Source of the DNA: Acaryochloris marina S15 | GTDB lineage: Bacteria > Cyanobacteriota > Cyanobacteriia > Thermosynechococcales > Thermosynechococcaceae | DNA: 32,000 bases | Assembly (NCBI RefSeq): GCF_018336915.1 | Contig: NZ_CP064923.1 | Span: forward strand, 3,840,001-3,872,000 | Direction of reading: 5' to 3' | In this document: piece after piece, positions 1 to 32,000 of the stretch | How positions within the stretch are numbered: the first letter of the stretch is position 1 | Layout of the letters: each line of letters opens with the position of its first letter | Notes under the pieces: generated by a model | The model's database searches: none | What the model saw: the letters and a program-made list of their open reading frames with translations, nothing else | Told to the model about the DNA's origin: nothing | Made by a program: the position numbers and the translations under genes

Positions 1-567
1 TTTTATCCCCAGCCTCTTTAAGGCTTGATTCAACTCCACTGCGGTAGTCATTTTGCCGCAAGCACAATCTGTACCGAGGACAGCAATGACAGGTACATTC
101 ACTCTAGCTATTTGACCGCTAAAGATATGCAAATCCTTGAGCTGAGGTGGTTTTCTAATATCTTTAATCTGAATACCATGGTGATCAGCCATACGGGCAA
201 ACTCTGGATCTTCAGAGAAAAATTGGTGCAAACCGTTAATGATATCCATGCCCTTGGACATCGCTTCAAGAATTAAGAACCTTTCCACCCTTGAGACACA
301 GGCATCTAAAGGAGCTTTTCCATAGATGTAGCAATTTGGAACTTCTTGTAGCTGGTCTAAAGCCTCATCTAAGTTGGCAAAAATAGGGATGCCGTTTTTA
401 TGATCTCCTAACTCTTCCCCAGCATCTCTTCCCGCTAAAGTACTATCAATAACGCCAACGATGGTATACGCCTCAGAGTGCCGAACTAACCCTGAAGCAG
501 TTTTCCCGTCTACTAAACCAAACTGATTCTCGCAGTAAACTAAAGCCGTCTTTTTCGCAAATGGCAT
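1..567 (-). CDS. DUF1611-domain protein, N-terminal 189 codons (gene continues past the left window edge)
   Basis: My own translation of the minus strand from ATG (565-567) gives MPFAKKTALVYCENQFGLVDGKTASGLVRHSEAYTIVGVIDS...DIRKPP...VLGTDCACGKMTTAVELNQALKRLGIK, open to position 1. The GKTAxGLVR, DIRKPP and GTDCxxGKMTT blocks match my memory of the DUF1611 family. It is absent from the ORF track because it has no stop inside the window. Confidence 0.75.
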   Translation of the reverse strand, partial: MPFAKKTALVYCENQFGLVDGKTASGLVRHSEAYTIVGVIDSTLAGRDAGEELGDHKNGIPIFANLDEALDQLQEVPNCYIYGKAPLDACVSRVERFLILEAMSKGMDIINGLHQFFSEDPEFARMADHHGIQIKDIRKPPQLKDLHIFSGQIARVNVPVIAVLGTDCACGKMTTAVELNQALKRLGIK

Positions 568-593
568 GCAATTAAACCTTTACAATTTTCTCT

Positions 594-642
594 TAAATAC
601 TCAAGAGGCTTTTATAAGATTGCTAAGCCTCTTGAGTATTTA
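594..642. repeat. Perfect 18-bp inverted repeat (TAAATACTCAAGAGGCTT, 13-nt spacer), a strong hairpin that looks like a terminator on the + strand
   Basis: Arms 594-611 and 625-642 are exact reverse complements. On the + strand a T-rich tract follows (tttatttattttttc, about 644-658). It lies about 26 nt upstream of the DUF1611 ATG on the other strand. Confidence 0.9.
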
Positions 643-973
643 GAGTTTATTTATTTTTTCTCACAGGAAGAAACTATTCAGAAAGTACAGTTCCTGAAAT
701 CTAGTGTGATCGTGTTTTTTAAAGATCTACGCAGTTAAAACTGCAGAGCTTAGTAAATTCTTTGGTGAATATAAGTAATGTATATATCGAAGCGAGAAGC
801 TCAGGACCTAGCTGAGTTTTCTTTTAAACCTATACCTATAGAAACTGTAACATATATTACTTTTTAGAATTATTGAATCAAAGATCTTGGTATGCTTTAT
901 TGCCTGAATACAGACTCGCTGATTCCTTACTGCCTACCTTCACCAGCTCAAGGGTGACCGGCTTGATCCTCCG

Positions 974-1239
974 TTTAACGGATTCTGGGGGATCTCTATT
1001 AAGAGCATCTCCAATAGGATGGAGTTCTTATTTCGTAAGCTTTTAAGCCATATTCTTGAAATGATGTTGATCAACTTCTTAAACCCTGATGTCAATAATA
1101 TTAGGTTCAAATTGACCCACTCAGTTTTCAGATGGGAGAATTTATTAAATTCCTGCAAGTCATGTGAAATATGGGATTAAAAGCTTTCTCAGGAACACTT
1201 TCTAGGTTTGGATTTTTAAAGACCCCAGAATCCGTTAAA
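974..1239. repeat. 17-bp perfect inverted repeats bracketing a 232-bp AT-rich segment (MITE-like element or invertible segment)
   Basis: TTTAACGGATTCTGGGG at 974-990 and its exact reverse complement CCCCAGAATCCGTTAAA at 1223-1239. Both arms have TTAA within their outer ends (975-978 and 1235-1238). Confidence 0.85.
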
Positions 1240-1547
1240 ACAAGCAATAACCAGTGTTTAGATATAATTTTCTATAAAAGCACTTTTACCACAAGAGATT
1301 TTAGCCTTAGAAGAAAATTAAAAAGAGGCTGAAACACCCCATATATGCTGATGCATAATATACTCCCTTTGTATAGTGTGTAAGTCCCATGTCTAGGGAT
1401 ATTCAGCGATACGCTAGCATGATCAGTATGATGAAAGTATCGGTTTCACATTTGTTTTCAAGATTGCCAGGTTTATTCCAACTCAATTTTTAAGCCAATA
1501 TACCGATATCCAAATCTCTACACTTTACTAATTTTGGATATAAATTT

Positions 1548-1820
1548 ATGTCGATTTACGTTGGTAACCTCTCATATGACGTTACAGAGCAAGACCTCAA
1601 TACCGCTTTTGCAGAATATGGAACTGTAAAAAGTGCAAAGCTCCCCACTGACCGTGAAACAGGTAAGATTCGGGGATTTGGTTTTGTTGAGATGAGTGAT
1701 GAAGCTGAGGAAGCCAAAGCTATTGAAGAACTAGACGGTGCTGAATGGATGGGGCGTACCCTGAAAGTAAATCAAGCAAAACCTCGTGAAGATAGAGGTG
1801 GTGGTGGAAATCGCTGGTAG
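1548..1820 (+). CDS. RRM-type RNA-binding protein with a short Gly-rich tail (cyanobacterial Rbp class)
   Basis: RNP2 IYVGNL and RNP1 RGFGFVEM are present, with a C-terminal RGGGGNRW. Length of 90 aa is typical of cyanobacterial Rbp proteins. Confidence 0.95.
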   Translation: MSIYVGNLSYDVTEQDLNTAFAEYGTVKSAKLPTDRETGKIRGFGFVEMSDEAEEAKAIEELDGAEWMGRTLKVNQAKPREDRGGGGNRW

Positions 1821-2038
1821 AGGTAATTCTCACTAATGGAACCAGTTAGGAGGTGAGGTGTGATCATCTCAGCCTCCTTGATAGAATACTGCAGAATAAA
1901 GGCTACAAGATTTATGTATTTAGTAAATACATTTTGTCGGAAGTACTTATCTTTAGATGACTCCAAAGGTAGGTTGAAATCATCTCAGTCTACTACCCAT
2001 TTTTCTAGGTGCTCCCAAATCTTGAATTCTAAAATGGC

Positions 2039-2353
2039 TCACTTGTGAAAGTTATCAGCCTGAGAAAGACGATCAGTTCTGTGCTCACTACCTAATGATG
2101 AGACTCTATATTTTTTCTGAGGTCTCGCTTGATCAACCTTCAGATCTCGACCCATCCATTCCGCACCATCAAGGGCTTCAATAGCAGCTTTTTCTTCAGT
2201 ATCAGACTCCATATCAATAAAAGCAAAGCCGCGTATATGGCCTTTTTCATCAGTTGGAAGCTTAACTTTTTTTATTGTCCCATATGATGAAAATACTGTT
2301 TTTAGAGCAATCTCTGTAACGTCATCGGCAAGATTACTAATACGAATTGACAT
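2039..2353 (-). CDS. RRM-type RNA-binding protein, divergent paralogue without a Gly-rich tail
   Basis: RNP2 IRISNL and RNP1 RGFAFIDM are present, and DGAEWMGRxLKV is shared with the neighbouring Rbp. It has an ATG start and is 104 aa. Confidence 0.9.
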   Translation of the reverse strand: MSIRISNLADDVTEIALKTVFSSYGTIKKVKLPTDEKGHIRGFAFIDMESDTEEKAAIEALDGAEWMGRDLKVDQARPQKKYRVSSLGSEHRTDRLSQADNFHK

Positions 2354-2578
2354 ACATTTCCTTTAATCTTCATTGAGTATTGAAAGTGGAATTTTGAATT
2401 TAAATCTGTTTACTAAAAGCGGATTAGTATTTTTGGCATATAGCTTAATCAATACAACGCACCTAAATTAAACACCCTGTAACTTCTAATATTGAGATAT
2501 TAACTAATTGATAGGTAGTGATACTCTAACGCCTCCACTTACCCATATCAGGTTTTGGTAGAAGCTTCCTTCTATTCC

Positions 2579-2785
2579 TCAATCACTCTTCTCTGTTTGT
2601 TTAATGAGAACTTTCGTTTGCCCCACCTCGTCGATATTTATAACGATCTCATCTCCTGCCTTAACACGACTGGTCAGAATTTCCTCAGCAAGACAATCTT
2701 CCAAAAGATGTGTGATCGCTCGACGTAGCGGACGCGCTCCCATCTCAGAATCATAGCCTACATCTACTAGCCGCTCCTTAAACAA
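2579..2785 (-). pseudogene. clpC: 3'-terminal remnant of a clpC-type Clp/Hsp100 ATPase gene (last ~68 codons only)
   Basis: The product FKERLVDVGYDSEMGARPLRRAITHLLEDCLAEEILTSRVKAGDEIVINIDEVGQTKVL matches the C-terminal D2-small domain signature (GARPLRR, LEDxLAEEIL) of ~820-aa ClpC proteins. The frame is closed by TAG five codons upstream of the TTG used by the ORF track. No ClpC-like sequence is recognisable further upstream. Confidence 0.8.
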
Positions 2786-3286
2786 ATCGGTAGTGCGCTA
2801 GCGAAGTGTGGGATACACAGCTAAATCGTTCCAAGTCCAAGGATTCAAGGATAGCTCCGCTTTTTGAGCTGTGGGTACGGCTATGGGTCCAAATCCAGTT
2901 GAAATAGCTTATACCAATTAGCACCTAAGAGTGTAATTCTAATTATTTGCTAAGCCAACTCAGTATTGGGTTTCACGAGTTTGAGAGTTACACCTTCAGG
3001 CACAGCTTGGTATTAGGTAGCAATGCTTGCCCGCACGATTGACAACCCTTCCAACCTCAGGGACGAAACTCACTCAGGAGCCTCAACCCTAGGTCTCTGT
3101 AGGTATCAAAGGCTAGAAACCTAACCTACCGTCAGATTTCTAACACATGATTGAAAGCACCTGGAACTATTGTCCACTCTTCGTTAGTCCAAACTCAAGT
3201 ATTAGAGGCTGATACTTAAATCAGGGGGCTGAATACAGATAGATAAGGGGCGATGAAAAGCAATGTAGTTTCAGTAAATCTTTTAC

Positions 3287-4861
3287 CTATAGCCGCACGC
3301 GTTGCCAATTTTTTACTCCACCAAATCGATAGCGAGCAGGCCACTCCACATATTTCAGTAAATCCATCAGACTTGAGACATCTTCTGGCACAGCTATTCC
3401 TGATGTAATTCTTTGATAGGGACACTCTGGATTTTCATCATAGTTGGTGCCATTAAAGCCGTTCAAAAAATTCACATCCCGGTGATATAAATTGTTCTGG
3501 TCATTAGGAGGGGGACACTTTTTGCTCTTGAGCGCAAGAATAGCTTCCATCCATAACACTCCCTCAACATTCGTATTTCTCCCTCCTGGACAACCTGGGC
3601 CAGTAGTTAGCAATCTTAAGTCGTCAATCGGGAACCAGAGAAAGGCATTTTGAATACAGCTGCGGTCAAAGAGGTTAACTTGACTATTCCCTCTGGCCAA
3701 AATGCGTAAATCCCCTACTTGAGGGAGTTGATCATCCGTCCGAATATTGAGGATTTTGGCATTATCTCGCAGAGTAATCGCTAATTCTGGATCAGTACCC
3801 CCATAAATGACATCAATTTGGACAGGGCCTCCAGTGGTGTCAATGGTTAATACTTCATCGTTGTCTAAATCAATACTTTCGACATGATAGAGGGTTGGGG
3901 TCATACTACCGACCCCTTTTAAGGTCGTACTTGTTGTAATGCGGCCGAAGTTTGTTCCTTGAATGGTCGTCGGTAGCTTAGGAGGTAAGTTGCAAGCAAA
4001 AATTTTTCCTTCTACTGTATCGATCGGACTACCATCTGCATCAAAATCCTCCCCATCGGTAGACCAAATAGCATCCAAATAATCAGCACGACTGGCATCC
4101 TCTGGGGCAGCACTATTCGTGAGGGAAGAATTGGCTGAACCATCAGGATTGTAGTAGATATTCCCCTTACTCCCCAGAACCTCGCGCCCTCTTAGGGCCA
4201 GAGTCCCAGTCTTGACGGCACCATTCGTATTGCGGGAAGCGATAATACCTGGAAAATTGTCTAAATCCGGGGTCACATTAATCGTGATTATGATGCCTGT
4301 GGCCTGACCATTGGTGGTGGCTTCTACAAATAATGTGCCCTGTTGTTGTTTCGGATCATAGCGATAGGCCTTCAAGGAATAGGTGCCATTATCACCAATT
4401 GAACCGGAAAATTGGAAATTAGGTACCCCCCAGTTCATTTGCTGGTGGCAGGGTTCATTACTGGGGTTATAGCTGGTCCATTCATCAATGAGGGCAGTCT
4501 CTTCATCTCCACTATTAAAGCTTCCATCTGCACCTAAATAGGTTTTGCCCGTTTTGATATTGATCGTGTCGTAATTGCGGTTGAGCAAAATGGCGTTGTT
4601 GGGGTTCGTCAGTTGCGCCAAGGTTCTGGCCATTCCCCCTTCAGCTGTGGATAGACTTGCACCGGATTCTTTACGTTGCCAAGACGTGATGCGATCGCTT
4701 TGGGCAGTCATGAGCATTGTGAGTCCCAATACCACCATCACAAAGCCTAAACCCAAGGCCAGGGGTAATGCAAAGCCAGCCTGAACACCCCGACGATTTG
4801 CAGATTGTGTCTGCTGTAACCACCCACGAATAACAGCAGCGGCAAAGGGATTTATCGGCAT
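3287..4861 (-). CDS. Large PilX_N-like pseudopilin / type IV pilus minor-pilin-like protein (524 aa)
   Basis: The N-terminus RRGVQAGFALPLALGLGFVMVVLGLTMLMTAQSDR...STAEGGMA has the PilX N-terminal domain pattern (G then a hydrophobic helix then A..AE.G). The rest is a large Gly/Asn/Thr/Asp-rich domain, probably beta-rich. An AGAGGAA lies just 5' of the ATG. Confidence 0.65.
   Translation of the reverse strand: MPINPFAAAVIRGWLQQTQSANRRGVQAGFALPLALGLGFVMVVLGLTMLMTAQSDRITSWQRKESGASLSTAEGGMARTLAQLTNPNNAILLNRNYDTINIKTGKTYLGADGSFNSGDEETALIDEWTSYNPSNEPCHQQMNWGVPNFQFSGSIGDNGTYSLKAYRYDPKQQQGTLFVEATTNGQATGIIITINVTPDLDNFPGIIASRNTNGAVKTGTLALRGREVLGSKGNIYYNPDGSANSSLTNSAAPEDASRADYLDAIWSTDGEDFDADGSPIDTVEGKIFACNLPPKLPTTIQGTNFGRITTSTTLKGVGSMTPTLYHVESIDLDNDEVLTIDTTGGPVQIDVIYGGTDPELAITLRDNAKILNIRTDDQLPQVGDLRILARGNSQVNLFDRSCIQNAFLWFPIDDLRLLTTGPGCPGGRNTNVEGVLWMEAILALKSKKCPPPNDQNNLYHRDVNFLNGFNGTNYDENPECPYQRITSGIAVPEDVSSLMDLLKYVEWPARYRFGGVKNWQRVRL
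4691..4698. repeat. HIP1 octamer GCGATCGC
   Basis: Exact match read in the sequence. Confidence 0.95.
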
Positions 4862-5240
4862 CGAATCATTCCTCTTTGGAAAGGCAGAGAAAAGGCCTGG
4901 AACGCCCTAATATAAGGCAGTTTGATCATGTCAAAAACATGATGCCGATCACTGCAATATGCATCAAACCCAGCCATAGTAAACCTAGAGGAGGTTAGCA
5001 GTTCAACTAAACATTACCTAAAAGCCAGAGCAACCAAATGCTCGTATCCGTCACTTTAACTTATGGGGGGATGAAAATAGAGTGATTCTTAATTTCGTCT
5101 CAACATCAAGAAATTAAACCTATTTTGTAGGTAGTAAGTGGTTAGAGTTGAGTAATTTTAGGTGCATTCTGAATTTTTAGGTGTATTGAACTCATCTGTG
5201 CCAGACCGTAAATAGGCATCAGCCTCACCGCTAGATGGCC

Positions 5241-5255
5241 GTGCCAAATTGGCAC
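5241..5255. promoter_or_regulatory. Perfect 7-1-7 palindrome GTGCCAA-A-TTGGCAC upstream of the small secreted-protein ORF
   Basis: Read directly from the sequence. It ends 33 nt upstream of the ATG at 5289, and TTGACG follows at about 5264-5269. Confidence 0.4.
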
Positions 5256-5288
5256 AATCCCAATTGACGAAAATTTTTGGAGTGGAAT

Positions 5289-5690
5289 ATGTCGAGAAGC
5301 AAATCAATCTTATCTTTAGGAAGTTGCGCTTTCGTTGCCCTGAGCGCAATGTTACCCCTGGGTGCCCAGGCCCAAGCGGATCCCTCTCAGTTAGGAATTC
5401 CTGAAGAGACAACATTTGCTATCATTACGCGAATGAGTGATACTGTGGCCGCCCGTATCTCAGCCTCCTCCTGCAAAGATACTCGCAATCTGTTGAAAGA
5501 GATGCGTAAGAGCAAAGGCAGCAAAACCTCAGAGCTATCTTTAGAAGGTCAATTGCTAGCCTCGGCCCAAACCCAACCTAAGTTGCAGCAAGTTGTGGCC
5601 AATCGAGTGGGTACAGCCTTGGCCCTTAAACTCATGCAGTGCAACATGATGAATCCTGATACTTTGGGTGCTTTGTTTAACCAGAAATAG
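5289..5690 (+). CDS. Small secreted hypothetical protein (signal peptide)
   Basis: MSRSKSILSLGSCAFVALSAMLPLGAQAQA/DP is a classical n-h-c signal peptide with an AxA site. GGAG at 5279-5282 lies 6 nt before this ATG. The ORF-track start at 5277 is a TTG. No family was recognised. Confidence 0.5.
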   Translation: MSRSKSILSLGSCAFVALSAMLPLGAQAQADPSQLGIPEETTFAIITRMSDTVAARISASSCKDTRNLLKEMRKSKGSKTSELSLEGQLLASAQTQPKLQQVVANRVGTALALKLMQCNMMNPDTLGALFNQK

Positions 5691-7016
5691 TTAGACCACC
5701 ACTTTGTTCTCTAGGACATTTTGCTGAGCCTGATGAACTCGATTTCGACCTGAAGTCTTAGCTCCATAGAGTGCCTGATCTGCTTGTTTGATCAGGTGCT
5801 CTTTCGTTTGGGCATCAGCCGGGAAGGTTGCAACGCCTAAACTAGCCGTCATTTCTACCTGCTGCAAGGAGGGCAGAATTACGGTCTCCTCAGCAATGGC
5901 TAGACGGATGCGATCTGCGATCGCAACACTATCATCACTATTGGTCTTAGGAAGAATGACCGCAAACTCCTCGCCCCCGTATCGACAAACAATATCCCCT
6001 GGTCGCACTTCCCGCTGCAGGAGTTGAGCTACTTCACAAAGGGCCAAATCCCCGGCCTGATGGCCAAAGGTATCATTGAGCTGCTTGAAATGATCAATAT
6101 CCACCATGATCAGCGAAACTTGATCGGTATTGCGCTGGGATTTCTCCACTTCCACCCTCAACCAGCGATTGAATTCCCGCCGATTGTAAACCTCCGTTAG
6201 ACCATCCAACGTGGCTAAACGGTACAAGTCTTTTTGGCTTTGCTCCAGCTTGGTCGCCATCAGGTTAAAGGTTTCTGCCAAATGACTCAATTCATCGCCT
6301 GAGGCCAAAGCAATCCGATGGCTCAATTCTCCCTTACCTAATTTTTCAACCCCTTCCTCCAAAGTTTGCAGTGGAACTGTAATAGAGCGAGACAGTCCAT
6401 AGGCAAACACGATTGCTAGCGCCAACGCCAAACCACAAATCATAGCGATGAGCTGTCTAACTTCTTTGCGAACGGCTTTTGCTTGGTTGGTATTGGCATC
6501 ATTTTGAAACACAATTAACCGATAATTCAGTTGTTGGACATCTTGCAAAATCATTCTGAGCTGGTCTTGCAGCTCAACTCTGGTAGATTGTGTATTTCCT
6601 GATTCAGAAATAGAGGGATCTAGGAGTTGTTTACACAGCTGGGAAATTCGTTGCCATTTTCGCTGTATTTCTAGAACAGAATTAAATTGGTGTGGATCAT
6701 GGTGGGAGAATTCTAAGAGCCTTTCCAAACTATTTGTGATGGCCTGACTTTTTTCCTGATACTTATCCCAAGTCATGGGGCGAGATGGCCCTACCGGAGA
6801 TGCCACCACATTTAAATCTAGAAATAATCCCTCAACCTCGGCCAGGGGGAACAAGGCTTCCCGACCCAAATTATCGTGCTTATCAAAACTACCTAATGCC
6901 CCTTCAAAGGAAATGATTGCCCCTGTAGCCAGCATGAGTAAGGGCACAAGCATGGCCCCTAAGCCCAATCGTAGGCGTTGGTTTAGGGAGGTTTTAGGTG
7001 TGGACCAAAAGGGCAT
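5691..7016 (-). CDS. Membrane sensor diguanylate cyclase (periplasmic/TM sensor - HAMP - GGDEF)
   Basis: An N-terminal TM segment and a second TM are followed by a HAMP-like SHRIALASGDELSHLAETFNLM. The GGDEF domain has an intact GGEEF and an RxxD I-site (RPGD 5 residues upstream). Confidence 0.9.
   Translation of the reverse strand: MPFWSTPKTSLNQRLRLGLGAMLVPLLMLATGAIISFEGALGSFDKHDNLGREALFPLAEVEGLFLDLNVVASPVGPSRPMTWDKYQEKSQAITNSLERLLEFSHHDPHQFNSVLEIQRKWQRISQLCKQLLDPSISESGNTQSTRVELQDQLRMILQDVQQLNYRLIVFQNDANTNQAKAVRKEVRQLIAMICGLALALAIVFAYGLSRSITVPLQTLEEGVEKLGKGELSHRIALASGDELSHLAETFNLMATKLEQSQKDLYRLATLDGLTEVYNRREFNRWLRVEVEKSQRNTDQVSLIMVDIDHFKQLNDTFGHQAGDLALCEVAQLLQREVRPGDIVCRYGGEEFAVILPKTNSDDSVAIADRIRLAIAEETVILPSLQQVEMTASLGVATFPADAQTKEHLIKQADQALYGAKTSGRNRVHQAQQNVLENKVVV
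5917..5924. repeat. HIP1 octamer GCGATCGC
   Basis: Exact match read in the sequence. Confidence 0.95.
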
Positions 7017-7027
7017 AGAAGTACTGG

Positions 7028-9391
7028 TTATTCCGCAATCGGTAAAGACAAGCTCGCTGGATTAGACCGCGCAGCAATAACCTGCTTAGCAGCTTCCGGC
7101 TTCAGGGGACGAGCAAACCAATAGCCTTGCCCAAGTTCACATCCTAAGGTGTGTAGATATTGCATTTGTTCTATCGTTTCAATCCCTTCTGCCACAACAT
7201 TCATCTCTAATCCATGGGCAAGGGCAATAATCGTTTTGACAATTTGATCTTGTCCTTGGCCAATCCCCCAGACAAAAGATCGATCGATTTTGAGGGTATT
7301 AATGGGCAAGTTATACAGATAATTCAAGGATGAATAGCCCGTGCCAAAATCATCCAAACTGAGGGAAATGCCTAAGTTTTGCAATTGCTCTAATCGATCG
7401 GTGACGTAGTAAGTAGACTCCATCAACACCGTTTCGGTAATTTCCAGTTTGAGATGCTGACCGGCGAGTCGGTGCAACTGTAGTAAAGATTCAACGGACT
7501 TAACAAAGTTAGGTTGCAGAAACTGTTGGCTGGACACGTTAATACTCATGGTCAACGGTACAGAAAATTGCTGCTCCCATGTCGATAGTTGTTGACAAGC
7601 CGCTTCTAAAACCCACTGTCCCAAAGGAATAATCAGCCCCGTTTCTTCGGCAACAGGAATGAACTTTTCGGGAGAAATCAGTCCTTGTTGAGGATGGTGC
7701 CATCGCAACAGGGCTTCAAAACCAACCAGCTGCTGTTGCCGCAAGCAGAAAATAGGTTGGTAATACAGTTGAAACGGGTTCTGCCCTTGATCAATCGCCT
7801 TGATGGCATATCTCAAGCTATTGCCTAACCATAAGCGAGAGCGAACTTGCCGATGCATTTTTTCATCAAAGACCACATAGCTCCCTCGACCATGGGCTTT
7901 GGCACGATACATGGCCGTATCTGCGTCTCGCAATAGTTCTTCTGGATGTTGAGACAAACTGGTGGAATGGGTAATACCCATACTGACTGAGGTAAATACT
8001 TCTTGCTGCTTGAGCTTCAGGGGCTTAGCCAAGGACCGCTGGATACGCTGGACAATTTTATGGGCTTGCTGATGATTCACCACTCCATCTAAGAGAATGG
8101 CAAACTCATCTCCTCCTAATCGAGCCAGCAAATCTTGAGGTCGCAAACTCTCTTTAAGCTGCTGAGTAATGGCAACGAGGAGCTGATCTCCCACACTATG
8201 TCCCAGGCTGTCATTGACGAGCTTAAAGTGATCGACATCCAAAAACAGAATGGCGAAATGACTCAGGGTAGGTTGGCGAGAATATCCTTCCAGTTGTTGC
8301 CGCTGGACCTGTTGCAGTTTGTGTTGCAGCTGTTCGTAGAAGTAGTCGCGACTCGGTAATCCGGTCAAGGTATCAAAGAGCGCTTTTTGTTTGAGTTCCT
8401 CGGCTGTCCGATGTCCCTCCATCGCAATACTCGCCAAATGGGTAGCGGTTTTAATGATGTTGAGATGATGAGCAGTCGGGAAACAGGGGACTTGGTGAGA
8501 CAGGGCAAAGGTGCCTAAGAGGTCTCCAGACTGGGAGAAAAAAGGCGTGGACCAACAGGCACGAATATTATGTTGTTGGGCAAACTCCCGGAAGTCCGCC
8601 CAGACGGGATCGCGTTGAGTATCTTCAACATAGACAGCCTTGCCACGAAAGGCAGCCGTCCCACAAGAGCCTGCATTTTCAGCAATCAGTAAATGATCAA
8701 AAGCGGCAGCCACTTCCGATGACAAGCTTGGCCCTGCTCCCATGCGCAGTTCCTGTTTGTGGGCATCCCGTAAGAGAATAGAGCACACCGTCCCTGGGGA
8801 CTGACTTTCAATCAATAAACATAAACTGCTGAGGATTGCATCTAGCCCTTGCCCCGTCGCCACATGTTCCAAGATTTGGGTCTGGGTTTGCAGTAGCGTT
8901 TCCGAACGTTTGCGCTGAATGGCCGTTGCTAACACCTGGGCCACACAGGCACCAAAACGGAGATCCTCTTGACTCCAATTCTGGGGCTCGGGAGTCAAAA
9001 TTTCCAGTAACCCTAGGGGGCGATCGGTTCCAGGGATGGGGATGCAAAGTCCGCTAATGAGTTGGGGTTGTGTCAGAGGAAGTTGTTCTGATTGCCCGGA
9101 AATAACGGCTGTTTGCCCAGTTTGCATCAATGCCTGTAACCACCGATAGCCCCGACTATCGATATCGGTGGCTTCCCCTAGGAGTGTCGCTTTTTGTTTT
9201 GCCACCAACCTCAGGGTATTGCTATCGGAGAGGACTTGCCACAAACTACAGTCTTCGACTGGCAAGTGGTGACTCATCAGTGCGATCGCATCTAAATACA
9301 AGTCAGTTAAGCTAGACCCGGACAATGCTTTCTGCCCTAATTCAGTTAGTTCCGACTGTCTATCTAGAGGATTTGTCGCAAAGTCATTCAT
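7028..9391 (-). CDS. GAF-GAF-GGDEF-EAL c-di-GMP turnover protein
   Basis: The GGDEF motif is intact (RLGGDEFAILL) with an RxxD (RPQD) I-site. EAL-domain signatures EALLRW, INVS, EITE, DDFGTGYSSL, KIDRSF, EGIET and GQGY are all present. The N-terminal ~350 aa are GAF-like. The start is uncertain: the ORF track uses TTG at 9472, and I prefer the first ATG at 9391 (MNDFATNPL). Confidence 0.88.
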   Translation of the reverse strand: MNDFATNPLDRQSELTELGQKALSGSSLTDLYLDAIALMSHHLPVEDCSLWQVLSDSNTLRLVAKQKATLLGEATDIDSRGYRWLQALMQTGQTAVISGQSEQLPLTQPQLISGLCIPIPGTDRPLGLLEILTPEPQNWSQEDLRFGACVAQVLATAIQRKRSETLLQTQTQILEHVATGQGLDAILSSLCLLIESQSPGTVCSILLRDAHKQELRMGAGPSLSSEVAAAFDHLLIAENAGSCGTAAFRGKAVYVEDTQRDPVWADFREFAQQHNIRACWSTPFFSQSGDLLGTFALSHQVPCFPTAHHLNIIKTATHLASIAMEGHRTAEELKQKALFDTLTGLPSRDYFYEQLQHKLQQVQRQQLEGYSRQPTLSHFAILFLDVDHFKLVNDSLGHSVGDQLLVAITQQLKESLRPQDLLARLGGDEFAILLDGVVNHQQAHKIVQRIQRSLAKPLKLKQQEVFTSVSMGITHSTSLSQHPEELLRDADTAMYRAKAHGRGSYVVFDEKMHRQVRSRLWLGNSLRYAIKAIDQGQNPFQLYYQPIFCLRQQQLVGFEALLRWHHPQQGLISPEKFIPVAEETGLIIPLGQWVLEAACQQLSTWEQQFSVPLTMSINVSSQQFLQPNFVKSVESLLQLHRLAGQHLKLEITETVLMESTYYVTDRLEQLQNLGISLSLDDFGTGYSSLNYLYNLPINTLKIDRSFVWGIGQGQDQIVKTIIALAHGLEMNVVAEGIETIEQMQYLHTLGCELGQGYWFARPLKPEAAKQVIAARSNPASLSLPIAE
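9282..9289. repeat. HIP1 octamer GCGATCGC
   Basis: Exact match read in the sequence. Confidence 0.95.
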
Positions 9392-9924
9392 AGAGCCAAC
9401 GATACAAATTTGGGGACCTGTTAAATATGCAATTGAATCACAAGGGTTAATACAACGAATGTTTGACTCCAATCACCCAATCTTAGGCAAACGGATTATT
9501 TCACTGTCCTAAATCCTAGCCAATTCTGTGGAGGGAGAAATATGTAAATCTACTGAAATTTTCTTTACAAAGATATTTATGTATCCAAACGAACGCTCAA
9601 TAAAACCTTCTATTCATTGATATAGCCCAATATTTTTTAGCAATCAAAAAACTTAAATCATACATAGAAATCTGTACTAATCCTTGCTCTCTCAACCTGT
9701 ATAAAAAGCTAAGCCTCAAAATATAGGCATCACTATAGATAGTTTTGATGTCATAGTTCTCTACATGCCTACAGTTCTCATCTCCTTTAATCAGTAAGCT
9801 TTGTAGGGCTATGTTGTCCTTTGCTCCATAATTTCTACTATAAAAACAGAAATAGTCTTCTACCACAAGGGACTATATTTCAATGGCACTGAAAATGTCT
9901 ACAGAACGGAATCTTTATGAATAT

Positions 9925-9959
9925 AAATAATAAAAAAGAGAGGCACATCGGCCTCTCTT
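9925..9959 (-). terminator. Rho-independent terminator of hemL
   Basis: The minus strand reads AAGAGAGGC-cgatgt-GCCTCTCTT (9-bp stem, 6-nt loop, + coordinates 9936-9959) followed directly by TTTTTTATTATTT. It lies about 57 nt downstream of the hemL stop. Confidence 0.8.
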
Positions 9960-10016
9960 GAATGATTATTTGCAAAGATGATCTTTAGCTGATGAAATCA
10001 ACCTCTAAATTAGATC

Positions 10017-11315
10017 TTAGATGTTAGACAATACAACCTTGGCGGCTTCAAGGGTTTGGTCGATGTCTGCATCCGTATGGGCCAAAGAGGTAAAACCTGC
10101 CTCAAATTGGGAAGGGGCTAGGTATATCCCTTTCTCCAACATTCCCCGATGAAATTTAGCAAACTTAGCTGCATCAGCAGCCTTCGCATCGTCATAGCTA
10201 TGGACAGGGCCAGGGGCAAAGAACATCCCAAACATGCCGTTGATATGTCCCCCACAGACTTCATGGCCTGCTTCACGGGCAATCTGCAACAATCCAGAGA
10301 TTAACTTACCGGTCACCCGATCTAACTGGTCGTAAGTCCCTGATCGTCTGAGCAATTCTAGGGTTTTGATACCTGCCGTCATCGCCAAGGGATTACCAGA
10401 CAATGTACCCGCTTGGTACATGGGTCCAGCCGGAGCAACCATACTCATAATGTCTCGGCGTCCACCATAAGCGCCCACTGGCAAGCCGCCCCCAATGACC
10501 TTACCCAAGGTGGTCAAATCGGGCGTAATGCCAAACTTCTCTTGGGCACCTCCGTAAGAGATCCGAAAGCCGGTCATGACTTCGTCAAAAACGAGTAAGG
10601 CTCCATTCTCTTTGGTAATTTCCCGGAGGCCCTCTAAGAACCCGGCATCTGGCGGAATAAACCCAGCATTACCGACCACTGGTTCTAAGATCACCCCAGC
10701 AATCTGATCGGGATGTTGGGAGAATAGAGCTTGTACAGACTGCAAATCGTTGTAGGGAGCGGTCAGGGTATTTCCCGTCACGGCCTTGGGCACACCGGGA
10801 GAATCCGGTAGCCCCAAAGTCGCCACGCCGGAGCCAGCCTTGACCAAAAACATATCGGCATGACCGTGATAGCAGCCTTCGAATTTAATCACTTTTTCCC
10901 GGCCGGTAAAAGCTCGCATCAGTCTCAGGACGGACATACAAGCCTCAGTCCCTGAGTTCACAAAGCGGACCACTTCCACGCTAGGAACGGCATCAATGAC
11001 CATTTCAGCCAGAACGTTTTCTAACAAGCAGGGAGCGCCAAAGCTGGTGCCTTTGTCTAATGCCTCTTTGAGAGCCGTGAGGACTTCAGGATGAGCATGG
11101 CCGCAGATTGCGGGTCCCCAGGTGCCGACGTAATCAATATACTGATTGCCATCAACATCCCATACATGAGCCCCTTTAACCCGATCAAAGACAATGGGTT
11201 GGCCGCCAACGGATTTAAATGCGCGGACCGGTGAACTTACGCCACCAGGCATCAATTTCTGCGCTGCCGCAAAAATCTCCTCTGACTTGGTTGTATTTAA
11301 GGTGTCAGTAAGCAA
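10017..11315 (-). CDS. hemL: Glutamate-1-semialdehyde 2,1-aminomutase
   Basis: Signatures present: [36 protein letters not shown] and the PLP-lysine context [10 protein letters not shown]. The ORF track starts at 11381. A TTG at 11313-11315, preceded by AAGGAG 6 nt upstream, gives a 432-aa product typical for HemL. Confidence 0.95.
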
Positions 11316-11578
11316 CGTTTTCTCCTTAAGGTCAGCTGACTCGCTGAATGGTTGAATTATCAAGGCTTTTGAAAGGTGCATTGAGCAAGTTCATGCTTAA
11401 GCCCTATCAACATAGTCTTACATTCTACTGTTTCACTCTATAAGGATCAAAACTATTGAAGGTTGGTCTACATTCTTCAAGTTTGATCAGGGAGAAGCGT
11501 AAACAATTGAAAAATTTTATACGCAGACAGCAAAAATTATAATCCAGCCTCTGAAAGGTTTCAAGGCCAAAAAGACTC

Positions 11579-13252
11579 TCACCAAGTCACTCTGTTTCGG
11601 AGTTGTTCCAGCAGTTTCGGCCCTATGCCAGGAACTTGATCTAAGTCTGCTAGGGAGGTAAATAGGCGTTCTTGTCTAGCTTCGATTATTCGTTCAGCCA
11701 ACTTGGGCCCCACACCAGGCAATGCCTCCAGTTCCGATTGATTCGCGGTATTCAGATTGACGAGGGTGGCTTGCTTCCCTTCTGGTAAGACGGGTTGGGT
11801 CGTTCCCCTGCCCCTCACCAGCAAATCACCACATTGACGTTGGTGGTCTTGGGCTTTTTTTTGGAGAAAGGCAGGAATGCCTAGACGGCTACTGGCATAC
11901 AACCGCTCAAATTCCCGGTGATAATGCTCTGCAATTTGAGGATGTTCCATCACCAGTAGGGTTTCATCATTGCGACGATTGGCCGCATCTGACCAGTTGT
12001 GAGATCCCACAATCACGATCTGACTATCAACAATGCCAAATTTATGGTGCAGCACATCTCCTTTAGGGAGTTGAGGTGTCCCTACGGTTTGCAAGGGTGG
12101 GGACCAGGGCCGATTTTGGGGTTCAGCCTTGCAGGTCAAAGTTCCACTGCGAGAGGGACTGAGGGTCACTCCTAGCATATCGAGCACTTCGCTATAGCTT
12201 TGATAGGCAAACTGAGGATCACCCAAGACCCGAATTTTCACCCCTTGCTGGTGCTCCCCTGCTAGCTGATCCACCAAGGATTGCTCTGAAAAGACAAATA
12301 ACGCCAAAGCAATGTTCTGTTTGGCTTTAGCTAGGGTTTGGCGGATCAGCCCGTTGGTACTGCGGGACCAAGGCCTAGAGATAGATGTTGGCGAAAATTG
12401 CACTTGCACTTTGGCATTACCAAGCTTAAGAGTTTGGGGTGGACGCCAGGGCTTGTTCACTCCAAATTTGCTATCCGTTGTCCGACCGGGACCATCTCCC
12501 CAAAGGGCCTTAAATTCCTCAGTAAAGAGCTGTGCTAAACCTGGGCTCTCCAGAACGACCAGAGAATTGGCATTCCCCCGACTATCTGGCTGATCTAAGT
12601 CGCCAAGTAGCCCAGACAAAGTAAAGTTGGCCGTCGTCACAATAGTGGTCTGCCCATCAATGACTACAAACTTATGGTGCATCAAACCACTTCCGGCAGA
12701 GCCATCGGCTGTATCATCCAGCCAAGGGATATCAGCTCTACGGAGTACCTGTAGGGCATCATACTCATGGATTTCAGCTGAACTCAGCTCGCCATCTTGA
12801 TTTTGGTCGATCAGCTGAAAATTGGCTTGGTATCGTTTCTTCTGCCGCGGATCCATCCGAGCCACCTCTTGGGACGTAAAGCTACTCCAAGGGCGGCTGT
12901 AGGTATTTTCTAAGATGACTCGGACCTGAACACCGGCTTGTTTGCGGTCTCGCAGGGCCTGGGCGATACGGGGCGATCTCAATTCCTGTATTGCTACATC
13001 TACTGTGGATGTAGCAGCCTGGATATTCTCGACAATAATGGACTCTAAATCATCCCCTGGGCGGGAGATTTGCCGATAGGAATCCGTAAAAGAATTAGCC
13101 AGATTCTGGTTCATATACACCTGAATCTGGCTATGTTGTGGGAGAGGTTGAATGGACTGGAATTGAGGTTGCGATCGCTGCCAACGATTCACCCCAATCC
13201 CTAGAGCACCGAGTAGGACCAGAGAGGTCAATCCCCATTGCAGCCGCTGCAT
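11579..13252 (-). CDS. Two-HKD phospholipase-D-family nuclease fused to a C-terminal ComEA-type helix-hairpin-helix DNA-binding domain, with an EF-hand-like loop
   Basis: HKD motifs HHKFVVIDG and HHKFGIVDS(..)GSHNWSDAANRRNDE are present. The C-terminus LVNLNTANQSELEALPGVGPKLAERIIEAR...LDQVPGIGPKLLEQL is the ComEA HhH pattern. There is an N-terminal TM/signal anchor. The loop DQNQDGELSSAE lies at 12773-12808. The first ATG is at 13252, and the track starts at TTG 13258. Confidence 0.88.
   Translation of the reverse strand: MQRLQWGLTSLVLLGALGIGVNRWQRSQPQFQSIQPLPQHSQIQVYMNQNLANSFTDSYRQISRPGDDLESIIVENIQAATSTVDVAIQELRSPRIAQALRDRKQAGVQVRVILENTYSRPWSSFTSQEVARMDPRQKKRYQANFQLIDQNQDGELSSAEIHEYDALQVLRRADIPWLDDTADGSAGSGLMHHKFVVIDGQTTIVTTANFTLSGLLGDLDQPDSRGNANSLVVLESPGLAQLFTEEFKALWGDGPGRTTDSKFGVNKPWRPPQTLKLGNAKVQVQFSPTSISRPWSRSTNGLIRQTLAKAKQNIALALFVFSEQSLVDQLAGEHQQGVKIRVLGDPQFAYQSYSEVLDMLGVTLSPSRSGTLTCKAEPQNRPWSPPLQTVGTPQLPKGDVLHHKFGIVDSQIVIVGSHNWSDAANRRNDETLLVMEHPQIAEHYHREFERLYASSRLGIPAFLQKKAQDHQRQCGDLLVRGRGTTQPVLPEGKQATLVNLNTANQSELEALPGVGPKLAERIIEARQERLFTSLADLDQVPGIGPKLLEQLRNRVTW
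13171..13178. repeat. HIP1 octamer GCGATCGC
   Basis: Exact match read in the sequence. Confidence 0.95.
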
Positions 13253-13263
13253 CAACAAAAGAT

Positions 13264-13986
13264 CTAAAAGCGGCTAAAAGTCCCTAACTCAGACTCTTCC
13301 AATACCTGCCGGAGAGAATCAACCACCACGGGGGCTTCTACATCTGGGTCTCTAAAAATTCGGCGTGGGGTAATCGATTTGCCATATAAATCGCGGTTCT
13401 TACCTCTGTTAAAGCCGAGCTTAGAGCCATCAATGGCAACACCACCAAACAGACCACTGCTGCGGGCATAGGTCAGAATCGGTGACTTGCTGTAATCTTT
13501 AGTGGGATCAACCGCCGTTGCTCCCACAGGACCCGCTGTCCCTGAGACACTACCGCCGATATCAAAAGACTTGGACAGTACTTCATTGACCGTGCTGCGG
13601 TTGGGAAACACCAAGACAATATCACTCGATTTAGCCCCAATTTGGAGGCCAAAACTGCCGCCAGTGATGTTGATAAAAGCGGGGTTACTCCAAGTGCCAT
13701 CTTCTTGTCGGAGCATCATCACCCCAGTGCCTCGGCGAGCACCAAATAGGAACCCCGCTTGGATGACACCTGGAAAGATAGCAATGCCTTCGCTTTGCTC
13801 TAGCAGTTCTGACGGAATTTGAGTTTTGGGATCACTCAGAATTTCTTCTAAGACATTCTGAGAAGAGTAAATAATCTTTTCGGCATGGGCCTGTTTCTCT
13901 ACATCTGTCGCTGCCATCGTCGGCATAGTGGTGGTGACTACGAGCACTGCTGTTACGGGCACAGCCACCATAGACTTAAATTTCAT
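13264..13986 (-). CDS. Secreted SYLF (Ysc84/DUF500) lipid-binding-domain protein
   Basis: A signal peptide MKFKSMVAVPVTAVLVVTTTMPTMAA is present. The blocks GIAIFPGVIQAGFLFGARRGTGVMM, GGSFGLQIGA and SSGLFGGVAIDGSKL match my memory of the SYLF/DUF500 family. Its stop lies 5-11 nt before the downstream PLD/ComEA start. Confidence 0.8.
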   Translation of the reverse strand: MKFKSMVAVPVTAVLVVTTTMPTMAATDVEKQAHAEKIIYSSQNVLEEILSDPKTQIPSELLEQSEGIAIFPGVIQAGFLFGARRGTGVMMLRQEDGTWSNPAFINITGGSFGLQIGAKSSDIVLVFPNRSTVNEVLSKSFDIGGSVSGTAGPVGATAVDPTKDYSKSPILTYARSSGLFGGVAIDGSKLGFNRGKNRDLYGKSITPRRIFRDPDVEAPVVVDSLRQVLEESELGTFSRF

Positions 13987-14240
13987 CGCTATCTCTCCCT
14001 AGACAAGACGAGCATATGGGTAATGACCCTAAATTTGCTGGAAAGTTTCAGCCTAGCCATCAATACTAAATGGTGCAGAAACTTTGATACCGTGCATATT
14101 TACAACTACGGTAGGGGGCAAACTAGCTTCAATCTCTTATTTTCTAGCCCTTACTTAGCATCGAAATCATGAAATAGCAAGGCTTTCGAGATGAAACTTG
14201 TTGTTTTAGGGTTCTAATTGCCCCCATTCCCCATTTAAAG

Positions 14241-16694
14241 ATGGTCCCAAAATTCCTTCAATTTATTCGTAACCACTACCGATGGATCTTCCTCAGTCTG
14301 ATCACTGTCACTCTATGTCTTTGCTGGGGCTTACTCGATTCGGTAAGGGGCCAACTCAAGCCTCTTCGAACAGAGGCAGCTCCTTCCTCAACTCTTCAAA
14401 TCTCGACTACAGACTTAGATCCCTATCGCCCAGTCGGCGAGTGGGTGGGACGGCTGATTCTACCGCCACAATCGGCGGATGACACAGATTGGGTCTGGTT
14501 TGAGGTTCACCATAGTCCCAATTCCGAGTTTGCCGGTCAAACAGTGCGATTGCAATGGCAGGATAATCCAGATGTCCAAGCCCGGATCAAACGGGTACAG
14601 CAGGATATCACACTCTCGGCAGAGGCTCACCAAAGCCTAAAGCAAGGCAATATTCACCCAAAGCGATTAGATGGACGACGACAGGTTGGACCGCTACAGT
14701 CCCTAGCAGGAGCAAGACCCACAGATGACCTACTCGTCAGATTGAAAGAGGTCCAAGTCGTCCCTGGCCCTCTTCCTCACCTCGACATTGCCGAAGATCC
14801 CGTACAGGTCGCTGGATTTAACTATGGACTCGTCAAAATCCTCGGTCCAGTCCCAACCTCTCAATCGGTTCCCAATCAATGCCCTGGCCCATCTCCTTGC
14901 CCCAGTGAATTGACTCAGGTTCGTCACTACAACCCCACCACTCAACGGTTTAATGGCCCAGAAGAAATCGTTCACATTCGTCAGGATCAGCCCAATTCAG
15001 CCGGTGTCTTTCAGTCCACTCCCAGGAAGTTAGCAGCATCCCCAGCCGGAAAAGCAGGCTGGTATATCTATGGCTCGCAGAATATGGAGGGGATATTTGA
15101 GGTCAATGGGATCGCACCTCGTTCTCTGTTCCAACTCCAGCCCGATCACCACTTCTCTAGCACTGGCGCCGGACTACACTACTTCAAACGCAAAGTTTGG
15201 CAACAAACGGCTCAACATAAGGGCAAACTCCAACGAGCCATGGTTGATAACCAGCAACGTCAACAACAAGCAGTCTTAGATCAGTGGCAGGAAGGAGATC
15301 AATCCCTAGTCGTACATCTCTTTGGCGGGATTGGTGGTAACAAAGCTGAACCCCAGGCGGTTATCGGTACTATCACGGGTCATTTTGGATATGGTATCGC
15401 GACTGTGATCAACGATCCCTTTACCGGGGAACGACAGTTTGATATTGAGTACCAACAGGTGTACGCCCACAACCCTGAGGGAATTGTAGCCGGACCCACC
15501 CATTGGTCAGAATATATGGGCCATCTCAACCGAGGATGGTTGGGGAGTCGGCCAGTATTGGACGTACTGGTCAAGTCTGAGGCCCTGACGCAGCCCTATG
15601 ACTTTGGCGAGATTGTTCTAGATCCCTTAACTGAGCTAAAAACTCAGCTCCAACTTATGGCGGCACGCTATCGAATGGGTGATGGCACAGGGTCTGCTTT
15701 GGTCACCCCGGCTAAGTCCTGTGTCCAAGATTCCAGCCAAGCAGTTTACCAAACCATTCGGCGAATCCAATATCAGGTGCAGATGTCTCCAGCCATTCAA
15801 ACTTGGTTGGCAGATCACCCACAAGCTCCTCAAACGCTTCGGTTCCAAGAATTAAAGACTTTAGGGAATGCCCTGGAGAAAGAGCTGGTTCCGCTAGGGA
15901 TTGTCCGCAGGGATTGGCAACAAAATGCCCAGGTTGCAGCAGGTATCGCTTTACCAGGAACATTTCGCCACTCAGACGATTTCTTAACTCAAATTCTCAG
16001 CTGGCGAACGCTGATTCCTCGGGTGGCCCAAGATCAAATTATTCGTATTTTCCTCAAGCAAGGCACCCCGCTGTGGTTTCTCAACACCAATCAAGTGGGA
16101 GGTTGGGATGCAGATATCAGCCCCCTAGCCCCCACAGAATTATTTGGGAAGTGGCCGATCGTTTCCTTTTCCTTCTCTCGACTAGTGGAAGGGACCACAA
16201 CGTTCCCGACTCCAATGGGATGGCTCGTCTCAGGGTTGGTTTTAGGAGGATATGGTCTCTTTGCTGTAGCTTGGGGCAGAAAGGTCGGGTTTCTGGCCCC
16301 ACCCAAATTTGCGGTTCATGCCCTATCCGTTCAAGTGAAAATTTGGGTCGGCAGTTTGATCATGCCAGCCCTAGTCGAAGAATTACTCTTTCGCTGCCTG
16401 TTGATTCCCCACCCCCAAGAAGGGGTGTGGTGGGTTACCCTGCTGCTTTGGTCAGGGTTCAGCTTAATCCTCTTTGTGCTATATCATCCCCTCAATGCCC
16501 GCACCCTCTACAAAGTAGGTAATCCAACCTTCTTTAATCCCAGATTTTTAACCTTAGCCACTGTGCTGGGTATGGCCTGTACTTGCACCTATTTATTCAC
16601 AGGCTCAATTTGGCCAGGTACTATCATCCACTGGCTAGTTGTTGCGATTTGGTTGCTGTATTTAGGTGGACAGGAACGCCTGAGCAAAGCCTAG
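14241..16694 (+). CDS. 817-aa membrane protein: unknown ~650-aa N-terminal domain fused to a C-terminal CPBP (CAAX/Abi) intramembrane protease domain
   Basis: An N-terminal TM segment (IFLSLITVTLCLCWGLL) is present. The C-terminal TM bundle carries CPBP motifs EELLFRCLL (EExxxR), FVLYHP (FxxxH) and IIHWLV (HxxxN/D-like). I recognised no family for residues ~40-650. Confidence 0.85.
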   Translation: MVPKFLQFIRNHYRWIFLSLITVTLCLCWGLLDSVRGQLKPLRTEAAPSSTLQISTTDLDPYRPVGEWVGRLILPPQSADDTDWVWFEVHHSPNSEFAGQTVRLQWQDNPDVQARIKRVQQDITLSAEAHQSLKQGNIHPKRLDGRRQVGPLQSLAGARPTDDLLVRLKEVQVVPGPLPHLDIAEDPVQVAGFNYGLVKILGPVPTSQSVPNQCPGPSPCPSELTQVRHYNPTTQRFNGPEEIVHIRQDQPNSAGVFQSTPRKLAASPAGKAGWYIYGSQNMEGIFEVNGIAPRSLFQLQPDHHFSSTGAGLHYFKRKVWQQTAQHKGKLQRAMVDNQQRQQQAVLDQWQEGDQSLVVHLFGGIGGNKAEPQAVIGTITGHFGYGIATVINDPFTGERQFDIEYQQVYAHNPEGIVAGPTHWSEYMGHLNRGWLGSRPVLDVLVKSEALTQPYDFGEIVLDPLTELKTQLQLMAARYRMGDGTGSALVTPAKSCVQDSSQAVYQTIRRIQYQVQMSPAIQTWLADHPQAPQTLRFQELKTLGNALEKELVPLGIVRRDWQQNAQVAAGIALPGTFRHSDDFLTQILSWRTLIPRVAQDQIIRIFLKQGTPLWFLNTNQVGGWDADISPLAPTELFGKWPIVSFSFSRLVEGTTTFPTPMGWLVSGLVLGGYGLFAVAWGRKVGFLAPPKFAVHALSVQVKIWVGSLIMPALVEELLFRCLLIPHPQEGVWWVTLLLWSGFSLILFVLYHPLNARTLYKVGNPTFFNPRFLTLATVLGMACTCTYLFTGSIWPGTIIHWLVVAIWLLYLGGQERLSKA

Positions 16695-16713
16695 GACAGG
16701 CAAAAACAGGTGC

Positions 16714-17691
16714 CTAGTCGTAACACCAGGTATCAAAGGATCGGCTGGGCGGTGCCTGATTCGATCGCACCGGTCGATGAAAGATGGATTTAGTATTAGT
16801 TGGCTTCTTGCGGGTGGTGGCTAATGCTGAGGACTTTTGCGTTTTTCTAGAGGTTGAACTGGTTTGCAGCTCAGCTACTTGTTTTTGCAACCGATCATTC
16901 TCTTTTGCTAATCGCACTGCATCCTGGGTGGTTTGCTCCAGCTTCTCTTTAATCGCATCTGTTTGATGGGTCGATTTCTGCAACGCTGTCAGGGCCGTTT
17001 TCTGCTCAGCCAGCTGTGACTCCAATTGAGCCACCTTCTTCTGCAAAGAGGTTTCTTTGGTTTGAGCTGCCTTTAAATCTTTAGTTAGGGCACTGACTTT
17101 CACTTTTAAATCAGTGTTAATGGATTGAGCACTACTGGCTGCGGAGCTGCTTGCGGTTGAGGCAGGTTTTGCTGCTGCTTTCTGTGCCGTAGAGGCGGCA
17201 GGCTTAGCCTTCTTTGCTGCCGCCGTCTTTGTGGCTGTTGTTTTCCGACTAGAAGATCGGCTGGACGTTGCCTTTTTAGCAGTAGAAGATTTAGTCGTTG
17301 ATTTTTTAGCTGCGGGTGCAGCAGCTTTGGTTGTTGACGTTGACTTCTTAGCTGCTGGTGAAGCAGCTTTGGTTGTTGACGTTGACTTCTTAGCTGCTGG
17401 TGAAGCAGTCTTAGTAGTGGAAGCAGCCTTAGGGGTCGATTTCTTAGCTGCGGGTGCAGCCTTAGTAGCCCCGGCAGTCTTTTTTTCCGTAGTTTTTTTG
17501 GCAGTGGTCGATTTAGCCGTACTTTTCTGGGCTGTCGTTGTCTTTTTCGCTGCAGCTTTTTTCGCTGATGTGGCTTTCTTTTGGGTCGTTGACGCGGCTG
17601 GTTTTGCACCTGCGCCATCTTTTTGATCAGGGGTCGCAGTTTTAGTTGCTTCTTCCCGTAATAAATCTGACAAACTTTTCTTCGTAGCCAT
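16714..17691 (-). CDS. 325-aa disordered K/A/T/S-rich, Q-rich coiled-coil protein with a C-terminal Trp; candidate ParA partner (McdB-like)
   Basis: The ATG at 17689-17691 overlaps the parA-like TAA (17691-17693) as TAATG. Domain order: [15 protein letters not shown], then ~170 aa of AAKK/STTKAA low complexity, then a heptad-like Q/K/E/L segment (about 16864-17121), then a basic tail ending SFDTWCYD. Two other frames are also open because of the repeats. This frame was chosen for the coupling and the coiled coil. Confidence 0.75.
   Translation of the reverse strand: MATKKSLSDLLREEATKTATPDQKDGAGAKPAASTTQKKATSAKKAAAKKTTTAQKSTAKSTTAKKTTEKKTAGATKAAPAAKKSTPKAASTTKTASPAAKKSTSTTKAASPAAKKSTSTTKAAAPAAKKSTTKSSTAKKATSSRSSSRKTTATKTAAAKKAKPAASTAQKAAAKPASTASSSAASSAQSINTDLKVKVSALTKDLKAAQTKETSLQKKVAQLESQLAEQKTALTALQKSTHQTDAIKEKLEQTTQDAVRLAKENDRLQKQVAELQTSSTSRKTQKSSALATTRKKPTNTKSIFHRPVRSNQAPPSRSFDTWCYD
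17321..17404. repeat. Perfect 2 x 42-bp tandem repeat (encodes SPAAKKSTSTTKAA twice), flanked by degenerate copies
   Basis: 17321-17362 and 17363-17404 are identical (gcagctttggttgttgacgttgacttcttagctgctggtgaa). The unit at 17279-17320 is a diverged copy. Confidence 0.95.
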
Positions 17692-18401
17692 TAACTGTCC
17701 CAATCCCGCTTAATTTCATCAACAACGCGGCAATAATCTGCTTTTGCCTCTTTACTATATTTCCCTTTCCATTGTGTAATCGGCTGTCCTTCCAAAGCTG
17801 CCCGTTCATGCGCCTTATAACTACGTACAAAGGCATGAAAAGCCGGAATGCCTAACTCCATCAAAGTGTTTTGAGCATCCAATGCTTCTCGCAAGCTTCG
17901 AGGATCGACCCGAGTTAGTAATACCCGATGAGCCACTCCCGATGGTTTGACTAATGTCCGCACCGTTTCAATTAGAACGGCAATTTCCATTGGGGCAGGA
18001 GGCGTAGGGAGCACTAAATAGTCAACCACAGGAATGACCATTTTCAAAATCTCTGACTCTAGACCTGGTGGCGTATCTACGACGACCAGCTCTTGCTTAC
18101 TGGAACGGCGCAAATTTTTCAATTCTTTCGCGCTAGCCCCAGATTGGACTTGGAATTTAAGGGAATTTGTATCACGCTGGGTCCACCAAGTTGCGGACCC
18201 TTGCGGATCGGCGTCAATTAGGAGAACTTGATGAGCTTCTGCAAATACTGCTGTGAGATTAACAGCCGTGGTGGTTTTACCAACACCACCTTTGCCATTG
18301 AGGACGGCGACAACCTTGGTTTTTGAAGATTTAGAAGGCAACTTGGGCACCGCTAATGATTGCCAATAGTAAGCAGGAGGCTCTGACTTTGCAACTTGCA
18401 A
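17691..18401 (-). CDS. ParA/MinD-family deviant Walker-A ATPase (small, no HTH domain); McdA-like candidate
   Basis: Motifs present: [16 protein letters not shown] (KGGxxGKT with the signature Lys), [14 protein letters not shown] and VVVDTPPG. The start is uncertain: TTG at 18401 in the ORF track, with no ATG before the Walker A. Confidence 0.88.
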
Positions 18402-18427
18402 AAGACTCCTGGGATGACTATACCGCT

Positions 18428-18441
18428 TTATTGTCTACTAA
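18428..18441. promoter_or_regulatory. TTA-N8-TAA dyad in the parA-like/lysR divergent intergenic region
   Basis: TTATTGTCTACTAA was read directly. As far as I recall, this general dyad shape is used by CbbR/CmpR-type LysR regulators. Binding here is not demonstrated. Confidence 0.3.
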
Positions 18442-18508
18442 TCCCTTTTTTAGCCAGTGTTTGCGGCCTTGGCATTCTCTGCGATCCCAGGGAAGGTTTC
18501 TTAGGTGA

Positions 18509-18524
18509 ATAGACAATAATCTAT
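18509..18524. promoter_or_regulatory. Palindrome ATAGA-N6-TCTAT, copy 1 (upstream of the LysR gene)
   Basis: ATAGACAATAATCTAT lies 57 nt upstream of the LysR ATG. A near-identical copy is at 21095-21110. Confidence 0.45.
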
Positions 18525-18571
18525 TACAATAAAGCCAGACAACGACTTTAGTCTATACGCAATCTTTCTGT

Positions 18572-18579
18572 GCGATCGC
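18572..18579. repeat. HIP1 octamer GCGATCGC
   Basis: Exact match, ending 1 nt before the LysR ATG. Confidence 0.95.
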
Positions 18580-18580
18580 A

Positions 18581-19495
18581 ATGCAGCCAACTCTACATCA
18601 ACTGAAAGTGTTTGAAACTGCTGCCCGCCATGGCAGCTTTACTCGCGCCGCTGAAGAACTTTACCTGACACAACCGACCGTATCAATTCAGATCAAGCAG
18701 CTGTCCAAGACGGTTGGTTTCCCTTTATTCGAGAAGTTGGGAAAACAGCTTTACTTAACAGAAGTTGGCAATCGGTTATTTAGCACCTGTCAATCCATTT
18801 TTGAAGAACTTGATCAATTCGAGATGATTGTCAGTGATTTGCAGGGGATGACCCAAGGCAAGTTACATCTTGCTACAGTCACTACCTGTAAGTATTTTGT
18901 CCCTCGTTTACTGGGTAATTTTTGTGACCAATATCCTGGCATTGATATTTCTCTGAAAATCACTAACCATCTCCAGCTGGAAAAGCGGATGATGGAAAAC
19001 CGAGATGACCTCTACATCCTCAGTCATCCTCCCCAACATATGGATCTCAAAGTTCAGCCTGTCATTAAGAATCCACTTGTAGTGGTAGCTCCACCCAACC
19101 ATCCCCTCGTGGGTCAGAAGAATATCGATATTTCTGCTCTCAATGATGAACGCTTTATTATGCGGGAGTCAGGCTCGGGAACTCGCCATGCTGTTCAGGC
19201 TCTATTCAACAAACATAAAGTCAATGTTGAAATCAAACTAGAACTGGGCAGTAATGAAGCGATCAAACAAGCGATTGCAGGAGGATTGGGAATCTCAGTG
19301 CTATCGCGCCACTCCCTTAATGGTCGAGAATATACTGACCTAGCCATTCTGGATGTCGAACATTTTCCCATTGAGCAGCAATGGTCGGTTGCCTATTTAT
19401 CGGGTAAACATCTCTCTGTTGTGGCCGAAACCTTCCTACACTATTTAGTCTCGGTCACTGATCATGCTGAAATGCCTTGGATACACTTCAAATAA
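18581..19495 (+). CDS. LysR-family transcriptional regulator, CbbR/CmpR-like
   Basis: The N-terminal wHTH MQPTLHQLKVFETAARHGSFTRAAEELYLTQPTVSIQIKQL and later blocks (RESGSGTR, LGSNEAIKQAIAGGLGISVLS) resemble the CbbR/CmpR subgroup as I remember it. It is divergent from the parA-like gene. Confidence 0.9.
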   Translation: MQPTLHQLKVFETAARHGSFTRAAEELYLTQPTVSIQIKQLSKTVGFPLFEKLGKQLYLTEVGNRLFSTCQSIFEELDQFEMIVSDLQGMTQGKLHLATVTTCKYFVPRLLGNFCDQYPGIDISLKITNHLQLEKRMMENRDDLYILSHPPQHMDLKVQPVIKNPLVVVAPPNHPLVGQKNIDISALNDERFIMRESGSGTRHAVQALFNKHKVNVEIKLELGSNEAIKQAIAGGLGISVLSRHSLNGREYTDLAILDVEHFPIEQQWSVAYLSGKHLSVVAETFLHYLVSVTDHAEMPWIHFK

Positions 19496-19590
19496 GATTT
19501 ATCAGTAACTTTTAAGAACAACGCAGCCACCTAACTCCTGAGATCAAACTTCCAGGGTTATCTGGGAAAGAAAACACGGTACTCACAGCA

Positions 19591-19636
19591 CTTGAGCCAG
19601 TGGAGGTCAGACAGCTCTTTCCCCCACTGGCTCAAG
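19591..19636. repeat. 13-bp perfect GC-rich inverted repeat (CTTGAGCCAGTGG, 20-nt loop) between convergent genes
   Basis: Arms 19591-19603 and 19624-19636 are exact complements. It lies 96 nt after the LysR stop and 22 nt after the stop of the minus-strand orphan. There is no clean U-tract on either strand. Confidence 0.85.
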
Positions 19637-19657
19637 GTTTCTGGAAACGGGATGTTT

Positions 19658-20338
19658 CTAGTTCACCCCATTTACCTGCTGGCTTAAATCATTAACACTT
19701 TGGGACATGATGGCTAAAGCTTGCTGAAGGCTTTCTACATCAGCCCCGGCGCCATTAGGTAGTGCGGGGATCGTAGAGGGTGAAACCGGTAAGGGAATCC
19801 CAATCCCTCCGGTAAAGATAGAATCAACCTCCATTAGACTAGCTCCCGTAGAAGTGGGAACTGCTGTGGAGAGCTGATCAAATTCAGTTTCGCCAGCGTT
19901 GGGCAGAAAAGTACCACGATGTTCAGGGGTAAAGAGGAGTTGGCGATTCAGCAACGCTGGAAAAGGGAATCGTTGCCGGACAAAAACTTCGACATAACCC
20001 CGAAACTCAACAGTGTCGACATTGGGGTCGAGGGTGAGAATATCAGGCTGCAAAATGATTAAGCCTGTGTCCTTGGCTCTGAGTCCAAAGTCATAACAAC
20101 TATCAGCATCCAGAGTGCCAAAATCGTTAGAACCACCGGTATCTCGAATTACAATTAGCTTACTGGTATCGAGAGCTGGGGTTGTTGCATTAAATTTCAA
20201 TCGCAATAACACATCAAAGTTATGGGGATTAGAAACTGTTAGAAAATATCCCTGCAAAATTTTCCGGTTGGAGTTAGATATATTTCCTTCTGCAGGTGTA
20301 ATATCTTTAAGGAGAAGTTCAAAGGTTGAAAGTAGCAT
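19658..20338 (-). CDS. Hypothetical protein (226 aa from ATG), no family recognised
   Basis: This is a long ORF with normal composition for the window. The ATG at 20336-20338 is preceded by AAGGAC, and the ORF-track start at 20368 is a TTG. The product starts MLLSTFELLLKDITPAEGN and has a helical Q-rich C-terminus. Confidence 0.6.
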   Translation of the reverse strand: MLLSTFELLLKDITPAEGNISNSNRKILQGYFLTVSNPHNFDVLLRLKFNATTPALDTSKLIVIRDTGGSNDFGTLDADSCYDFGLRAKDTGLIILQPDILTLDPNVDTVEFRGYVEVFVRQRFPFPALLNRQLLFTPEHRGTFLPNAGETEFDQLSTAVPTSTGASLMEVDSIFTGGIGIPLPVSPSTIPALPNGAGADVESLQQALAIMSQSVNDLSQQVNGVN

Positions 20339-21094
20339 AGAAATGTCCTTTGTGTGATGGTTGATCAATAAATTTCAGTGAGGATCATTGAATGTATTTA
20401 TGAGTAACGATTACTGAGATAAACAGAAGAAAAATGTTCTTTTCAAGTAAAGATCTCAAATTTATCTTCCATAGCCTTTTTAAGGCAAAATAACAAAGCA
20501 GATAGCTTGTTAGTGCCATTGAGAGTTCCTAGGATACTTGAGCATAAAAGTTAGAGGCTAAGCTCTAAACATATGCAGCTTCAATGCCTGACACCTAAAT
20601 TGACTTTTGAAATCTACTAGTGTAGTCATCTTGTTTAGATAGTAGAAGCTCAATGAATTCACCCTGAAAAGGCCATTAAAGAGAGAAGATTTTGATTTGT
20701 TTTAACCTGTCTTCAGTTCGTTAATCTGAAATCAATATAATCCAAAAAAACTTAGATAAAAGTGATTATCTTCAATATTTTGTGTGACATAAATCATTGA
20801 AAATTTCTTCTTTGTATAAAATATTTTTTATGCTTATAAATAATATTATATGCTTTTTCTGTAGTATTTTTGTTGCAGGAAAGATGCAATAAAAACAAGT
20901 CCAGTATGATTCTAATTGGGTCGCATCTATAGGCTAAGTAATATAGAAATATTTTTAAAATTCGTACCTTTAAAAACTACTGTGTAGAAATCAATGGCCA
21001 TCAATACAGGCGAGAATGATACGGAATTCAGCTCTAGGTAAAGGTTTCTATATGGTTTGATTTCGATTTAAATCTCCAATCTTCTGACTTGAAG

Positions 21095-21110
21095 ATAGAG
21101 ACTAATCTAT
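21095..21110. promoter_or_regulatory. Palindrome ATAGA-N6-TCTAT, copy 2 (upstream of ppx/gppA)
   Basis: ATAGAGACTAATCTAT lies 84 nt upstream of the ppx ATG. With flanks it matches copy 1 at 17 of 20 positions (ATAGA.A.TAATCTATT.CA). Confidence 0.45.
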
Positions 21111-21193
21111 TGCAGAGATTCAAACCCCCGTTGACCACTGTCCCCAAATCCGCATACAGTTTCTAGCAGGATCACCCAGGGGCCAAACGAGCC

Positions 21194-22792
21194 ATGCAAA
21201 CCATTGCCGCTATTGATGTGGGAACCAATTCGATCCACATGGTTGTGGTGAAAGTTAACCCTGAAATTCCAGCATTCAATATTATTGATACTGAGAAAAG
21301 TACCGTTCGCCTAGGGGAAGGCAGCAAAGATACTGGGAAGCTGCATCCGGATGCGATCGCAAGAGCAATTGCCGCCTTGCGCAGATGTCAAGAAGTTGCC
21401 GCAGCCTGCAAAGTCGAACAGATCCAAGCGGTTGCCACCAGTGCTGTCCGGGAAGCCCTCAATGGTCGGACCTTTATTCGTGCCGTTGAGTCCGAACTCG
21501 GGCTTAAAATCAATGTCATATCCGGTCCAGAAGAAGCCCGGCGAATTTACCTCGGGGTCTTGTCCGGTATTGAATTTAATAACAAGCCCCACGTCATGAT
21601 TGATATTGGGGGTGGATCAACCGAGCTCATTTTAGGGAATGGTCAAGATCCGCGCTCCCTCAGCAGTACCAAGGTAGGAGCGGTACGGCTGACTGAGGAA
21701 TATATCACCACCGATCCGGTCAGTACTAGCGAATTTGAGCGGTTACAGGCCTATGTTCGAGGAATGTTGGAATGGCCGGTTGAAGAGTTGCGTTCCCATC
21801 TCTCTCCCGATGAAGTGCCAACCCTTATTGGCACCTCCGGAACAATTGAAAGCATTCTCAAACTGCATGCCTGCGAGGTTATGGGAGCTTGTCCCACCTC
21901 TCTTCATGGCCACGTCCTCACCCTTGATGACCTGAACGACCTCATCCACAAGCTGCGAAAGCTCAATTACGACGAACGCTGCAAAATGCCTGGGATGACG
22001 GAGCGGCGAGCAGAAATTATTTTAGCCGGAGCTGTAATTTTGGCTGAAACAATGACCCTGCTGCACTTAGATTCCATTACCACCTGTGAACGCGCTCTAC
22101 GAGAAGGCATCGTGGTGGACTGGATGATGAAGCAAGGATTGATTGAAGATCGACTCCGCTACCAGGGTTCCGTGCGAGAACGCAGCGTCATGAACTTGGC
22201 CCATCAGTACCATGTGGAGTTATCAACTGCTGAGCGAATCGCTGATTTTGCCGTCGCTTTATTTGATCAAACCCAAGGCTCTCTCCATCATTGGGGAATA
22301 GACGAGCGTCATTCCCTGTGGGCAGCCGCTATTTTGCATAACTGCGGGCATTACATCAGCCATTCCGCCCATCATAAACATTCCTACTACTTAATCCGTC
22401 ATGGCGGCTTGTTGGGCTATACCGATGCCGAAGTCGAGATTATTGCCAACTTAGCCCGGTATCACCGCAAAGGAGCTCCCAAAAAGAAGCATGAGAACTA
22501 TCAGAACTTGGTGAATAAAGCCCAACGTCAGATCGTCGACCAGCTCAGTGCCATTCTTAAGTTAGCGGTCGCCTTGGATCGGCGGCAGATAGGTGCGATT
22601 GAATCCCTACATTGTGAAATTGATTCAGATACCATTACCCTCCATCTCCAAGCGAGTCAAACCGACGATGACTGTGCTTTAGAGCTATGGAGTTTAGAGA
22701 TGAAAAAAGCTTGCTTTGAATCCGAATTTGATATGACTCTGGTCGCTCAACTGGCTGAATCTGCTCCCAGCCCTGATTTACAGCTAGCCTGA
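21194..22792 (+). CDS. ppx: Ppx/GppA-family exopolyphosphatase / guanosine pentaphosphate phosphohydrolase with a C-terminal HD domain
   Basis: ASKHA phosphate motifs AAIDVGTNSIHMVV and DIGGGSTEL are present, with a C-terminal HD-type region HNCGHYISHSAHHKHSYYLI. Confidence 0.92.
   Translation: MQTIAAIDVGTNSIHMVVVKVNPEIPAFNIIDTEKSTVRLGEGSKDTGKLHPDAIARAIAALRRCQEVAAACKVEQIQAVATSAVREALNGRTFIRAVESELGLKINVISGPEEARRIYLGVLSGIEFNNKPHVMIDIGGGSTELILGNGQDPRSLSSTKVGAVRLTEEYITTDPVSTSEFERLQAYVRGMLEWPVEELRSHLSPDEVPTLIGTSGTIESILKLHACEVMGACPTSLHGHVLTLDDLNDLIHKLRKLNYDERCKMPGMTERRAEIILAGAVILAETMTLLHLDSITTCERALREGIVVDWMMKQGLIEDRLRYQGSVRERSVMNLAHQYHVELSTAERIADFAVALFDQTQGSLHHWGIDERHSLWAAAILHNCGHYISHSAHHKHSYYLIRHGGLLGYTDAEVEIIANLARYHRKGAPKKKHENYQNLVNKAQRQIVDQLSAILKLAVALDRRQIGAIESLHCEIDSDTITLHLQASQTDDDCALELWSLEMKKACFESEFDMTLVAQLAESAPSPDLQLA
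21353..21360. repeat. HIP1 octamer GCGATCGC
   Basis: Exact match read in the sequence. Confidence 0.95.
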
Positions 22793-23050
22793 TGAGTCTT
22801 AGTCATCTTTGCTCAACCCAAGGATTTTGGACACTTCACCCAATCCAGAGCTAACTTGTTAGCTTAAGAATGAAGGAGAATCTCTAAAGGAGTTCCTCCT
22901 CTATTTTCTAAATCCATTCCATCCCTTGCATAAATTTTTTTATTTGACTAGGGGGTAAGTCACTACGTACCTCTAAAAATACTGATAAGCTAAGTTTCGT
23001 TTAACTGCTCTCGGTGTATTTATAGCCGTTGACAAAGCAAGGAGCTGTTT

Positions 23051-25135
23051 ATGGCCTCACAACAGGAAGACCTAAAAGCTGGGATTGCTGCCCACCAAAA
23101 AGGACAACAGTCCCAGGCCATCCGCATTTTAGAACGCGTGTGGCAAGCTGCCACGCCAGGAAGTTCTGTTCATGTGCAGGCCCAAATGTATTTGATCATG
23201 GCTCACCAAAGCTGTGGCCAACTCGAACAAGCTTTGATGCTCTGCCAACCCCTGGCTGCCAGCCCCATTGCCCAAGTTCAGGAATGGGCGAATCAGGTCT
23301 TGCCCCAGCTACAGCAAGACCAGGAAAATCAAATTCCAACTGCTACGGCATCTGCTGCGGAAACTGTTTCTGCTCCCAGTCCAGCGTTCAGTCAACCTAG
23401 TTCAGCCCCCAGTCCAGTCTCCAGCCCAGCCCCCAGTCAAAAATCCCGCGCAGTCGGAGGGATGAAATTAGCTATGGCGGGTATAGGGGGAAATCTCAGT
23501 TTGGCCTCTGGTGTCACCATTAGCCTGCTGTTTGGCATGGTGCTTGTCCTTGTCTTGGGTATCTTTTTAATCACAGCAAGTGATAATCCAGGCTTGGGAC
23601 TAGGAGCGGCTGTTGTTATAACGATCGTTGTCAATGTAGCAATATTCTTCTTTTCACCCTGGCTCATGGATTGGACCCAAAGGTGGCTCTATGGCACCCA
23701 CTGGATCACCTTGGGAGAGCTAGAGCATCTCAGCCCCGAAACCAGCCAAATCTTGCAAAGGATATGTGCCGAGAAGAATCTGAAAATGCCTCGGCTAGGC
23801 ATTATTGAAGATCAAAATCCAACAGCCTTTACCTATGGATCGCTTCCCAATAGTGTACGGCTCGTTGTTAGCCGCGGATTATTCACCTACCTAGATGAAG
23901 ACGAAGTCGCAACGGTCTATGCCCATGAGCTAGGCCACATTGTTCACTGGGATTTTGCGGTCATGACCTTGGCCTCTACGTTGGTGCAGATCACTTATTT
24001 GATTTACACCTTTGCGAGCCGAGCAGGCCGTCGAGGAGGCAGCAGCAAGGGCAAAGATGCTTTGCAAGCAGCTGCGATCTCAGCTTATGTTTTCTATATT
24101 ATCGGCACCTATCTTGTCCTATATCTATCCCGAACGCGGGAATATTTTGCCGATCACTTTGCGGCTGAAGTCACAGGCAACCCCAATGCCTTATCTCGGG
24201 CATTAGTGAAAATTGCCTATGGCATTGTCGAAGAAGGTCAGCGGTCCAAAGAACCTAGCCGCTTGCTAGAAGGAACCCGAGCTTTGGGGATTTACGATGC
24301 TAAAGCGGCGACCTCCTCCGGCACGGCCTATCGTGTGGCTGCAGATACTAGCAAAATTGGCCGTGTCTTTTTGTGGGATCTATTCAACCCCTGGGCGTTT
24401 TGGATGGAACTGCAATCTACCCACCCCCTCACGGGCAAGCGTGTTCGGGCCTTAAGTACCTATGCCGAGCAGCTGGGTTTGGATATTGAGTTTGATATGG
24501 GCCGAGTAGTGGGAGAAGGCCGTCAATTAAATAAACAACGCCTCTATAGCCACTTCTTTTTGGATTTATTGCTCTATGGGGCTGAATTTATTGGCCTAGG
24601 CGTGGGATTGATTTTGGGACTTGCCTCCGGAACGAATCCCATTGCGTTGATGATGATTGGTTTGGGGATTGGCATTATCGCTAAAACGTTCATCATGTAT
24701 CCCAACTTTGGTCAGGCTCCTGAACGCGATATCTTAACCCTGATGTCAGATCCCTATGCCAGTCCTCTGCGTGGACAACCCGTGCAGCTCGCAGGTCAAC
24801 TGATTGGACGTGGAAATGCAGGCTATAAGTTTGGTTCAGATTTGAAGCTGCAAGACAAAAGCGGCATGTTATTCCTTCGCTATTCCTCTCGCTTTGGCCC
24901 AATTGGCAACTTCCTATTTGGTATGTCTCAAGTCCAAGATTTGATTGGCACTCAGGTAGGCACAACCGGGTGGTTCCGTCGCAGTATTGCCCCCTGGATG
25001 GATCTGGTCCAAATCAGAACGGATGGCGGGCGCGTGATCAATAGCTATCATCGGTTTTGGTCTTTTGGATTTGGCGGATTCTTCATTGTTCTAGGTCTTA
25101 TCTTCAACTTCGTACTGCCCAGCTTGGTTGGATAG
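23051..25135 (+). CDS. M48-family (HtpX/Ste24-like) zinc metalloprotease with a TPR-like N-terminus, a Pro/Ser linker and extra C-terminal TM region
   Basis: The HExxH motif is in YAHELGHIVHWD, with multiple TM segments and AAGGAG at 23039-23044 before the ATG. Confidence 0.88.
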   Translation: MASQQEDLKAGIAAHQKGQQSQAIRILERVWQAATPGSSVHVQAQMYLIMAHQSCGQLEQALMLCQPLAASPIAQVQEWANQVLPQLQQDQENQIPTATASAAETVSAPSPAFSQPSSAPSPVSSPAPSQKSRAVGGMKLAMAGIGGNLSLASGVTISLLFGMVLVLVLGIFLITASDNPGLGLGAAVVITIVVNVAIFFFSPWLMDWTQRWLYGTHWITLGELEHLSPETSQILQRICAEKNLKMPRLGIIEDQNPTAFTYGSLPNSVRLVVSRGLFTYLDEDEVATVYAHELGHIVHWDFAVMTLASTLVQITYLIYTFASRAGRRGGSSKGKDALQAAAISAYVFYIIGTYLVLYLSRTREYFADHFAAEVTGNPNALSRALVKIAYGIVEEGQRSKEPSRLLEGTRALGIYDAKAATSSGTAYRVAADTSKIGRVFLWDLFNPWAFWMELQSTHPLTGKRVRALSTYAEQLGLDIEFDMGRVVGEGRQLNKQRLYSHFFLDLLLYGAEFIGLGVGLILGLASGTNPIALMMIGLGIGIIAKTFIMYPNFGQAPERDILTLMSDPYASPLRGQPVQLAGQLIGRGNAGYKFGSDLKLQDKSGMLFLRYSSRFGPIGNFLFGMSQVQDLIGTQVGTTGWFRRSIAPWMDLVQIRTDGGRVINSYHRFWSFGFGGFFIVLGLIFNFVLPSLVG

Positions 25136-25229
25136 CTCCAAAGAATATCCCTCCCTTGGACGCCGTTTTTGAGGGCTTGCAACCTTTAGTAGATGAGTCC
25201 AATCTCCTCAGTATTCGCCCATCAGAAAG

Positions 25230-25895
25230 ATGATGCCAAAACAATTGAAAGTCGGGCTATGGTTCCTTATTGGCTTAGAAATAGGGCTTGCCTTGGCCTA
25301 CCTCATCACTATTTGGCGGCAGCAGTCTGTCCCAGTTTGGTTGGATTGGGATGGATTGAGATCAGTGCCATCACTAATGCAGGCCGCTACTTTATTTGCA
25401 ATCGGCATTTTAGCGTTGCTCCTGCTCCTCTTTCGGCAGCGAATTCAACGGCCCGTTTCTAGATTTCTCCCCTTAGCTCTTGCATCCCTTTGCCTGTATG
25501 GAGGCATTGATGAACTGACGAAGCTCCATCTGCATCTGAATCAATACAACTGGAAAGGCATCTATGTGGCTATTTTGATTGCCATTCCGTTGATCTGTTG
25601 GCGGGATCTAGCTCGGCTATGGCGGGAGCATCGTTCAATTGTGTTGTGGGTATTTTTGGGACTCGGTATTTTCTTGCTCGGTGGATTTGGTGCAGAACTG
25701 ATCAAGGAGCATTTGTATACAGGAGTCTCTCCTGAAGCCACCTTCACCTTGGCAGGGCAAACTATAAATCTGCTGTTTTGGGTTGAGCATCTTAGGGTCA
25801 CTGTTGAAGAGTTTGGTGAATTGTTGGGCGAAACAATCATCCTCTTTGGGGTTGCTCAATTTGTCCTGAAAAGCTTATCCCCACAAGTGACTTAA
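25230..25895 (+). CDS. Polytopic membrane protein, hypothetical
   Basis: The ORF is 221 aa with about 6 hydrophobic segments. No family was recognised. Confidence 0.65.
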   Translation: MMPKQLKVGLWFLIGLEIGLALAYLITIWRQQSVPVWLDWDGLRSVPSLMQAATLFAIGILALLLLLFRQRIQRPVSRFLPLALASLCLYGGIDELTKLHLHLNQYNWKGIYVAILIAIPLICWRDLARLWREHRSIVLWVFLGLGIFLLGGFGAELIKEHLYTGVSPEATFTLAGQTINLLFWVEHLRVTVEEFGELLGETIILFGVAQFVLKSLSPQVT

Positions 25896-25979
25896 GCAAT
25901 ACGTTGGCGATTGTGCCCCTCTCCCCCAGAGGTCCATTGACCTAGTAAGATAAGAGAGACCCGCAATTATTAAGAAACT

Positions 25980-27185
25980 GTGAAAGCAATTACTCTTCTC
26001 GGCTCAACAGGATCCATCGGAACTCAGACCCTAGATATTGTCGCTCAGTATCCCGATCAGTTTCGAATTGTGGGGATGGCTGCAGGCCGAAATATCGAGC
26101 TTCTGGCGCAGCAAATACGGCAGTTCCGGCCCGAAATTGTTGCCATATCAGATCCAAATCAACTCTCTGATCTCAAAGATGCGATCGCAGATGTCGATCC
26201 CCAACCCCAACTCTTAGCTGGAGAAGCGGGTGTGGTGGAAGTCGCTGCTTATGGAGACTCAGAATCCGTCGTTACTGGGATTGTCGGCTGTGCGGGGCTA
26301 TTACCCACGATTGCTGCCATCAAAGCGGGGAAAGATATTGCCCTCGCCAATAAAGAAACTCTTATTGCGGGCGGTCCCGTTGTCTTACCTCTAGTCGAGA
26401 AACATGGGGTCAAGCTTTTACCCGCTGACTCAGAACATTCCGCCATTTTTCAATGCTTGCAAGGAGTTCCTGAAGGTGGCCTCCGTCGGATTATTCTCAC
26501 GGCCTCTGGGGGCGCATTCCGAGACTGGCCCGTTGAAAAGTTACCGGAAGTCACTGTGGCCGATGCCCTGAAGCATCCCAACTGGTCCATGGGCAAAAAG
26601 ATCACTGTTGACTCTGCCACTTTGATGAACAAAGGGCTAGAAGTGATTGAAGCCCATTATTTATTTGGTGTGGACTATGACCACATCGATATTGTCATCC
26701 ATCCCCAAAGTATTATTCACTCTCTGATTGAACTGCAAGATACTTCCGTTGTGGCCCAACTAGGTTGGCCAGACATGCGACTCCCCTTGCTTTACTCGCT
26801 GTCCTGGCCGGAGCGCATCGCCACGGATTGGGAACCGCTAGATCTGGTGAAGTCTGGGGATCTGACTTTCCGCGAGCCCAACCACCAGAAATATCCCTGC
26901 ATGCAGTTGGCCTATGATGTGGGTCGCATGGGCGGCGCAATGCCAGCCGTGATGAATGCCGCCAATGAACAAGCAGTGGCACTGTTCTTAGAAGAGAAAA
27001 TCAGCTTTTTGGATATTCCGAAGGTGATTGAAACGGCTTGCGATCGCTATCGGTCTCAAAACACATTACAACCCAGCCTAGAAGATATTTTGGCCGCAGA
27101 TCAGTGGGCTAGACAAGAGATTCTCACGATTAGCCAAAGCCAACCCCCGGTCGTTACGGCGAGTCCACAACTATCGACGATTTAG
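25980..27185 (+). CDS. dxr: 1-deoxy-D-xylulose-5-phosphate reductoisomerase
   Basis: It has a GTG start. Signatures present: [37 protein letters not shown] and [10 protein letters not shown]. Confidence 0.96.
26181..26188. repeat. HIP1 octamer GCGATCGC
   Basis: Exact match read in the sequence. Confidence 0.95.
27040..27047. repeat. HIP1 octamer GCGATCGC
   Basis: Exact match read in the sequence. Confidence 0.95.
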
Positions 27186-27984
27186 CCGCAAGCTCTGTAG
27201 CCTGACGCCCCAGACTACAGGAGCTAGCAATAGCAAAGGGGACAGTTTGGGTAAACTGAAAGGGTTCTTCAGCACGATGGACTTCTACATGGAGATGTGG
27301 ACCACTACTCCATCCAGAGTTACCGCTATAGCCAATGATTTGTCCTACCGTCACTTGATCCCCAACTTTGAGACTTACCCGTTGGCGAAATCCTTGCTGC
27401 AGGTGAACATAGGCTGAACGGTAACCGCCATCATGCTCCAACCAGACGTGGTTAAATCGGTGAATTTGTTCTTTGCCGCCCCCACGATCGGGATATTTAT
27501 CTTGAATACTGATGACTCGCCCTGACCGCATCGCATAGACAGGCGTACCAATTCCAGCCGCATAATCATAGGCATATTCCATCCGACCATTATGGGTCAC
27601 CCCTCGGATCCCTTGGCTTAACCATCCTTGTCCCCAGAGTGGATGGCAAAAACCTTCTAAAGGCGAATCAACCGTAGGTTGCTCATGGAGAGCTAAGGTC
27701 AATAACCTCAGATTTGCTGTTGGCTTAATTTGGTTGGGTGGCTGAGAAATCGGGGGATCATCCTCAGCAATATCTGCCCCCCCCATTGTTCCTGTTAAAT
27801 GAGCCTTAAAAGGGCTATGGGGATGGAAAATGGCCAATAACACTAGCGATATACCAATTCCTACCGCCATCCATGCATAGGGAGAATTGTGCATCTTGGT
27901 GAGAAAAGAGACCAGATGCCTCTGGTTACCGAGATCACGTTGTGAAATTATAGGGAGACTTTGCTGAGGAGCTTGATCACTCAT
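27154..27984 (-). CDS. M23-family metallopeptidase (LytM-type) with an N-terminal TM anchor
   Basis: Signatures present: [28 protein letters not shown] and the TM segment [19 protein letters not shown] prefer the ATG at 27984; the track uses GTG at 27996. Its 3' end overlaps dxr by 32 bp. Confidence 0.85.
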
Positions 27985-28474
27985 TCCATGTTGCACGAGG
28001 CGTTCACCAACCCAGATGTTCTTTGAACGAATTTATAGGTGAAGCTGATCTAGAGAAATGAATTGTACCTAGATAGCTAAATGAGAAACATCACAGAGGA
28101 AAACTGCAGATTACAAAGTTGAATATCACTTCACAACCCTACAGATACCATTACTATTTCTAGACGTTAGAGAAAGTCTTTTGTTCTATACATCTAAAAA
28201 TAATTTGCCCCTGAGAGAGACTGAATTAAAACTTTGTAAAGTAATTGACACAAAGGTTCTACTGCATTGAACCTCACACAGATAAATTGTAATCTTCTCA
28301 AGAAAAATTTGTGAATCTTCTTAAAGAATGATCTATCTAACTGTTTAGCTAAAATAGCTAAATCAAGGTTTCATGATTCAGAGAAAAAGCAATAGCACTT
28401 GAGATGAGAAATGCTTCTTCACTAGTTGGTTTTAAAAGCTGCTGAAAAAGTAATGCCTTCAACCAGGGAAGGGA

Positions 28475-29587
28475 CTATTGGGACGTAAACAGCGCTCCAG
28501 GTCTTAATCGTAGCTTGCCTCGTCGTTTGTTTTTTTGCTGATGGAGTGCTTGCTGTAAGCGTCCTACTAATTCTAAGGTTCGTCGCGACTCCAAAGAGGC
28601 ACAATCTTTTTGATGAGTCTGGACGCGGTTGCGTCCCTGTTGCTTAGCCACATACAAAGCACGATCGGCCGCTTCAATCAGGATAGAAGGGGCCACATTC
28701 TCATCAGGCACCTGACTGGCAACCCCTAAGCTCGCGGTAACATTATTTCCTGTTAAAGAGAGTTGGTGAGGAATCTCAAGATTATGAATAATACTTCGGA
28801 TAGCTTCTGCGACTTGGGTTGCCCCATCTAAATCAGTATTCGGTAAGATAATGGCAAACTCTTCACCACCATAGCGAGCAACACAGTCGGCAGGTCGTTT
28901 AGCCACTTTAGCAATCGCTTGAGCAACTTTGCGCAGGCAGTCATCTCCAGCTTGATGACCATAGGTATCGTTAAACGCTTTGAAGTGATCTACATCGCAC
29001 ATAATCAAAGACAAGGGATGATTCTCTCGACATAATCTGTTCCATTCCGATAAAAAGGTTTCATCGAAGCAACGGCGATTATTGACCTGAGTTAAACCAT
29101 CTATCGTTACCAGTTGTTCCAGCTGCAGGTTGGCAATTTCAAGCTGTTCAGACAGAGATTGCAACGTTCGATTTTTGGCATCCAGTTCTAGTAATAAGCT
29201 TTGGCGTTCAACCGCATACTGAATAGAGCGACGTAAATGGCTACTTGTAAACCGTCCTTTAACTAAATAGTCTTGAGCACCTTCTTGCATCGCTGTCAGA
29301 GCGACCGTCTCATCTGAATTGCCACTCAATATAATCACGGGAGTTAAAGGAAATGCTTGATTGACTTGGTGGAAAAGATCAAGTCCTACCGTTCCTGCAA
29401 TACACAAATCTAGGAGAACGAGATCAATCGCAATCTCAGACTCTAATAACTCAAACCCAGCCACTAGGTTGGAACAGTGTAAAAGATCTGTAGGGAAATC
29501 ATGACTGACATTCAGCAATTCCCGAACAATTTCCACGTCCTGCTCGTCATCATCGATCATGAGGATATTGAGATGAGCAGCTTGCAT
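28475..29587 (-). CDS. Response regulator (REC) - coiled-coil - GGDEF diguanylate cyclase
   Basis: REC features ILMIDDDEQD, DLVLLDL and the lysine (K) in DYLVKG are present. GGEEF is intact with an RxxD (RPAD) I-site. Confidence 0.9.
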   Translation of the reverse strand: MQAAHLNILMIDDDEQDVEIVRELLNVSHDFPTDLLHCSNLVAGFELLESEIAIDLVLLDLCIAGTVGLDLFHQVNQAFPLTPVIILSGNSDETVALTAMQEGAQDYLVKGRFTSSHLRRSIQYAVERQSLLLELDAKNRTLQSLSEQLEIANLQLEQLVTIDGLTQVNNRRCFDETFLSEWNRLCRENHPLSLIMCDVDHFKAFNDTYGHQAGDDCLRKVAQAIAKVAKRPADCVARYGGEEFAIILPNTDLDGATQVAEAIRSIIHNLEIPHQLSLTGNNVTASLGVASQVPDENVAPSILIEAADRALYVAKQQGRNRVQTHQKDCASLESRRTLELVGRLQQALHQQKNKRRGKLRLRPGALFTSQ

Positions 29588-29954
29588 TTTTCAGGGGCCC
29601 CCTTGTCAAAAAATTAGACGTTCTTCTGGGCAAAAATTCACTGTCATTCCGAACTAATACGGAGAAGATAAGTCCTTAGGTATATCACTTATACCGCCCT
29701 ATGATGCCCAAAATCTTCCGTAATCCTACGTATCTTTAAGGCTCCGAGGAATGAAAATAATCGAGATAGATTCGAGGTATTCCAGGATATTTGGGCCATC
29801 GTCCATCCTATGCCAGAGTCAATTCTACGCCATTTCTTTTATGCCAGGATGATTACTGTTAGGCCTTGTTTTTTGTAGTTTTAGATACAATCTGCTATCG
29901 TTTTCCAGTTATCTCTGGCTAGCTAGAAAATACTTGCTGATCATTGTTTCTTGT

Positions 29955-29971
29955 TATTCAATAATTGAATA
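29955..29971. promoter_or_regulatory. Perfect 8-1-8 palindrome TATTCAAT-A-ATTGAATA
   Basis: Read directly from the sequence. It lies in the 520-bp spacer downstream of the M19 dipeptidase stop (30108) and upstream of the REC-GGDEF start (29587). Confidence 0.35.
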
Positions 29972-30107
29972 GTTTGCACTCTCTTTAATTGAGATATGTG
30001 TCGTTTAAATTAACCCAATCTGGTAAAAATATTGAATTGATTAGCACTTGGATGCCTAGCTTTTGGCGGTTGTGATATTCGCTATCCACCTGACAGATGA
30101 CTGAGGC

Positions 30108-31304
30108 TCACTCAGGTAGAACTAAATCAAGGACTCGCAATAGGTTGAGTCCCATGATTTTACTAATCTCCCCAGTGGTAAATCCCTCTTCCTGCAATGC
30201 TTCAGTGATTAAAGGCAAACCTGTAACATCAAAGGGTGAGCGCACTGCCCCATCAAAGTCAGACCCCAAACCGACATAGTCCACGCCTACCAGATCAGCA
30301 ACATAACGGATGGCATGGGCAATAGACGATGCATCATTCCCACAAATTGCCGTTGGCCAATATCCAATCCCAATCACACCGCCCGTCTTTGCAATTGCCT
30401 GAATTTGTTGATCAGAGAGGTTGCGCAAGTTATCGCAGGTTCCTTTCACTCCTGTATGAGAAACCACCACGGGCTGGTTACTCAGGGCAACAACTTCATC
30501 AATGACTTGTGCAGAAGAATGAGCTAAATCTAACAGCAGATGTTGATCTTGGGCTTTTACAACGACCTGGCGTCCTAAACGGGTTAGACCCCCTTTTTGC
30601 AGGCCATGGGCAGAGCCACCCACTTTAGTATCAAAAAAATGAGCCAGTCCTAACATCCTAAATCCAGCGTCGTAAAGGCGATCTATATTTTCTAATCGAC
30701 CTTGTAAGGCATGAGCTCCCTCTAGTCCTAAAAGACCTGCGGTTAATTGGGGCTGCTGTTTTCGATCTTGAAGAAAAGACTTTAGGTCAGCTTGATTGTT
30801 TAAAAGTCGAAACTGTTGTTGAGATTCAGCCAGGTTATGGAGCTTTTCCGCTTGATACAACGCTCTTTGTAATAGGCTGTTCCAAGTCGATAACGGCCAA
30901 CGTTGAACAAGGGCTAGCTTCCAGATGTCATCAGATCGATGATCGTTATTCTCCAGCTTGAGATTAGTCGGCACTTTGGTGACAACGGTAAAGACTTGCA
31001 AAGCCACATTGGCATCCTGCAATCGTGGTAAATCAACATGCCCATACCGATGTTTCTGACTTAAATCCCGATGCCATAACAAAGAATCTGCATGAAAATC
31101 AGCAATCCACAATCCCTGATGAATCTGGCTCACTGAGTCTCCCACAGGGTAGGGTGGCCGTTGTAACACAGGGTTAAATCGCTGATCGATGAGGATGGGT
31201 AATTGAGCAAAGACGAGGGACACTGCGATGATTGCAAGTCCAATCAATCCCAATATGCTCCATCGACGTTTGCACCACCTAGAATCTCGTTTGCGTTTAG
31301 ACAT
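30108..31304 (-). CDS. Membrane-anchored M19-family dipeptidase
   Basis: Signatures present: DFHADSL, LAHFFDT, VVSHTG and GLGSDFDG, with an N-terminal TM anchor. I prefer the ATG at 31304 (MSKRKRDS); the track uses TTG at 31343. Confidence 0.85.
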   Translation of the reverse strand: MSKRKRDSRWCKRRWSILGLIGLAIIAVSLVFAQLPILIDQRFNPVLQRPPYPVGDSVSQIHQGLWIADFHADSLLWHRDLSQKHRYGHVDLPRLQDANVALQVFTVVTKVPTNLKLENNDHRSDDIWKLALVQRWPLSTWNSLLQRALYQAEKLHNLAESQQQFRLLNNQADLKSFLQDRKQQPQLTAGLLGLEGAHALQGRLENIDRLYDAGFRMLGLAHFFDTKVGGSAHGLQKGGLTRLGRQVVVKAQDQHLLLDLAHSSAQVIDEVVALSNQPVVVSHTGVKGTCDNLRNLSDQQIQAIAKTGGVIGIGYWPTAICGNDASSIAHAIRYVADLVGVDYVGLGSDFDGAVRSPFDVTGLPLITEALQEEGFTTGEISKIMGLNLLRVLDLVLPE

Positions 31305-31386
31305 TGTCAAAATGTTGACGAATGTTCTCCATGGTACTGGCAAGCACTAGGATTTATTCATCGACACCATAGGTTGCGTTGAACTG

Positions 31387-31872
31387 ATGAATCGGGGTCG
31401 CATTACTGTTTCTATCCTGATAATTAGCCTACTCACTGCTGGAGGGATGGCAATACAACTATTCCGGCAGCATCGTCAAAGCTATGTCCTAACCTTAGCG
31501 ACAGCAAGTCGATCCGGTGAATACTATAAATTTGGTCAAGCACTAGCAACGGTTGTCGCTCGCCATCATCCTCAGATCCGGATTAACGTCATTCATACAG
31601 AAGGCTCAGCGCAAAATCTGGAATTCATCGAATCAGGGGCAGCCCAGTTAGCCCTAATCCAGGGAGATTCATCGATCCAATCATCGGCGCAGGCTATGAC
31701 GTTACTTTTCCCTGAGACAGCTCATGTCCTAGTCAATAGACAGGCTAGCATCGAAACGATGGCAGATTTGCAAGGGAAAGCAGTTGCTTTGCCTCCCAAA
31801 GGGAGTGGTGCTTATCAATTATTTATGCCGATTGCCCAGCATTATGGCTTAAACCTACATTCAGCAGGCTAG
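31387..31872 (+). CDS. TAXI-family TRAP-type solute-binding protein, N-terminal half only (truncated or interrupted)
   Basis: A TM anchor is followed by LATASRSGEYYKFGQALATVV...IHTEGSAQNLEFIESGAAQLALIQGD, which matches the TAXI pattern. At 161 aa it is about half the usual domain length. The same frame stays open after the TAG to the window end. Confidence 0.6.
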   Translation: MNRGRITVSILIISLLTAGGMAIQLFRQHRQSYVLTLATASRSGEYYKFGQALATVVARHHPQIRINVIHTEGSAQNLEFIESGAAQLALIQGDSSIQSSAQAMTLLFPETAHVLVNRQASIETMADLQGKAVALPPKGSGAYQLFMPIAQHYGLNLHSAG

Positions 31873-32000
31873 CTAGCAGAGCAGATAATATTTTTTACAG
31901 CCCTTCCCAAGGAACGGCAAGATAAGTTGCTGCCTGCTGTTGAGCTTGATGAATGTAGGTTGAGTACTTCTGGCAAGCCCATTTGCATCATCATGTGGAG

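Follow-up and report, generated by a model that had tools for sequence, protein, structure and literature searches.

The 32-kb window analysed here (the whole stretch of DNA, from Acaryochloris marina S15) carries on its minus strand an open reading frame (ORF) for a protein of 524 amino acids (aa), listed at the position where a preliminary description had placed it; its predicted parts and its neighbours are collected in Table 1. The ORF begins at the first start codon past the upstream stop codon, and a GAGG Shine-Dalgarno-like motif is located 9 nt 5' of its ATG. The product is 100% identical to a protein of Acaryochloris marina that is recorded as a "hypothetical protein." A first search identified 187 homologues at E ≤ 0.001, and the profile of the family matched 457 representative clusters at the same threshold; none of the best 150 of these 457 representative relatives is longer than 602 aa. 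The dN/dS ratios of the ORF in comparison with its orthologues range from 0.07 to 0.19, the highest value being that obtained against the other solitary copy among the orthologues used (L007). On account of these homologues, clusters and ratios the ORF is to be regarded as real: it is intact, it is under purifying selection and it is no chance ORF.

Table 1. Features of the 524-aa protein gene and of its surroundings in the window.
Feature	Coordinates	Strand	Evidence or remark
PilX-family minor pilin gene (very probable assignment), whole coding sequence, 524 aa + stop	3287..4861	-	ORF list, 100% database identity, dN/dS
Predicted class-III (prepilin-type) leader, residues 1-29, ending with invariant Gly-1	4775..4861	-	comparison of 85 homologues
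Predicted mature N-terminus and alpha1, residues 30-84	4610..4774	-	F(+1) A L P L(+5), hydrophobic alpha1N, no Glu5
Predicted pilin-core antiparallel sheet, four strands, residues 152-198	4268..4408	-	AlphaFold model
Predicted inserted beta-solenoid head, DUF7305-type, about residues 200-443	3533..4264	-	model, Foldseek and DUF7305
Variable, low-confidence surface loop, residues 444-487	3401..3532	-	pLDDT 66-80
Predicted C-terminal helix and last beta-strand, residues 488-524	3290..3400	-	AlphaFold model, conserved residues
Downstream non-coding region, 501 bp, with synteny breakpoints	2786..3286	.	locus comparison
clpC remnant, truncated	2579-2785		ClpB_D2-small model positions 35-81, 52.7 bits
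Upstream intergenic region, 415 bp, common with the divergent 137-aa gene	4862..5276	.	holds the GAGG motif 4871-4874
Secreted-protein gene upstream, 137 aa, divergent	5277-5690		conserved syntenic neighbour within Acaryochloris
Membrane HAMP-GGDEF diguanylate cyclase gene	5691..7016	-	Pfam HAMP and GGDEF domains

The surroundings of the gene are in large part as they had been described, viz. non-coding flanks of 400–500 bp, neither of which contains a pilin-like ORF of at least 25 aa, and beyond the downstream flank a remnant of clpC, which is recognised by the ClpB_D2-small model. The upstream region is collinear with that of L003 at 83%. Scans for promoters and terminators gave matches no more frequent than chance, in the upstream region as elsewhere, and no CRP-like (cAMP-CRP) site was found in 4862–5276, the counts in the whole window being at chance level; the minor-pilin genes of Synechocystis served as the model for this site search. 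On the downstream side, homology to L003 and L009 ends at position 3288, exactly at the stop codon of the gene, L007 has only positions 3014–3286 in common with the downstream region, and a Logan contig of the same strain stops at 2986. No tRNA, Rfam match (in positions 1–6000), meaningful repeat or mobile element was found at the breakpoint. The window contains no other pilin gene and no gene of the pilus machinery, and tblastn searches of it in which the L003 and L004 partner proteins served as queries recovered only the PilX gene itself. The gene sits at a break of synteny, and its downstream partner genes are gone. The earlier statement that it stands alone is correct for pilin genes and for these only, because the secreted-protein gene and the HAMP-GGDEF gene upstream of it are conserved neighbours, the former of which had been considered unrelated.

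The N-terminus of the protein consists of MPINPFAAAVIRGWLQQTQSANRRGVQAG and, past the predicted cleavage site, FALPLALGLGFVMVVLGLTMLMT. The predicted PilD site is formed by QAG followed by FALPLALGLGFVMVVLGLTMLM, with Gly at –1, Phe at +1 and then a hydrophobic stretch. In a comparison of 85 homologues, Gly-1 (Gly29 of the protein studied here) is present in 85/85 and Phe+1 in 79/85. Position +5, where the lack of Glu had been noted correctly, is Leu in this protein and L, I, M or V in 84/85, with Glu in 0/85. The leader counts 29 residues and not 28, and its length, which had been called unusual, is the norm of the family (median 25 residues, range 8–59). It is modelled with a pLDDT below 55; the strongest hydrophobic window of the protein comprises residues 29–52, and in the AlphaFold model residues 31–84 form one helix of 54 residues, alpha1 of pilins having a length of about 53 residues. 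The description of this N-terminus as non-canonical cannot be upheld, since the absence of Glu5 is the norm for the tip pilins PilX and GspK and extends to Synechocystis PilX1-3 and PilA12 (bioRxiv 10.1101/2020.12.15.422378).

The searches with domain profiles have to be read for the family as well as for the single protein. The prepilin profiles N_methyl (PF07963) and TIGR02532, the latter of which had been proposed as a check, find no match in the 524-aa protein even at E ≤ 10; the partner genes of its homologues do give matches. The PilX_N profile (PF14341, gathering cut-off 25.5 bits), proposed along with it, likewise has no match at E ≤ 10 in the whole sequence or in the N-terminus alone. 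It matches 10/85 homologues at E ≤ 1, the N-terminus of P0109 scores 15.4 bits, and the aligned N-terminal segment of P0117 scores 26.9 bits over model positions 1–51, which is above the cut-off. The PilX_N search is thus negative for the protein itself and positive for a homologue, and the view that a missing PilX_N match would speak against a pilin is too strict, because P0117 passes the cut-off. An N-terminus that is negative in Pfam and a solitary position of the gene are no argument against a pilin. The sole Pfam or NCBIfam match of the 524-aa protein is to DUF7305 (PF23981), with 17.1 bits at residues 320–351, below the cut-off of 27 bits. DUF7305 matches 46/85 members of the family at E ≤ 1, scores 27–31 bits on P0088, P0109, and P0116 and 47–54 bits on distant relatives, and spans the solenoid region in homologues; a literature search on DUF7305 found no paper. 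In NCBIfam, the protein and three of its homologues have no significant family match and none to Hps, in a library that may lack an HpsA model.

The part of the protein that follows alpha1 had been described as rich in Gly, Asn, Asp, and Thr and probably beta-rich, and both its composition (G 9.6%, T 8.9%, N 8.9%, and D 7.8% in residues 75–524) and the predicted structure agree with this. The AlphaFold (AF2) model has a pLDDT of 87.9 and a pTM of 0.82. All four strands of its pilin-core sheet (residues 152–155, 159–169, 174–183, and 186–198) have a pLDDT above 90, and short strands, which make up a solenoid of about 300 aa, run from residue 206 to residue 443. The loop that comes after them contains a 10-aa insertion in the alignment of orthologues and two extra cysteines, C449 and C480, each found in 1/85 sequences at its position and absent from all of the 84 other aligned homologues. 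The C-terminal part comprises a helix (496–504) and a strand (511–522), and P508, Y511, and W519 are invariant in the alignment of homologues. As the elements are ordered in the model, the solenoid is placed between the penultimate and the last pilin strands, and on the basis of this order strand 511–522 would pair with the pilin sheet and close it.

Comparison of the model with the PDB by means of Foldseek gave ComZ as the best match. No chains but 6qvi_A and 6qvi_B of this protein reach E ≤ 0.001 in either search, and these two have probabilities of 0.87–0.94 and full-length alignments; 6qvi_C is next (1.2e-3 and 1.9e-3), and ice-binding solenoid proteins rank after ComZ (TMt 0.40–0.45). When superposed globally on ComZ, the model fits poorly (TM 0.19–0.24, rmsd 14–15 Å). 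A second model from which alpha1N was omitted has a pLDDT of 90.7, an unchanged Foldseek ranking and an equally low TM against ComZ. A search of the PDB sequences with the family profile found no chain at E ≤ 10. The C-terminal domain, for which structure prediction had been recommended and which had been left without a family, is on the evidence of the model, the Foldseek matches and the DUF7305 matches of its relatives a predicted triangular beta-solenoid of the DUF7305 type, as in ComZ and in ice-binding proteins.

The family to which the gene belongs is normally operonic. Of about 30 related loci, at least 20 have the PilX homologue followed by one to three prepilin genes on the same strand, with canonical GF[ST]LxE N-termini and lengths of about 190, 230, and 360–400 aa, and the stop and start codons of these genes often overlap or abut. 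These partner genes are PilV-, FimT-, and PilW-like and lie directly 3' of the homologue in most other genomes. Their proteins give weak matches to XpsH, GspJ, and GspG, and the PilW-like partner in L002 gives a weak N-terminal match to HpsC (24 bits); type II secretion (T2SS, gsp) genes occur neither in the window nor beside the homologues in the loci examined. Within Acaryochloris, clusters that contain further PilX paralogues and/or FimT- and PilW-like genes begin with the orthologue in L003, in L004 (which shares its contig with L008), in L009, and in L012, and a second, shorter PilX type of 449–462 aa adjoins the 524-aa type in such clusters. Solitary PilX genes are known from Synechocystis, whose PilX1-3 are encoded in this way and have a hydrophobic residue at +5 (bioRxiv 10.1101/2020.12.15.422378).

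Several paralogues of the 524-aa gene are present in the genome studied here. One of them, P0020, is found with an adjoining FimT-like gene elsewhere on the same 5.88-Mb chromosome, and this pair is a candidate source of partner pilins. For A. marina, as many as 44 pilin genes, distributed over several sets, have been reported (bioRxiv 10.64898/2026.02.12.705559). The named records of the family at 45% identity or more belong mainly to the Acaryochloridaceae and Thermosynechococcaceae, and also to Altericista, Stenomitos, and Cyanosarcina. The cluster names of 10 distant representatives include only Geminocystis, the Geminocystis-type protein as query found six matches, none of them from a model organism, and the 120 matches listed for a homologue from the Thermosynechococcaceae include no protein of BP-1 or Synechocystis.

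The class-III signal peptide, which is a feature of the whole family, the model of a pilin with an inserted solenoid and its match to ComZ, and the minor-pilin operons beside the homologues together make it very probable that the 524-aa protein is a PilX-class (GspK-like) minor pilin of a cyanobacterial type IV pilus, in agreement with the PilX-like nature first suggested for it. By analogy with related proteins, it is probably an adhesin or receptor of the pilus tip. As in PilX, GspK, and ComZ, PilD would cleave the prepilin after Gly29, and the mature protein would be the first subunit of a FimT-PilW-PilV-PilX priming complex and would end up at the tip of the filament. A PilX at the tip would need no Glu5, because there is no subunit above it. 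The bulky solenoid would fit only at the tip, where it may cap the fibre and offer a surface for the binding of DNA or of a surface or polysaccharide. A rearrangement in Acaryochloris marina S15 has parted the gene from its partner genes, and the protein would therefore have to work with PilV/PilW/FimT-type pilins that are encoded elsewhere.

Proteins of the same kind have been described in other cyanobacteria, and the comparison with them is made by published description. The PilX proteins of Synechocystis (Slr0226, Slr0442, and Sll1268, i.e., PilX1-3) and RntA of S. elongatus have the same Gly-Phe cleavage motif and a hydrophobic residue at +5, and the 524-aa copy differs from them in its own Cys-containing loop insertion. 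Cyanobacterial PilX combines a pilin fold with a triangular beta-solenoid like that of ComZ (bioRxiv 10.64898/2026.02.12.705559); the solenoid interrupts the pilin fold, as it does in the model of the 524-aa protein. It is far larger than the major pilin, and its gene adjoins those of PilV-type pilins in many genomes and is solitary in Synechocystis. The ComZ protein of Thermus thermophilus (6QVI) has the same architecture, viz. a pilin domain with a large solenoid inserted before the last strand, an order that is also that of our model (PMC6561018). As a tip pilin, ComZ binds DNA, and the argument has been made that no other place in the pilus could accommodate it (PMC6561018). Its likeness to the 524-aa protein is architectural only: no sequence similarity is detectable, the identity in the structural alignment is 10–12%, and the solenoid of ComZ has about 380 residues vs. 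about 300. The conserved DNA-binding lysines of ComZ are K98 and K233, and, as a further difference, its gene lies in a competence locus.

Similarities also extend to minor pilins of other bacteria. In Pseudomonas PilX and in GspK, the tip-most core minor pilin lacks Glu5, as does the 524-aa protein, and the partners of these proteins are of the FimT/GspH, PilV/GspI, and PilW/GspJ types that are found beside its homologues. The PilX of proteobacteria has fewer than about 200 aa and is not known to carry a solenoid. The proteobacterial PilY1/PilC, proposed as a bulky tip "plug" and adhesin on the minor-pilin complex, is a functional analogue only; PilY1 is not a pilin, there is no homology to the 524-aa protein, and the head of PilY1 is a beta-propeller and not a solenoid. 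HpsA and PilA12 (Slr2018), of the PilX-EPS type, share the PilX-type N-terminus, the beta-solenoid and a gene position first in a set of pseudopilin genes; they are much larger, from 773 aa upwards, and their solenoids are expanded and accompanied by additional domains, whereas the 524-aa protein has one solenoid and nothing added to it. In view of its length and its one solenoid, it appears, on balance, closer to the "Com" subfamily than to the HpsA-like "EPS" subfamily.

The converse assignment, in which the protein would be a PilX of the EPS/HpsA-like subfamily and, as tip adhesin on the long motility pilus, would recognise secreted polysaccharide, and would not belong to a Com tip, is possible though doubtful. 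The gene order PilX, PilV-, FimT-, PilW-like suits hps-type and Com loci equally, the PilW-like partner in L002 has its weak HpsC match, the shorter PilX type of the Acaryochloris clusters could itself be the Com type, and Com and EPS are not a strict functional split (bioRxiv 10.64898/2026.02.12.705559). However, the plain architecture and length of the protein are unlike those of PilA12, the 602-aa limit holds for all of the best 150 representative relatives, and no significant NCBIfam or Hps match was obtained for the protein and three homologues, although HpsA may be missing from that library. A further assignment, as a GspK-analogue tip pseudopilin of a T2SS-like pseudopilus that exports proteins or polysaccharide, is the least probable of those considered here. 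Partners that resemble GspH, GspI, and GspJ, with their weak XpsH, GspJ, and GspG matches, the lack of Glu5 as in GspK, and a ComZ pilin domain that is closest to GspK (PMC6561018) would all suit it; the loci examined, however, are without T2SS genes, GspK carries a helical domain between strands 3 and 4 where the 524-aa protein has a solenoid before its last strand (PMC6561018), and cyanobacterial gene sets of this kind prime type IV pili (bioRxiv 10.64898/2026.02.12.705559).

Two other readings would deny the gene a role in pili. If the hydrophobic segment were an ordinary uncleaved signal anchor, the protein would be no pilin and instead a membrane-anchored or periplasmic beta-solenoid surface protein. 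Such a reading, which can draw on the missing prepilin and PilX_N matches of the protein itself, its lack of Glu5 and the absence of pilus genes from the window, is most unlikely in the face of an invariant Gly-Phe-Ala-Leu motif, located exactly where the hydrophobic helix begins in 85 homologues whose leaders vary freely, a helix length that fits a pilin alpha1, a tight linkage to canonical prepilin genes with coding regions that often abut or overlap, and the pilin ComZ as the source of the only PDB chains at E ≤ 0.001. It is also very unlikely that the gene is a stranded paralogue, left by a rearrangement, disused and decaying: its frame is intact, the ratios of 0.07–0.19 include the 0.19 obtained against the solitary copy in L007, the 415-bp upstream region and the Shine-Dalgarno-like motif have been kept, and the solitary PilX genes of Synechocystis are functional (bioRxiv 10.1101/2020.12.15.422378; 10.64898/2026.02.12.705559), even though synteny with the sister strains ends at the stop codon with the partners gone, the truncated clpC remnant lies 500 bp downstream, the genome holds several paralogues and no convincing promoter was found.

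For a PilX-class minor pilin, the literature already describes the architecture of a pilin with a solenoid, the lack of Glu5, solitary paralogues and, in A. marina, multiple pilin sets, and the present finding is real but ordinary and opens no new question. What is gained is the annotation as a PilX-type tip minor pilin, very probable as stated above, for a family that is publicly called "hypothetical protein." That neither a Pfam-negative N-terminus nor a solitary gene counts against a pilin is of use, too, when the very large set of Acaryochloris pilins is annotated.

A single item may deserve follow-up, viz. the conserved association with a gene for a membrane diguanylate cyclase. Orthologues of the HAMP-GGDEF gene lie directly upstream of PilX homologues in Acaryochloris (L003, L004, L009, and L012) and likewise in L022, L025, L028, L034, and L036, and the neighbourhood is conserved across several genera; this linkage suggests a functional tie between the cyclase and PilX. 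In Pseudomonas aeruginosa, SadC, a diguanylate cyclase of the membrane, receives signals from PilY1 (PMC4324313, PMC5979040). By analogy with this route from PilY1 and the minor pilins to SadC, the solitary and tandem PilX proteins of Acaryochloris might be interchangeable tip modules on common PilV/PilW/FimT pilins, joined to a circuit that leads from the tip through HAMP-GGDEF to c-di-GMP, a combination that we consider speculative and rather improbable. If it held, each PilX paralogue would have its own solenoid surface, to which the private Cys-bearing loop of the 524-aa copy would belong, and the identity of the displayed tip, or contact made by it, would be coupled to c-di-GMP levels. 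In L013, a HAMP-GGDEF paralogue with 63% identity heads a run of PilV-, FimT-, and PilW-like genes on the same strand.

The 524 aa protein is a further member of an already described kind of protein, the PilX-type minor pilins, and the finding is a real one. The preliminary description had proposed a PilX_N-like pilin, and this main guess was right, as is seen from the pilin-plus-solenoid model, the top structural match to ComZ and the minor-pilin operons of its homologues. The ORF is present as described; it begins at the first possible start codon past the upstream stop, carries a GAGG motif 9 nt 5' of its ATG, and its product shares 100% identity with an Acaryochloris marina protein that is recorded as "hypothetical protein" and encoded on a 5.88-Mb contig. 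A first homology search with the protein identified 187 proteins (E <= 0.001), all of whose named sources are cyanobacteria and every one of which is labelled hypothetical. A full HMMER profile search against 1.84 billion representatives identified 457 clusters (E <= 0.001), of which 130 reached E <= 1e-10, with nearly all of the full-length clusters comprising 400-600 aa. The dN/dS values of the gene versus its orthologues are 0.07-0.19, and at the sequence level it belongs to a real, constrained gene family.

The leader (MPINPFAAAVIRGWLQQTQSANRRGVQAG) comprises 29 residues, not the 28 previously counted, and is directly followed by FALPLALGLGFVMVVLGLTMLMT, where hydrophobicity is highest along the chain; the position +5 is Leu, so that the earlier report of a long leader without Glu at +5 stands. 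The remainder is rich in Gly (9.6%), Thr (8.9%), Asn (8.9%) and Asp (7.8%), also in agreement with that report. Across an alignment of 85 sequences, leader sequence and leader length (8-59 residues, median 25) vary freely, while the Gly preceding the hydrophobic helix and cysteines 138, 290, 402 and 424 are invariant, and Phe+1, Ala+2 and Leu+3 each show a conservation of at least 93%. Position +5 is occupied by L, I, M or V in 84 of the 85 sequences and by Glu in none. In the loop 444-487, the query copy is extended by an insertion of 10 aa (KKCPPPNDQN region) and has two additional cysteines (C449 and C480), and the insertion with both cysteines is found in 0 of the 84 other aligned homologues. 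This loop lies at the end of the solenoid, and no other part of the model is as variable or as low in confidence; it could plausibly determine specificity.

Profile scans of the query itself detected no match to PilX_N, N_methyl or TIGR02532, and the PilX_N and TIGR02532 check put forward in the preliminary description was thus negative for this protein. In Pfam, the one noteworthy match of the query was to DUF7305 (17 bits, below the 27-bit cut-off). DUF7305 is matched by 46 of 85 homologues at E <= 1, within the solenoid region, with scores of 27-31 bits in three tested homologues and 47-54 bits in more distant relatives, and PilX_N is matched by 10 of the 85 at E <= 1. The N-terminus of one full-length homologue, P0117 (46% identical, E 5e-125), matches the whole PilX_N model from its Q-G-F motif onward (26.9 bits, cut-off 25.5). 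Through these matches to DUF7305 and PilX_N, the homologous sequences bridge the gap left by the query's own profile scan.

An AlphaFold2 model built with the 85-sequence alignment is confident (pLDDT 87.9, pTM 0.82), and confidence is just as high for a second model from which alpha1N was left out (pLDDT 90.7, pTM 0.89). The predicted strands bear out the beta-rich C-terminal domain that had been thought probable. When both models were compared by Foldseek with 350,542 PDB chains, the top matches for each were chains of ComZ from Thermus thermophilus (6QVI), in full-length alignments (E 1e-4 to 2e-3, probability 0.80-0.94); two ComZ chains were the sole matches at E <= 0.001, and ice-binding proteins ranked after them (TMt 0.40-0.45). 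ComZ is the closest PDB match, but rigid-body superposition with it is poor (TM 0.19-0.24, rmsd 14-15 A), and no sequence similarity of the query family to any PDB chain was found.

ComZ consists of a type IV pilin fold, like that of GspK, with a triangular beta-solenoid, like those of ice-binding proteins, between its penultimate and last strands, and on steric grounds it has been argued to fit only the pilus tip, binding DNA there (PMC6561018). Oeser et al. (bioRxiv 10.1101/2020.12.15.422378) described the Synechocystis proteins PilX1-3 (Slr0226, Slr0442 and Sll1268) and PilA12 (Slr2018, 773 aa) as minor pilins of a PilX-like type in which position +5 is hydrophobic. A classification of the pilins of 90 cyanobacterial genomes reports that a ComZ-like triangular beta-solenoid interrupts the pilin fold in all cyanobacterial PilX homologues, that these form two subfamilies (viz. 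Com and an HpsA-like EPS type), that the solenoid may be a tip plug in place of PilY1, and that the pilin genes of A. marina number up to 44, spread over several sets (Schuergers et al., bioRxiv 10.64898/2026.02.12.705559). All of our findings on the query fit this published PilX description, and hence the features earlier deemed odd are the norm for the class. Because of its size (524 aa), its single solenoid and the lack of a significant NCBIfam (Hps) match, we tentatively favour the Com type over the HpsA-like EPS type. PilD would cleave the protein after Gly29, and it would nucleate a priming complex with PilV-, PilW- and FimT-type pilins from other loci and come to sit at the filament tip, where its solenoid would cap the fibre and serve as a receptor surface; a Com-type, ComZ-like protein would have DNA as its target, and an EPS-type one a surface or polysaccharide.

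Among 37 related loci surveyed, canonical prepilin genes (GF[ST]LxE) follow the homologue in most of those with enough flank; in one locus (L002) these match N_methyl, TIGR02532, GspJ or XpsH. The reading frames of PilX and the PilV-like gene often overlap or abut, and the complete Altericista sp. CCNU0014 genome has the gene order HAMP-GGDEF, PilX, PilV-like, FimT-like, PilW-like. The presence of PilV-, FimT- and PilW-like genes behind the homologues indicates that the family belongs to the core of FimT-PilW-PilV-PilX-type minor-pilin sets. Acaryochloris clusters (L004, L012, L014 and L015) also contain another PilX type, which is shorter (449-462 aa) and shares ~28% identity with the query. 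Its own PilV-, FimT- and PilW-like genes lie directly behind the first set, giving two complete tip sets per locus; this type has a weak DUF7305 match in L004, the sole one of these loci with a precomputed Pfam record. The PilW/GspJ-like partner in L002 (355 aa) matches the VHL beta domain in its C-terminal part (PF01847; 23 bits, cut-off 21).

Features of the query protein, the window and related loci
Feature	Location	Strand	Remarks
Query gene	window 3287-4861	-	524 aa
Helix	residues 31-84		54 residues; first element of the model
Four strands	residues 152-198		AlphaFold2 model
Long series of short strands	residues 206-443		AlphaFold2 model
Lower-confidence loop	residues 444-487 (window 3401-3532)	-	AlphaFold2 model
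Short helix, then last strand	after the loop; strand 511-522		AlphaFold2 model
PilV-like gene	3' of PilX homologue	same	~190 aa
FimT/GspH-like gene	3' of PilX homologue	same	~230 aa
PilW/GspJ-like gene	3' of PilX homologue	same	~360-400 aa
RRM gene	window 1548-1820	+	RNA-binding protein
RRM gene	window 2039-2353	-	RNA-binding protein
Region with clpC remnant	window 2579-3286		
137 aa protein gene	window 5277-5690	+	divergent from query gene
HAMP-GGDEF gene	window 5691-7016	-	upstream of query gene
329 aa ORF	window 16714-18401	-	Lys/Ala/Thr-rich, low complexity
236 aa ORF	window 19658-20368		unannotated
Shorter PilX type	L004 15959-19268		
PilW/GspJ-like partner	L002 12848-13915		355 aa

The query gene itself is alone, as had been observed: no further pilin gene is present within the 32-kb window, and its flanks of 415 and 501 bp, earlier given as 400-500 bp and non-coding, contain no credible ORF. 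Between positions 10000 and 3288, the window is collinear with a contig of a sister strain (L003, 83% identity), and the upstream gene order is also found at the orthologue in A. marina MBIC11017 (L009); homology to both ends exactly at the query stop codon. Downstream of the orthologue, L003, L004, L009 and L012 carry more PilX paralogues and/or FimT- and PilW-like genes, and the window has, behind the query gene, 500 bp of non-coding sequence, a clpC remnant and two RRM genes. The remnant, already recognised in the preliminary description, is a truncated C-terminus of 68 aa located 500 bp 3' of the query gene, matching ClpB_D2-small (model positions 35-81, 52.7 bits). A 92% identical copy on a metagenome contig (L007) is solitary too, shares no more than 270 bp downstream and diverges from the window at about 3014, a break occurs at 2986 in a short-read assembly of the window's own strain, and the G+C content is 0.37-0.40 in positions 1-3000 versus 0.44-0.52 over most of the remaining window. 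The region with the clpC remnant is a rearrangement scar; searches there for tRNAs, Rfam matches and repeats were negative. The two RRM genes are convergent and form a 131-nt inverted repeat (70% complementary).

Elsewhere on the same chromosome (L001), a FimT-like prepilin gene and, in tandem, two PilX paralogues are located directly behind an ABC-transporter operon, at ~6 kb from kaiABC on its downstream side, and this region is collinear (78%) with the part of L003 3' of the orthologue. This set may be the displaced partner cluster of the query, an assignment that is uncertain because its PilX genes are paralogues.

Acaryochloris, Altericista, Stenomitos and several MAGs of Acaryochloridaceae and Thermosynechococcaceae have full-length orthologues of the HAMP-GGDEF gene (41-86% identity; loci including L022, L025, L028, L034 and L036), each on the strand of a PilX homologue and directly 5' of it, and in A. 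marina MBIC11017 (L013) a 63% identical paralogue heads a same-strand run of PilV-, FimT- and PilW-like genes. Through the HAMP-GGDEF gene, the minor-pilin complex may have a dedicated connection to c-di-GMP. The conserved pairing of this gene recalls Pseudomonas, in which PilY1 and minor pilins signal to the diguanylate cyclase SadC (PMC4324313), and fits Synechocystis, in which pilX1 and pilA5-6 are under c-di-GMP control (PMC12288463). This pairing of a membrane HAMP-GGDEF protein with PilX and minor-pilin operons across several genera is the only lead that goes beyond the literature.

The 137 aa protein has a signal-peptide-like N-terminus and no Pfam match, and its gene keeps this position, at 82-94% identity, in every Acaryochloris locus covering the region. 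The 329 aa ORF has a coiled-coil-like C-terminus and overlaps the end of a ParA-like ATPase gene, in a region of strong AT skew (-0.20 to -0.31). The 236 aa ORF has no Pfam match; around its 5' end the G+C content falls to 0.33 (window 20001-21000), and this low-G+C stretch reaches toward the gene starting at 21194.

Follow-up and report, generated by a model that had tools for sequence, protein, structure and literature searches.

A cyanobacterial fusion of a large uncharacterized module with a CPBP protease

The gene at positions 14241..16694 of the window, the whole 32,000-nucleotide stretch of Acaryochloris marina S15 DNA that was analyzed, encodes a real, cyanobacteria-wide membrane-protein fusion of a large module and a CPBP protease. 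The best reading of this protein, and a tentative one, is a two-headed (bifunctional) membrane maturation enzyme. The evidence comes from the architecture that the fusion keeps across the phylum, the motifs of its C-terminal part, and a set of polar residues that the module retains in very different protein contexts.

Gene architecture and authenticity of the fusion

The open reading frame is complete and monocistronic, begins with ATG, and encodes 817 amino acids at exactly the coordinates reported in the first-pass annotation. The upstream gene is divergent and the downstream gene convergent, neither neighbor is conserved, and scans for Rfam families, tRNAs, promoters, and terminators returned nothing relevant to the gene. 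All features described here lie on the plus strand. The protein is laid out as an N-terminal signal-anchor transmembrane (TM) segment, a soluble module of ~590 residues, and five TM segments bearing the CPBP motifs. A basic tail (aa 1–12), predicted to be cytoplasmic, and the signal anchor TM1 (aa 13–36) together occupy 14241..14348 and are indicated by hydropathy, charge, and an AF2 helix at residues 2–35. The uncharacterized module, predicted to be extracytoplasmic, follows at aa ~61–650 (14421..16190). The chain is then predicted to return to the cytoplasm through TM2 (aa 658–681; 16212..16283), for which hydropathy, an AF2 helix spanning the same residues, and a charge of +1.8 in the next loop all speak. 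The remainder is the CPBP, or Rce1-like, core, with a Pfam match at aa 700–801 (16338..16643) and four AF2 TM helices (aa 695–720, 731–754, 767–787, and 790–807). The first-pass annotation had described a single TM segment ahead of the CPBP part; the N-terminal segment stands, and the additional one at aa 658–681, between the soluble region and the core, had been overlooked.

Database searches with the full-length protein return 1578 relatives at E ≤ 1e-3, of which the best 120 cover 88–100% of its length. From NCBI, JGI, ENA, and Logan assemblies, 110 full-length cyanobacterial homologues of the same architecture could be aligned at 45–88% identity, and these plus the window protein make up the fused-sequence set (n = 111) used for residue counts below. 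Both parts are kept in a single frame in all 110 independent homologues, and PF02517 is carried by all fused homologues listed. In a tree of the module the CPBP-fused forms make up one clade, and AF2 predicts an unbroken helix–loop–TM passage through the junction at aa 640–660. Because the 110 aligned homologues share the architecture, the fusion is not a frameshift, the condition under which the first-pass annotation had said that its fusion claim would fail. The idea that a sequencing or assembly error joined two genes, or that the frame was mis-called, found no supporting point; against it stand the common frame, the coverage of the top matches, the continuous junction, and the monophyly of the fused forms, and it deserves virtually no credence. 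By the module tree, the CPBP fusion has one origin, in cyanobacteria, and is kept as a single-copy, housekeeping-style gene.

The CPBP core and membrane topology

The C-terminal part matches Pfam PF02517 (Rce1-like) with E = 3.6e-11 and 43.6 bits against a cutoff of 22.4. All three CPBP motifs are found at the C-terminus as first annotated: EELLFR at aa 713–718 (16377..16394), F745xxxH749 (16473..16487), and H797 in the last TM segment. Among the 111 fused sequences, E714, R718, and H797 are invariant, with E713 in 109, H749 in 108, and F745 in 101. Motif 3 is degenerate, H797xxxV801 (16629..16643); position 801, the +4 position of HxxxN/D, is Val in 98 and Ala in 9 (107 of 111 between them), Leu in 2, and Ile in 1, and is never Asn or Asp. 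A PF02517 score above the curated threshold, together with motifs 1 and 2 on consecutive predicted TM helices, assigns the protein to the CPBP family. In NCBIfam, the best match is one of 20 bits to ABC_perm_CPBP, whose cutoff is 435.

The closest characterized comparison is the CPBP, or type II CAAX prenyl endopeptidase, MmRce1 (PF02517; PDB 4CAD). The C-terminal 120 residues of the window protein match this family and retain EExxxR, FxxxH, and the His of motif 3 on consecutive TM helices, and its EExxxR helix is predicted to run from inside to outside, like TM4 of MmRce1. In contrast to MmRce1, the window protein has five TM segments rather than eight, carries the ~590-residue module between signal anchor and core, has no prenylation context, and has Val at the equivalent of N231. 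The 4CAD entry was retrieved neither by phmmer against PDB sequences nor by Foldseek. In MmRce1, motif 3 corresponds to H227 and N231, and N231 forms the oxyanion hole (PMC5874806). The conservation of E713, E714, R718, H749, and H797 argues for a competent core; the Val in place of the oxyanion Asn may have changed or abolished its activity.

Family-wide net charges are +3.3 for the N-tail, ~0 after TM1, +1.8 for the TM2–3 loop, −0.9 for the TM3–4 loop, +1.1 for the TM4–5 loop, and +1.4 for the C-tail. A further indicator is the C214-x5-C220 pair (14880..14900), a likely disulfide present in 106/111 and 105/111 fused sequences, which would fit an oxidizing compartment. The charge bias, the export signals of stand-alone relatives, and this pair place the module, by prediction, on the outer face of the membrane, in the periplasm or the thylakoid lumen. 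The EExxxR-bearing TM4 of MmRce1 runs from the cytoplasm to the outside (PMC5874806). The EExxxR helix of the window protein is predicted to do the same, and the cavity is therefore expected to be cytoplasmic or in the inner leaflet, with a lateral opening into the bilayer. By this homology, the cavity should face the cytoplasm, across the membrane from the module. A cavity on the periplasmic face, the side of the module, was considered and rejected on the MmRce1 topology (PMC5874806) and the family-wide charges. With the sites on opposite faces, as the analogy predicts, their direct cooperation on one bond would be impossible.

A module family with invariant polar residues

The first-pass annotation had left about 600 residues without a family, and the description holds: the ~620 residues after the N-terminal segment have no match in Pfam, NCBIfam, or PDB sequences. 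Pfam returned no match to the module in the window protein or in 44 relatives searched one by one; NCBIfam, PADLOC, the PDB searched by sequence and by profile, and a viral fold library likewise gave none for the module. Foldseek against the PDB with two confident AF2 models, one full-length and one of a sub-domain, found no fold match (best E 0.15–0.87). Remote-homology and structure searches therefore leave the region outside characterized families, as had been proposed. In the AF2 model, with pLDDT mostly >90, the module has a beta-rich N-half followed by a beta-meander and a helical C-half, a predicted fold that seems not yet to have been seen among solved structures. A literature search for the module or the fusion found nothing. 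The proteins A0275 of PCC 7002 and slr0959 of Synechocystis (‘CAAX amino terminal protease’), reported in a lumen-proximal proteome, were set aside, their orthology to the large fusion not being established.

Relatives of the module fall into 416 clusters at 50% identity, and in all architectures they cover positions 15–580 of the 582-position module HMM. In species-representative genomes there are 335 loci, of which the 80 listed are essentially all cyanobacterial, and at least three cyanobacterial paralogue lineages can be told apart. Beyond these, the family has exported members from uncultured bacteria and a single copy from a fungus (Paraphysoderma); by protein search the exported non-cyanobacterial forms are few, and the only named cluster members are a Leptolyngbyaceae MAG and Paraphysoderma.

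The module occurs in several other contexts. It is found as a stand-alone protein, with Sec signal peptides or lipoboxes in many relatives and with the export signal missing in a subset. It also sits C-terminal to a polytopic membrane domain in 1200-aa forms. Further fusions join it to an alpha/beta-hydrolase (P0235), an Lnb_N acyltransferase domain (P0189), or TPR, and an exported chlorophyllase-like hydrolase is encoded 29 nt upstream of P0323. The product of a 256-aa open reading frame just upstream of a stand-alone Microcoleus paralogue is soluble and bears no relation to the polytopic N-domain of the 1200-aa forms. By these architectures the module is an autonomous family, often without CPBP, and it appears to work alone in many lineages. 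The alpha/beta-hydrolase, Lnb_N, and chlorophyllase-like cases speak for a recurrent partnership with lipid/ester-type enzymes; the alpha/beta-hydrolase association comprises three cases only, in which two of the hydrolases lack close homology to one another.

Conservation was counted in the fused set and in 64 diverse relatives that reach down to ~30% identity (30–50%) and represent five or more architectures. Across both sets, H359, G362, G380, H381, G385, R478, G480, G482, and G484 are fully or almost fully conserved, and conservation in the module core equals or exceeds that of the CPBP part. The family signature is GHF[SA][FY]G ... YxQVYAHN ... RYRxGxGTG ... SCVQDS, and the window protein, the query that retrieved the family, has H381, Q406, R478, and C494. 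Three blocks that had been quoted as conserved-looking, at aa 359–370 (HLFGGIGGNKAE), 380–389 (GHFGYGIATV), and 477–490 (YRMGDGTGSALVTP), are all present, and in these alignments their conservation is far above chance.

The HLFGGIGG block (aa 359–366; 15315..15338) carries H359 at the end of a beta-strand, with H359 in 61 and G362 in 62 of the 64 relatives. The GHFGYG block (aa 380–385; 15378..15395) has G380, H381, and G385 in every one of them; H381, the first residue of strand 381–391 in the AF2 secondary structure, is the candidate catalytic His. Q406 is invariant (64/64) in the YxQVYAHN block (aa 404–411; 15450..15473), where Y404 is kept in 59 and Y408 in 61. The glycine-rich loop RYRxGDGTG (aa 476–484; 15666..15692) contains R478, G482, and G484, each 64/64, and a dip in AF2 confidence (pLDDT 59 at aa 481–490) suggests that the loop is mobile. 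In the SCVQDS block (aa 493–498; 15717..15734), C494, present in 63/64 relatives and 111/111 fused sequences, lies in the first turn of helix 490–515 in the AF2 secondary structure and is the candidate nucleophile; Q496 and D497 are each kept in 61/64.

With H381, Q406, and R478 shared by all 64 diverse sequences and C494 by 63 of them, the module is probably an enzyme. The first-pass annotation had expected a dedicated sensor, recruitment, or enzymatic module, which is reasonable, and the evidence leans toward the enzymatic. The four residues may form one catalytic center, joined by H359, D441, Q496, and D497. The most economical chemistry would be that of a Cys–His thiol hydrolase or transferase whose target is a protein of the envelope or lumen, or else a lipid-linked substrate. 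Metal or ligand binding could equally engage the same invariant residues.

A possible structural parallel is offered by the permuted NlpC/P60 acyltransferases and hydrolases, among them Lnb/DUF4105, LRAT, YiiX, and Tox-Act1 (PMC12994826). Shared features are the His-then-Cys order, a Cys that opens a helix, exported membrane-proximal members, and the presence of Lnb_N in P0189. However, the module is about four times larger, hhalign gives it a probability of 0.3% when aligned with the Lnb_N domain of P0189, and 44 members have no Pfam match and the models no Foldseek match. A permuted papain-like or NlpC/P60 assignment, suggested by a His that precedes the Cys and a Cys that begins a helix, was rejected with no support from Pfam, hhalign, or Foldseek. 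The likeness is best taken as an analogy in residue order and secondary-structure context.

Proposed function and alternative explanations

In the reading as a membrane maturation enzyme, the ~590-residue module follows an N-in signal anchor and lies outside, and the chain re-enters through TM2 to end in a minimal four-helix CPBP core, an Rce1-like glutamic intramembrane protease. The module would serve as a catalytic domain, a thiol hydrolase or transferase built around H381, Q406, R478, and C494. On a substrate that spans the membrane or is anchored in it, each active site would handle one of the two ends; for example, an exported segment could be processed outside and the TM or juxtamembrane remnant cleaved or cleared within the membrane. 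Such coupling of both sites on one substrate is speculative.

CPBP enzymes with a large unrelated N-terminal domain are already on record: the sorting enzymes MrtC and MrtP, both myxosortases, are built in this way and have been proposed to be bifunctional (preprint 10.1101/2023.01.19.524832). The window protein shares the design, a glutamic intramembrane protease of the CPBP type with a large domain ahead of it; its module belongs to another, unnamed family. NCBIfam, which carries curated sortase-type models, gave no match to the myxosortase subfamilies (MrtX, MrtC, MrtP, and MrtJ). Neither a Cys-containing C-terminal sorting signal nor a T2SS context was identified at the window or at three orthologous loci. 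By these models and loci, the window protein does not qualify as a myxosortase-type sorting enzyme.

An unlikely alternative is a sensor-coupled protease, in which the module would sense a periplasmic or lumenal cue, perhaps covalently through C494, and would then switch on the CPBP protease, which cleaves a regulator. BlaR1 and MecR1 combine an M56 zinc protease with a penicillin-binding domain, and BlaR1 establishes the principle of enzyme-derived covalent sensors. They resemble the window protein, with its topology inferred, in carrying an outside enzyme-like domain and a membrane protease that faces the cytoplasm in one polypeptide, and a module outside with a CPBP cavity predicted to be cytoplasmic has the geometry of a transmembrane signaling protease. 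However, the families are unrelated, no partner repressor gene lies beside the window gene, and the module also exists free of any protease. No candidate substrate or regulator is adjacent to the gene in the window or at the three orthologous loci; these four genomes share no neighbors and show unrelated housekeeping genes around it. Secreted, lipoprotein, or otherwise anchored modules without the protease keep the same invariant residues, and the module therefore has a function of its own. At least four invariant polar residues at 30% identity are also commoner in catalysis than in ligand sensing.

Slightly more doubtful is a metal- or ligand-binding or covalent-attachment module, such as a chaperone, metallochaperone, or anchor, with the CPBP part as a membrane anchor or quality-control protease. 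Examples would be a metal site of H359, H381, C494, and D497, which have the composition of a tetrahedral site, or an internal thioester between C494 and Q406, since an invariant Cys and Gln recall the Cys and Gln of bacterial thioester domains. The lack of a fold match to any hydrolase is consistent with this reading. Against it, the Pfam thioester, metallochaperone, and cupredoxin models match none of 44 members, an invariant Arg and a glycine-rich, apparently mobile loop beside the Cys are more typical of substrate handling, and ~590 residues are large for a simple binding site.

Bolder, and improbable as it stands, is the proposal that the module is the founding case of exported Cys–His(–Arg/Gln) enzymes with a new fold, and that in cyanobacteria it forms, with CPBP, a trans-membrane machine that processes outside and clears inside. 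One possibility within this proposal is a sortase-like transpeptidase or acyltransferase, as the invariant His, Cys, and Arg resemble the sortase triad in composition.

Some CPBP proteins have roles in abortive infection or bacteriocin immunity. A conflict-system role of this kind, which the first-pass annotation had evoked, is favored here only by database names (‘Abi (CAAX) family protease’, ‘abortive infection protein’) and is highly improbable: PADLOC has 0 matches, a tblastn search with the module turned up no phage and, among plasmids, just two, both cyanobacterial, the gene is conserved widely among cyanobacteria (the 335 loci above) in housekeeping neighborhoods with no defense island, and the same name is given to paralogues that lack any CPBP domain, so the name has been propagated by similarity.

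The maturation enzyme is thus the reading preferred here, and the fusion offers a handle on both of its halves. Bacteria and plastids are rich in CPBP proteases, almost none of which, to our knowledge, has a known substrate. Here, such a protease is tied to a large, highly conserved, apparently catalytic outside domain that has no Pfam model, solved relative, or literature, and the substrates of the two halves are probably linked. Much of the cyanobacterial phylum retains the fusion, as a single gene of housekeeping type. The module family, which deserves a name and a structure, is a promising place to look for a new enzyme fold, one that would operate at the envelope or thylakoid membrane of cyanobacteria. 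Should the new-fold proposal be true, it would point to an unrecognized protein-maturation pathway common to most cyanobacteria, in which the module would mature an envelope or thylakoid-lumen protein and the CPBP part would dispose of the leftover membrane-spanning signal.

Architecture and genomic setting of the fused protein

The gene is a single long ORF on the forward strand (14241..16694) that starts with ATG and encodes 817 amino acids, exactly where the first-pass annotation had placed it. None of the overlapping ORFs, each either short or in another frame, has any support, and Rfam, tRNA, and promoter/terminator scans added nothing for this gene. Since a Ysc84/SYLF gene (13264..13986, minus strand) diverges from it and another gene (16714..17703, minus strand) converges on it, ending 19 nt past its stop, the ORF forms its own transcription unit. 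The sole Pfam match of the protein is PF02517, the Rce1-like CPBP family, at residues 700–801 (E = 3.6e-11, over the curated cutoff). In NCBIfam the only match, to an ABC-permease/CPBP model, scored far below threshold, PADLOC gave no match, and neither the complete protein nor its CPBP part alone matched any PDB sequence. Hydropathy and AF2 secondary structure place six transmembrane (TM) helices at residues 13–36, 658–681, 695–720, 731–754, 767–787, and 790–807, with an uncharacterised module (residues ~61–650) between the first and the second.

Searching with the full-length protein yields 1578 relatives at E ≤ 1e-3. The best 120 of these measure ~750–877 aa, cover 88–100% of the query at 44–99% identity, and all carry PF02517; their named hosts are all cyanobacteria, those listed being Acaryochloris (81%), Thermosynechococcaceae, Leptolyngbya, Phormidium, Microcoleus, Nostoc, Anabaena, Chamaesiphon, and Synechocystis sp. 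Module and CPBP part are collinear across an alignment of 111 sequences (the window protein and 110 homologues), so the fusion first noted is real, a frameshift is excluded, and the chance that it is an artefact is vanishingly small. When the module sequences of 107 representative relatives were placed in a crude, midpoint-rooted neighbour-joining tree, the CPBP-fused forms all grouped in a single clade. CPBP-like tails are also present in four members at first classed as non-CPBP, and several “module-only” members of the clade are clearly truncated gene calls. The tree is consistent with one fusion event, and the fusion is, judged from these sequences, genuine and old.

The window was compared with orthologous loci in Nostoc sp. 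MS1 and Phormidium tenue FACHB-886 and with a third one that encodes the relative P0018, and they have no neighbours in common. Translated nucleotide searches found no phage copies of the module and only two plasmid copies, both cyanobacterial. Several genes nearby are described here in their own right. A 559-aa protein (11579..13258, minus strand) carries a TM segment at its N-terminus, two PLD-like (PLDc_2) domains, and, at its C-terminus, a ComEA-type helix-hairpin-helix DNA-binding domain. The combination is unusual and suggests a PLD-family nuclease that is exported or bound to the membrane. The convergent gene (16714..17703) encodes an Ala/Lys/Thr/Ser-rich 329-aa protein with no Pfam match, a charged N-terminus, a coiled coil, and the C-terminus ...DTWCYD, placing Trp within the final four residues. 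It overlaps by 13 nt the gene of a ParA-like ATPase (17691..18401, minus strand) with the signature-lysine Walker A motif GKGGVGKT, and the sequence features of the two match the criteria by which Type 2 McdA/McdB pairs, which position carboxysomes, are recognised in the literature (PMC7182216). A LysR-type regulator (18581..19495, plus strand) diverges from this putative pair. GC content is low at 20001..21000 (0.33), 1..3000 (0.37–0.40), and 28001..30000 (0.41), and ~0.47–0.51 elsewhere; a 236-aa ORF with no Pfam match (19658..20368, minus strand) borders the first of these patches.

An autonomous module with a putative thiol active site

The CPBP half, though deviating in one motif, belongs to a known family, and databases already list the whole architecture under generic names. 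For the module, Pfam searches with 44 members taken singly found no family common to even two, PDB-sequence profile searches with the full-length and module alignments gave chance-level matches only, and we found no paper, Pfam model, or structure. AF2 models are confident for the full-length protein (family alignment; pLDDT 87.9, pTM 0.85) and for residues 345–650 alone (pLDDT 81.5, pTM 0.83). Foldseek searches of 350,542 PDB chains with these models gave best E-values of 0.87 and 0.15, respectively, with query-length-normalised TM-scores below 0.2; target-normalised values of ~0.45 arose only with targets of ~80 residues and are meaningless. The best match in a viral fold library had an E-value of 0.049. 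The negative Pfam, PDB-profile, and Foldseek results bear out the first-pass annotation, which could assign the N-terminal region to no family.

Conservation was assessed in 64 sequences at 30–50% identity, drawn from the fused family, from stand-alone forms, and from every alternative fusion. G380-H381, Q406, G427, G432, R478, G482, and G484 are present in all 64, C494 in 63, H359, Q496, and D497 in 61 each, and D441 in 59. The four signature blocks of the module are GHF[SA][FY]G, YxQVYAHN, RYRxGxGTG, and SCVQDS; the conserved-looking blocks picked out earlier were correctly observed and lie at residues 359–370, 380–389, and 477–490. Within the fused family, conservation of the module core (residues 350–500) equals or exceeds that of the CPBP part. 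In both AF2 models, C494 sits in the first turn of a long helix (residues 490–515), H381 at a strand start, and R478 with a glycine-rich, low-confidence loop directly before the Cys helix; this loop is probably mobile. Since invariant H381, Q406, and R478 together with C494 form a signature of thiol-based catalysis, the module is probably an enzyme, and we infer that these four residues are close in space. The His-before-Cys order and secondary-structure context recall permuted NlpC/P60 acyltransferases (Lnb/DUF4105; PMC12994826). Actual kinship failed in Pfam (44 members), in hhalign against the Lnb_N domain of the relative P0189, and in Foldseek (residues 345–650), and the resemblance is an analogy only.

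An exhaustive HMMER search with residues 35–655 against 1.84 billion cluster representatives returned 416 clusters at E ≤ 1e-3, 211 of them at E ≤ 1e-30. Among the best 150 of the 416 plus the window protein, 109 sequences are module only (39 being fragments), 19 are module plus CPBP (with the four reclassed in addition), and seven carry other N-terminal extensions. Eight more, of ~1150–1260 aa (P0146, P0147, P0148, P0149, P0165, P0172, P0198, and P0201; one from a Leptolyngbyaceae MAG), place a conserved polytopic membrane domain and a ~300-aa region before the module. The polytopic domain (residues ~25–350) has no Pfam match, the ~300-aa region is likewise found ahead of the module in ~930–960-aa proteins (P0145, P0158, P0182, P0320, and P0372), and both are uncharacterised. 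The module is followed by an Lnb_N/DUF4105 domain (lipoprotein N-acyltransferase-type) in P0189, is preceded by an alpha/beta-hydrolase in P0235 (a cluster of 15 members), and is followed by TPR repeats in P0257 (KAI9142029.1). The last is a eukaryotic copy (residues 33–631, with an N-terminal hydrophobic segment) from the fungus Paraphysoderma sedebokerense, a blastocladiomycete parasitising green algae, and may reflect horizontal transfer. Because the profile was covered from ~15 to 580 of its 582 positions in every architecture, the module is one evolutionary unit rather than separable domains.

Paralogues in cyanobacteria fall into at least three lineages: fused, stand-alone with an N-terminal TM anchor (615–692 aa; for example the CPBP-less locus L060 5632..7707), and polytopic-N. 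Fused and stand-alone copies share a genome in Microcoleus sp. A006_D1 (L028, L067) and A003_D6 (L058, L072). Scanning 185,579 species-representative genomes for degenerate motifs confirmed 335 loci, and the 80 of these listed are essentially all cyanobacterial; the few non-cyanobacterial forms come from high-GC metagenomic contigs. Recurring partners of the module are only membrane anchors and lipid/ester-type enzymes. On one such contig (L085 3689..6704), a gene for an exported chlorophyllase/PAF-acetylhydrolase-like alpha/beta hydrolase lies upstream of the module gene P0323, at a distance of 29 nt. This hydrolase and that of P0235 are not close homologues, so the P0235, P0189, and P0323 associations give only a weak hint of acyl/ester chemistry at the membrane surface.

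Predicted orientation of the two halves

Mean net charges over the 111 fused sequences are +3.3 for the N-tail, ~0 after TM1, +1.8 for the TM2-3 loop, −0.9 for TM3-4, +1.1 for TM4-5, 0 for the TM5-6 turn, and +1.4 for the C-tail. This is a clean positive-inside pattern, predicting both termini inside and the module outside. Independent support for an external module comes from stand-alone relatives, many of which begin with Sec signal peptides (e.g., P0196, P0200, P0211, P0219) or lipoprotein lipoboxes (e.g., P0162, P0188, P0191, P0204, P0217). Export signals are absent from a subset of relatives that groups with the polytopic-N forms. About 95% of fused sequences keep a C214-x5-C220 pair, in agreement with an oxidising compartment. 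The module of the fused protein would thus reside in the periplasm or thylakoid lumen. A “CAAX amino terminal protease” (A0275/slr0959, the latter a Synechocystis designation) occurs in the lumen-proximal proteome of Synechococcus PCC 7002 (PMC7880944) and may be either a large-fusion orthologue or a small CPBP protein.

In the reference CPBP structure MmRce1 (PDB 4CAD), the termini are lumenal, R145 closes the cone on the lumen side, and the cavity is open towards the cytosol and, sideways, between TM2 and TM4 (PMC5874806), so TM4 runs from cytosol to lumen. The EExxxR helix of the 817-aa protein (residues 695–720) likewise runs from inside to outside, and H749 lies close to the cytoplasmic end of the following helix. 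By homology to MmRce1, across very low sequence identity, the CPBP cavity should open to the cytoplasmic/inner-leaflet side, opposite the module. The predicted catalytic set is nearly complete, with E714, R718, and H797 in all 111 fused sequences, E713 in 109, and H749 in 108. Unlike MmRce1, the position of the oxyanion Asn (N231) is Val or Ala in 107 of the 111. One helix precedes the core, compared with three in MmRce1, and the lateral opening may be wider as a result.

A possible bifunctional membrane enzyme

We tentatively regard the protein as a bifunctional membrane enzyme, a reading that is possible rather than probable. Its exported module, with a fold not yet recognised and thiol-type catalysis, would be tethered to the membrane at both ends; the C-terminal tether would be the CPBP intramembrane protease, largely intact and with its site on the opposite side. 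The two halves could jointly process both ends of a substrate that spans the membrane or is anchored in it. The myxosortases MrtC and MrtP are CPBP enzymes with large unrelated N-terminal domains for which bifunctionality has likewise been proposed (10.1101/2023.01.19.524832).

A BlaR1-like sensor-protease is unlikely, given that the module also exists independently and that no partner regulator is present at the window or the three orthologous loci. It is also rather improbable that the module is a non-catalytic metal, ligand, or thioester domain, for which a His/His/Cys/Asp set could supply the metal site and Cys-Gln the internal thioester. An Abi or immunity function is very doubtful; the labels “abortive infection protein” and “Abi (CAAX) family protease” given by NCBI and JGI even to CPBP-less paralogues have evidently been passed on through sequence similarity and look like misannotation. 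Whichever function it serves, the module-CPBP protein is well defined, widely conserved, and experimentally tractable.

Follow-up and report, generated by a model that had tools for sequence, protein, structure and literature searches.

A probable Type 2 McdAB carboxysome-positioning pair with an expanded polycationic McdB linker on the Acaryochloris chromosome

What is the function of a ParA-type ATPase gene whose stop codon runs into the start codon of a long, low-complexity open reading frame (ORF), and which cargo would such a pair position? This question is raised by a locus on the chromosome of Acaryochloris marina S15, which we analyzed within a window of 32,000 nucleotides, and in which the source genome labels the first gene "ParA family protein" and the second "hypothetical protein". 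A sequence-only reading of this DNA had proposed a ParA-like ATPase with an McdB-type adaptor, and had also considered that the pair might position a different cargo. In our analysis, the pair is very probably the Type 2 McdAB (maintenance of carboxysome distribution) system of the Acaryochloris chromosome, and its genes are referred to below as mcdA and mcdB.

Both ORFs lie on the minus strand, and their junction can be read directly from the sequence. The plus strand has CATTA at 17689..17693, which corresponds to TAATG on the minus strand, with the mcdA stop codon TAA at 17691-17693 and the mcdB start codon ATG at 17689-17691 having the single base 17691 in common, just as the earlier reading had described. 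The junction AGTTAATG is identical in the loci L083 and L085, and the mcdAB gene order is conserved across Acaryochloris, with the pair located on the 5.88-Mb chromosome contig. The downstream ORF, on whose conservation the sequence-only reading had staked its proposal, is retained far more widely: an ORF with the same N-terminal peptide and a C-terminal Trp directly follows the homologous ATPase at 27 of 32 cyanobacterial genome loci, 22 of these 27 have a stop/start overlap, and the same arrangement was found at 38 of 80 metagenome loci.

The mcdA gene (17691..18341, minus strand) encodes a ParA-family ATPase with a 216-aa core, for which the NCBI start is TTG 18341, and its product is an exact match to WP_212666325.1 (Acaryochloris sp. 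"Moss Beach", 216 aa). The ORF stays open as far as a TTG at 18401 (17691..18401), which would give a 236-aa form with a possible 20-aa N-terminal extension (18342..18401). This longer form is chosen by other gene callers, AGGAG lies 4 nt upstream of TTG 18401, and the extension frame is unbroken in four Acaryochloris-type loci; the 216-aa start corresponds to the start position of McdA homologues from other genera. A promoter scan of the mcdA/LysR intergenic region was uninformative.

Type 2 McdA proteins have been defined by a deviant Walker A box with a signature lysine (KGGxxKT), the sequence KTTT, and a WW motif near Walker A' (PMC7182216), and further by a short insertion with conserved Phe, Glu, and Pro residues after the WW motif and by a length of 202-253 aa. 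In the McdA of the window, Walker A reads KGGVGKTTT, with the signature lysine and two extra Thr residues (TTT); the WW motif stands next to Walker A', with W52 and W53 invariant in the family alignment; F63 is conserved after it; and the protein, 216 or 236 aa in length, is without a long internal extension. Pfam detects only P-loop domains (CbiA/AAA_31/ParA) and no helix-turn-helix (HTH) domain, in agreement with the earlier description of a KGGVGKTT ATPase lacking an HTH. It should be mentioned that, in the consensus F-D-V-x-x-E-T-x-P, the E and P are replaced by G and A in the McdAs of the window and of A. marina, and these replacements, like the pI of 10.5 of McdB, are points against a Type 2 McdAB assignment.

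McdA aligns without gaps to Glr2463 of Gloeobacter violaceus (67% identity over 94% of its length), a protein named as a Type 2 McdA by MacCready et al. 2020 (PMC7182216). A neighbor-joining tree groups it with L085 and Glr2463 in the clade of chromosomal cyanobacterial proteins, to which plasmid ParAs are outgroups; judged from this tree, the ATPase is a member of the Type 2 McdA clade of cyanobacterial chromosomes and does not cluster with the partition ParAs, the outcome that would have counted against the earlier proposal. Its score against the NCBIfam model ParA_partition was 111 bits, below the 180-bit cutoff, and the McdA-like protein in the PDB, 6NOO, matched with an E value of only 2.5e-7. 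Because plasmid ParAs of Thermus and Nostoc that are 52-62% identical to McdA also have TTT and WW, the ATPase alone is not diagnostic of McdA.

The partner encoded by mcdB (16714..17691, minus strand) is a full-length 325-aa adaptor, as delineated by the ORF, a family alignment, a profile search, and an AlphaFold2 (AF2) model. The published sequence features of Type 2 McdB are a basic-then-acidic N-terminus, a polar, compositionally biased, and largely disordered sequence, a central coiled coil with a Gln-rich region and flanking extensions, and a Trp within the last four residues (PMC7182216), and McdB has all of them. Its four-part layout, already recognized in the sequence-only reading, is confirmed by composition, by the AF2 helix, by heptad bias, and by the SFDTWCYD end. 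The first part is a highly charged N-terminal peptide (aa 1-17; 17641..17691) with its positive residues before its negative residues; it fits the family consensus M-x-K-K-R-L-S-D-L-L-R-E-E-A, its residues D9, L11, E13, and E14 do not vary among 43 homologues, and AF2 places a helix at aa 7-15. The second part is a polycationic, disordered K/A/T/S tract (aa 18-182; 17146..17640) with a pLDDT below 55. Residues 18-190 include 51 A, 37 K, 35 T, and 28 S, have a net charge of +36, and contain no I, L, V, M, F, W, or Y at all; a 42-bp (14-aa) tandem repeat, present in 2.7 copies, lies inside the tract at 17296-17408. The third part is the central coiled coil (aa 183-279; 16855..17145), modeled by AF2 as a single helix of 97 residues with a pLDDT of 94-97, the remainder of the protein beyond aa 7-15 being disordered. 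In this helix, L, I, V, or M occupies 43% of the a/d heptad positions, against 20% overall, and Gln is modestly enriched (12 of 89 residues, or 13%, against 6% in the whole protein). The coiled coil is 33% identical to that of Glr2464, the partner of Glr2463, and its segment QDAVRLAKENDRL aligns with the family motif E-A-K-x-x-A-L-Q-L-A-x-A-N. The fourth part is a basic, disordered C-terminal tail (aa 280-325, with the stop codon; 16714..16854) of net charge +8, which ends in SFDTWCYD and carries Trp322 of 325, the fourth residue from the end, at codon 16726-16728. Over the whole protein, K, A, T, and S account for 18, 21, 17, and 13% of the residues, and approximately 70% of the residues are non-helical with a pLDDT below 55.

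A homology search with the whole 325-aa protein found no relatives, probably because its low-complexity words swamped the search, but a profile search with a trimmed family alignment succeeded and retrieved 414 cluster representatives at E<=1e-10. Among 210 family members examined, 209 have a Trp in the last four residues. Pfam and NCBIfam have no McdB family model, gave only sub-threshold coiled-coil noise on the partner, and detected no DNA-binding domain in it. The earlier impression that the partner is oddly large does not hold, since 325 aa is within the 132-394 aa range of beta-McdB proteins (PMC7182216, PMC11321042) and the comparison had been made with Synechococcus elongatus, whose McdB is of the rare Type 1. 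What is unusual in its size is only the N-terminal disordered extension, which measures about 180-193 aa, whereas the family sample has a median of 63; published Type 2 McdBs have an N-terminal extension of 60±23 aa and a coiled coil of 93±25 aa (PMC7182216). Its pI of 10.5 likewise differs from the family median of 5.6 (210 members examined). The partners of its relatives are 214, 266, 325, and 326 aa long, with disordered tracts of varying length, and a marine relative, L020, has a McdB of 566 aa. McdB is thus unusual in its long, highly basic N-terminal extension and in having only its last 129 aa annotated by NCBI, and neither point makes it a new class.

How is this pair linked to carboxysomes? 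No BMC, RuBisCO, or ccm gene is present in the 32-kb window; clustering with carboxysome genes, which is supportive and not defining, occurs in approximately 31% of the published Type 2 McdAB systems. Such clustering is present at L085, the closest non-Acaryochloris relative that we found, whose McdA is 75% identical to that of the window. There, mcdAB stands between an rbcL-rbcX-rbcS-ccmK cluster and a set of BMC (ccmO-like), ccmN-like, and ccmM-like genes, with the same TAATG junction as in the window, and the McdB begins with MASKKNLSDLLREEV, has a linker of 80 aa, and ends with KSFDTWCYD. In eight Nostocales loci, a CcmK gene pair lies 2-4 kb downstream of mcdAB. Together with the 67% identity to Glr2463 and the Type 2 features of McdB, this ortholog in an rbc/ccm locus upholds the proposal of a ParA-like ATPase with an McdB-type adaptor. 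Acaryochloris is not mentioned in the main text of MacCready et al. 2020 (PMC7182216).

Because the window is without a carboxysome gene, the only local link to carboxysomes is the divergently transcribed neighbor of mcdA, a LysR-type regulator (18581..19495, plus strand; Pfam HTH_1 and LysR_substrate). The sequence-only reading had taken it for a CbbR/CmpR-type regulator, of a family that controls genes for carbon fixation and the CO2-concentrating mechanism (CCM), but its likeness is to NdhR/CcmR rather than to CmpR: the best PDB match is 5Y2V (NdhR/CcmR) at E 2e-127, against 2e-70 for CmpR. A motif search also found an NdhR/CcmR-type box, ATAG-N8-CTAT (consensus from PMC13249358), in the mcdA/LysR intergenic region at 18509..18524. 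Some 0.29 such boxes are expected per window, and the box is conserved: L082, L001, and L083/L084 have it at the corresponding position, with varying spacer and flanks. An NdhR-type box is also present at 21095..21110. The contextual link to the CCM, previously rated as weak, is therefore somewhat stronger, given a protein nearer to NdhR/CcmR and a conserved box. These observations suggest that an NdhR/CcmR-like repressor and its putative box may tie mcdAB expression to inorganic-carbon status.

The working of the pair can be outlined by homology to systems studied elsewhere (PMC7182216, PMC11321042, PMC10554743) and not from Acaryochloris itself. We found no biochemical dissection of any Type 2 McdAB in the literature, and the mechanism is taken from the Type 1 system of S. 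elongatus and the alpha system of Halothiobacillus neapolitanus. ATP-bound McdA dimers would coat the nucleoid non-specifically, and McdB would be made from the same transcript by way of the TAATG overlap and would dimerize or oligomerize through its central coiled coil. The Trp-containing C-terminal tail of McdB would dock on the shell proteins of beta-carboxysomes, to judge by the C-terminal motif that it has in common with the L085 McdB; in S. elongatus and H. neapolitanus, the C-terminal Trp is needed for carboxysome association (PMC11321042). The N-terminal peptide (aa 1-17), with its short helix (KK…D..REE), would touch McdA and stimulate ATP hydrolysis, and as a result McdA would be stripped from the DNA around each carboxysome. 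Such McdA depletion zones may then drive Brownian-ratchet movement, leading to even carboxysome spacing and to inheritance by both daughter cells.

The polycationic tract, about 165-173 aa of K/A/T/S, represents an expansion, specific to this lineage, of the disordered linker at the N-terminus. [quoted passage not shown] More speculatively, and with appreciably less than even chances, the tract may give McdB a second, direct affinity for polyanions, either nucleoid DNA or polyphosphate (polyP) granules. In related plasmid systems, the same N-terminal peptide is fused to a putative DNA-binding domain, and the adaptor scaffold therefore appears to accept DNA-binding modules. If so, in Acaryochloris and a few marine relatives (L020), the adaptor itself would tether carboxysomes to the nucleoid or polyP, besides McdA, and McdB would be a hybrid of a ParA adaptor and a nucleoid-associated protein.

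A rival reading is that a member of the same family has been repurposed, its adaptor now serving a polyanionic cargo or matrix (polyP or the nucleoid) instead of or besides carboxysomes. The charge of the tract and its lack of hydrophobic residues would suit such a role, and its composition resembles that of histone-H1-like tails such as that of AlgP, a Pseudomonas aeruginosa protein with a long, Lys/Ala-rich, low-complexity polycationic tract that localizes to polyP granules and influences their even spacing (PMC9239181). Moreover, carboxysomes are found in association with polyP granules in S. elongatus (PMC13556221), and a ppx gene, with a conserved NdhR-type box upstream, lies 2.8 kb away from the pair. 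However, the likeness to AlgP is one of composition only: searches showed no sequence homology with AlgP, H1, or Hc1, AlgP does not partner a ParA, and the tract of the window, with its abundant Thr and Ser, is part of an McdB. Furthermore, the McdB into which the tract is inserted is otherwise complete, its carboxysome-binding motif at the C-terminus does not differ from that of the L085 ortholog in its rbc/ccm locus, and the polyP-carboxysome link in S. elongatus is independent of McdB (PMC13556221). Repurposing is improbable on these grounds, and nothing in the window points to the different cargo that the earlier reading had suggested.

The carboxysome-positioning Type 2 McdAB reading has also to be set against the known systems. 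The published Type 2 examples are Glr2463/Glr2464 of G. violaceus and GKIL_0670/0671 of G. kilaueensis (MacCready et al. 2020, PMC7182216). The window pair resembles Glr2463/Glr2464 in ATPase identity, in the RDW motif at the McdA C-terminus, in gene order, and in the overlapping stop/start, and its partner likewise has the N-terminal peptide, a coiled coil in its center between disordered extensions, and a Trp among the last four residues; the pair differs in having a longer McdB extension, a higher pI, and an adjoining NdhR/CcmR-like regulator instead of ccmK3/K4 or a ccm operon. The Type 1 system of S. elongatus PCC 7942 (Synpcc7942_1833/1834) follows a common logic, with a nucleoid-bound ParA-type ATPase and a disordered, coiled-coil, C-terminal-Trp adaptor. 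Unlike in the window pair, the Walker A box of its McdA reads SGGQGKT and is missing the signature Lys, this McdA also has a long internal extension, and in its McdB the charges at the N-terminus come in the reverse order and the coiled coil is C-terminal. Type 1 was rejected on the KGGVGKT box, on the missing extension, and on a coiled coil followed by a 46-aa tail.

The nearest relatives outside the McdA clade are plasmid-borne, and they raise the question of whether the pair is a DNA-partition module, either an integrated plasmid-type or a secondary chromosome-segregation ParA, with the Lys-rich partner as a non-canonical centromere-binding protein. The closest outgroups are the plasmid ParAs of Thermus (e.g., pTthSNM1-1c, NZ_AP025598.1; 60-62% identical) and Nostoc (pNOS3756_2; 52%). 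Their partners start with the same peptide (VKRKRLAELVREEA / MAKARRRLSDLVQEE) and overlap the ATPase stop codon, and a Lys-rich tract could bind DNA. These plasmid partners are, however, short or acidic and have in common a C-terminal domain of about 50 aa; they lack both a terminal Trp and a long coiled coil, in contrast to the coiled coil and Trp tail of the window partner. The domain had no match in Pfam, NCBIfam, or the PDB, and we infer that it is a ribbon-helix-helix (RHH). The plasmid ATPases also lack the C-terminal RDW motif of the McdA clade, whereas mcdA has it and is part of a chromosomal gene order kept throughout Acaryochloris. No gene for a ParB, HTH, or RHH partner was found in the 32-kb window, in line with what the sequence-only reading had expected of an McdA. 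A ParABS arrangement was rejected on the missing ParB, the absence of a Pfam or NCBIfam DNA-binding domain in the partner, and an AF2 model with only one long helix, and a partition module of any kind is very unlikely.

Least credible of all is the NCBI gene model, in which the upstream low-complexity ORF would be untranslated and only the last 129 aa of McdB would be made, from an internal GTG (PGAP; HRE53_03940, P0172): 126-aa and 111-aa forms are called by other gene callers in related genomes, and long shadow ORFs run across the tract in other frames, but the peptide after ATG 17691 carries the family-invariant D9, L11, E13, and E14, and the tract frame is preserved between two Acaryochloris genomes, whose indels in it all have lengths divisible by 3 and whose codons differ by 43 synonymous and 40 non-synonymous changes. 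Five related loci likewise retain the whole ORF, at 214-326 aa, and a 129-aa product would be without the McdA-coupling peptide. The truncated model was rejected on the invariant peptide, the kept frame, and the full-length ORFs.

With this reading, the pair gains a function, and the mcdB gene model is corrected with respect to the 129-aa annotation. The comparison with the plasmid systems suggests that Type 2 McdAB arose by a cargo-module swap from plasmid partners with the McdB N-terminal peptide; a plasmid origin has already been proposed in print for Type 1 McdAB. The conserved NdhR-type box by mcdA suggests a link from carbon sensing to carboxysome positioning. Finally, the IDR of this McdB has a net charge of +36, whereas that of the S. 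elongatus protein studied so far has +3; the charges known for McdB adaptors are thereby extended to an extreme, and Acaryochloris lends itself naturally to testing how the charge of the linker relates to condensation, nucleoid contact, and carboxysome spacing.

The gene pair described here is a Type 2 McdAB, the carboxysome-positioning pair of beta-cyanobacteria, and has until now been unannotated and partly mis-annotated. The sequence-only reading had proposed an McdA/McdB-like pair, and this is supported by both the clade of the ATPase and the published features of McdB. In the ATPase, Pfam recognizes P-loop domains only (CbiA, AAA_31, and ParA), and the NCBIfam plasmid ParA_partition model gives 111 bits, under its 180-bit cutoff. 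The ATPase has 2478 relatives at E ≤ 1e-10 in the database searched; among the best 120 of these (62–97% identity), every organism-named protein is cyanobacterial, and Glr2463 of Gloeobacter violaceus is included at 67% identity. MacCready et al. (2020; PMC7182216) named glr2463 a Type 2 McdA; in their definition, this type has the signature Lys, a double Trp beside Walker A', a length of 202–253 aa, and, following Walker A, two additional Thr. The window ATPase carries KGGVGKTTT and DPQGSATWW, with a minor deviation just past WW, where the E and P of the family consensus are replaced by G and A. The ParA phylogeny suggested in the sequence-only reading was built as an NJ tree, in which the window ATPase joins other Acaryochloris proteins, next that of locus L085 (discussed below), and next Glr2463, all within the chromosomal cyanobacterial McdA clade. 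In the ATPase alignment, the chromosomal proteins of this clade also have a conserved C-terminal E-[IL]-x-R-D-W motif (window 17691–17730, minus strand).

In the same source (PMC7182216), Type 2 McdB is the ORF directly after mcdA and has a charged N-terminus with positive before negative residues, a central coiled coil containing Gln, and polar disordered extensions. A Trp within the last four residues and a length of 132–394 aa are further published criteria. The window partner (mcdB; 16714..17691, minus strand; 325 aa) shows every one of these features. It consists of an N-peptide (aa 1–17), a K/A/T/S tract (aa 18–190; 51 A, 37 K, 35 T, and 28 S), a heptad segment forming a coiled-coil helix (aa ~183–279), and a basic tail (aa 280–325) with C-terminal SFDTWCYD. 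The tract contains 39 basic and 3 acidic residues and not one I, L, V, M, F, W, or Y, and includes a 42-bp repeat in 2.7 copies (17296–17408).

The partner is recognizable as a member of a family. In our synteny survey, the ORF that follows the ATPase begins with M-x-[KR]-K-[RQ]-L-[ST]-D-L-[LI]-x-E-E at 27 of 32 cyanobacterial genome loci; in all 27, one of the four C-terminal residues is a Trp (WLLD/WVD/WFD/WYD, or WLL/WML), and in 22 the ATPase stop and the partner start overlap. The same N-peptide and C-terminal Trp recur at 38 metagenome loci. Two places in the window protein align with the published McdB Glr2464: the N-peptide, matching at 11 of 18 positions, and the coiled coil (33% identity, E 7e-4). 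When the K/A/T/S tract is removed, the window McdB can be aligned over its whole length with 14 family members, sharing the motifs E-A-K-x-x-A-L-Q-L-A-x-A-N-x-x-L and, at the terminus, D-F-x-x-N-T-W-L-Y-D. An AlphaFold2 model built on a 43-sequence alignment has a short helix (7–15) and a single continuous helix (183–279; pLDDT 94–97) with heptad periodicity; the rest has no predicted structure (pLDDT under about 55). The long helix measures 97 aa, compared with 93±25 in the literature, and the C-terminal extension 46 aa, compared with 56±16 (PMC7182216). The four-part layout described in the sequence-only reading was accurate. A family profile search of 1.84 billion proteins gave 414 cluster representatives at E ≤ 1e-10, and 209 of the 210 family members examined have a Trp in the last four residues. 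Because neither Pfam nor NCBIfam has a model for this family, mcdB is annotated merely as hypothetical.

The two ORFs lie on the minus strand. They overlap, as had been noticed from the sequence: plus-strand positions 17689–17693 read CATTA, i.e., TAATG on the coding strand, and base 17691 is common to the mcdA stop and the mcdB start. In the source genome, mcdB is called from an internal GTG as a hypothetical protein of 129 aa (HRE53_03940, P0172), which covers the C-terminal part only and leaves out both the K/A/T/S tract and the peptide that couples to McdA; truncated calls of 126 aa and 111 aa occur in related Acaryochloris genomes (P0185 and P0223). The full-length 325-aa sequence has no entry in a 15-billion-protein collection, and in A. 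marina MBIC11017 a full 326-aa mcdB is called. For mcdA, NCBI deposits a 216-aa form (17691..18341, TTG start at 18341), identical to WP_212666325.1, which Acaryochloris sp. 'Moss Beach' encodes on a 5.88-Mb contig. Two candidate starts remain, because homologues in other genera have the start of the 216-aa form, yet an AGGAG lies 4 nt before the TTG at 18401 and the frame of the 20-aa extension (18342–18401, minus strand) is also open in related genomes. The AGGAG suggests that the 236-aa McdA (17691..18401, minus strand) may be the real product in Acaryochloris. It should be mentioned that the tract-coding DNA contains shadow ORFs of 170 aa (17106–17618, minus) and 131 aa (17231–17626, plus), and that a 167-aa opposite-strand gene, probably spurious, is annotated over the tract in A. 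marina MBIC11017 (L082:6716–7219). At the mcdB stop codon, and overlapping it, is a weak terminator-like hairpin with TGTTTTT after it (16709–16730, minus); the stop codon lies only 19 bp from the stop of a convergent gene for an 817-aa Rce1-like (CPBP) membrane protease (14241–16694).

No carboxysome gene was found within the 32-kb window. At L085, where McdA is 75% identical to that of the window, mcdAB is flanked on one side by rbcL-rbcX-rbcS-BMC genes and on the other by genes for a 245-aa BMC protein, a 207-aa protein, and a 666-aa protein with RuBisCO-small repeats, which are ccmO/N/M-like. The L085 McdB (214 aa) begins with MASKKNLSDLLREEV and ends with KSFDTWCYD, and its junction with mcdA, AGTTAATGG, is the same as in the window. 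Two CcmK genes lie 2–4 kb downstream of mcdAB at eight Nostocales loci, matching the ccmK3/K4 association described in PMC7182216. The invariant McdB Trp is needed for carboxysome association in S. elongatus and H. neapolitanus (PMC11321042). Since the window has no carboxysome gene and its close relatives do, the assignment is based on orthology and motif identity, which strongly suggest that the pair would very probably serve in carboxysome positioning.

The window adaptor is at the family extreme for linker length and positive charge. Its N-terminal extension is 182–193 aa, depending on the coiled-coil start taken, compared with 60±23 in PMC7182216 and with a median of 63 (range 48–87) at 19 other loci where an anchor could be identified. 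It is the K/A/T/S tract that makes up this excess, having expanded in the lineage of Acaryochloris: the L085 McdB has a non-basic linker and a pI of 8.6, that of L083 (McdA 88% identical) has 266 aa and a pI of 9.9, and the tract is present in the window (pI 10.5) and MBIC11017 (pI 10.6) proteins. Between the latter two, the tract differs by 43 synonymous and 40 non-synonymous codon changes and in-frame indels; in other words, composition is kept despite sequence drift. Among 178 full-length members, in a survey probably biased against low-complexity proteins, the median length is 224 aa (at least 300 aa in three) and the median pI 5.6 (above 9 in 25, above 10.0 in one). The sole other comparable locus, in the marine MAG Cyanobacteria bacterium P01_F01_bin.150 (L020:6639 onward), encodes a 566-aa McdB, above the published length range, with a ~350-aa K/A/T/S tract and a pI of 10.6. 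This would seem to be a second polycationic expansion that arose independently. According to PMC7182216, both extensions are positively charged in 13% of Type 2 McdBs, and DNA is not bound by the McdB of S. elongatus. The window McdB might also bind a polyanion (DNA or polyP) through its linker, although this seems unlikely. The net charge of the S. elongatus McdB IDR, +3, tunes condensate solubility (PMC10554743); the window linker, at +36, thus lies at an extreme of this known variable.

The divergent LysR regulator (18581..19495, plus strand), which UniRef calls RbcR in A. marina, has Synechocystis NdhR/CcmR (5Y2V, E 2e-127) as its best solved relative and is much closer to it than to CmpR (2e-70), these two being the references compared. 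Between this gene and mcdA lies a candidate box (18509–18524) that matches the NdhR consensus ATAG-N8-CTAT (PMC13249358) perfectly; it precedes the LysR ATG by 57 bp and the two candidate mcdA starts by 108 or 168 bp. The expected number of matches per window is only 0.29. Its half-sites are kept at four Acaryochloris-type loci (including L082:5819, L001:5819, and L083:3622), while spacer and flanks vary. At L083 and L084 the 327-aa LysR ORF, as annotated, contains the box, and its start has therefore probably been called too far upstream. The LysR–mcdA–mcdB–CPBP protease order is conserved within Acaryochloris, and in one other genus the LysR gene lies 4 kb from mcdAB. We hypothesize that mcdAB would be under NdhR-type control through this predicted box. 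On the other hand, NdhR is an autoregulator, and the box may therefore serve the regulator gene alone. A second ATAG-N8-CTAT box (21095–21110), kept in A. marina (L082:3264), lies ~84 bp upstream of a ppx/gppA exopolyphosphatase gene (21194–22792) and hints that polyphosphate turnover may be part of an NdhR-type regulon. Pfam gave no match to three sizeable ORFs of 524 aa (3287–4861, minus), 236 aa (19658–20368, minus), and 221 aa (25230–25895, plus); the second is flanked by the LysR gene and ppx and is conserved in A. marina, as a 226-aa gene.

A tblastn search of PLSDB found ParAs that are 60–62% identical on 19–25 kb Thermus plasmids (e.g., NZ_AP025598.1, L086:3019–4001) and 52% identical on Nostoc plasmids (e.g., pNOS3756_2, L087:3013–4684). 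Like McdA, they have TTT and WW, so the published McdA signatures alone do not separate the two groups; unlike the McdA clade, they lack the C-terminal RDW motif, which may therefore be the better discriminator. Their partners carry an McdB-type N-terminal peptide (VKRKRLAELVREEA / MAKARRRLSDLVQEE) but, in place of the terminal Trp, share a ~50-aa C-terminal domain (…LRPDQLDALTALARRLN…TENTLIRWAVDLLLE…). We infer a ribbon-helix-helix domain, a reading of our own for which Pfam, NCBIfam, and PDB gave no supporting match. This short, Trp-less class also occurs at about a dozen hot-spring metagenome loci. Thus, it is the C-terminal module of the partner that separates McdA systems from the plasmid ParA group. 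A plasmid origin is proposed, in the available text of MacCready et al. (2020; PMC7182216), for Type 1 only. Because the plasmid partners combine an McdB-type N-peptide with another C-terminal domain, Type 2 McdAB and the plasmid systems probably descend from a common ancestor, in whose lineages the ATPase-coupling peptide was kept and the cargo module was swapped.

What the first reader, a model, noticed from the sequence alone, without database searches (positions are those of the whole stretch)
18509..21110. Same ATAGA-N6-TCTAT palindrome in two promoter regions (LysR gene and ppx/orphan-gene spacer)
ATAGACAATAATCTAT (18509-18524) lies 57 nt upstream of the CbbR/CmpR-like gene. ATAGAGACTAATCTAT (21095-21110) lies 84 nt upstream of ppx/gppA. 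The two share the 5+5 palindrome, 4 of 6 spacer bases and flanking bases, giving consensus ATAGA.A.TAATCTATT.CA with 17 of 20 identical. A 10-base-specified palindrome is expected about 0.03 times in 32 kb of random sequence, somewhat more in AT-rich DNA. Both copies fall in intergenic regions. This suggests a shared dimeric-regulator operator. The adjacent LysR protein, through autoregulation, is the obvious candidate. That would link polyphosphate/(p)ppGpp metabolism, or the divergent orphan gene at 19658-20338, to that regulator. A separate TTA-N8-TAA dyad sits at 18428-18441 in the same divergent region.
Basis: partly seen in the sequence, partly recalled or inferred. Interest (0 to 1): 0.45.

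Follow-up and report, generated by a model that had tools for sequence, protein, structure and literature searches.

The report
Two NdhR (CcmR) operator boxes
Both palindromes are real copies of the known binding motif of the cyanobacterial carbon-status regulator NdhR/CcmR: one is its ordinary self-regulation site, and the other is a lineage-specific site next to the promoter of a polyphosphate/(p)ppGpp phosphatase gene, which may place that gene under carbon control.

Summary
ATAGACAATAATCTAT (18509-18524) and ATAGAGACTAATCTAT (21095-21110) are the only ATAGA-N6-TCTAT matches in the window, against 0.04 expected.

The adjacent LysR gene (18581-19495) is an NdhR/CcmR-type regulator. It is 64% identical to Synechocystis NdhR (PDB 5Y2V), and 10 of 11 listed effector-contact residues are kept. 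The palindrome is the published NdhR consensus ATAG-N8-CTAT.

Site 1 is the ordinary autoregulatory operator. It abuts a conserved TACAAT, and its half-sites are kept in five related lineages. The same box lies upstream of NdhR-like genes in about 30 metagenome loci (32 of 36 hits fall in 6% of the sequence).

Site 2 is the new part.
- It sits 20 nt upstream of the -35 box of a ppx promoter that is conserved in eight lineages, centred at about -65.
- Its half-sites are invariant in three lineages whose 6-nt spacers all differ (Fisher p=0.008).
- It lies inside a variable inserted segment and is missing from the next relatives and from 31 other cyanobacterial ppx loci.

Site 2 is therefore a probable NdhR site restricted to this lineage. 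Its target (ppx or a leftward transcript) and the sign of regulation are not established. It is a new member of a known kind, of modest interest.

The parts
18509..18524 (.). Site 1: NdhR/CcmR box ATAGA-CAATAA-TCTAT, the autoregulatory operator of the LysR gene
   Evidence: Exact match. Half-sites are invariant in the window, L003, L087, L091 and L095, with spacers CAATAA, CAATCA and AAAAAA. The box is degenerate in L088. The same box type lies upstream of NdhR-like genes in about 30 metagenome loci.
18525..18530 (+). TACAAT, a -10-like hexamer immediately after site 1 (predicted ndhR promoter; predicted TSS about 18537)
   Evidence: TTA[C/T]AAT is invariant in all six aligned lineages. The promoter role is inferred, not mapped.
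18581..19495 (+). NdhR/CcmR-type LysR regulator gene (304 aa)
   Evidence: HTH_1 plus LysR_substrate domains. Best solved-structure match is 5Y2V, Synechocystis NdhR (E 2e-127, 64% identity, DNA-binding domain 82%). Ten of 11 effector-contact residues are kept. A neighbour-joining tree places it beside the Synechocystis NdhR clade.
19587..19639 (+). Strong hairpin between the convergent ndhR and the hypothetical gene; probable terminator
   Evidence: dG -36.7 kcal/mol, z -5.2 against shuffles.
19658..20338 (-).
   Evidence: About 84 homologous clusters and no Pfam match. Absent between ndhR and ppx in L087 and L088. The model is a beta-sandwich with a C-terminal helix and has no PDB match.
20709..20848 (.). 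Conserved island inside the 855-nt AT-rich spacer; function unknown
   Evidence: 74% identity to L095, while most of the spacer cannot be aligned.
21095..21110 (.). Site 2: NdhR/CcmR box ATAGA-GACTAA-TCTAT
   Evidence: Exact match. Half-sites are kept in L003 (spacer TGCCAA) and L095 (spacer TACAAC). Variable positions are 0 of 10 in the half-sites against 4 of 6 in the spacer, p=0.008. It is the top PWM hit in the window when read on the minus strand.
21118..21124 (-). Auxiliary element TTTGAAT (read on the minus strand), 7 nt from the box, between the box and the ppx -35
   Evidence: It matches the TTT[C/T]GAT-N7 flank seen next to boxes in metagenome loci. The block T.CAGAGATTCA is conserved in the window, L003 and L095.
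21131..21160 (+). ppx core promoter TTGACC-N18-TACAGT (predicted TSS about 21167)
   Evidence: Found by the promoter scan. CCGTTGACC...TACAGT...TAGCAG is conserved in eight lineages. The TSS is inferred.
21194..22792 (+). Ppx/GppA-family phosphatase gene
   Evidence: TIGR03706 (E 3e-85) and Pfam Ppx-GppA.

Best explanation
Both palindromes are operators of the NdhR/CcmR type (ATAG-N8-CTAT, here the stricter ATAGA-N6-TCTAT). They are recognised by the LysR-type regulator encoded at 18581-19495.

**Site 1.** The box directly abuts the conserved TACAAT -10-like hexamer of the regulator's own promoter. Bound NdhR would block RNA polymerase there. In Synechocystis the DNA-binding form is the 2-oxoglutarate form, present at high carbon. 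This is the classical negative autoregulation of ndhR.

**Site 2.** The box, together with a TTTGAAT-like auxiliary half-site 7 bp away, spans about -72 to -43 relative to the predicted start of a conserved ppx promoter. This is the geometry of a LysR recognition site at -65 plus an activation site near -45. An NdhR tetramer bound there would modulate ppx transcription according to the carbon/nitrogen signal. I lean slightly towards stimulation when bound, but the sign is not determined. The same complex may also shut a weak leftward promoter whose -10-like hexamer (TAGATT) lies inside the box.

**Shown:** sequence identity to the known motif, the identity of the regulator, enrichment of the box at NdhR-like genes, and conservation patterns.

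**Inferred:** binding, transcription start sites, and the direction of regulation.
For: - **Regulator identity.** The best solved-structure match is Synechocystis NdhR, 5Y2V (E 2e-127). Identity is 64% overall and 82% in the DNA-binding domain. T101, T102, K104, Y105, H130, N164, R195, T201, S224 and N225 are conserved (residue list from PMC13249358). The neighbour-joining tree puts the protein beside the NdhR clade and away from S. elongatus CmpR.
- **Motif.** ATAG-N8-CTAT is the published NdhR consensus, and ccmR itself is a listed target.
- **Enrichment.** Among 80 NdhR/CmpR/CbbR-like loci, 32 of 36 ATAG-N8-CTAT hits lie within 330 nt upstream of the regulator gene (24 kb of 411 kb). Nearly all are ATAGA-N6-TCTAT.
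- **Link to a known target.** A locus where the regulator is followed by an NdhF3-like gene carries ATAGA...TCTAT boxes (5-nt spacer) upstream of both genes.
- **Site 1 conservation.** Half-sites are identical in five lineages with three different spacers, and the box is always followed by TA[C/T]AAT.
- **Site 2 conservation.** Half-sites are identical in the window, L003 and L095, with spacers GACTAA, TGCCAA and TACAAC (p=0.008). The box keeps a fixed distance (20-21 nt) from the -35 hexamer. It lies inside a 143-nt island that is 82% identical, within a spacer that otherwise cannot be aligned, in lineages whose genes are only about 82% identical.
- **ppx promoter.** TTGACC-N18-TACAGT is conserved in eight lineages.
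- **Model score.** Site 2 with its flank scores 21-24 bits on a matrix built from independent metagenome sites, at or just below the range of the training sites.
Against: - There is no binding or expression data.
- Site 2 is absent upstream of ppx in L087, L088, L089, L091, L092, L093, L094 and in 31 broader cyanobacterial ppx loci. It is therefore dispensable and recent.
- It lies in an indel segment. Homology with relatives that lack the insert begins only at 21128.
- NdhR is described mainly as a repressor whose boxes overlap promoters, whereas site 2 lies upstream of the -35.
- The orientation-specific features of site 2 (T at box position 7, and the flank) fit a promoter reading leftwards, away from ppx.
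- The same box also occurs at non-cyanobacterial cbbR-RuBisCO loci. A paralogous LysR regulator could therefore be the binder.
- Similarity of the regulatory domain to NdhR (61.5%) is only modestly higher than to CmpR (55.8%).
- R267, a contact for the 2-phosphoglycolate carboxyl group, is Q here.
Confidence: 0.6

Rival explanations
1. Site 2 is a real NdhR operator, but its target is a leftward, unannotated transcript rather than ppx. That transcript would be a non-coding RNA or a very long 5' leader of the conserved hypothetical gene at 19658-20338. The promoter's -10 (TAGATT on the minus strand, 21109-21104) lies inside the box, as in many cyanobacterial ndhR promoters. NdhR would repress it at high carbon.
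For: - In metagenome ndhR promoters the left half of the box doubles as an extended -10, TGnTAGA[C/T]T. Position 7 is T in 24 of 28 sites.
- On the minus strand, site 2 reads TAGATT, TAGATT and TAGAGT in the three lineages. On the plus strand it never forms TAnnnT.
- The PWM score is 21-24 bits in the minus orientation against 3-7 bits in the plus orientation.
- Conservation extends about 44 nt to the left of the box.
- NdhR is reported to control several non-coding RNAs.
- Site 2 is found only in lineages that carry the inserted gene.
Against: - There is no TG or -35 element for such a promoter, and no conserved small ORF, Rfam match or terminator in the spacer.
- The hypothetical gene starts 757 nt away.
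- Members of that gene family in other contexts (L096, L097, L178) have no box.
- L091 keeps the gene but has lost the site.
Confidence: 0.22
2. Site 2 is bound by a different regulator: a paralogous CbbR-family LysR protein (CmpR- or RbcR-like) or an unrelated dimeric factor. Its resemblance to the ndhR box reflects specificity shared across the family.
For: - The ATAGA-N6-TCTAT box with the TTTYGAT flank also occurs at non-cyanobacterial cbbR loci divergent from RuBisCO genes.
- DNA-binding domains in this clade are very similar.
- The -65/-45 geometry is typical of activators such as CmpR or CbbR.
Against: - Published motifs for the cyanobacterial paralogues differ: CmpR is TTA-N7/8-TAA and RbcR is ATTA(G/A)-N5-(C/T)TAAT.
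- Neither motif is enriched in the window or near the sites.
- The neighbouring regulator carries the identical box at its own promoter.
Confidence: 0.1
3. Site 2 has no function. It is either a chance palindrome in AT-rich DNA or a relic carried in with the inserted segment.
For: - The site is absent from most relatives, and in L091 it appears to have decayed to ATAGATGCTAT.
- It lies in an indel segment.
- The within-species comparison has little power, because the flanks are 98% identical.
- The empirical background of about 0.1 per 32 kb is higher than the shuffle estimate.
Against: - It is an exact 10-of-10 match against 0.04 expected.
- The half-sites are retained in L095 despite about 18% divergence in the genes and a largely unalignable spacer, and the spacers differ in three lineages.
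- An auxiliary flank element is conserved at the spacing seen in genuine sites.
Confidence: 0.08

Closest known systems
NdhR (CcmR, Sll1594) regulon operators of Synechocystis sp. PCC 6803, consensus ATAG-N8-CTAT (Klahn et al. 2015, as cited in PMC13249358)
   Same: The motif is the same in both copies. A closely related regulator is encoded next door. One copy lies in the regulator's own promoter, matching the known autoregulation of ccmR. The effector-contact residues for 2-oxoglutarate and 2-phosphoglycolate are almost all conserved.
   Different: ppx is not among the listed targets, which are the ndhF3 operon, sbtA/B, bicA, nhaS1, ccmR and some ncRNAs. Site 2 lies upstream of the -35 at about -65, not over the promoter. 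The ppx site occurs only in one small Acaryochloris-related clade.
Classical LysR-type control region (recognition site near -65 plus activation site near -35/-45 of the target, as at CbbR-cbbL and CmpR-cmpA promoters)
   Same: Site 2 is a dyad centred about -64.5 from the predicted ppx TSS. A weaker element lies 7 bp closer to the promoter and ends 6 bp before the -35. The same box-plus-flank arrangement is seen at cbbR-RuBisCO loci.
   Different: No LysR gene is transcribed divergently from site 2. The regulator gene lies 1.6 kb upstream in the same orientation, and the activation-site assignment rests on a short, weakly defined element.
CmpR operators (TTA-N7/8-TAA)
   Same: A TTA-N8-TAA dyad exists at 18428-18441 in the same intergenic region.
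   Different: It occurs at chance frequency (6 against 8.2 expected). It overlaps the conserved promoter and ribosome-binding region of the ParA-like gene, and nothing ties it to a regulator.

Membership tests
NdhR/CcmR operator (ATAG-N8-CTAT) | Sequence matches the consensus palindrome | tested here: met
   Both sites are exact matches, and they also fit the stricter ATAGA-N6-TCTAT.
NdhR/CcmR operator (ATAG-N8-CTAT) | [quoted passage not shown] | tested here: met
   Site 1 lies 57 nt before the ndhR ATG and abuts TACAAT. Site 2 lies 84 nt before the ppx ATG and 20 nt before the conserved -35. The promoters are predicted, not mapped.
NdhR/CcmR operator (ATAG-N8-CTAT) | A cognate NdhR-type regulator is encoded in the genome | tested here: met
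   The gene at 18581-19495 is 64% identical to 5Y2V and sits on the NdhR side of the tree.
NdhR/CcmR operator (ATAG-N8-CTAT) | Conserved in orthologous promoters | tested here: inconclusive
   Site 1 is conserved in five lineages and about 30 metagenome loci. Site 2 is conserved in only 3 lineages and is absent from 7 closer relatives and 31 other ppx loci.
NdhR/CcmR operator (ATAG-N8-CTAT) | Bound by NdhR in vitro or in vivo, modulated by 2-oxoglutarate and 2-phosphoglycolate | not testable with these tools
   This needs EMSA, SPR or ChIP.
NdhR/CcmR operator (ATAG-N8-CTAT) | Target derepressed in an ndhR mutant or at low CO2 | not testable with these tools
   No expression data exist for this organism. 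No paper in the held library links NdhR with ppx.
NdhR/CcmR protein (LysR-type, CbbR clade) | N-terminal HTH_1 and C-terminal LysR substrate-binding domains | tested here: met
   PF00126 (1e-20) and PF03466 (5e-48).
NdhR/CcmR protein (LysR-type, CbbR clade) | Effector-contact residues of Synechocystis NdhR | tested here: met
   T101, T102, K104, Y105, H130, N164, R195, T201, S224 and N225 are identical. R267 is replaced by Q (residue list).
NdhR/CcmR protein (LysR-type, CbbR clade) | Orthology to NdhR rather than to CmpR or RbcR | tested here: inconclusive
   The neighbour-joining tree puts it beside the NdhR clade. Regulatory-domain identity is 61.5% to NdhR against 55.8% to CmpR. There is no bootstrap support and no full genome in which to count paralogues.
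Classical LysR divergent control region (recognition site at -65 plus activation site) | Dyad near -65 of the target promoter, with a second weaker site towards the -35 | tested here: inconclusive
   The centre is at -64.5 from the predicted TSS, and the TTTGAAT element lies at about -46. The TSS is not mapped and the auxiliary element carries little information.
Classical LysR divergent control region (recognition site at -65 plus activation site) | Regulator gene transcribed divergently from the target | tested here: not met
   No LysR gene or remnant lies to the left of site 2. ndhR lies 1.6 kb upstream on the same strand.
CmpR operator (TTA-N7/8-TAA) | Motif present above chance near a regulated promoter | tested here: not met
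   6 matches against 8.2 expected in the window.

The most novel reading that the evidence does not exclude
In a small Acaryochloris-related clade, the carbon/nitrogen-balance sensor NdhR has acquired direct control of the Ppx/GppA phosphatase gene. Control would work through a complete LysR-type module (box at -65 plus an auxiliary site at -45) that arrived or arose with an inserted segment. NdhR would act here as an activator-type regulator rather than a repressor, coupling polyphosphate or (p)ppGpp turnover to inorganic-carbon status. The same module may also gate a leftward, carbon-responsive non-coding transcript.
Probability: 0.35. Interest if true: 0.45.

Novelty: new member of a known kind. 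Interest (0 to 1): 0.3.

Why it matters
Site 1 only confirms textbook autoregulation of a known regulator through a known motif.

Site 2 would add a polyphosphate/(p)ppGpp phosphatase to the NdhR regulon in some cyanobacteria. It would tie phosphate-polymer or alarmone turnover to the 2-oxoglutarate/2-phosphoglycolate signal. It also offers a natural comparison for testing how a regulon gains a member, because close relatives exist with the site, without it, and with a decayed copy.

The metagenome survey also shows that the practical consensus is ATAGA-N6-TCTAT, with a TTTYGAT flank 7 bp away. The same box serves non-cyanobacterial cbbR loci. Both points help regulon prediction.

Tried and rejected
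- **Klahn 2015 and Jiang 2018 papers.** Neither is held. The motif and residue information come from the 2026 review instead.
- **Rfam scan of 18000-21500.** No match.
- **Small ORFs and LysR remnants in the 855-nt spacer.** Nothing is conserved and there is no similarity to LysR proteins.
- **Terminators in the spacer.** None found.
- **General NdhR box at ppx.** None within 400 nt upstream of ppx in 31 cyanobacterial loci.
- **Stray box hits in L014 and L016.** Their neighbours (EamA, CobO, GGDEF) are uninformative.
- **General NdhR box at the hypothetical-gene family.** None in L096, L097 or L178.
- **Function of the hypothetical protein.** No Pfam or NCBIfam match. The AlphaFold model (pLDDT 76) is a beta-sandwich with a C-terminal helix and has no meaningful PDB match (TM below 0.3).
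- **RbcR motif, CmpR motif and a CRP-like TGTGA-N6-TCACA site at 20783.** All are at or below chance.
- **Gene neighbours of the metagenome regulators, as a way to label NdhR against CmpR.** Mostly unrelated genes. Only L130 has an NdhF3-like neighbour.
- **Literature link between NdhR and ppx.** None found. The only related item is that Synechocystis Ppx protein is more abundant in carbon-rich conditions.
Full report
**1. Observation**

They are the only ATAGA-N6-TCTAT matches on either strand of the 32-kb window, against 0.04 expected from dinucleotide-preserving shuffles. The looser ATAG-N8-CTAT also gives only these two, against 0.29 expected. One-mismatch variants are at chance.

The 17-of-20 identity and the distances to the start codons (57 and 84 nt) are correct. 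Both sites are intergenic. An empirical background from unrelated loci is somewhat higher than the shuffle estimate: 2 boxes in about 670 kb of ppx loci, roughly 0.1 per 32 kb. It is still low.

**2. The regulator**

The ORF at 18581-19495 has HTH_1 and LysR_substrate domains. Its best solved-structure match is 5Y2V, the Synechocystis NdhR/CcmR tetramer (E 2e-127 over the full length). Identity is 64% overall and 82% in the DNA-binding domain.

A 2026 review lists the residues that contact 2-oxoglutarate and 2-phosphoglycolate in NdhR (PMC13249358). Ten of the eleven I could map are identical here, and R267 is Q. A neighbour-joining tree of the regulatory domains places the window protein and its two closest relatives beside the clade containing Synechocystis NdhR, apart from S. 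elongatus CmpR. The margin in raw identity is modest: 61.5% to NdhR against 55.8% to CmpR. I therefore call it NdhR/CcmR-type with good but not complete confidence.

**3. The motif is already known**

The same review gives ATAG-N8-CTAT as the consensus NdhR-binding motif. [quoted passage not shown] Both palindromes are exact instances.

The paralogous regulators have different published motifs: CmpR is TTA-N7/8-TAA and RbcR is ATTA(G/A)-N5-(C/T)TAAT. Neither is enriched here. It overlaps the conserved promoter and ribosome-binding region of the ParA-like gene.

**4. Independent test of the box**

A metagenome scan with an NdhR alignment returned 80 NdhR/CmpR/CbbR-like loci. Of 36 ATAG-N8-CTAT matches in 411 kb, 32 lie within 330 nt upstream of the regulator gene, which is 24 kb of sequence. 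Almost all are ATAGA-N6-TCTAT.

The aligned sites show three further features:
- a TTT[C/T]GAT element 7 nt upstream of the box;
- TG just before the box;
- T at box position 7, so that in many cyanobacterial ndhR promoters the left half-site doubles as an extended -10 (TGnTAGA[C/T]T).

About half of the box-bearing loci are cyanobacterial, judged by the presence of HIP1 repeats. The rest are non-cyanobacterial cbbR genes divergent from RuBisCO or aldolase genes. The box is therefore common to this whole LysR clade. One locus has the regulator followed by an NdhF3-like gene. It carries ATAGA-N5-TCTAT boxes in front of both genes, which ties the box type to a known NdhR target.

**5. Site 1**

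The organism is an Acaryochloris-related cyanobacterium. The closest named Ppx (82% identical) is from Acaryochloris sp. RU_4_1. In relatives, the site 1 half-sites are identical in L003, L087, L091 and L095, while the spacer reads CAATAA, CAATCA or AAAAAA. L088 has a degenerate copy. Variable positions are 0 of 10 in the half-sites and 3 of 6 in the spacer (p=0.036).

The box is always followed directly by TA[C/T]AAT. A bound regulator would therefore occlude the -10. This is ordinary negative autoregulation.

**6. Site 2**

*Position relative to the ppx promoter.* The ppx core promoter TTGACC-N18-TACAGT (21131-21160) is conserved in eight lineages. Site 2 ends 20 nt before the -35. Its centre is at about -64.5 from the predicted TSS (about 21167).

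*Presence and absence across lineages.*

| Lineage | Inserted segment | Site 2 |
|---|---|---|
| Window | present | ATAGA-GACTAA-TCTAT |
| L003/L006 (same species; the ~240 nt around the site are 98% identical) | present | spacer TGCCAA |
| L095 (genes about 82% identical) | present | spacer TACAAC, 21 nt before the -35 |
| L091 | present | lost; only ATAGATGCTAT remains, possibly a deletion remnant |
| L087, L088 | absent | none |
| L089, L092-L094 and 31 broader cyanobacterial ppx loci | not examined | none within 400 nt |

*Conservation.* Across the three site-bearing lineages, 0 of 10 half-site positions vary against 4 of 6 spacer positions (p=0.008). The box lies in a 143-nt island that is 82% identical, within a spacer that is otherwise hardly alignable.

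*The inserted segment.* In L087 and L088, ndhR sits directly upstream of ppx with a spacer of 139-149 nt. The hypothetical gene, the AT-rich spacer and site 2 are all missing. Homology with the window resumes only at 21128, just before the -35. Site 2 therefore belongs to a variable inserted or deleted segment and is a recent, clade-restricted feature.

**7. Architecture and orientation of site 2**

Between the box and the -35 lies ATTCAAA (21118-21124). On the minus strand this reads TTTGAAT, exactly 7 nt from the box, which matches the flank seen in the metagenome sites. The block T.CAGAGATTCA is conserved in the three lineages.

With a matrix built only from cyanobacterial metagenome sites, site 2 scores 21.2 bits read on the minus strand, where the training range is 22.3-37.5. 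It scores 3.1 bits on the plus strand. On the minus strand, box positions 2-7 read TAGATT, TAGATT and TAGAGT in the three lineages. On the plus strand they never form TAnnnT.

Two readings follow:
- **Reading a.** Relative to ppx, the arrangement is -35, then the auxiliary site, then the box. This is the layout of cbbL promoters activated by CbbR, that is, a recognition site at -65 plus an activation site near -45.
- **Reading b.** The box carries a leftward promoter of the ndhR type, which NdhR would repress. It would drive a transcript into the AT-rich spacer.

Reading b gets no further support from the spacer: it holds no conserved small ORF, Rfam match, terminator or LysR-gene remnant. Members of the hypothetical-gene family in other genomes lack the box. 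I therefore favour ppx as the relevant neighbour but cannot exclude the leftward transcript. The two readings are compatible with each other.

**8. Mechanism, with what is shown and what is inferred**

*Shown:* motif identity, the type of regulator, enrichment of the box, conservation patterns and promoter conservation.

*Inferred:* the 2-oxoglutarate-bound NdhR tetramer (high carbon) binds both sites. At site 1 it blocks the ndhR -10. At site 2 it occupies about -72 to -43 of the ppx promoter and modulates ppx.

The sign of regulation is open. The geometry suggests stimulation. Synechocystis Ppx protein is more abundant in carbon-rich than in low-CO2 conditions (PMC9175036), which would fit activation by DNA-bound NdhR. 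That organism has no known NdhR site at ppx, however, and NdhR is described predominantly as a repressor.

A strong hairpin after ndhR (19587-19639, dG -36.7 kcal/mol, z -5.2) suggests that ppx is not co-transcribed with ndhR in this lineage. In relatives without the insert the two genes are adjacent and co-directional.

**9. Novelty and verdict**

Site 1 is an already-known kind of site. Site 2 is a plausible new, lineage-specific member of the NdhR regulon. No paper in the held library links NdhR with ppx. I rate the finding as a new member of a known kind, with interest 0.3.

My estimates are:
- site 1 is an NdhR autoregulatory operator: about 0.9;
- site 2 is bound by NdhR: about 0.65;
- ppx is the regulated gene: about 0.45.

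Noticed in passing
window 19496-21127; L087 4852-5000; L088 4862-5000: The whole interval between ndhR and the ppx core promoter is an indel. It holds the hypothetical gene, the 855-nt AT-rich spacer and site 2. In L087 and L088, ndhR sits directly upstream of ppx with a spacer of 139-149 nt. In the window, L003, L091 and L095 the segment is present.
   Followed up: yes
window 19658-20338 (-); L096, L097, L178: The 'orphan' is a conserved cyanobacteria-specific family of about 84 clusters with no Pfam match. The predicted fold is a beta-sandwich with a C-terminal helix, and it has no PDB match. In every context seen it is preceded by a long (535-908 nt) AT-rich upstream region. In L178 it lies next to IS6/IS240-type transposase genes, which suggests mobility.
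   Followed up: partly
window 20709-20848: This is a conserved island (74% identical to L095) in the middle of an otherwise unalignable spacer. It includes TGTGACATAAATCATTG, a CRP-like half-match that is not above chance in the window, and AAATAATATTA. Its function is unknown. It may be the promoter or leader of the hypothetical gene.
   Followed up: partly
L122, L132, L134, L139 (RuBisCO large subunit divergent from the LysR gene), L140 (class II aldolase): Non-cyanobacterial cbbR loci carry the same ATAGA-N6-TCTAT box, with a TTTYGAT element 7 nt away, between cbbR and the RuBisCO gene. The cyanobacterial 'NdhR motif' therefore seems to be the ancestral recognition site of the whole CbbR clade.
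   Followed up: partly
L130 2930-2990 and 4440-4470: In a locus where the regulator is followed by an NdhF3-like gene, the boxes have a spacer one base shorter (ATAGA-N5-TCTAT). They lie upstream of both the regulator and the ndhF3-like gene. Exact-spacing searches will miss such variants.
   Followed up: no
L003/L006 7514-7529 against window 21095-21110: Three substitutions are clustered within the 6-nt spacer of site 2, in a 240-nt region that is otherwise 98% identical. This could be a multi-nucleotide mutation event or relaxed or adaptive change confined to the spacer.
   Followed up: no
window 18551-18557: GTCTATA, which contains a further TCTAT half-site, lies 27 nt downstream of site 1. 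It is invariant in all six lineages, including L088 where the main box is degenerate. It may be a second regulator contact or part of an alternative -10.
   Followed up: no
window 18402-18433: The block AAGACTCCTGGGA.GACTATACCGCTTTATTG is strongly conserved. Read on the minus strand it gives TATAGT and then AGGAG just before the TTG start of the ParA-like gene (17691-18401). This is probably that gene's promoter and ribosome-binding site.
   Followed up: partly
window 5691-9472 and 28475-29587: The window holds several c-di-GMP signalling genes: HAMP-GGDEF, GAF-GGDEF-EAL and a response-regulator-GGDEF protein. They are unrelated to the finding.
   Followed up: no

Follow-up and report, generated by a model that had tools for sequence, protein, structure and literature searches.

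What does an 855-bp spacer (20339-21193) with a GC content of 0.33 contain, when it separates a gene of unknown function from the divergent exopolyphosphatase gene ppx? This is the question raised by the locus described here, in which the uncharacterised gene, X, encodes 226 residues. The first-pass annotation of the region took X for an orphan, put the spacer at about 825 bp, judged it odd in a compact genome, and offered four contents for it: small RNAs, small proteins, a complex promoter or a decayed insertion. The gene boundaries it gave stand (Table 1), its estimate of the spacer falls somewhat short, and of its four options only the complex promoter survives in the analysis of the window, that is, of the whole 32-kb stretch of Acaryochloris marina DNA examined. 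The reading to which we give most credence, with a probability of roughly 0.6, is that of an ordinary yet regulator-rich divergent promoter region beside a conserved gene of unknown function. It overturns no current knowledge and is useful for annotation and experiments; for the window it removes a false lead, no hidden gene or RNA having been detected in the spacer.

Table 1. Features of the X-ppx locus (window coordinates, or residues where indicated).
Feature	Position	Strand	Remarks
ndhR/ccmR orthologue (LysR family)	18581..19495	+	convergent with X
Hairpin, 21-nt arms	19591..19636	.	between convergent ndhR and X
Gene X, 226 aa	19658..20338	-	ORF; orthologue of A. marina MBIC11017 AM1_0557
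X protein, beta-sandwich core	residues 1-176
X protein, disordered Pro-rich linker	residues 179-200
X protein, amphipathic C-terminal helix	residues 201-224
Predicted 5' leader of X, ~390 nt	20339..20727	-	inferred; neutral-rate drift
Shine-Dalgarno AAGGA of X	20346..20350	-	7 nt before ATG 20338
Core-promoter block of X	20718..20741	-	TCGTTAATCTGAAATCAATATAAT, conserved in window, L001, L005, L003
-10 TATATT of X	20739..20734	-	starts 21 nt after box 2
CRP-like box 2	20761..20776	.	AGTGAttatctTCAAT; centre 20768.5, ~-41.5 from predicted TSS
CRP-like box 1	20783..20798	.	TGTGAcataaaTCATT; centre 20790.5, ~-63.5 from predicted TSS
Non-conserved AT-rich filler, 280 bp	20799..21078	.	trio-invariant fraction 0.28-0.64, five-way 0-0.36
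NdhR/CcmR (LysR-type) box ATAG-N8-CTAT	21095..21110	.	ATAGAgactaaTCTAT; exact motif match
ppx promoter-like element TTGACC-18-TACAGT	21131..21160	+	within 96-100% conserved block 21129-21153
ppx (exopolyphosphatase, Ppx-GppA)	21194..22792	+	divergent neighbour of X

Length, composition and conservation of the spacer

The spacer is indeed far more AT-rich than the coding DNA, as had been noted, its GC content, which falls to 0.26-0.28 in 20600-21050, contrasting with 0.45-0.51 for the flanking genes and 0.46 for the whole window; it also lacks any ORF of 60 codons or more, the longest (from ATG, GTG or TTG) having 44 aa and the longest stop-free stretch 60 aa. Both its length and its AT-richness are nevertheless normal for Acaryochloris: 6 of the 17 spacers in the window reach at least 400 bp, and three others resemble it in composition (544 bp at GC 0.33, 478 bp at 0.34 and 520 bp at 0.39), so that compactness of the genome is no reason to find it odd.

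Synteny and length are retained among relatives (843-916 bp in four lineages, 721 bp in L004), and the comparison for conservation islands that had been recommended is productive. Identity across the spacer equals the neutral, synonymous-site expectation except in three islands: the tandem CRP-like boxes (20761-20798) with the TATATT downstream of them, the ribosome-binding site of X, and the ppx-proximal 115 bp containing an ATAG-N8-CTAT box. With only 5-8 lineages compared, and these related to one another, the counts given here and below do not represent independent events. The remaining ~670 bp, consisting of the leader and the 280-bp filler, evolve neutrally; no gene for an RNA or a small protein, and no remnant of a mobile element, is detectable in them. 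Two A/T palindromes reported earlier are present at slightly different coordinates. The first, GATTTAAATC (21065-21074), is not preserved as a palindrome in relatives and is thus attributed to chance; the second, ATAATATTAT (20840-20849), lies within a partly conserved AT-rich stretch.

Tandem CRP-like boxes and the predicted promoter of X

The first island consists of two pseudo-palindromic 16-bp boxes, 22 bp apart, which match the CRP consensus (TGTGA-N6-TCACA-like) at 8/10 (box 1) and 7/10 (box 2) positions. Their TGA-N6-TCA core is invariant across lineages, and in box 1 the invariance extends to GTGA-N6-TCA in five of them. In 950 kb there are 8 tandem TGA-N6-TCA motifs at this spacing where 0.24 would be expected; each of the 8 precedes an X gene, and enrichment is confined to this spacing. 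By these counts, the tandem module is specific to X. It is found in L007, where X has a different upstream neighbour, as well as in the Thermosynechococcaceae loci L053 and L064, and position-weight-matrix matches in L004 and L007 fall at the same position as the boxes of the window. Family-wide, single CRP-like boxes are 5-fold enriched upstream of X.

The boxes are followed by a conserved core-promoter block and a TATATT hexamer, from which, together with conservation, a transcription start at about 20727 (A) is predicted. Cyanobacterial CRP promoters have a TAN3T -10 element about 22 bp downstream of the site (PMC2633013), which places the centre of the site near -41.5, and the two sequence features of a class II-type CRP promoter are found here, a site-like box and a -10 element at the proper distance. 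On this reading, transcription of X would start roughly 390 nt before the ATG, at a class II-type promoter that depends on a CRP-family protein, and the mRNA would carry a long leader of unconstrained sequence. Such an arrangement has precedent: in known cyanobacterial cases the CRP site is hundreds of bp away from the start codon (-143 to -371), so that leaders are long (PMC2633013). The predicted promoter shares with those of slr1667-1668 and slr2015-2018, controlled by SyCRP1 in Synechocystis, the TGTGA-N6-TCACA-type boxes, the TAN3T -10 element and the long leader; it differs from them in having two boxes at a fixed spacing, each matching at only 7-8 of 10 positions. Further, CRP targets described so far do not include the X family, and the published prediction of CRP sites in MBIC11017 does not have AM1_0557 in its supplement. 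We infer that the boxes bind a CRP-type regulator; given the incomplete consensus matches, they could belong to another member of the CRP/FNR family. No crp gene occurs in the 32-kb window; A. marina MBIC11017 and T. elongatus are among the genomes that encode one (PMC2633013). The resulting promoter model for an uncharacterised yet widely conserved cyanobacterial gene comes down to two 16-bp boxes, and the suggestion of a complex promoter is borne out on this side of the spacer by the tandem operator and its -10 element, as it is on the other by an NdhR/CcmR operator and the promoter of ppx.

A leader of this length could itself be functional, either as a structured riboswitch-like or thermosensor element of X or, if the CRP-type promoter served an independent small RNA, as that RNA. 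Three A. marina lineages keep the boxes 451-455 bp from the ATG and the distance remains considerable elsewhere (399-496 bp), the X leader folds at a borderline z of -1.79 (6 of 100 shuffles being equally stable), and both the NdhR and the CRP regulons of Synechocystis include non-coding RNAs (PMC13249358). We nevertheless hold a functional RNA to be unlikely. Compared with L001, the leader has per-bin identities of 0.60-0.76 and four-fold degenerate sites 0.65-0.73, so spacer and synonymous sites drift alike; X leaders in different contexts share no sequence; and the consensus that RNAalifold derives from five leaders (438 columns) has an energy of -11 kcal/mol and a covariation term of -0.32, leaving a common structure unsupported. 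Folding of the X leader, the ppx leader and both strands of the filler (the latter at z -1.0 and -0.3) gives values from -1.8 to +0.2, none of them significant, and a scan of the spacer for intrinsic terminators finds none. The covariance-model scan that had been proposed returns no Rfam family at gathering score anywhere in the window and, at E <= 10 over 19400-21400, only eukaryotic snoRNA and lncRNA noise (best E 1.7). The small RNAs envisaged at first thus find no counterpart in Rfam, folding or covariation.

Still less probable is that the tandem boxes serve a plus-strand promoter, for a non-coding transcript or as a distal promoter of ppx, and not X. CRP sites are symmetric, and a TTGAAA-17-AATATT element at 20797-20825 would place box 1 at -41.5; however, both of its hexamers vary between lineages, on which ground this candidate was rejected, whereas the minus-strand TATATT block is conserved, and the module is oriented to X in the same way at loci without a neighbouring ppx (L007, L053, L064).

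Search for small proteins and inserted DNA

A decayed insertion, whether a pseudogene, what is left of an IS or MITE, or AT-rich DNA gained by horizontal transfer, might account for the low GC content of the spacer relative to the window, and long AT-rich DNA does lie upstream of X in 6 of 6 Acaryochloris-type loci, whatever the upstream neighbour. Against it, other long spacers of the window have the same composition, and X itself, with a GC content of 0.45, is near the genome value. The spacer contains only short, chance-level pairs of direct, inverted or tandem repeats, and is similar neither to the other spacers of the window nor to any of 72,556 plasmids, a set that presumably includes the IS-rich plasmids of A. 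marina; its stop-free translations give nothing below E 0.06 against Pfam. With no trace of repeats, plasmid or IS similarity or a pseudogene, we regard this origin as very improbable. The same applies to unannotated small proteins: there are several ORFs of 31-44 codons in the spacer, but matches between lineages are confined to the nucleotide-conserved promoter blocks, with none in leader or filler, so that conserved small ORFs are lacking.

A probable NdhR/CcmR operator upstream of ppx

The most informative single motif of the spacer proved to be the ATAGA-N6-TCTAT site already singled out in the first-pass annotation and located here 84-99 bp before the ppx ATG. It matches ATAG-N8-CTAT, the NdhR/CcmR consensus (review PMC13249358), which occurs twice in the 32-kb window against 0.29 expected, once before ppx and once before ndhR; on this count the motif is specific. 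The box before ndhR (18509-18524) is kept in 5 of 5 lineages and directly followed by TACAAT; the one before ppx is kept in 4 of 5, with invariant arms and a varying centre, and is missing in the syntenic L004. The ndhR product matches Synechocystis NdhR/CcmR (PDB 5Y2V) over its full length at a phmmer E of 2e-127, and the assignment of ppx is confirmed by Pfam (PF02541, Ppx-GppA, E 2.9e-82; PF21447, E 1.4e-45).

The ppx-side 115 bp would accordingly comprise a ppx promoter and an operator, which is most likely bound by the NdhR/CcmR protein encoded two genes away. Relative to the predicted ppx start site the box is centred at -64.5, about 20 bp upstream of the -35 hexamer, a position that suits the regulatory site of a LysR-type regulator and not simple repression. 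Two sequence marks of an NdhR/CcmR regulon are present, a box upstream of the first gene and an orthologue with a box of its own. The resemblance to the Synechocystis operators lies in the exact motif, in the adjacency of the ndhR orthologue, and in the box before ndhR itself, which fits its known autoregulation; the locus departs from them in that the ppx box is not clearly placed over the promoter and is absent from one syntenic relative, and in that ppx is not among the regulon members named in the review (NDH-1 genes, sbtA/B, bicA, nhaS1, ccmR and ncRNAs; PMC13249358). Binding of NdhR/CcmR to the operator would place ppx among the candidates for the carbon-concentrating-mechanism regulon of A. 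marina, and the box offers a candidate link between the regulator of this mechanism, NdhR/CcmR, and exopolyphosphatase; if true, polyphosphate turnover would be wired into the CO2-concentrating mechanism.

The ndhR gene also adjoins a candidate mcdAB carboxysome-positioning pair.

Gene X and its product

X and its MBIC11017 orthologue are 95% identical in amino acids and only 73% identical at four-fold degenerate sites, which indicates purifying selection on a conserved gene. Far from being an orphan, X has 84 homologues in a 90%-clustered database and belongs to a family of 355 clusters at 50% identity, in the alignment of which the N-terminus (MLLSTFELLLKDITPAEGN in the ORF translation) and many polar residues are invariant. 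This N-terminus and the conserved AAGGA support the ATG as the start codon; the longer start at TTG 20368 is without support. The block CACA(C/T)AAAGGACATT is near-identical in four syntenic lineages (window, L001, L005 and L003/L006), and the counterpart of the Shine-Dalgarno stretch in L004 is AAGGAA.

The earlier statement that the protein matches nothing is correct as regards curated families and structures (solved or viral); it does not hold for sequences, since homologues exist throughout the cyanobacteria. No profile of Pfam, NCBIfam or PADLOC matches X; a search of 67 homologues against Pfam at E <= 5 gives no consistent match, no family being common to more than 2 of the 67; and the PADLOC defence models recognise neither X nor the operon partners of its homologues. 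Look-ups of AM1_0555-0559 in literature and supplements return nothing relevant.

Structure prediction, which had been recommended, supplies a confident AF2 model (pLDDT 82, pTM 0.72), from which the family is confidently predicted to have an all-beta core; a significant fold neighbour is lacking in both PDB and BFVD. Taking a significant Foldseek E-value together with a TM-score above 0.5 as the mark of a known fold, the best match in the PDB has an E of 1.8e-3, with all query-normalised TM-scores at or below 0.27, and the best in BFVD an E of 1.3e-4 with a TM-score of 0.24. Partial matches to pilins, arrestin, the Ig domains of PAD4, PliG and GOLD reflect a generic beta-sandwich and, none being significant, were discarded as evidence of homology. 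The family profile retrieves from PDB sequences only coiled-coil noise, arising from the tail. A sequence scan finds no transmembrane or signal-like segment. In our reading the product is a cytoplasmic protein, a beta-sandwich followed by a Pro-rich linker and, at the C-terminus, an amphipathic helix.

Operon partners of the X family

X belongs to a cyanobacteria-wide uncharacterised family for which neither Pfam nor NCBIfam has a model. In the genomes surveyed, its homologues elsewhere in cyanobacteria head operons with a DUF1350 serine hydrolase, a graspetide-type ATP-grasp ligase, or both, partners that do not accompany X in Acaryochloris, where it stands alone. In 31 of 76 genomes the homologue lies directly upstream of the ATP-grasp gene, and exactly these ATP-grasp-linked homologues carry a Lys/Glu-repeat tail (K+E 0.18-0.28, with KEIKPEIKE-type repeats), against a K+E of 0.02 in the Pro-rich tail of the window X. 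In Oscillatoriales and Nostocales, downstream of the KE-tail homologue come genes for a degenerate ATP-grasp-like protein, a graspetide-type ligase and the DUF1350 serine hydrolase. In the Pro-rich-tail subfamily, to which the window X belongs, the recurrent partner is DUF1350 (PF07082), with an invariant GHSLG motif; the DUF1350 alpha/beta-hydrolases of cyanobacteria and plastids, a functionally uncharacterised family (PMC11878206), do not adjoin X in Acaryochloris.

The closest solved relatives of the X-linked ATP-grasp are PsnB, CdnC and MdnC/B, and its position next to X homologues recalls the graspetide operons of microviridin (MdnA/B/C), plesiocin (PsnA/B) and chryseoviridin (CdnA/C). 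There are, however, differences: a precursor of the X type would bear a folded beta-sandwich of 175 aa and not a short leader, and the X-linked ligase scores 153-156 bits, far below the NCBIfam cut-offs of 350. The window X itself lacks both attributes of a graspetide precursor, since it has no adjacent MdnC/PsnB-type ligase (an ATP-grasp domain is likewise absent from all 20 further ORFs, each at least 100 aa long, that were kept as genes of the 32-kb stretch) and its tail has no core with repeated Thr/Ser/Lys and Asp/Glu.

A bolder reading sees in the beta-sandwich core of the family a possible folded leader or scaffold for an undescribed class of ribosomally made, ATP-grasp-cross-linked proteins, and in the Acaryochloris X a stand-alone derivative of that system which retains the core and the amphipathic helix. 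X may then act alone or together with a hydrolase whose gene lies elsewhere, and may be turned on by a CRP-family (cAMP) signal. The full combination, with a leader or scaffold core, a CRP-switched derivative in Acaryochloris and ppx brought by NdhR into the CO2-concentrating-mechanism regulon, is a tentative one that we would sooner doubt than expect to hold throughout. The association of the X family with graspetide-type ligases and DUF1350 hydrolases is previously undescribed; it hints at what may be a novel type of ATP-grasp-modified protein and is the one result of this analysis that could grow. A carboxysome-associated role, suggested by the neighbouring ndhR and mcdAB and by the tail of linker plus amphipathic helix, was not adopted, because this synteny is limited to Acaryochloris and the operon partners of the family elsewhere are unrelated to carboxysomes.

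The downstream neighbour of X is the convergent ndhR, and the hairpin between the two genes is probably their shared terminator.

A conserved gene family and its upstream spacer

The 226-aa gene X and the spacer that separates it from the divergent ppx are a real feature with, in our reading, an ordinary explanation (probability about 0.6): a conserved hypothetical gene with a long leader and a regulator-rich divergent promoter region. Each of its elements belongs to a known kind, be it the CRP-type promoter, the NdhR operator or the unannotated protein family, and no new kind of element is among them.

X is a real, conserved hypothetical gene and not the orphan it had been taken for. A word-indexed search returned 84 homologues, all 'hypothetical' and every named one cyanobacterial (hosts include Acaryochloris, Nodosilinea, Leptolyngbya, Synechococcus PCC 7335, Trichodesmium, Calothrix and Cyanobium gracile), and a profile run against 1.84 billion representatives gave 355 clusters at E <= 1e-3, of which 130 reach E <= 1e-30. 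The product matches QUY41123.1 ('hypothetical protein [Acaryochloris marina]') at every residue and shares 95% identity with AM1_0557 of strain MBIC11017. Translation starts at ATG 20338, with a conserved AAGGA 7 nt upstream, and from its first residue on the N-terminus MLLSTFELL hardly varies throughout the family. Compared with the closest independent lineage, protein identity is 95% and identity at four-fold degenerate sites 73%; X is thus under purifying selection. The first-pass annotation was right that the protein matches no recognized family, in that no Pfam, NCBIfam or PADLOC model is hit, and scanning the 67 aligned members at E <= 5 brings up no consistent match either.

Structure prediction, proposed at that stage, gives a confident AlphaFold2 model with the family alignment (mean pLDDT 82, pTM 0.72), in which a β core is followed by a linker and a helix; the model is without a known fold neighbour, as Foldseek finds nothing convincing in the PDB (best E 1.8e-3, query-normalised TM <= 0.27) or BFVD (best E 1.3e-4, TM 0.24). 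A search for a membrane or signal-like segment in the protein found none. The family's invariant polar residues (R25, Q29, Y31, N37, N71, R113, H140, R141, T143, D154, Q155) suggest a specific site of binding or catalysis.

Table. Coordinates of the features discussed (window positions, or residues of the X protein).
Feature	Position	Strand	Remark
X	19658-20338	-	226 aa
ppx	21194-22792	+	Ppx-GppA by Pfam, E 2.9e-82
ndhR (LysR gene)	18581-19495	+	convergent with X
X ribosome-binding site	20339-20353		constrained island
Island with CRP-like boxes	20718-20803		constrained island
Island adjoining ppx	21079-21193		constrained island
Box 1, CRP-like	20783-20798		TGTGAcataaaTCATT
Box 2, CRP-like	20761-20776		AGTGAttatctTCAAT
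TATATT	20739..20734	-	conserved
NdhR box in spacer	21095-21110		ATAG-N8-CTAT match
NdhR box before ndhR	18509-18524		ATAGACAATAATCTAT
Long spacer	2354-3286		
Long spacer	9473-10016		GC 0.33, similar composition
Long spacer	27997-28474		GC 0.34, similar composition
Long spacer	29588-30107		GC 0.39, similar composition
X protein, all-β core	residues 1-176		mostly pLDDT > 90
X protein, Pro-rich linker	residues 179-200		disordered in AlphaFold2 model
X protein, C-terminal helix	residues 201-224		strongly amphipathic in AlphaFold2 model
ParA-type ATPase gene	17691-18401	-	KGGVGKT
Candidate McdA/McdB pair	16714-18401	-	overlapping genes
Hairpin	19591-19636		between ndhR and X
c-di-GMP turnover genes	5691-9472, 28475-29587		three genes
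TGTGA-N6-TCA match	28082-28095		upstream of M23 peptidase gene
221-aa ORF	25230-25895		no Pfam match
524-aa ORF	3287-4861		no Pfam match
137-aa ORF	5277-5690		no Pfam match

The spacer had been described as ORF-free, AT-rich and about 825 bp long; it is indeed AT-rich (GC 0.33, down to 0.26-0.28 at 20600-21050, versus 0.45-0.51 in the flanking genes) and its longest ATG/GTG/TTG ORF has 44 codons, but its length is 855 bp. Nor is such length exceptional for the genome, since 6 of 17 spacers in the window reach at least 400 bp, three others with similar composition. Spacers upstream of X are longer than others in the same loci (median 314 versus 144 bp), in a crude comparison that ignores kinship. 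The order ppx-spacer-X-ndhR also holds in four other independent lineages, with spacers of 854 bp (locus L001), 843 bp (L005), 908 and 916 bp (L003 and L006) and 721 bp (L004). In most 50-bp bins the spacer has an identity of 0.60-0.76 with the closest lineage, matching the 0.65-0.73 that X, ppx and ndhR show at their four-fold degenerate sites, so that most of the spacer drifts neutrally. The search for conservation islands among relatives was rewarded: the five-lineage footprint contains constrained places, only three in number.

Among the contents that had been proposed for the spacer, the complex promoter is borne out by a tandem CRP-type module and an NdhR box with the ppx promoter. A small RNA gains no support from the Rfam scan, which found no family, from covariation, of which there is none, or from folding (X leader z -1.79 and filler z -1.04 and -0.32, not significant; ppx leader z +0.20, no signal); the terminator scan found no terminator-like site in the spacer. 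Small proteins are likewise unsupported, as no small ORF is conserved outside the promoter blocks, and so is a decayed insertion, with no repeats, no pseudogene trace and no resemblance to plasmids or the window's other spacers.

A tandem CRP-type module upstream of X

The centres of the two CRP-like boxes are exactly 22 bp apart, and their TGA-N6-TCA cores are invariant among the lineages compared. Tandem cores at this spacing occur 8 times in 950 kb of DNA scanned (0.24 expected), always upstream of X-family genes; other spacings within 18-27 bp give 0-1 hits each. These occurrences represent six independent lineages (four A. marina-type, two Thermosynechococcaceae), and a weight matrix built from them also detects, at the expected position, L004 and L007, the latter an Acaryochloris relative whose X has a different upstream neighbour. 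With all eight occurrences upstream of X genes and a further one in L007, the module travels with X, in fixed orientation, and not with ppx. Single CRP-like boxes are about 5-fold enriched upstream of X family-wide.

TATATT lies 21 nt past box 2 on the X strand, a position that predicts a transcription start near 20727 and places box 2 at about -41.5 and box 1 at about -63.5. Cyanobacterial CRP targets have been described with this same layout: the consensus is TGTGA-N6-TCACA, TAN3T follows some 22 bp downstream, and the sites precede the start codon by 143-371 bp; crp-encoding genomes include A. marina and T. elongatus (PMC2633013). We infer that the X promoter is CRP-family-activated: a CRP-family protein would activate X from the predicted start, yielding a leader of about 390 nt. 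AM1_0557 was found neither in the supplement of PMC2633013 nor elsewhere in the literature searched.

An NdhR/CcmR box upstream of ppx

The ATAGA-N6-TCTAT site flagged in the spacer also reads ATAG-N8-CTAT, the published NdhR/CcmR consensus (PMC13249358), which occurs only twice in the window (0.29 expected). The other occurrence lies directly before the LysR gene, by sequence an NdhR orthologue (full-length match to Synechocystis NdhR/CcmR, PDB 5Y2V, E 2e-127); it is kept in 5 of 5 Acaryochloris lineages, and the TACAAT directly 3' of it (18509-18530) is a good -10 for ndhR, which together form a predicted autorepression layout. The spacer box is kept in 4 of 5 lineages, with invariant arms and a variable centre. 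It lies about 20 bp upstream of the promoter-like TTGACC-18-TACAGT of ppx, which falls within a block of 96-100% conservation, and the centre of the box is at about -64.5 relative to the predicted ppx start. LTTR regulatory sites usually occupy such a position. A review backs the general arrangement of regulatory and activation sites in LTTR promoters. We take ppx to be a candidate target of NdhR/CcmR in the A. marina group, where the regulator would act on it through the spacer box; ppx is not among the regulon members in PMC13249358. Two ppx promoters are possible as those that the box serves.

Over 21129-21153 three A. marina lineages agree completely, while a fourth has 96% identity and a fifth 80%. 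Conservation of 21129-21160 (-35, spacer and -10 of the predicted ppx promoter) exceeds normal promoter need, and the stretch may hold a further binding site or leader element.

Operon partners of X in other cyanobacteria

ORFs were called in 80 named genomes and the neighbours clustered, leaving 76 scorable loci. On the same strand X is followed by c2 (a partner of about 235 aa) and an ATP-grasp at 21, by c2, ATP-grasp and DUF1350 at 9 (plus 1 fusion), by DUF1350 alone at 18, by c2 only, split into two ORFs, at 1, and by none of the three at 26, of which 6 sit at a contig end. For c2 no family match was found; the one similarity it shows, a weak one, is with the N-terminal portion of ATP-grasp maturases. 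The X-linked ATP-grasp matches NCBIfam ribosomal-peptide-maturase models at E 1e-45, yet far below their cut-offs, and the solved structures nearest to it are graspetide ligases throughout: PsnB (7DRM, 1e-18), then CdnC, MdnC, MdnB and AMdnB. DUF1350, of unknown function in the literature (PMC11878206), is in its X-linked form probably an active serine hydrolase, because its GHSLG motif and one His are invariant.

A Lys/Glu-repeat tail, for example KEIKPEIKEIKE, ends 30 of 30 scorable ATP-grasp-linked X proteins (median K+E 0.215); DUF1350-linked and stand-alone X proteins have KE-poor tails (0.075-0.095), Pro-rich among the closest relatives of the window protein. The window protein falls in this KE-poor group. 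Because its K+E is 0.02 and neither an ATP-grasp nor a DUF1350 gene occurs anywhere in the 32 kb, it does not qualify as a graspetide precursor. No account of the X/c2/ATP-grasp/DUF1350 arrangement turned up in the literature searched, and the association of the family with a graspetide-type ligase is likewise undescribed. A graspetide-like role of the family combined with a CCM-polyphosphate regulatory link we consider unlikely.

In Oscillatoriales and Nostocales (loci L020-L073; for example L020:6001-9968 and L042:6001-9500) the X homologue bears a KEIKPEIKE-type Lys/Glu repeat and is followed 3' by c2, a graspetide-type ATP-grasp ligase (nearest PsnB, CdnC, MdnC) and often DUF1350.

Other features of the window

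Divergent from ndhR, a ParA-type ATPase gene with the signature lysine overlaps that of a 329-aa disordered K/A/T/S-rich protein, which has a Q-rich coiled coil and the C-terminus DTWCYD, with Trp at -4. By the hallmarks in PMC7182216 the two are a candidate type 2 McdA/McdB carboxysome-positioning pair; the intergenic NdhR box is common to the pair and ndhR, which hints at carboxysome positioning under control of the CCM regulator. The hairpin between the convergent ndhR and X (21-nt arms with 86% complementarity, 4-nt loop) probably serves as a bidirectional terminator and is not reported by the terminator scan.

The c-di-GMP turnover genes encode HAMP-GGDEF, GAF-GAF-GGDEF-EAL and REC-GGDEF proteins. 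Four more long spacers measure 478-933 bp and are mostly AT-rich; the one at 27997-28474 contains the TGTGA-N6-TCA match. Among the ORFs without a Pfam match, the one of 221 aa keeps its synteny in relatives (L001).
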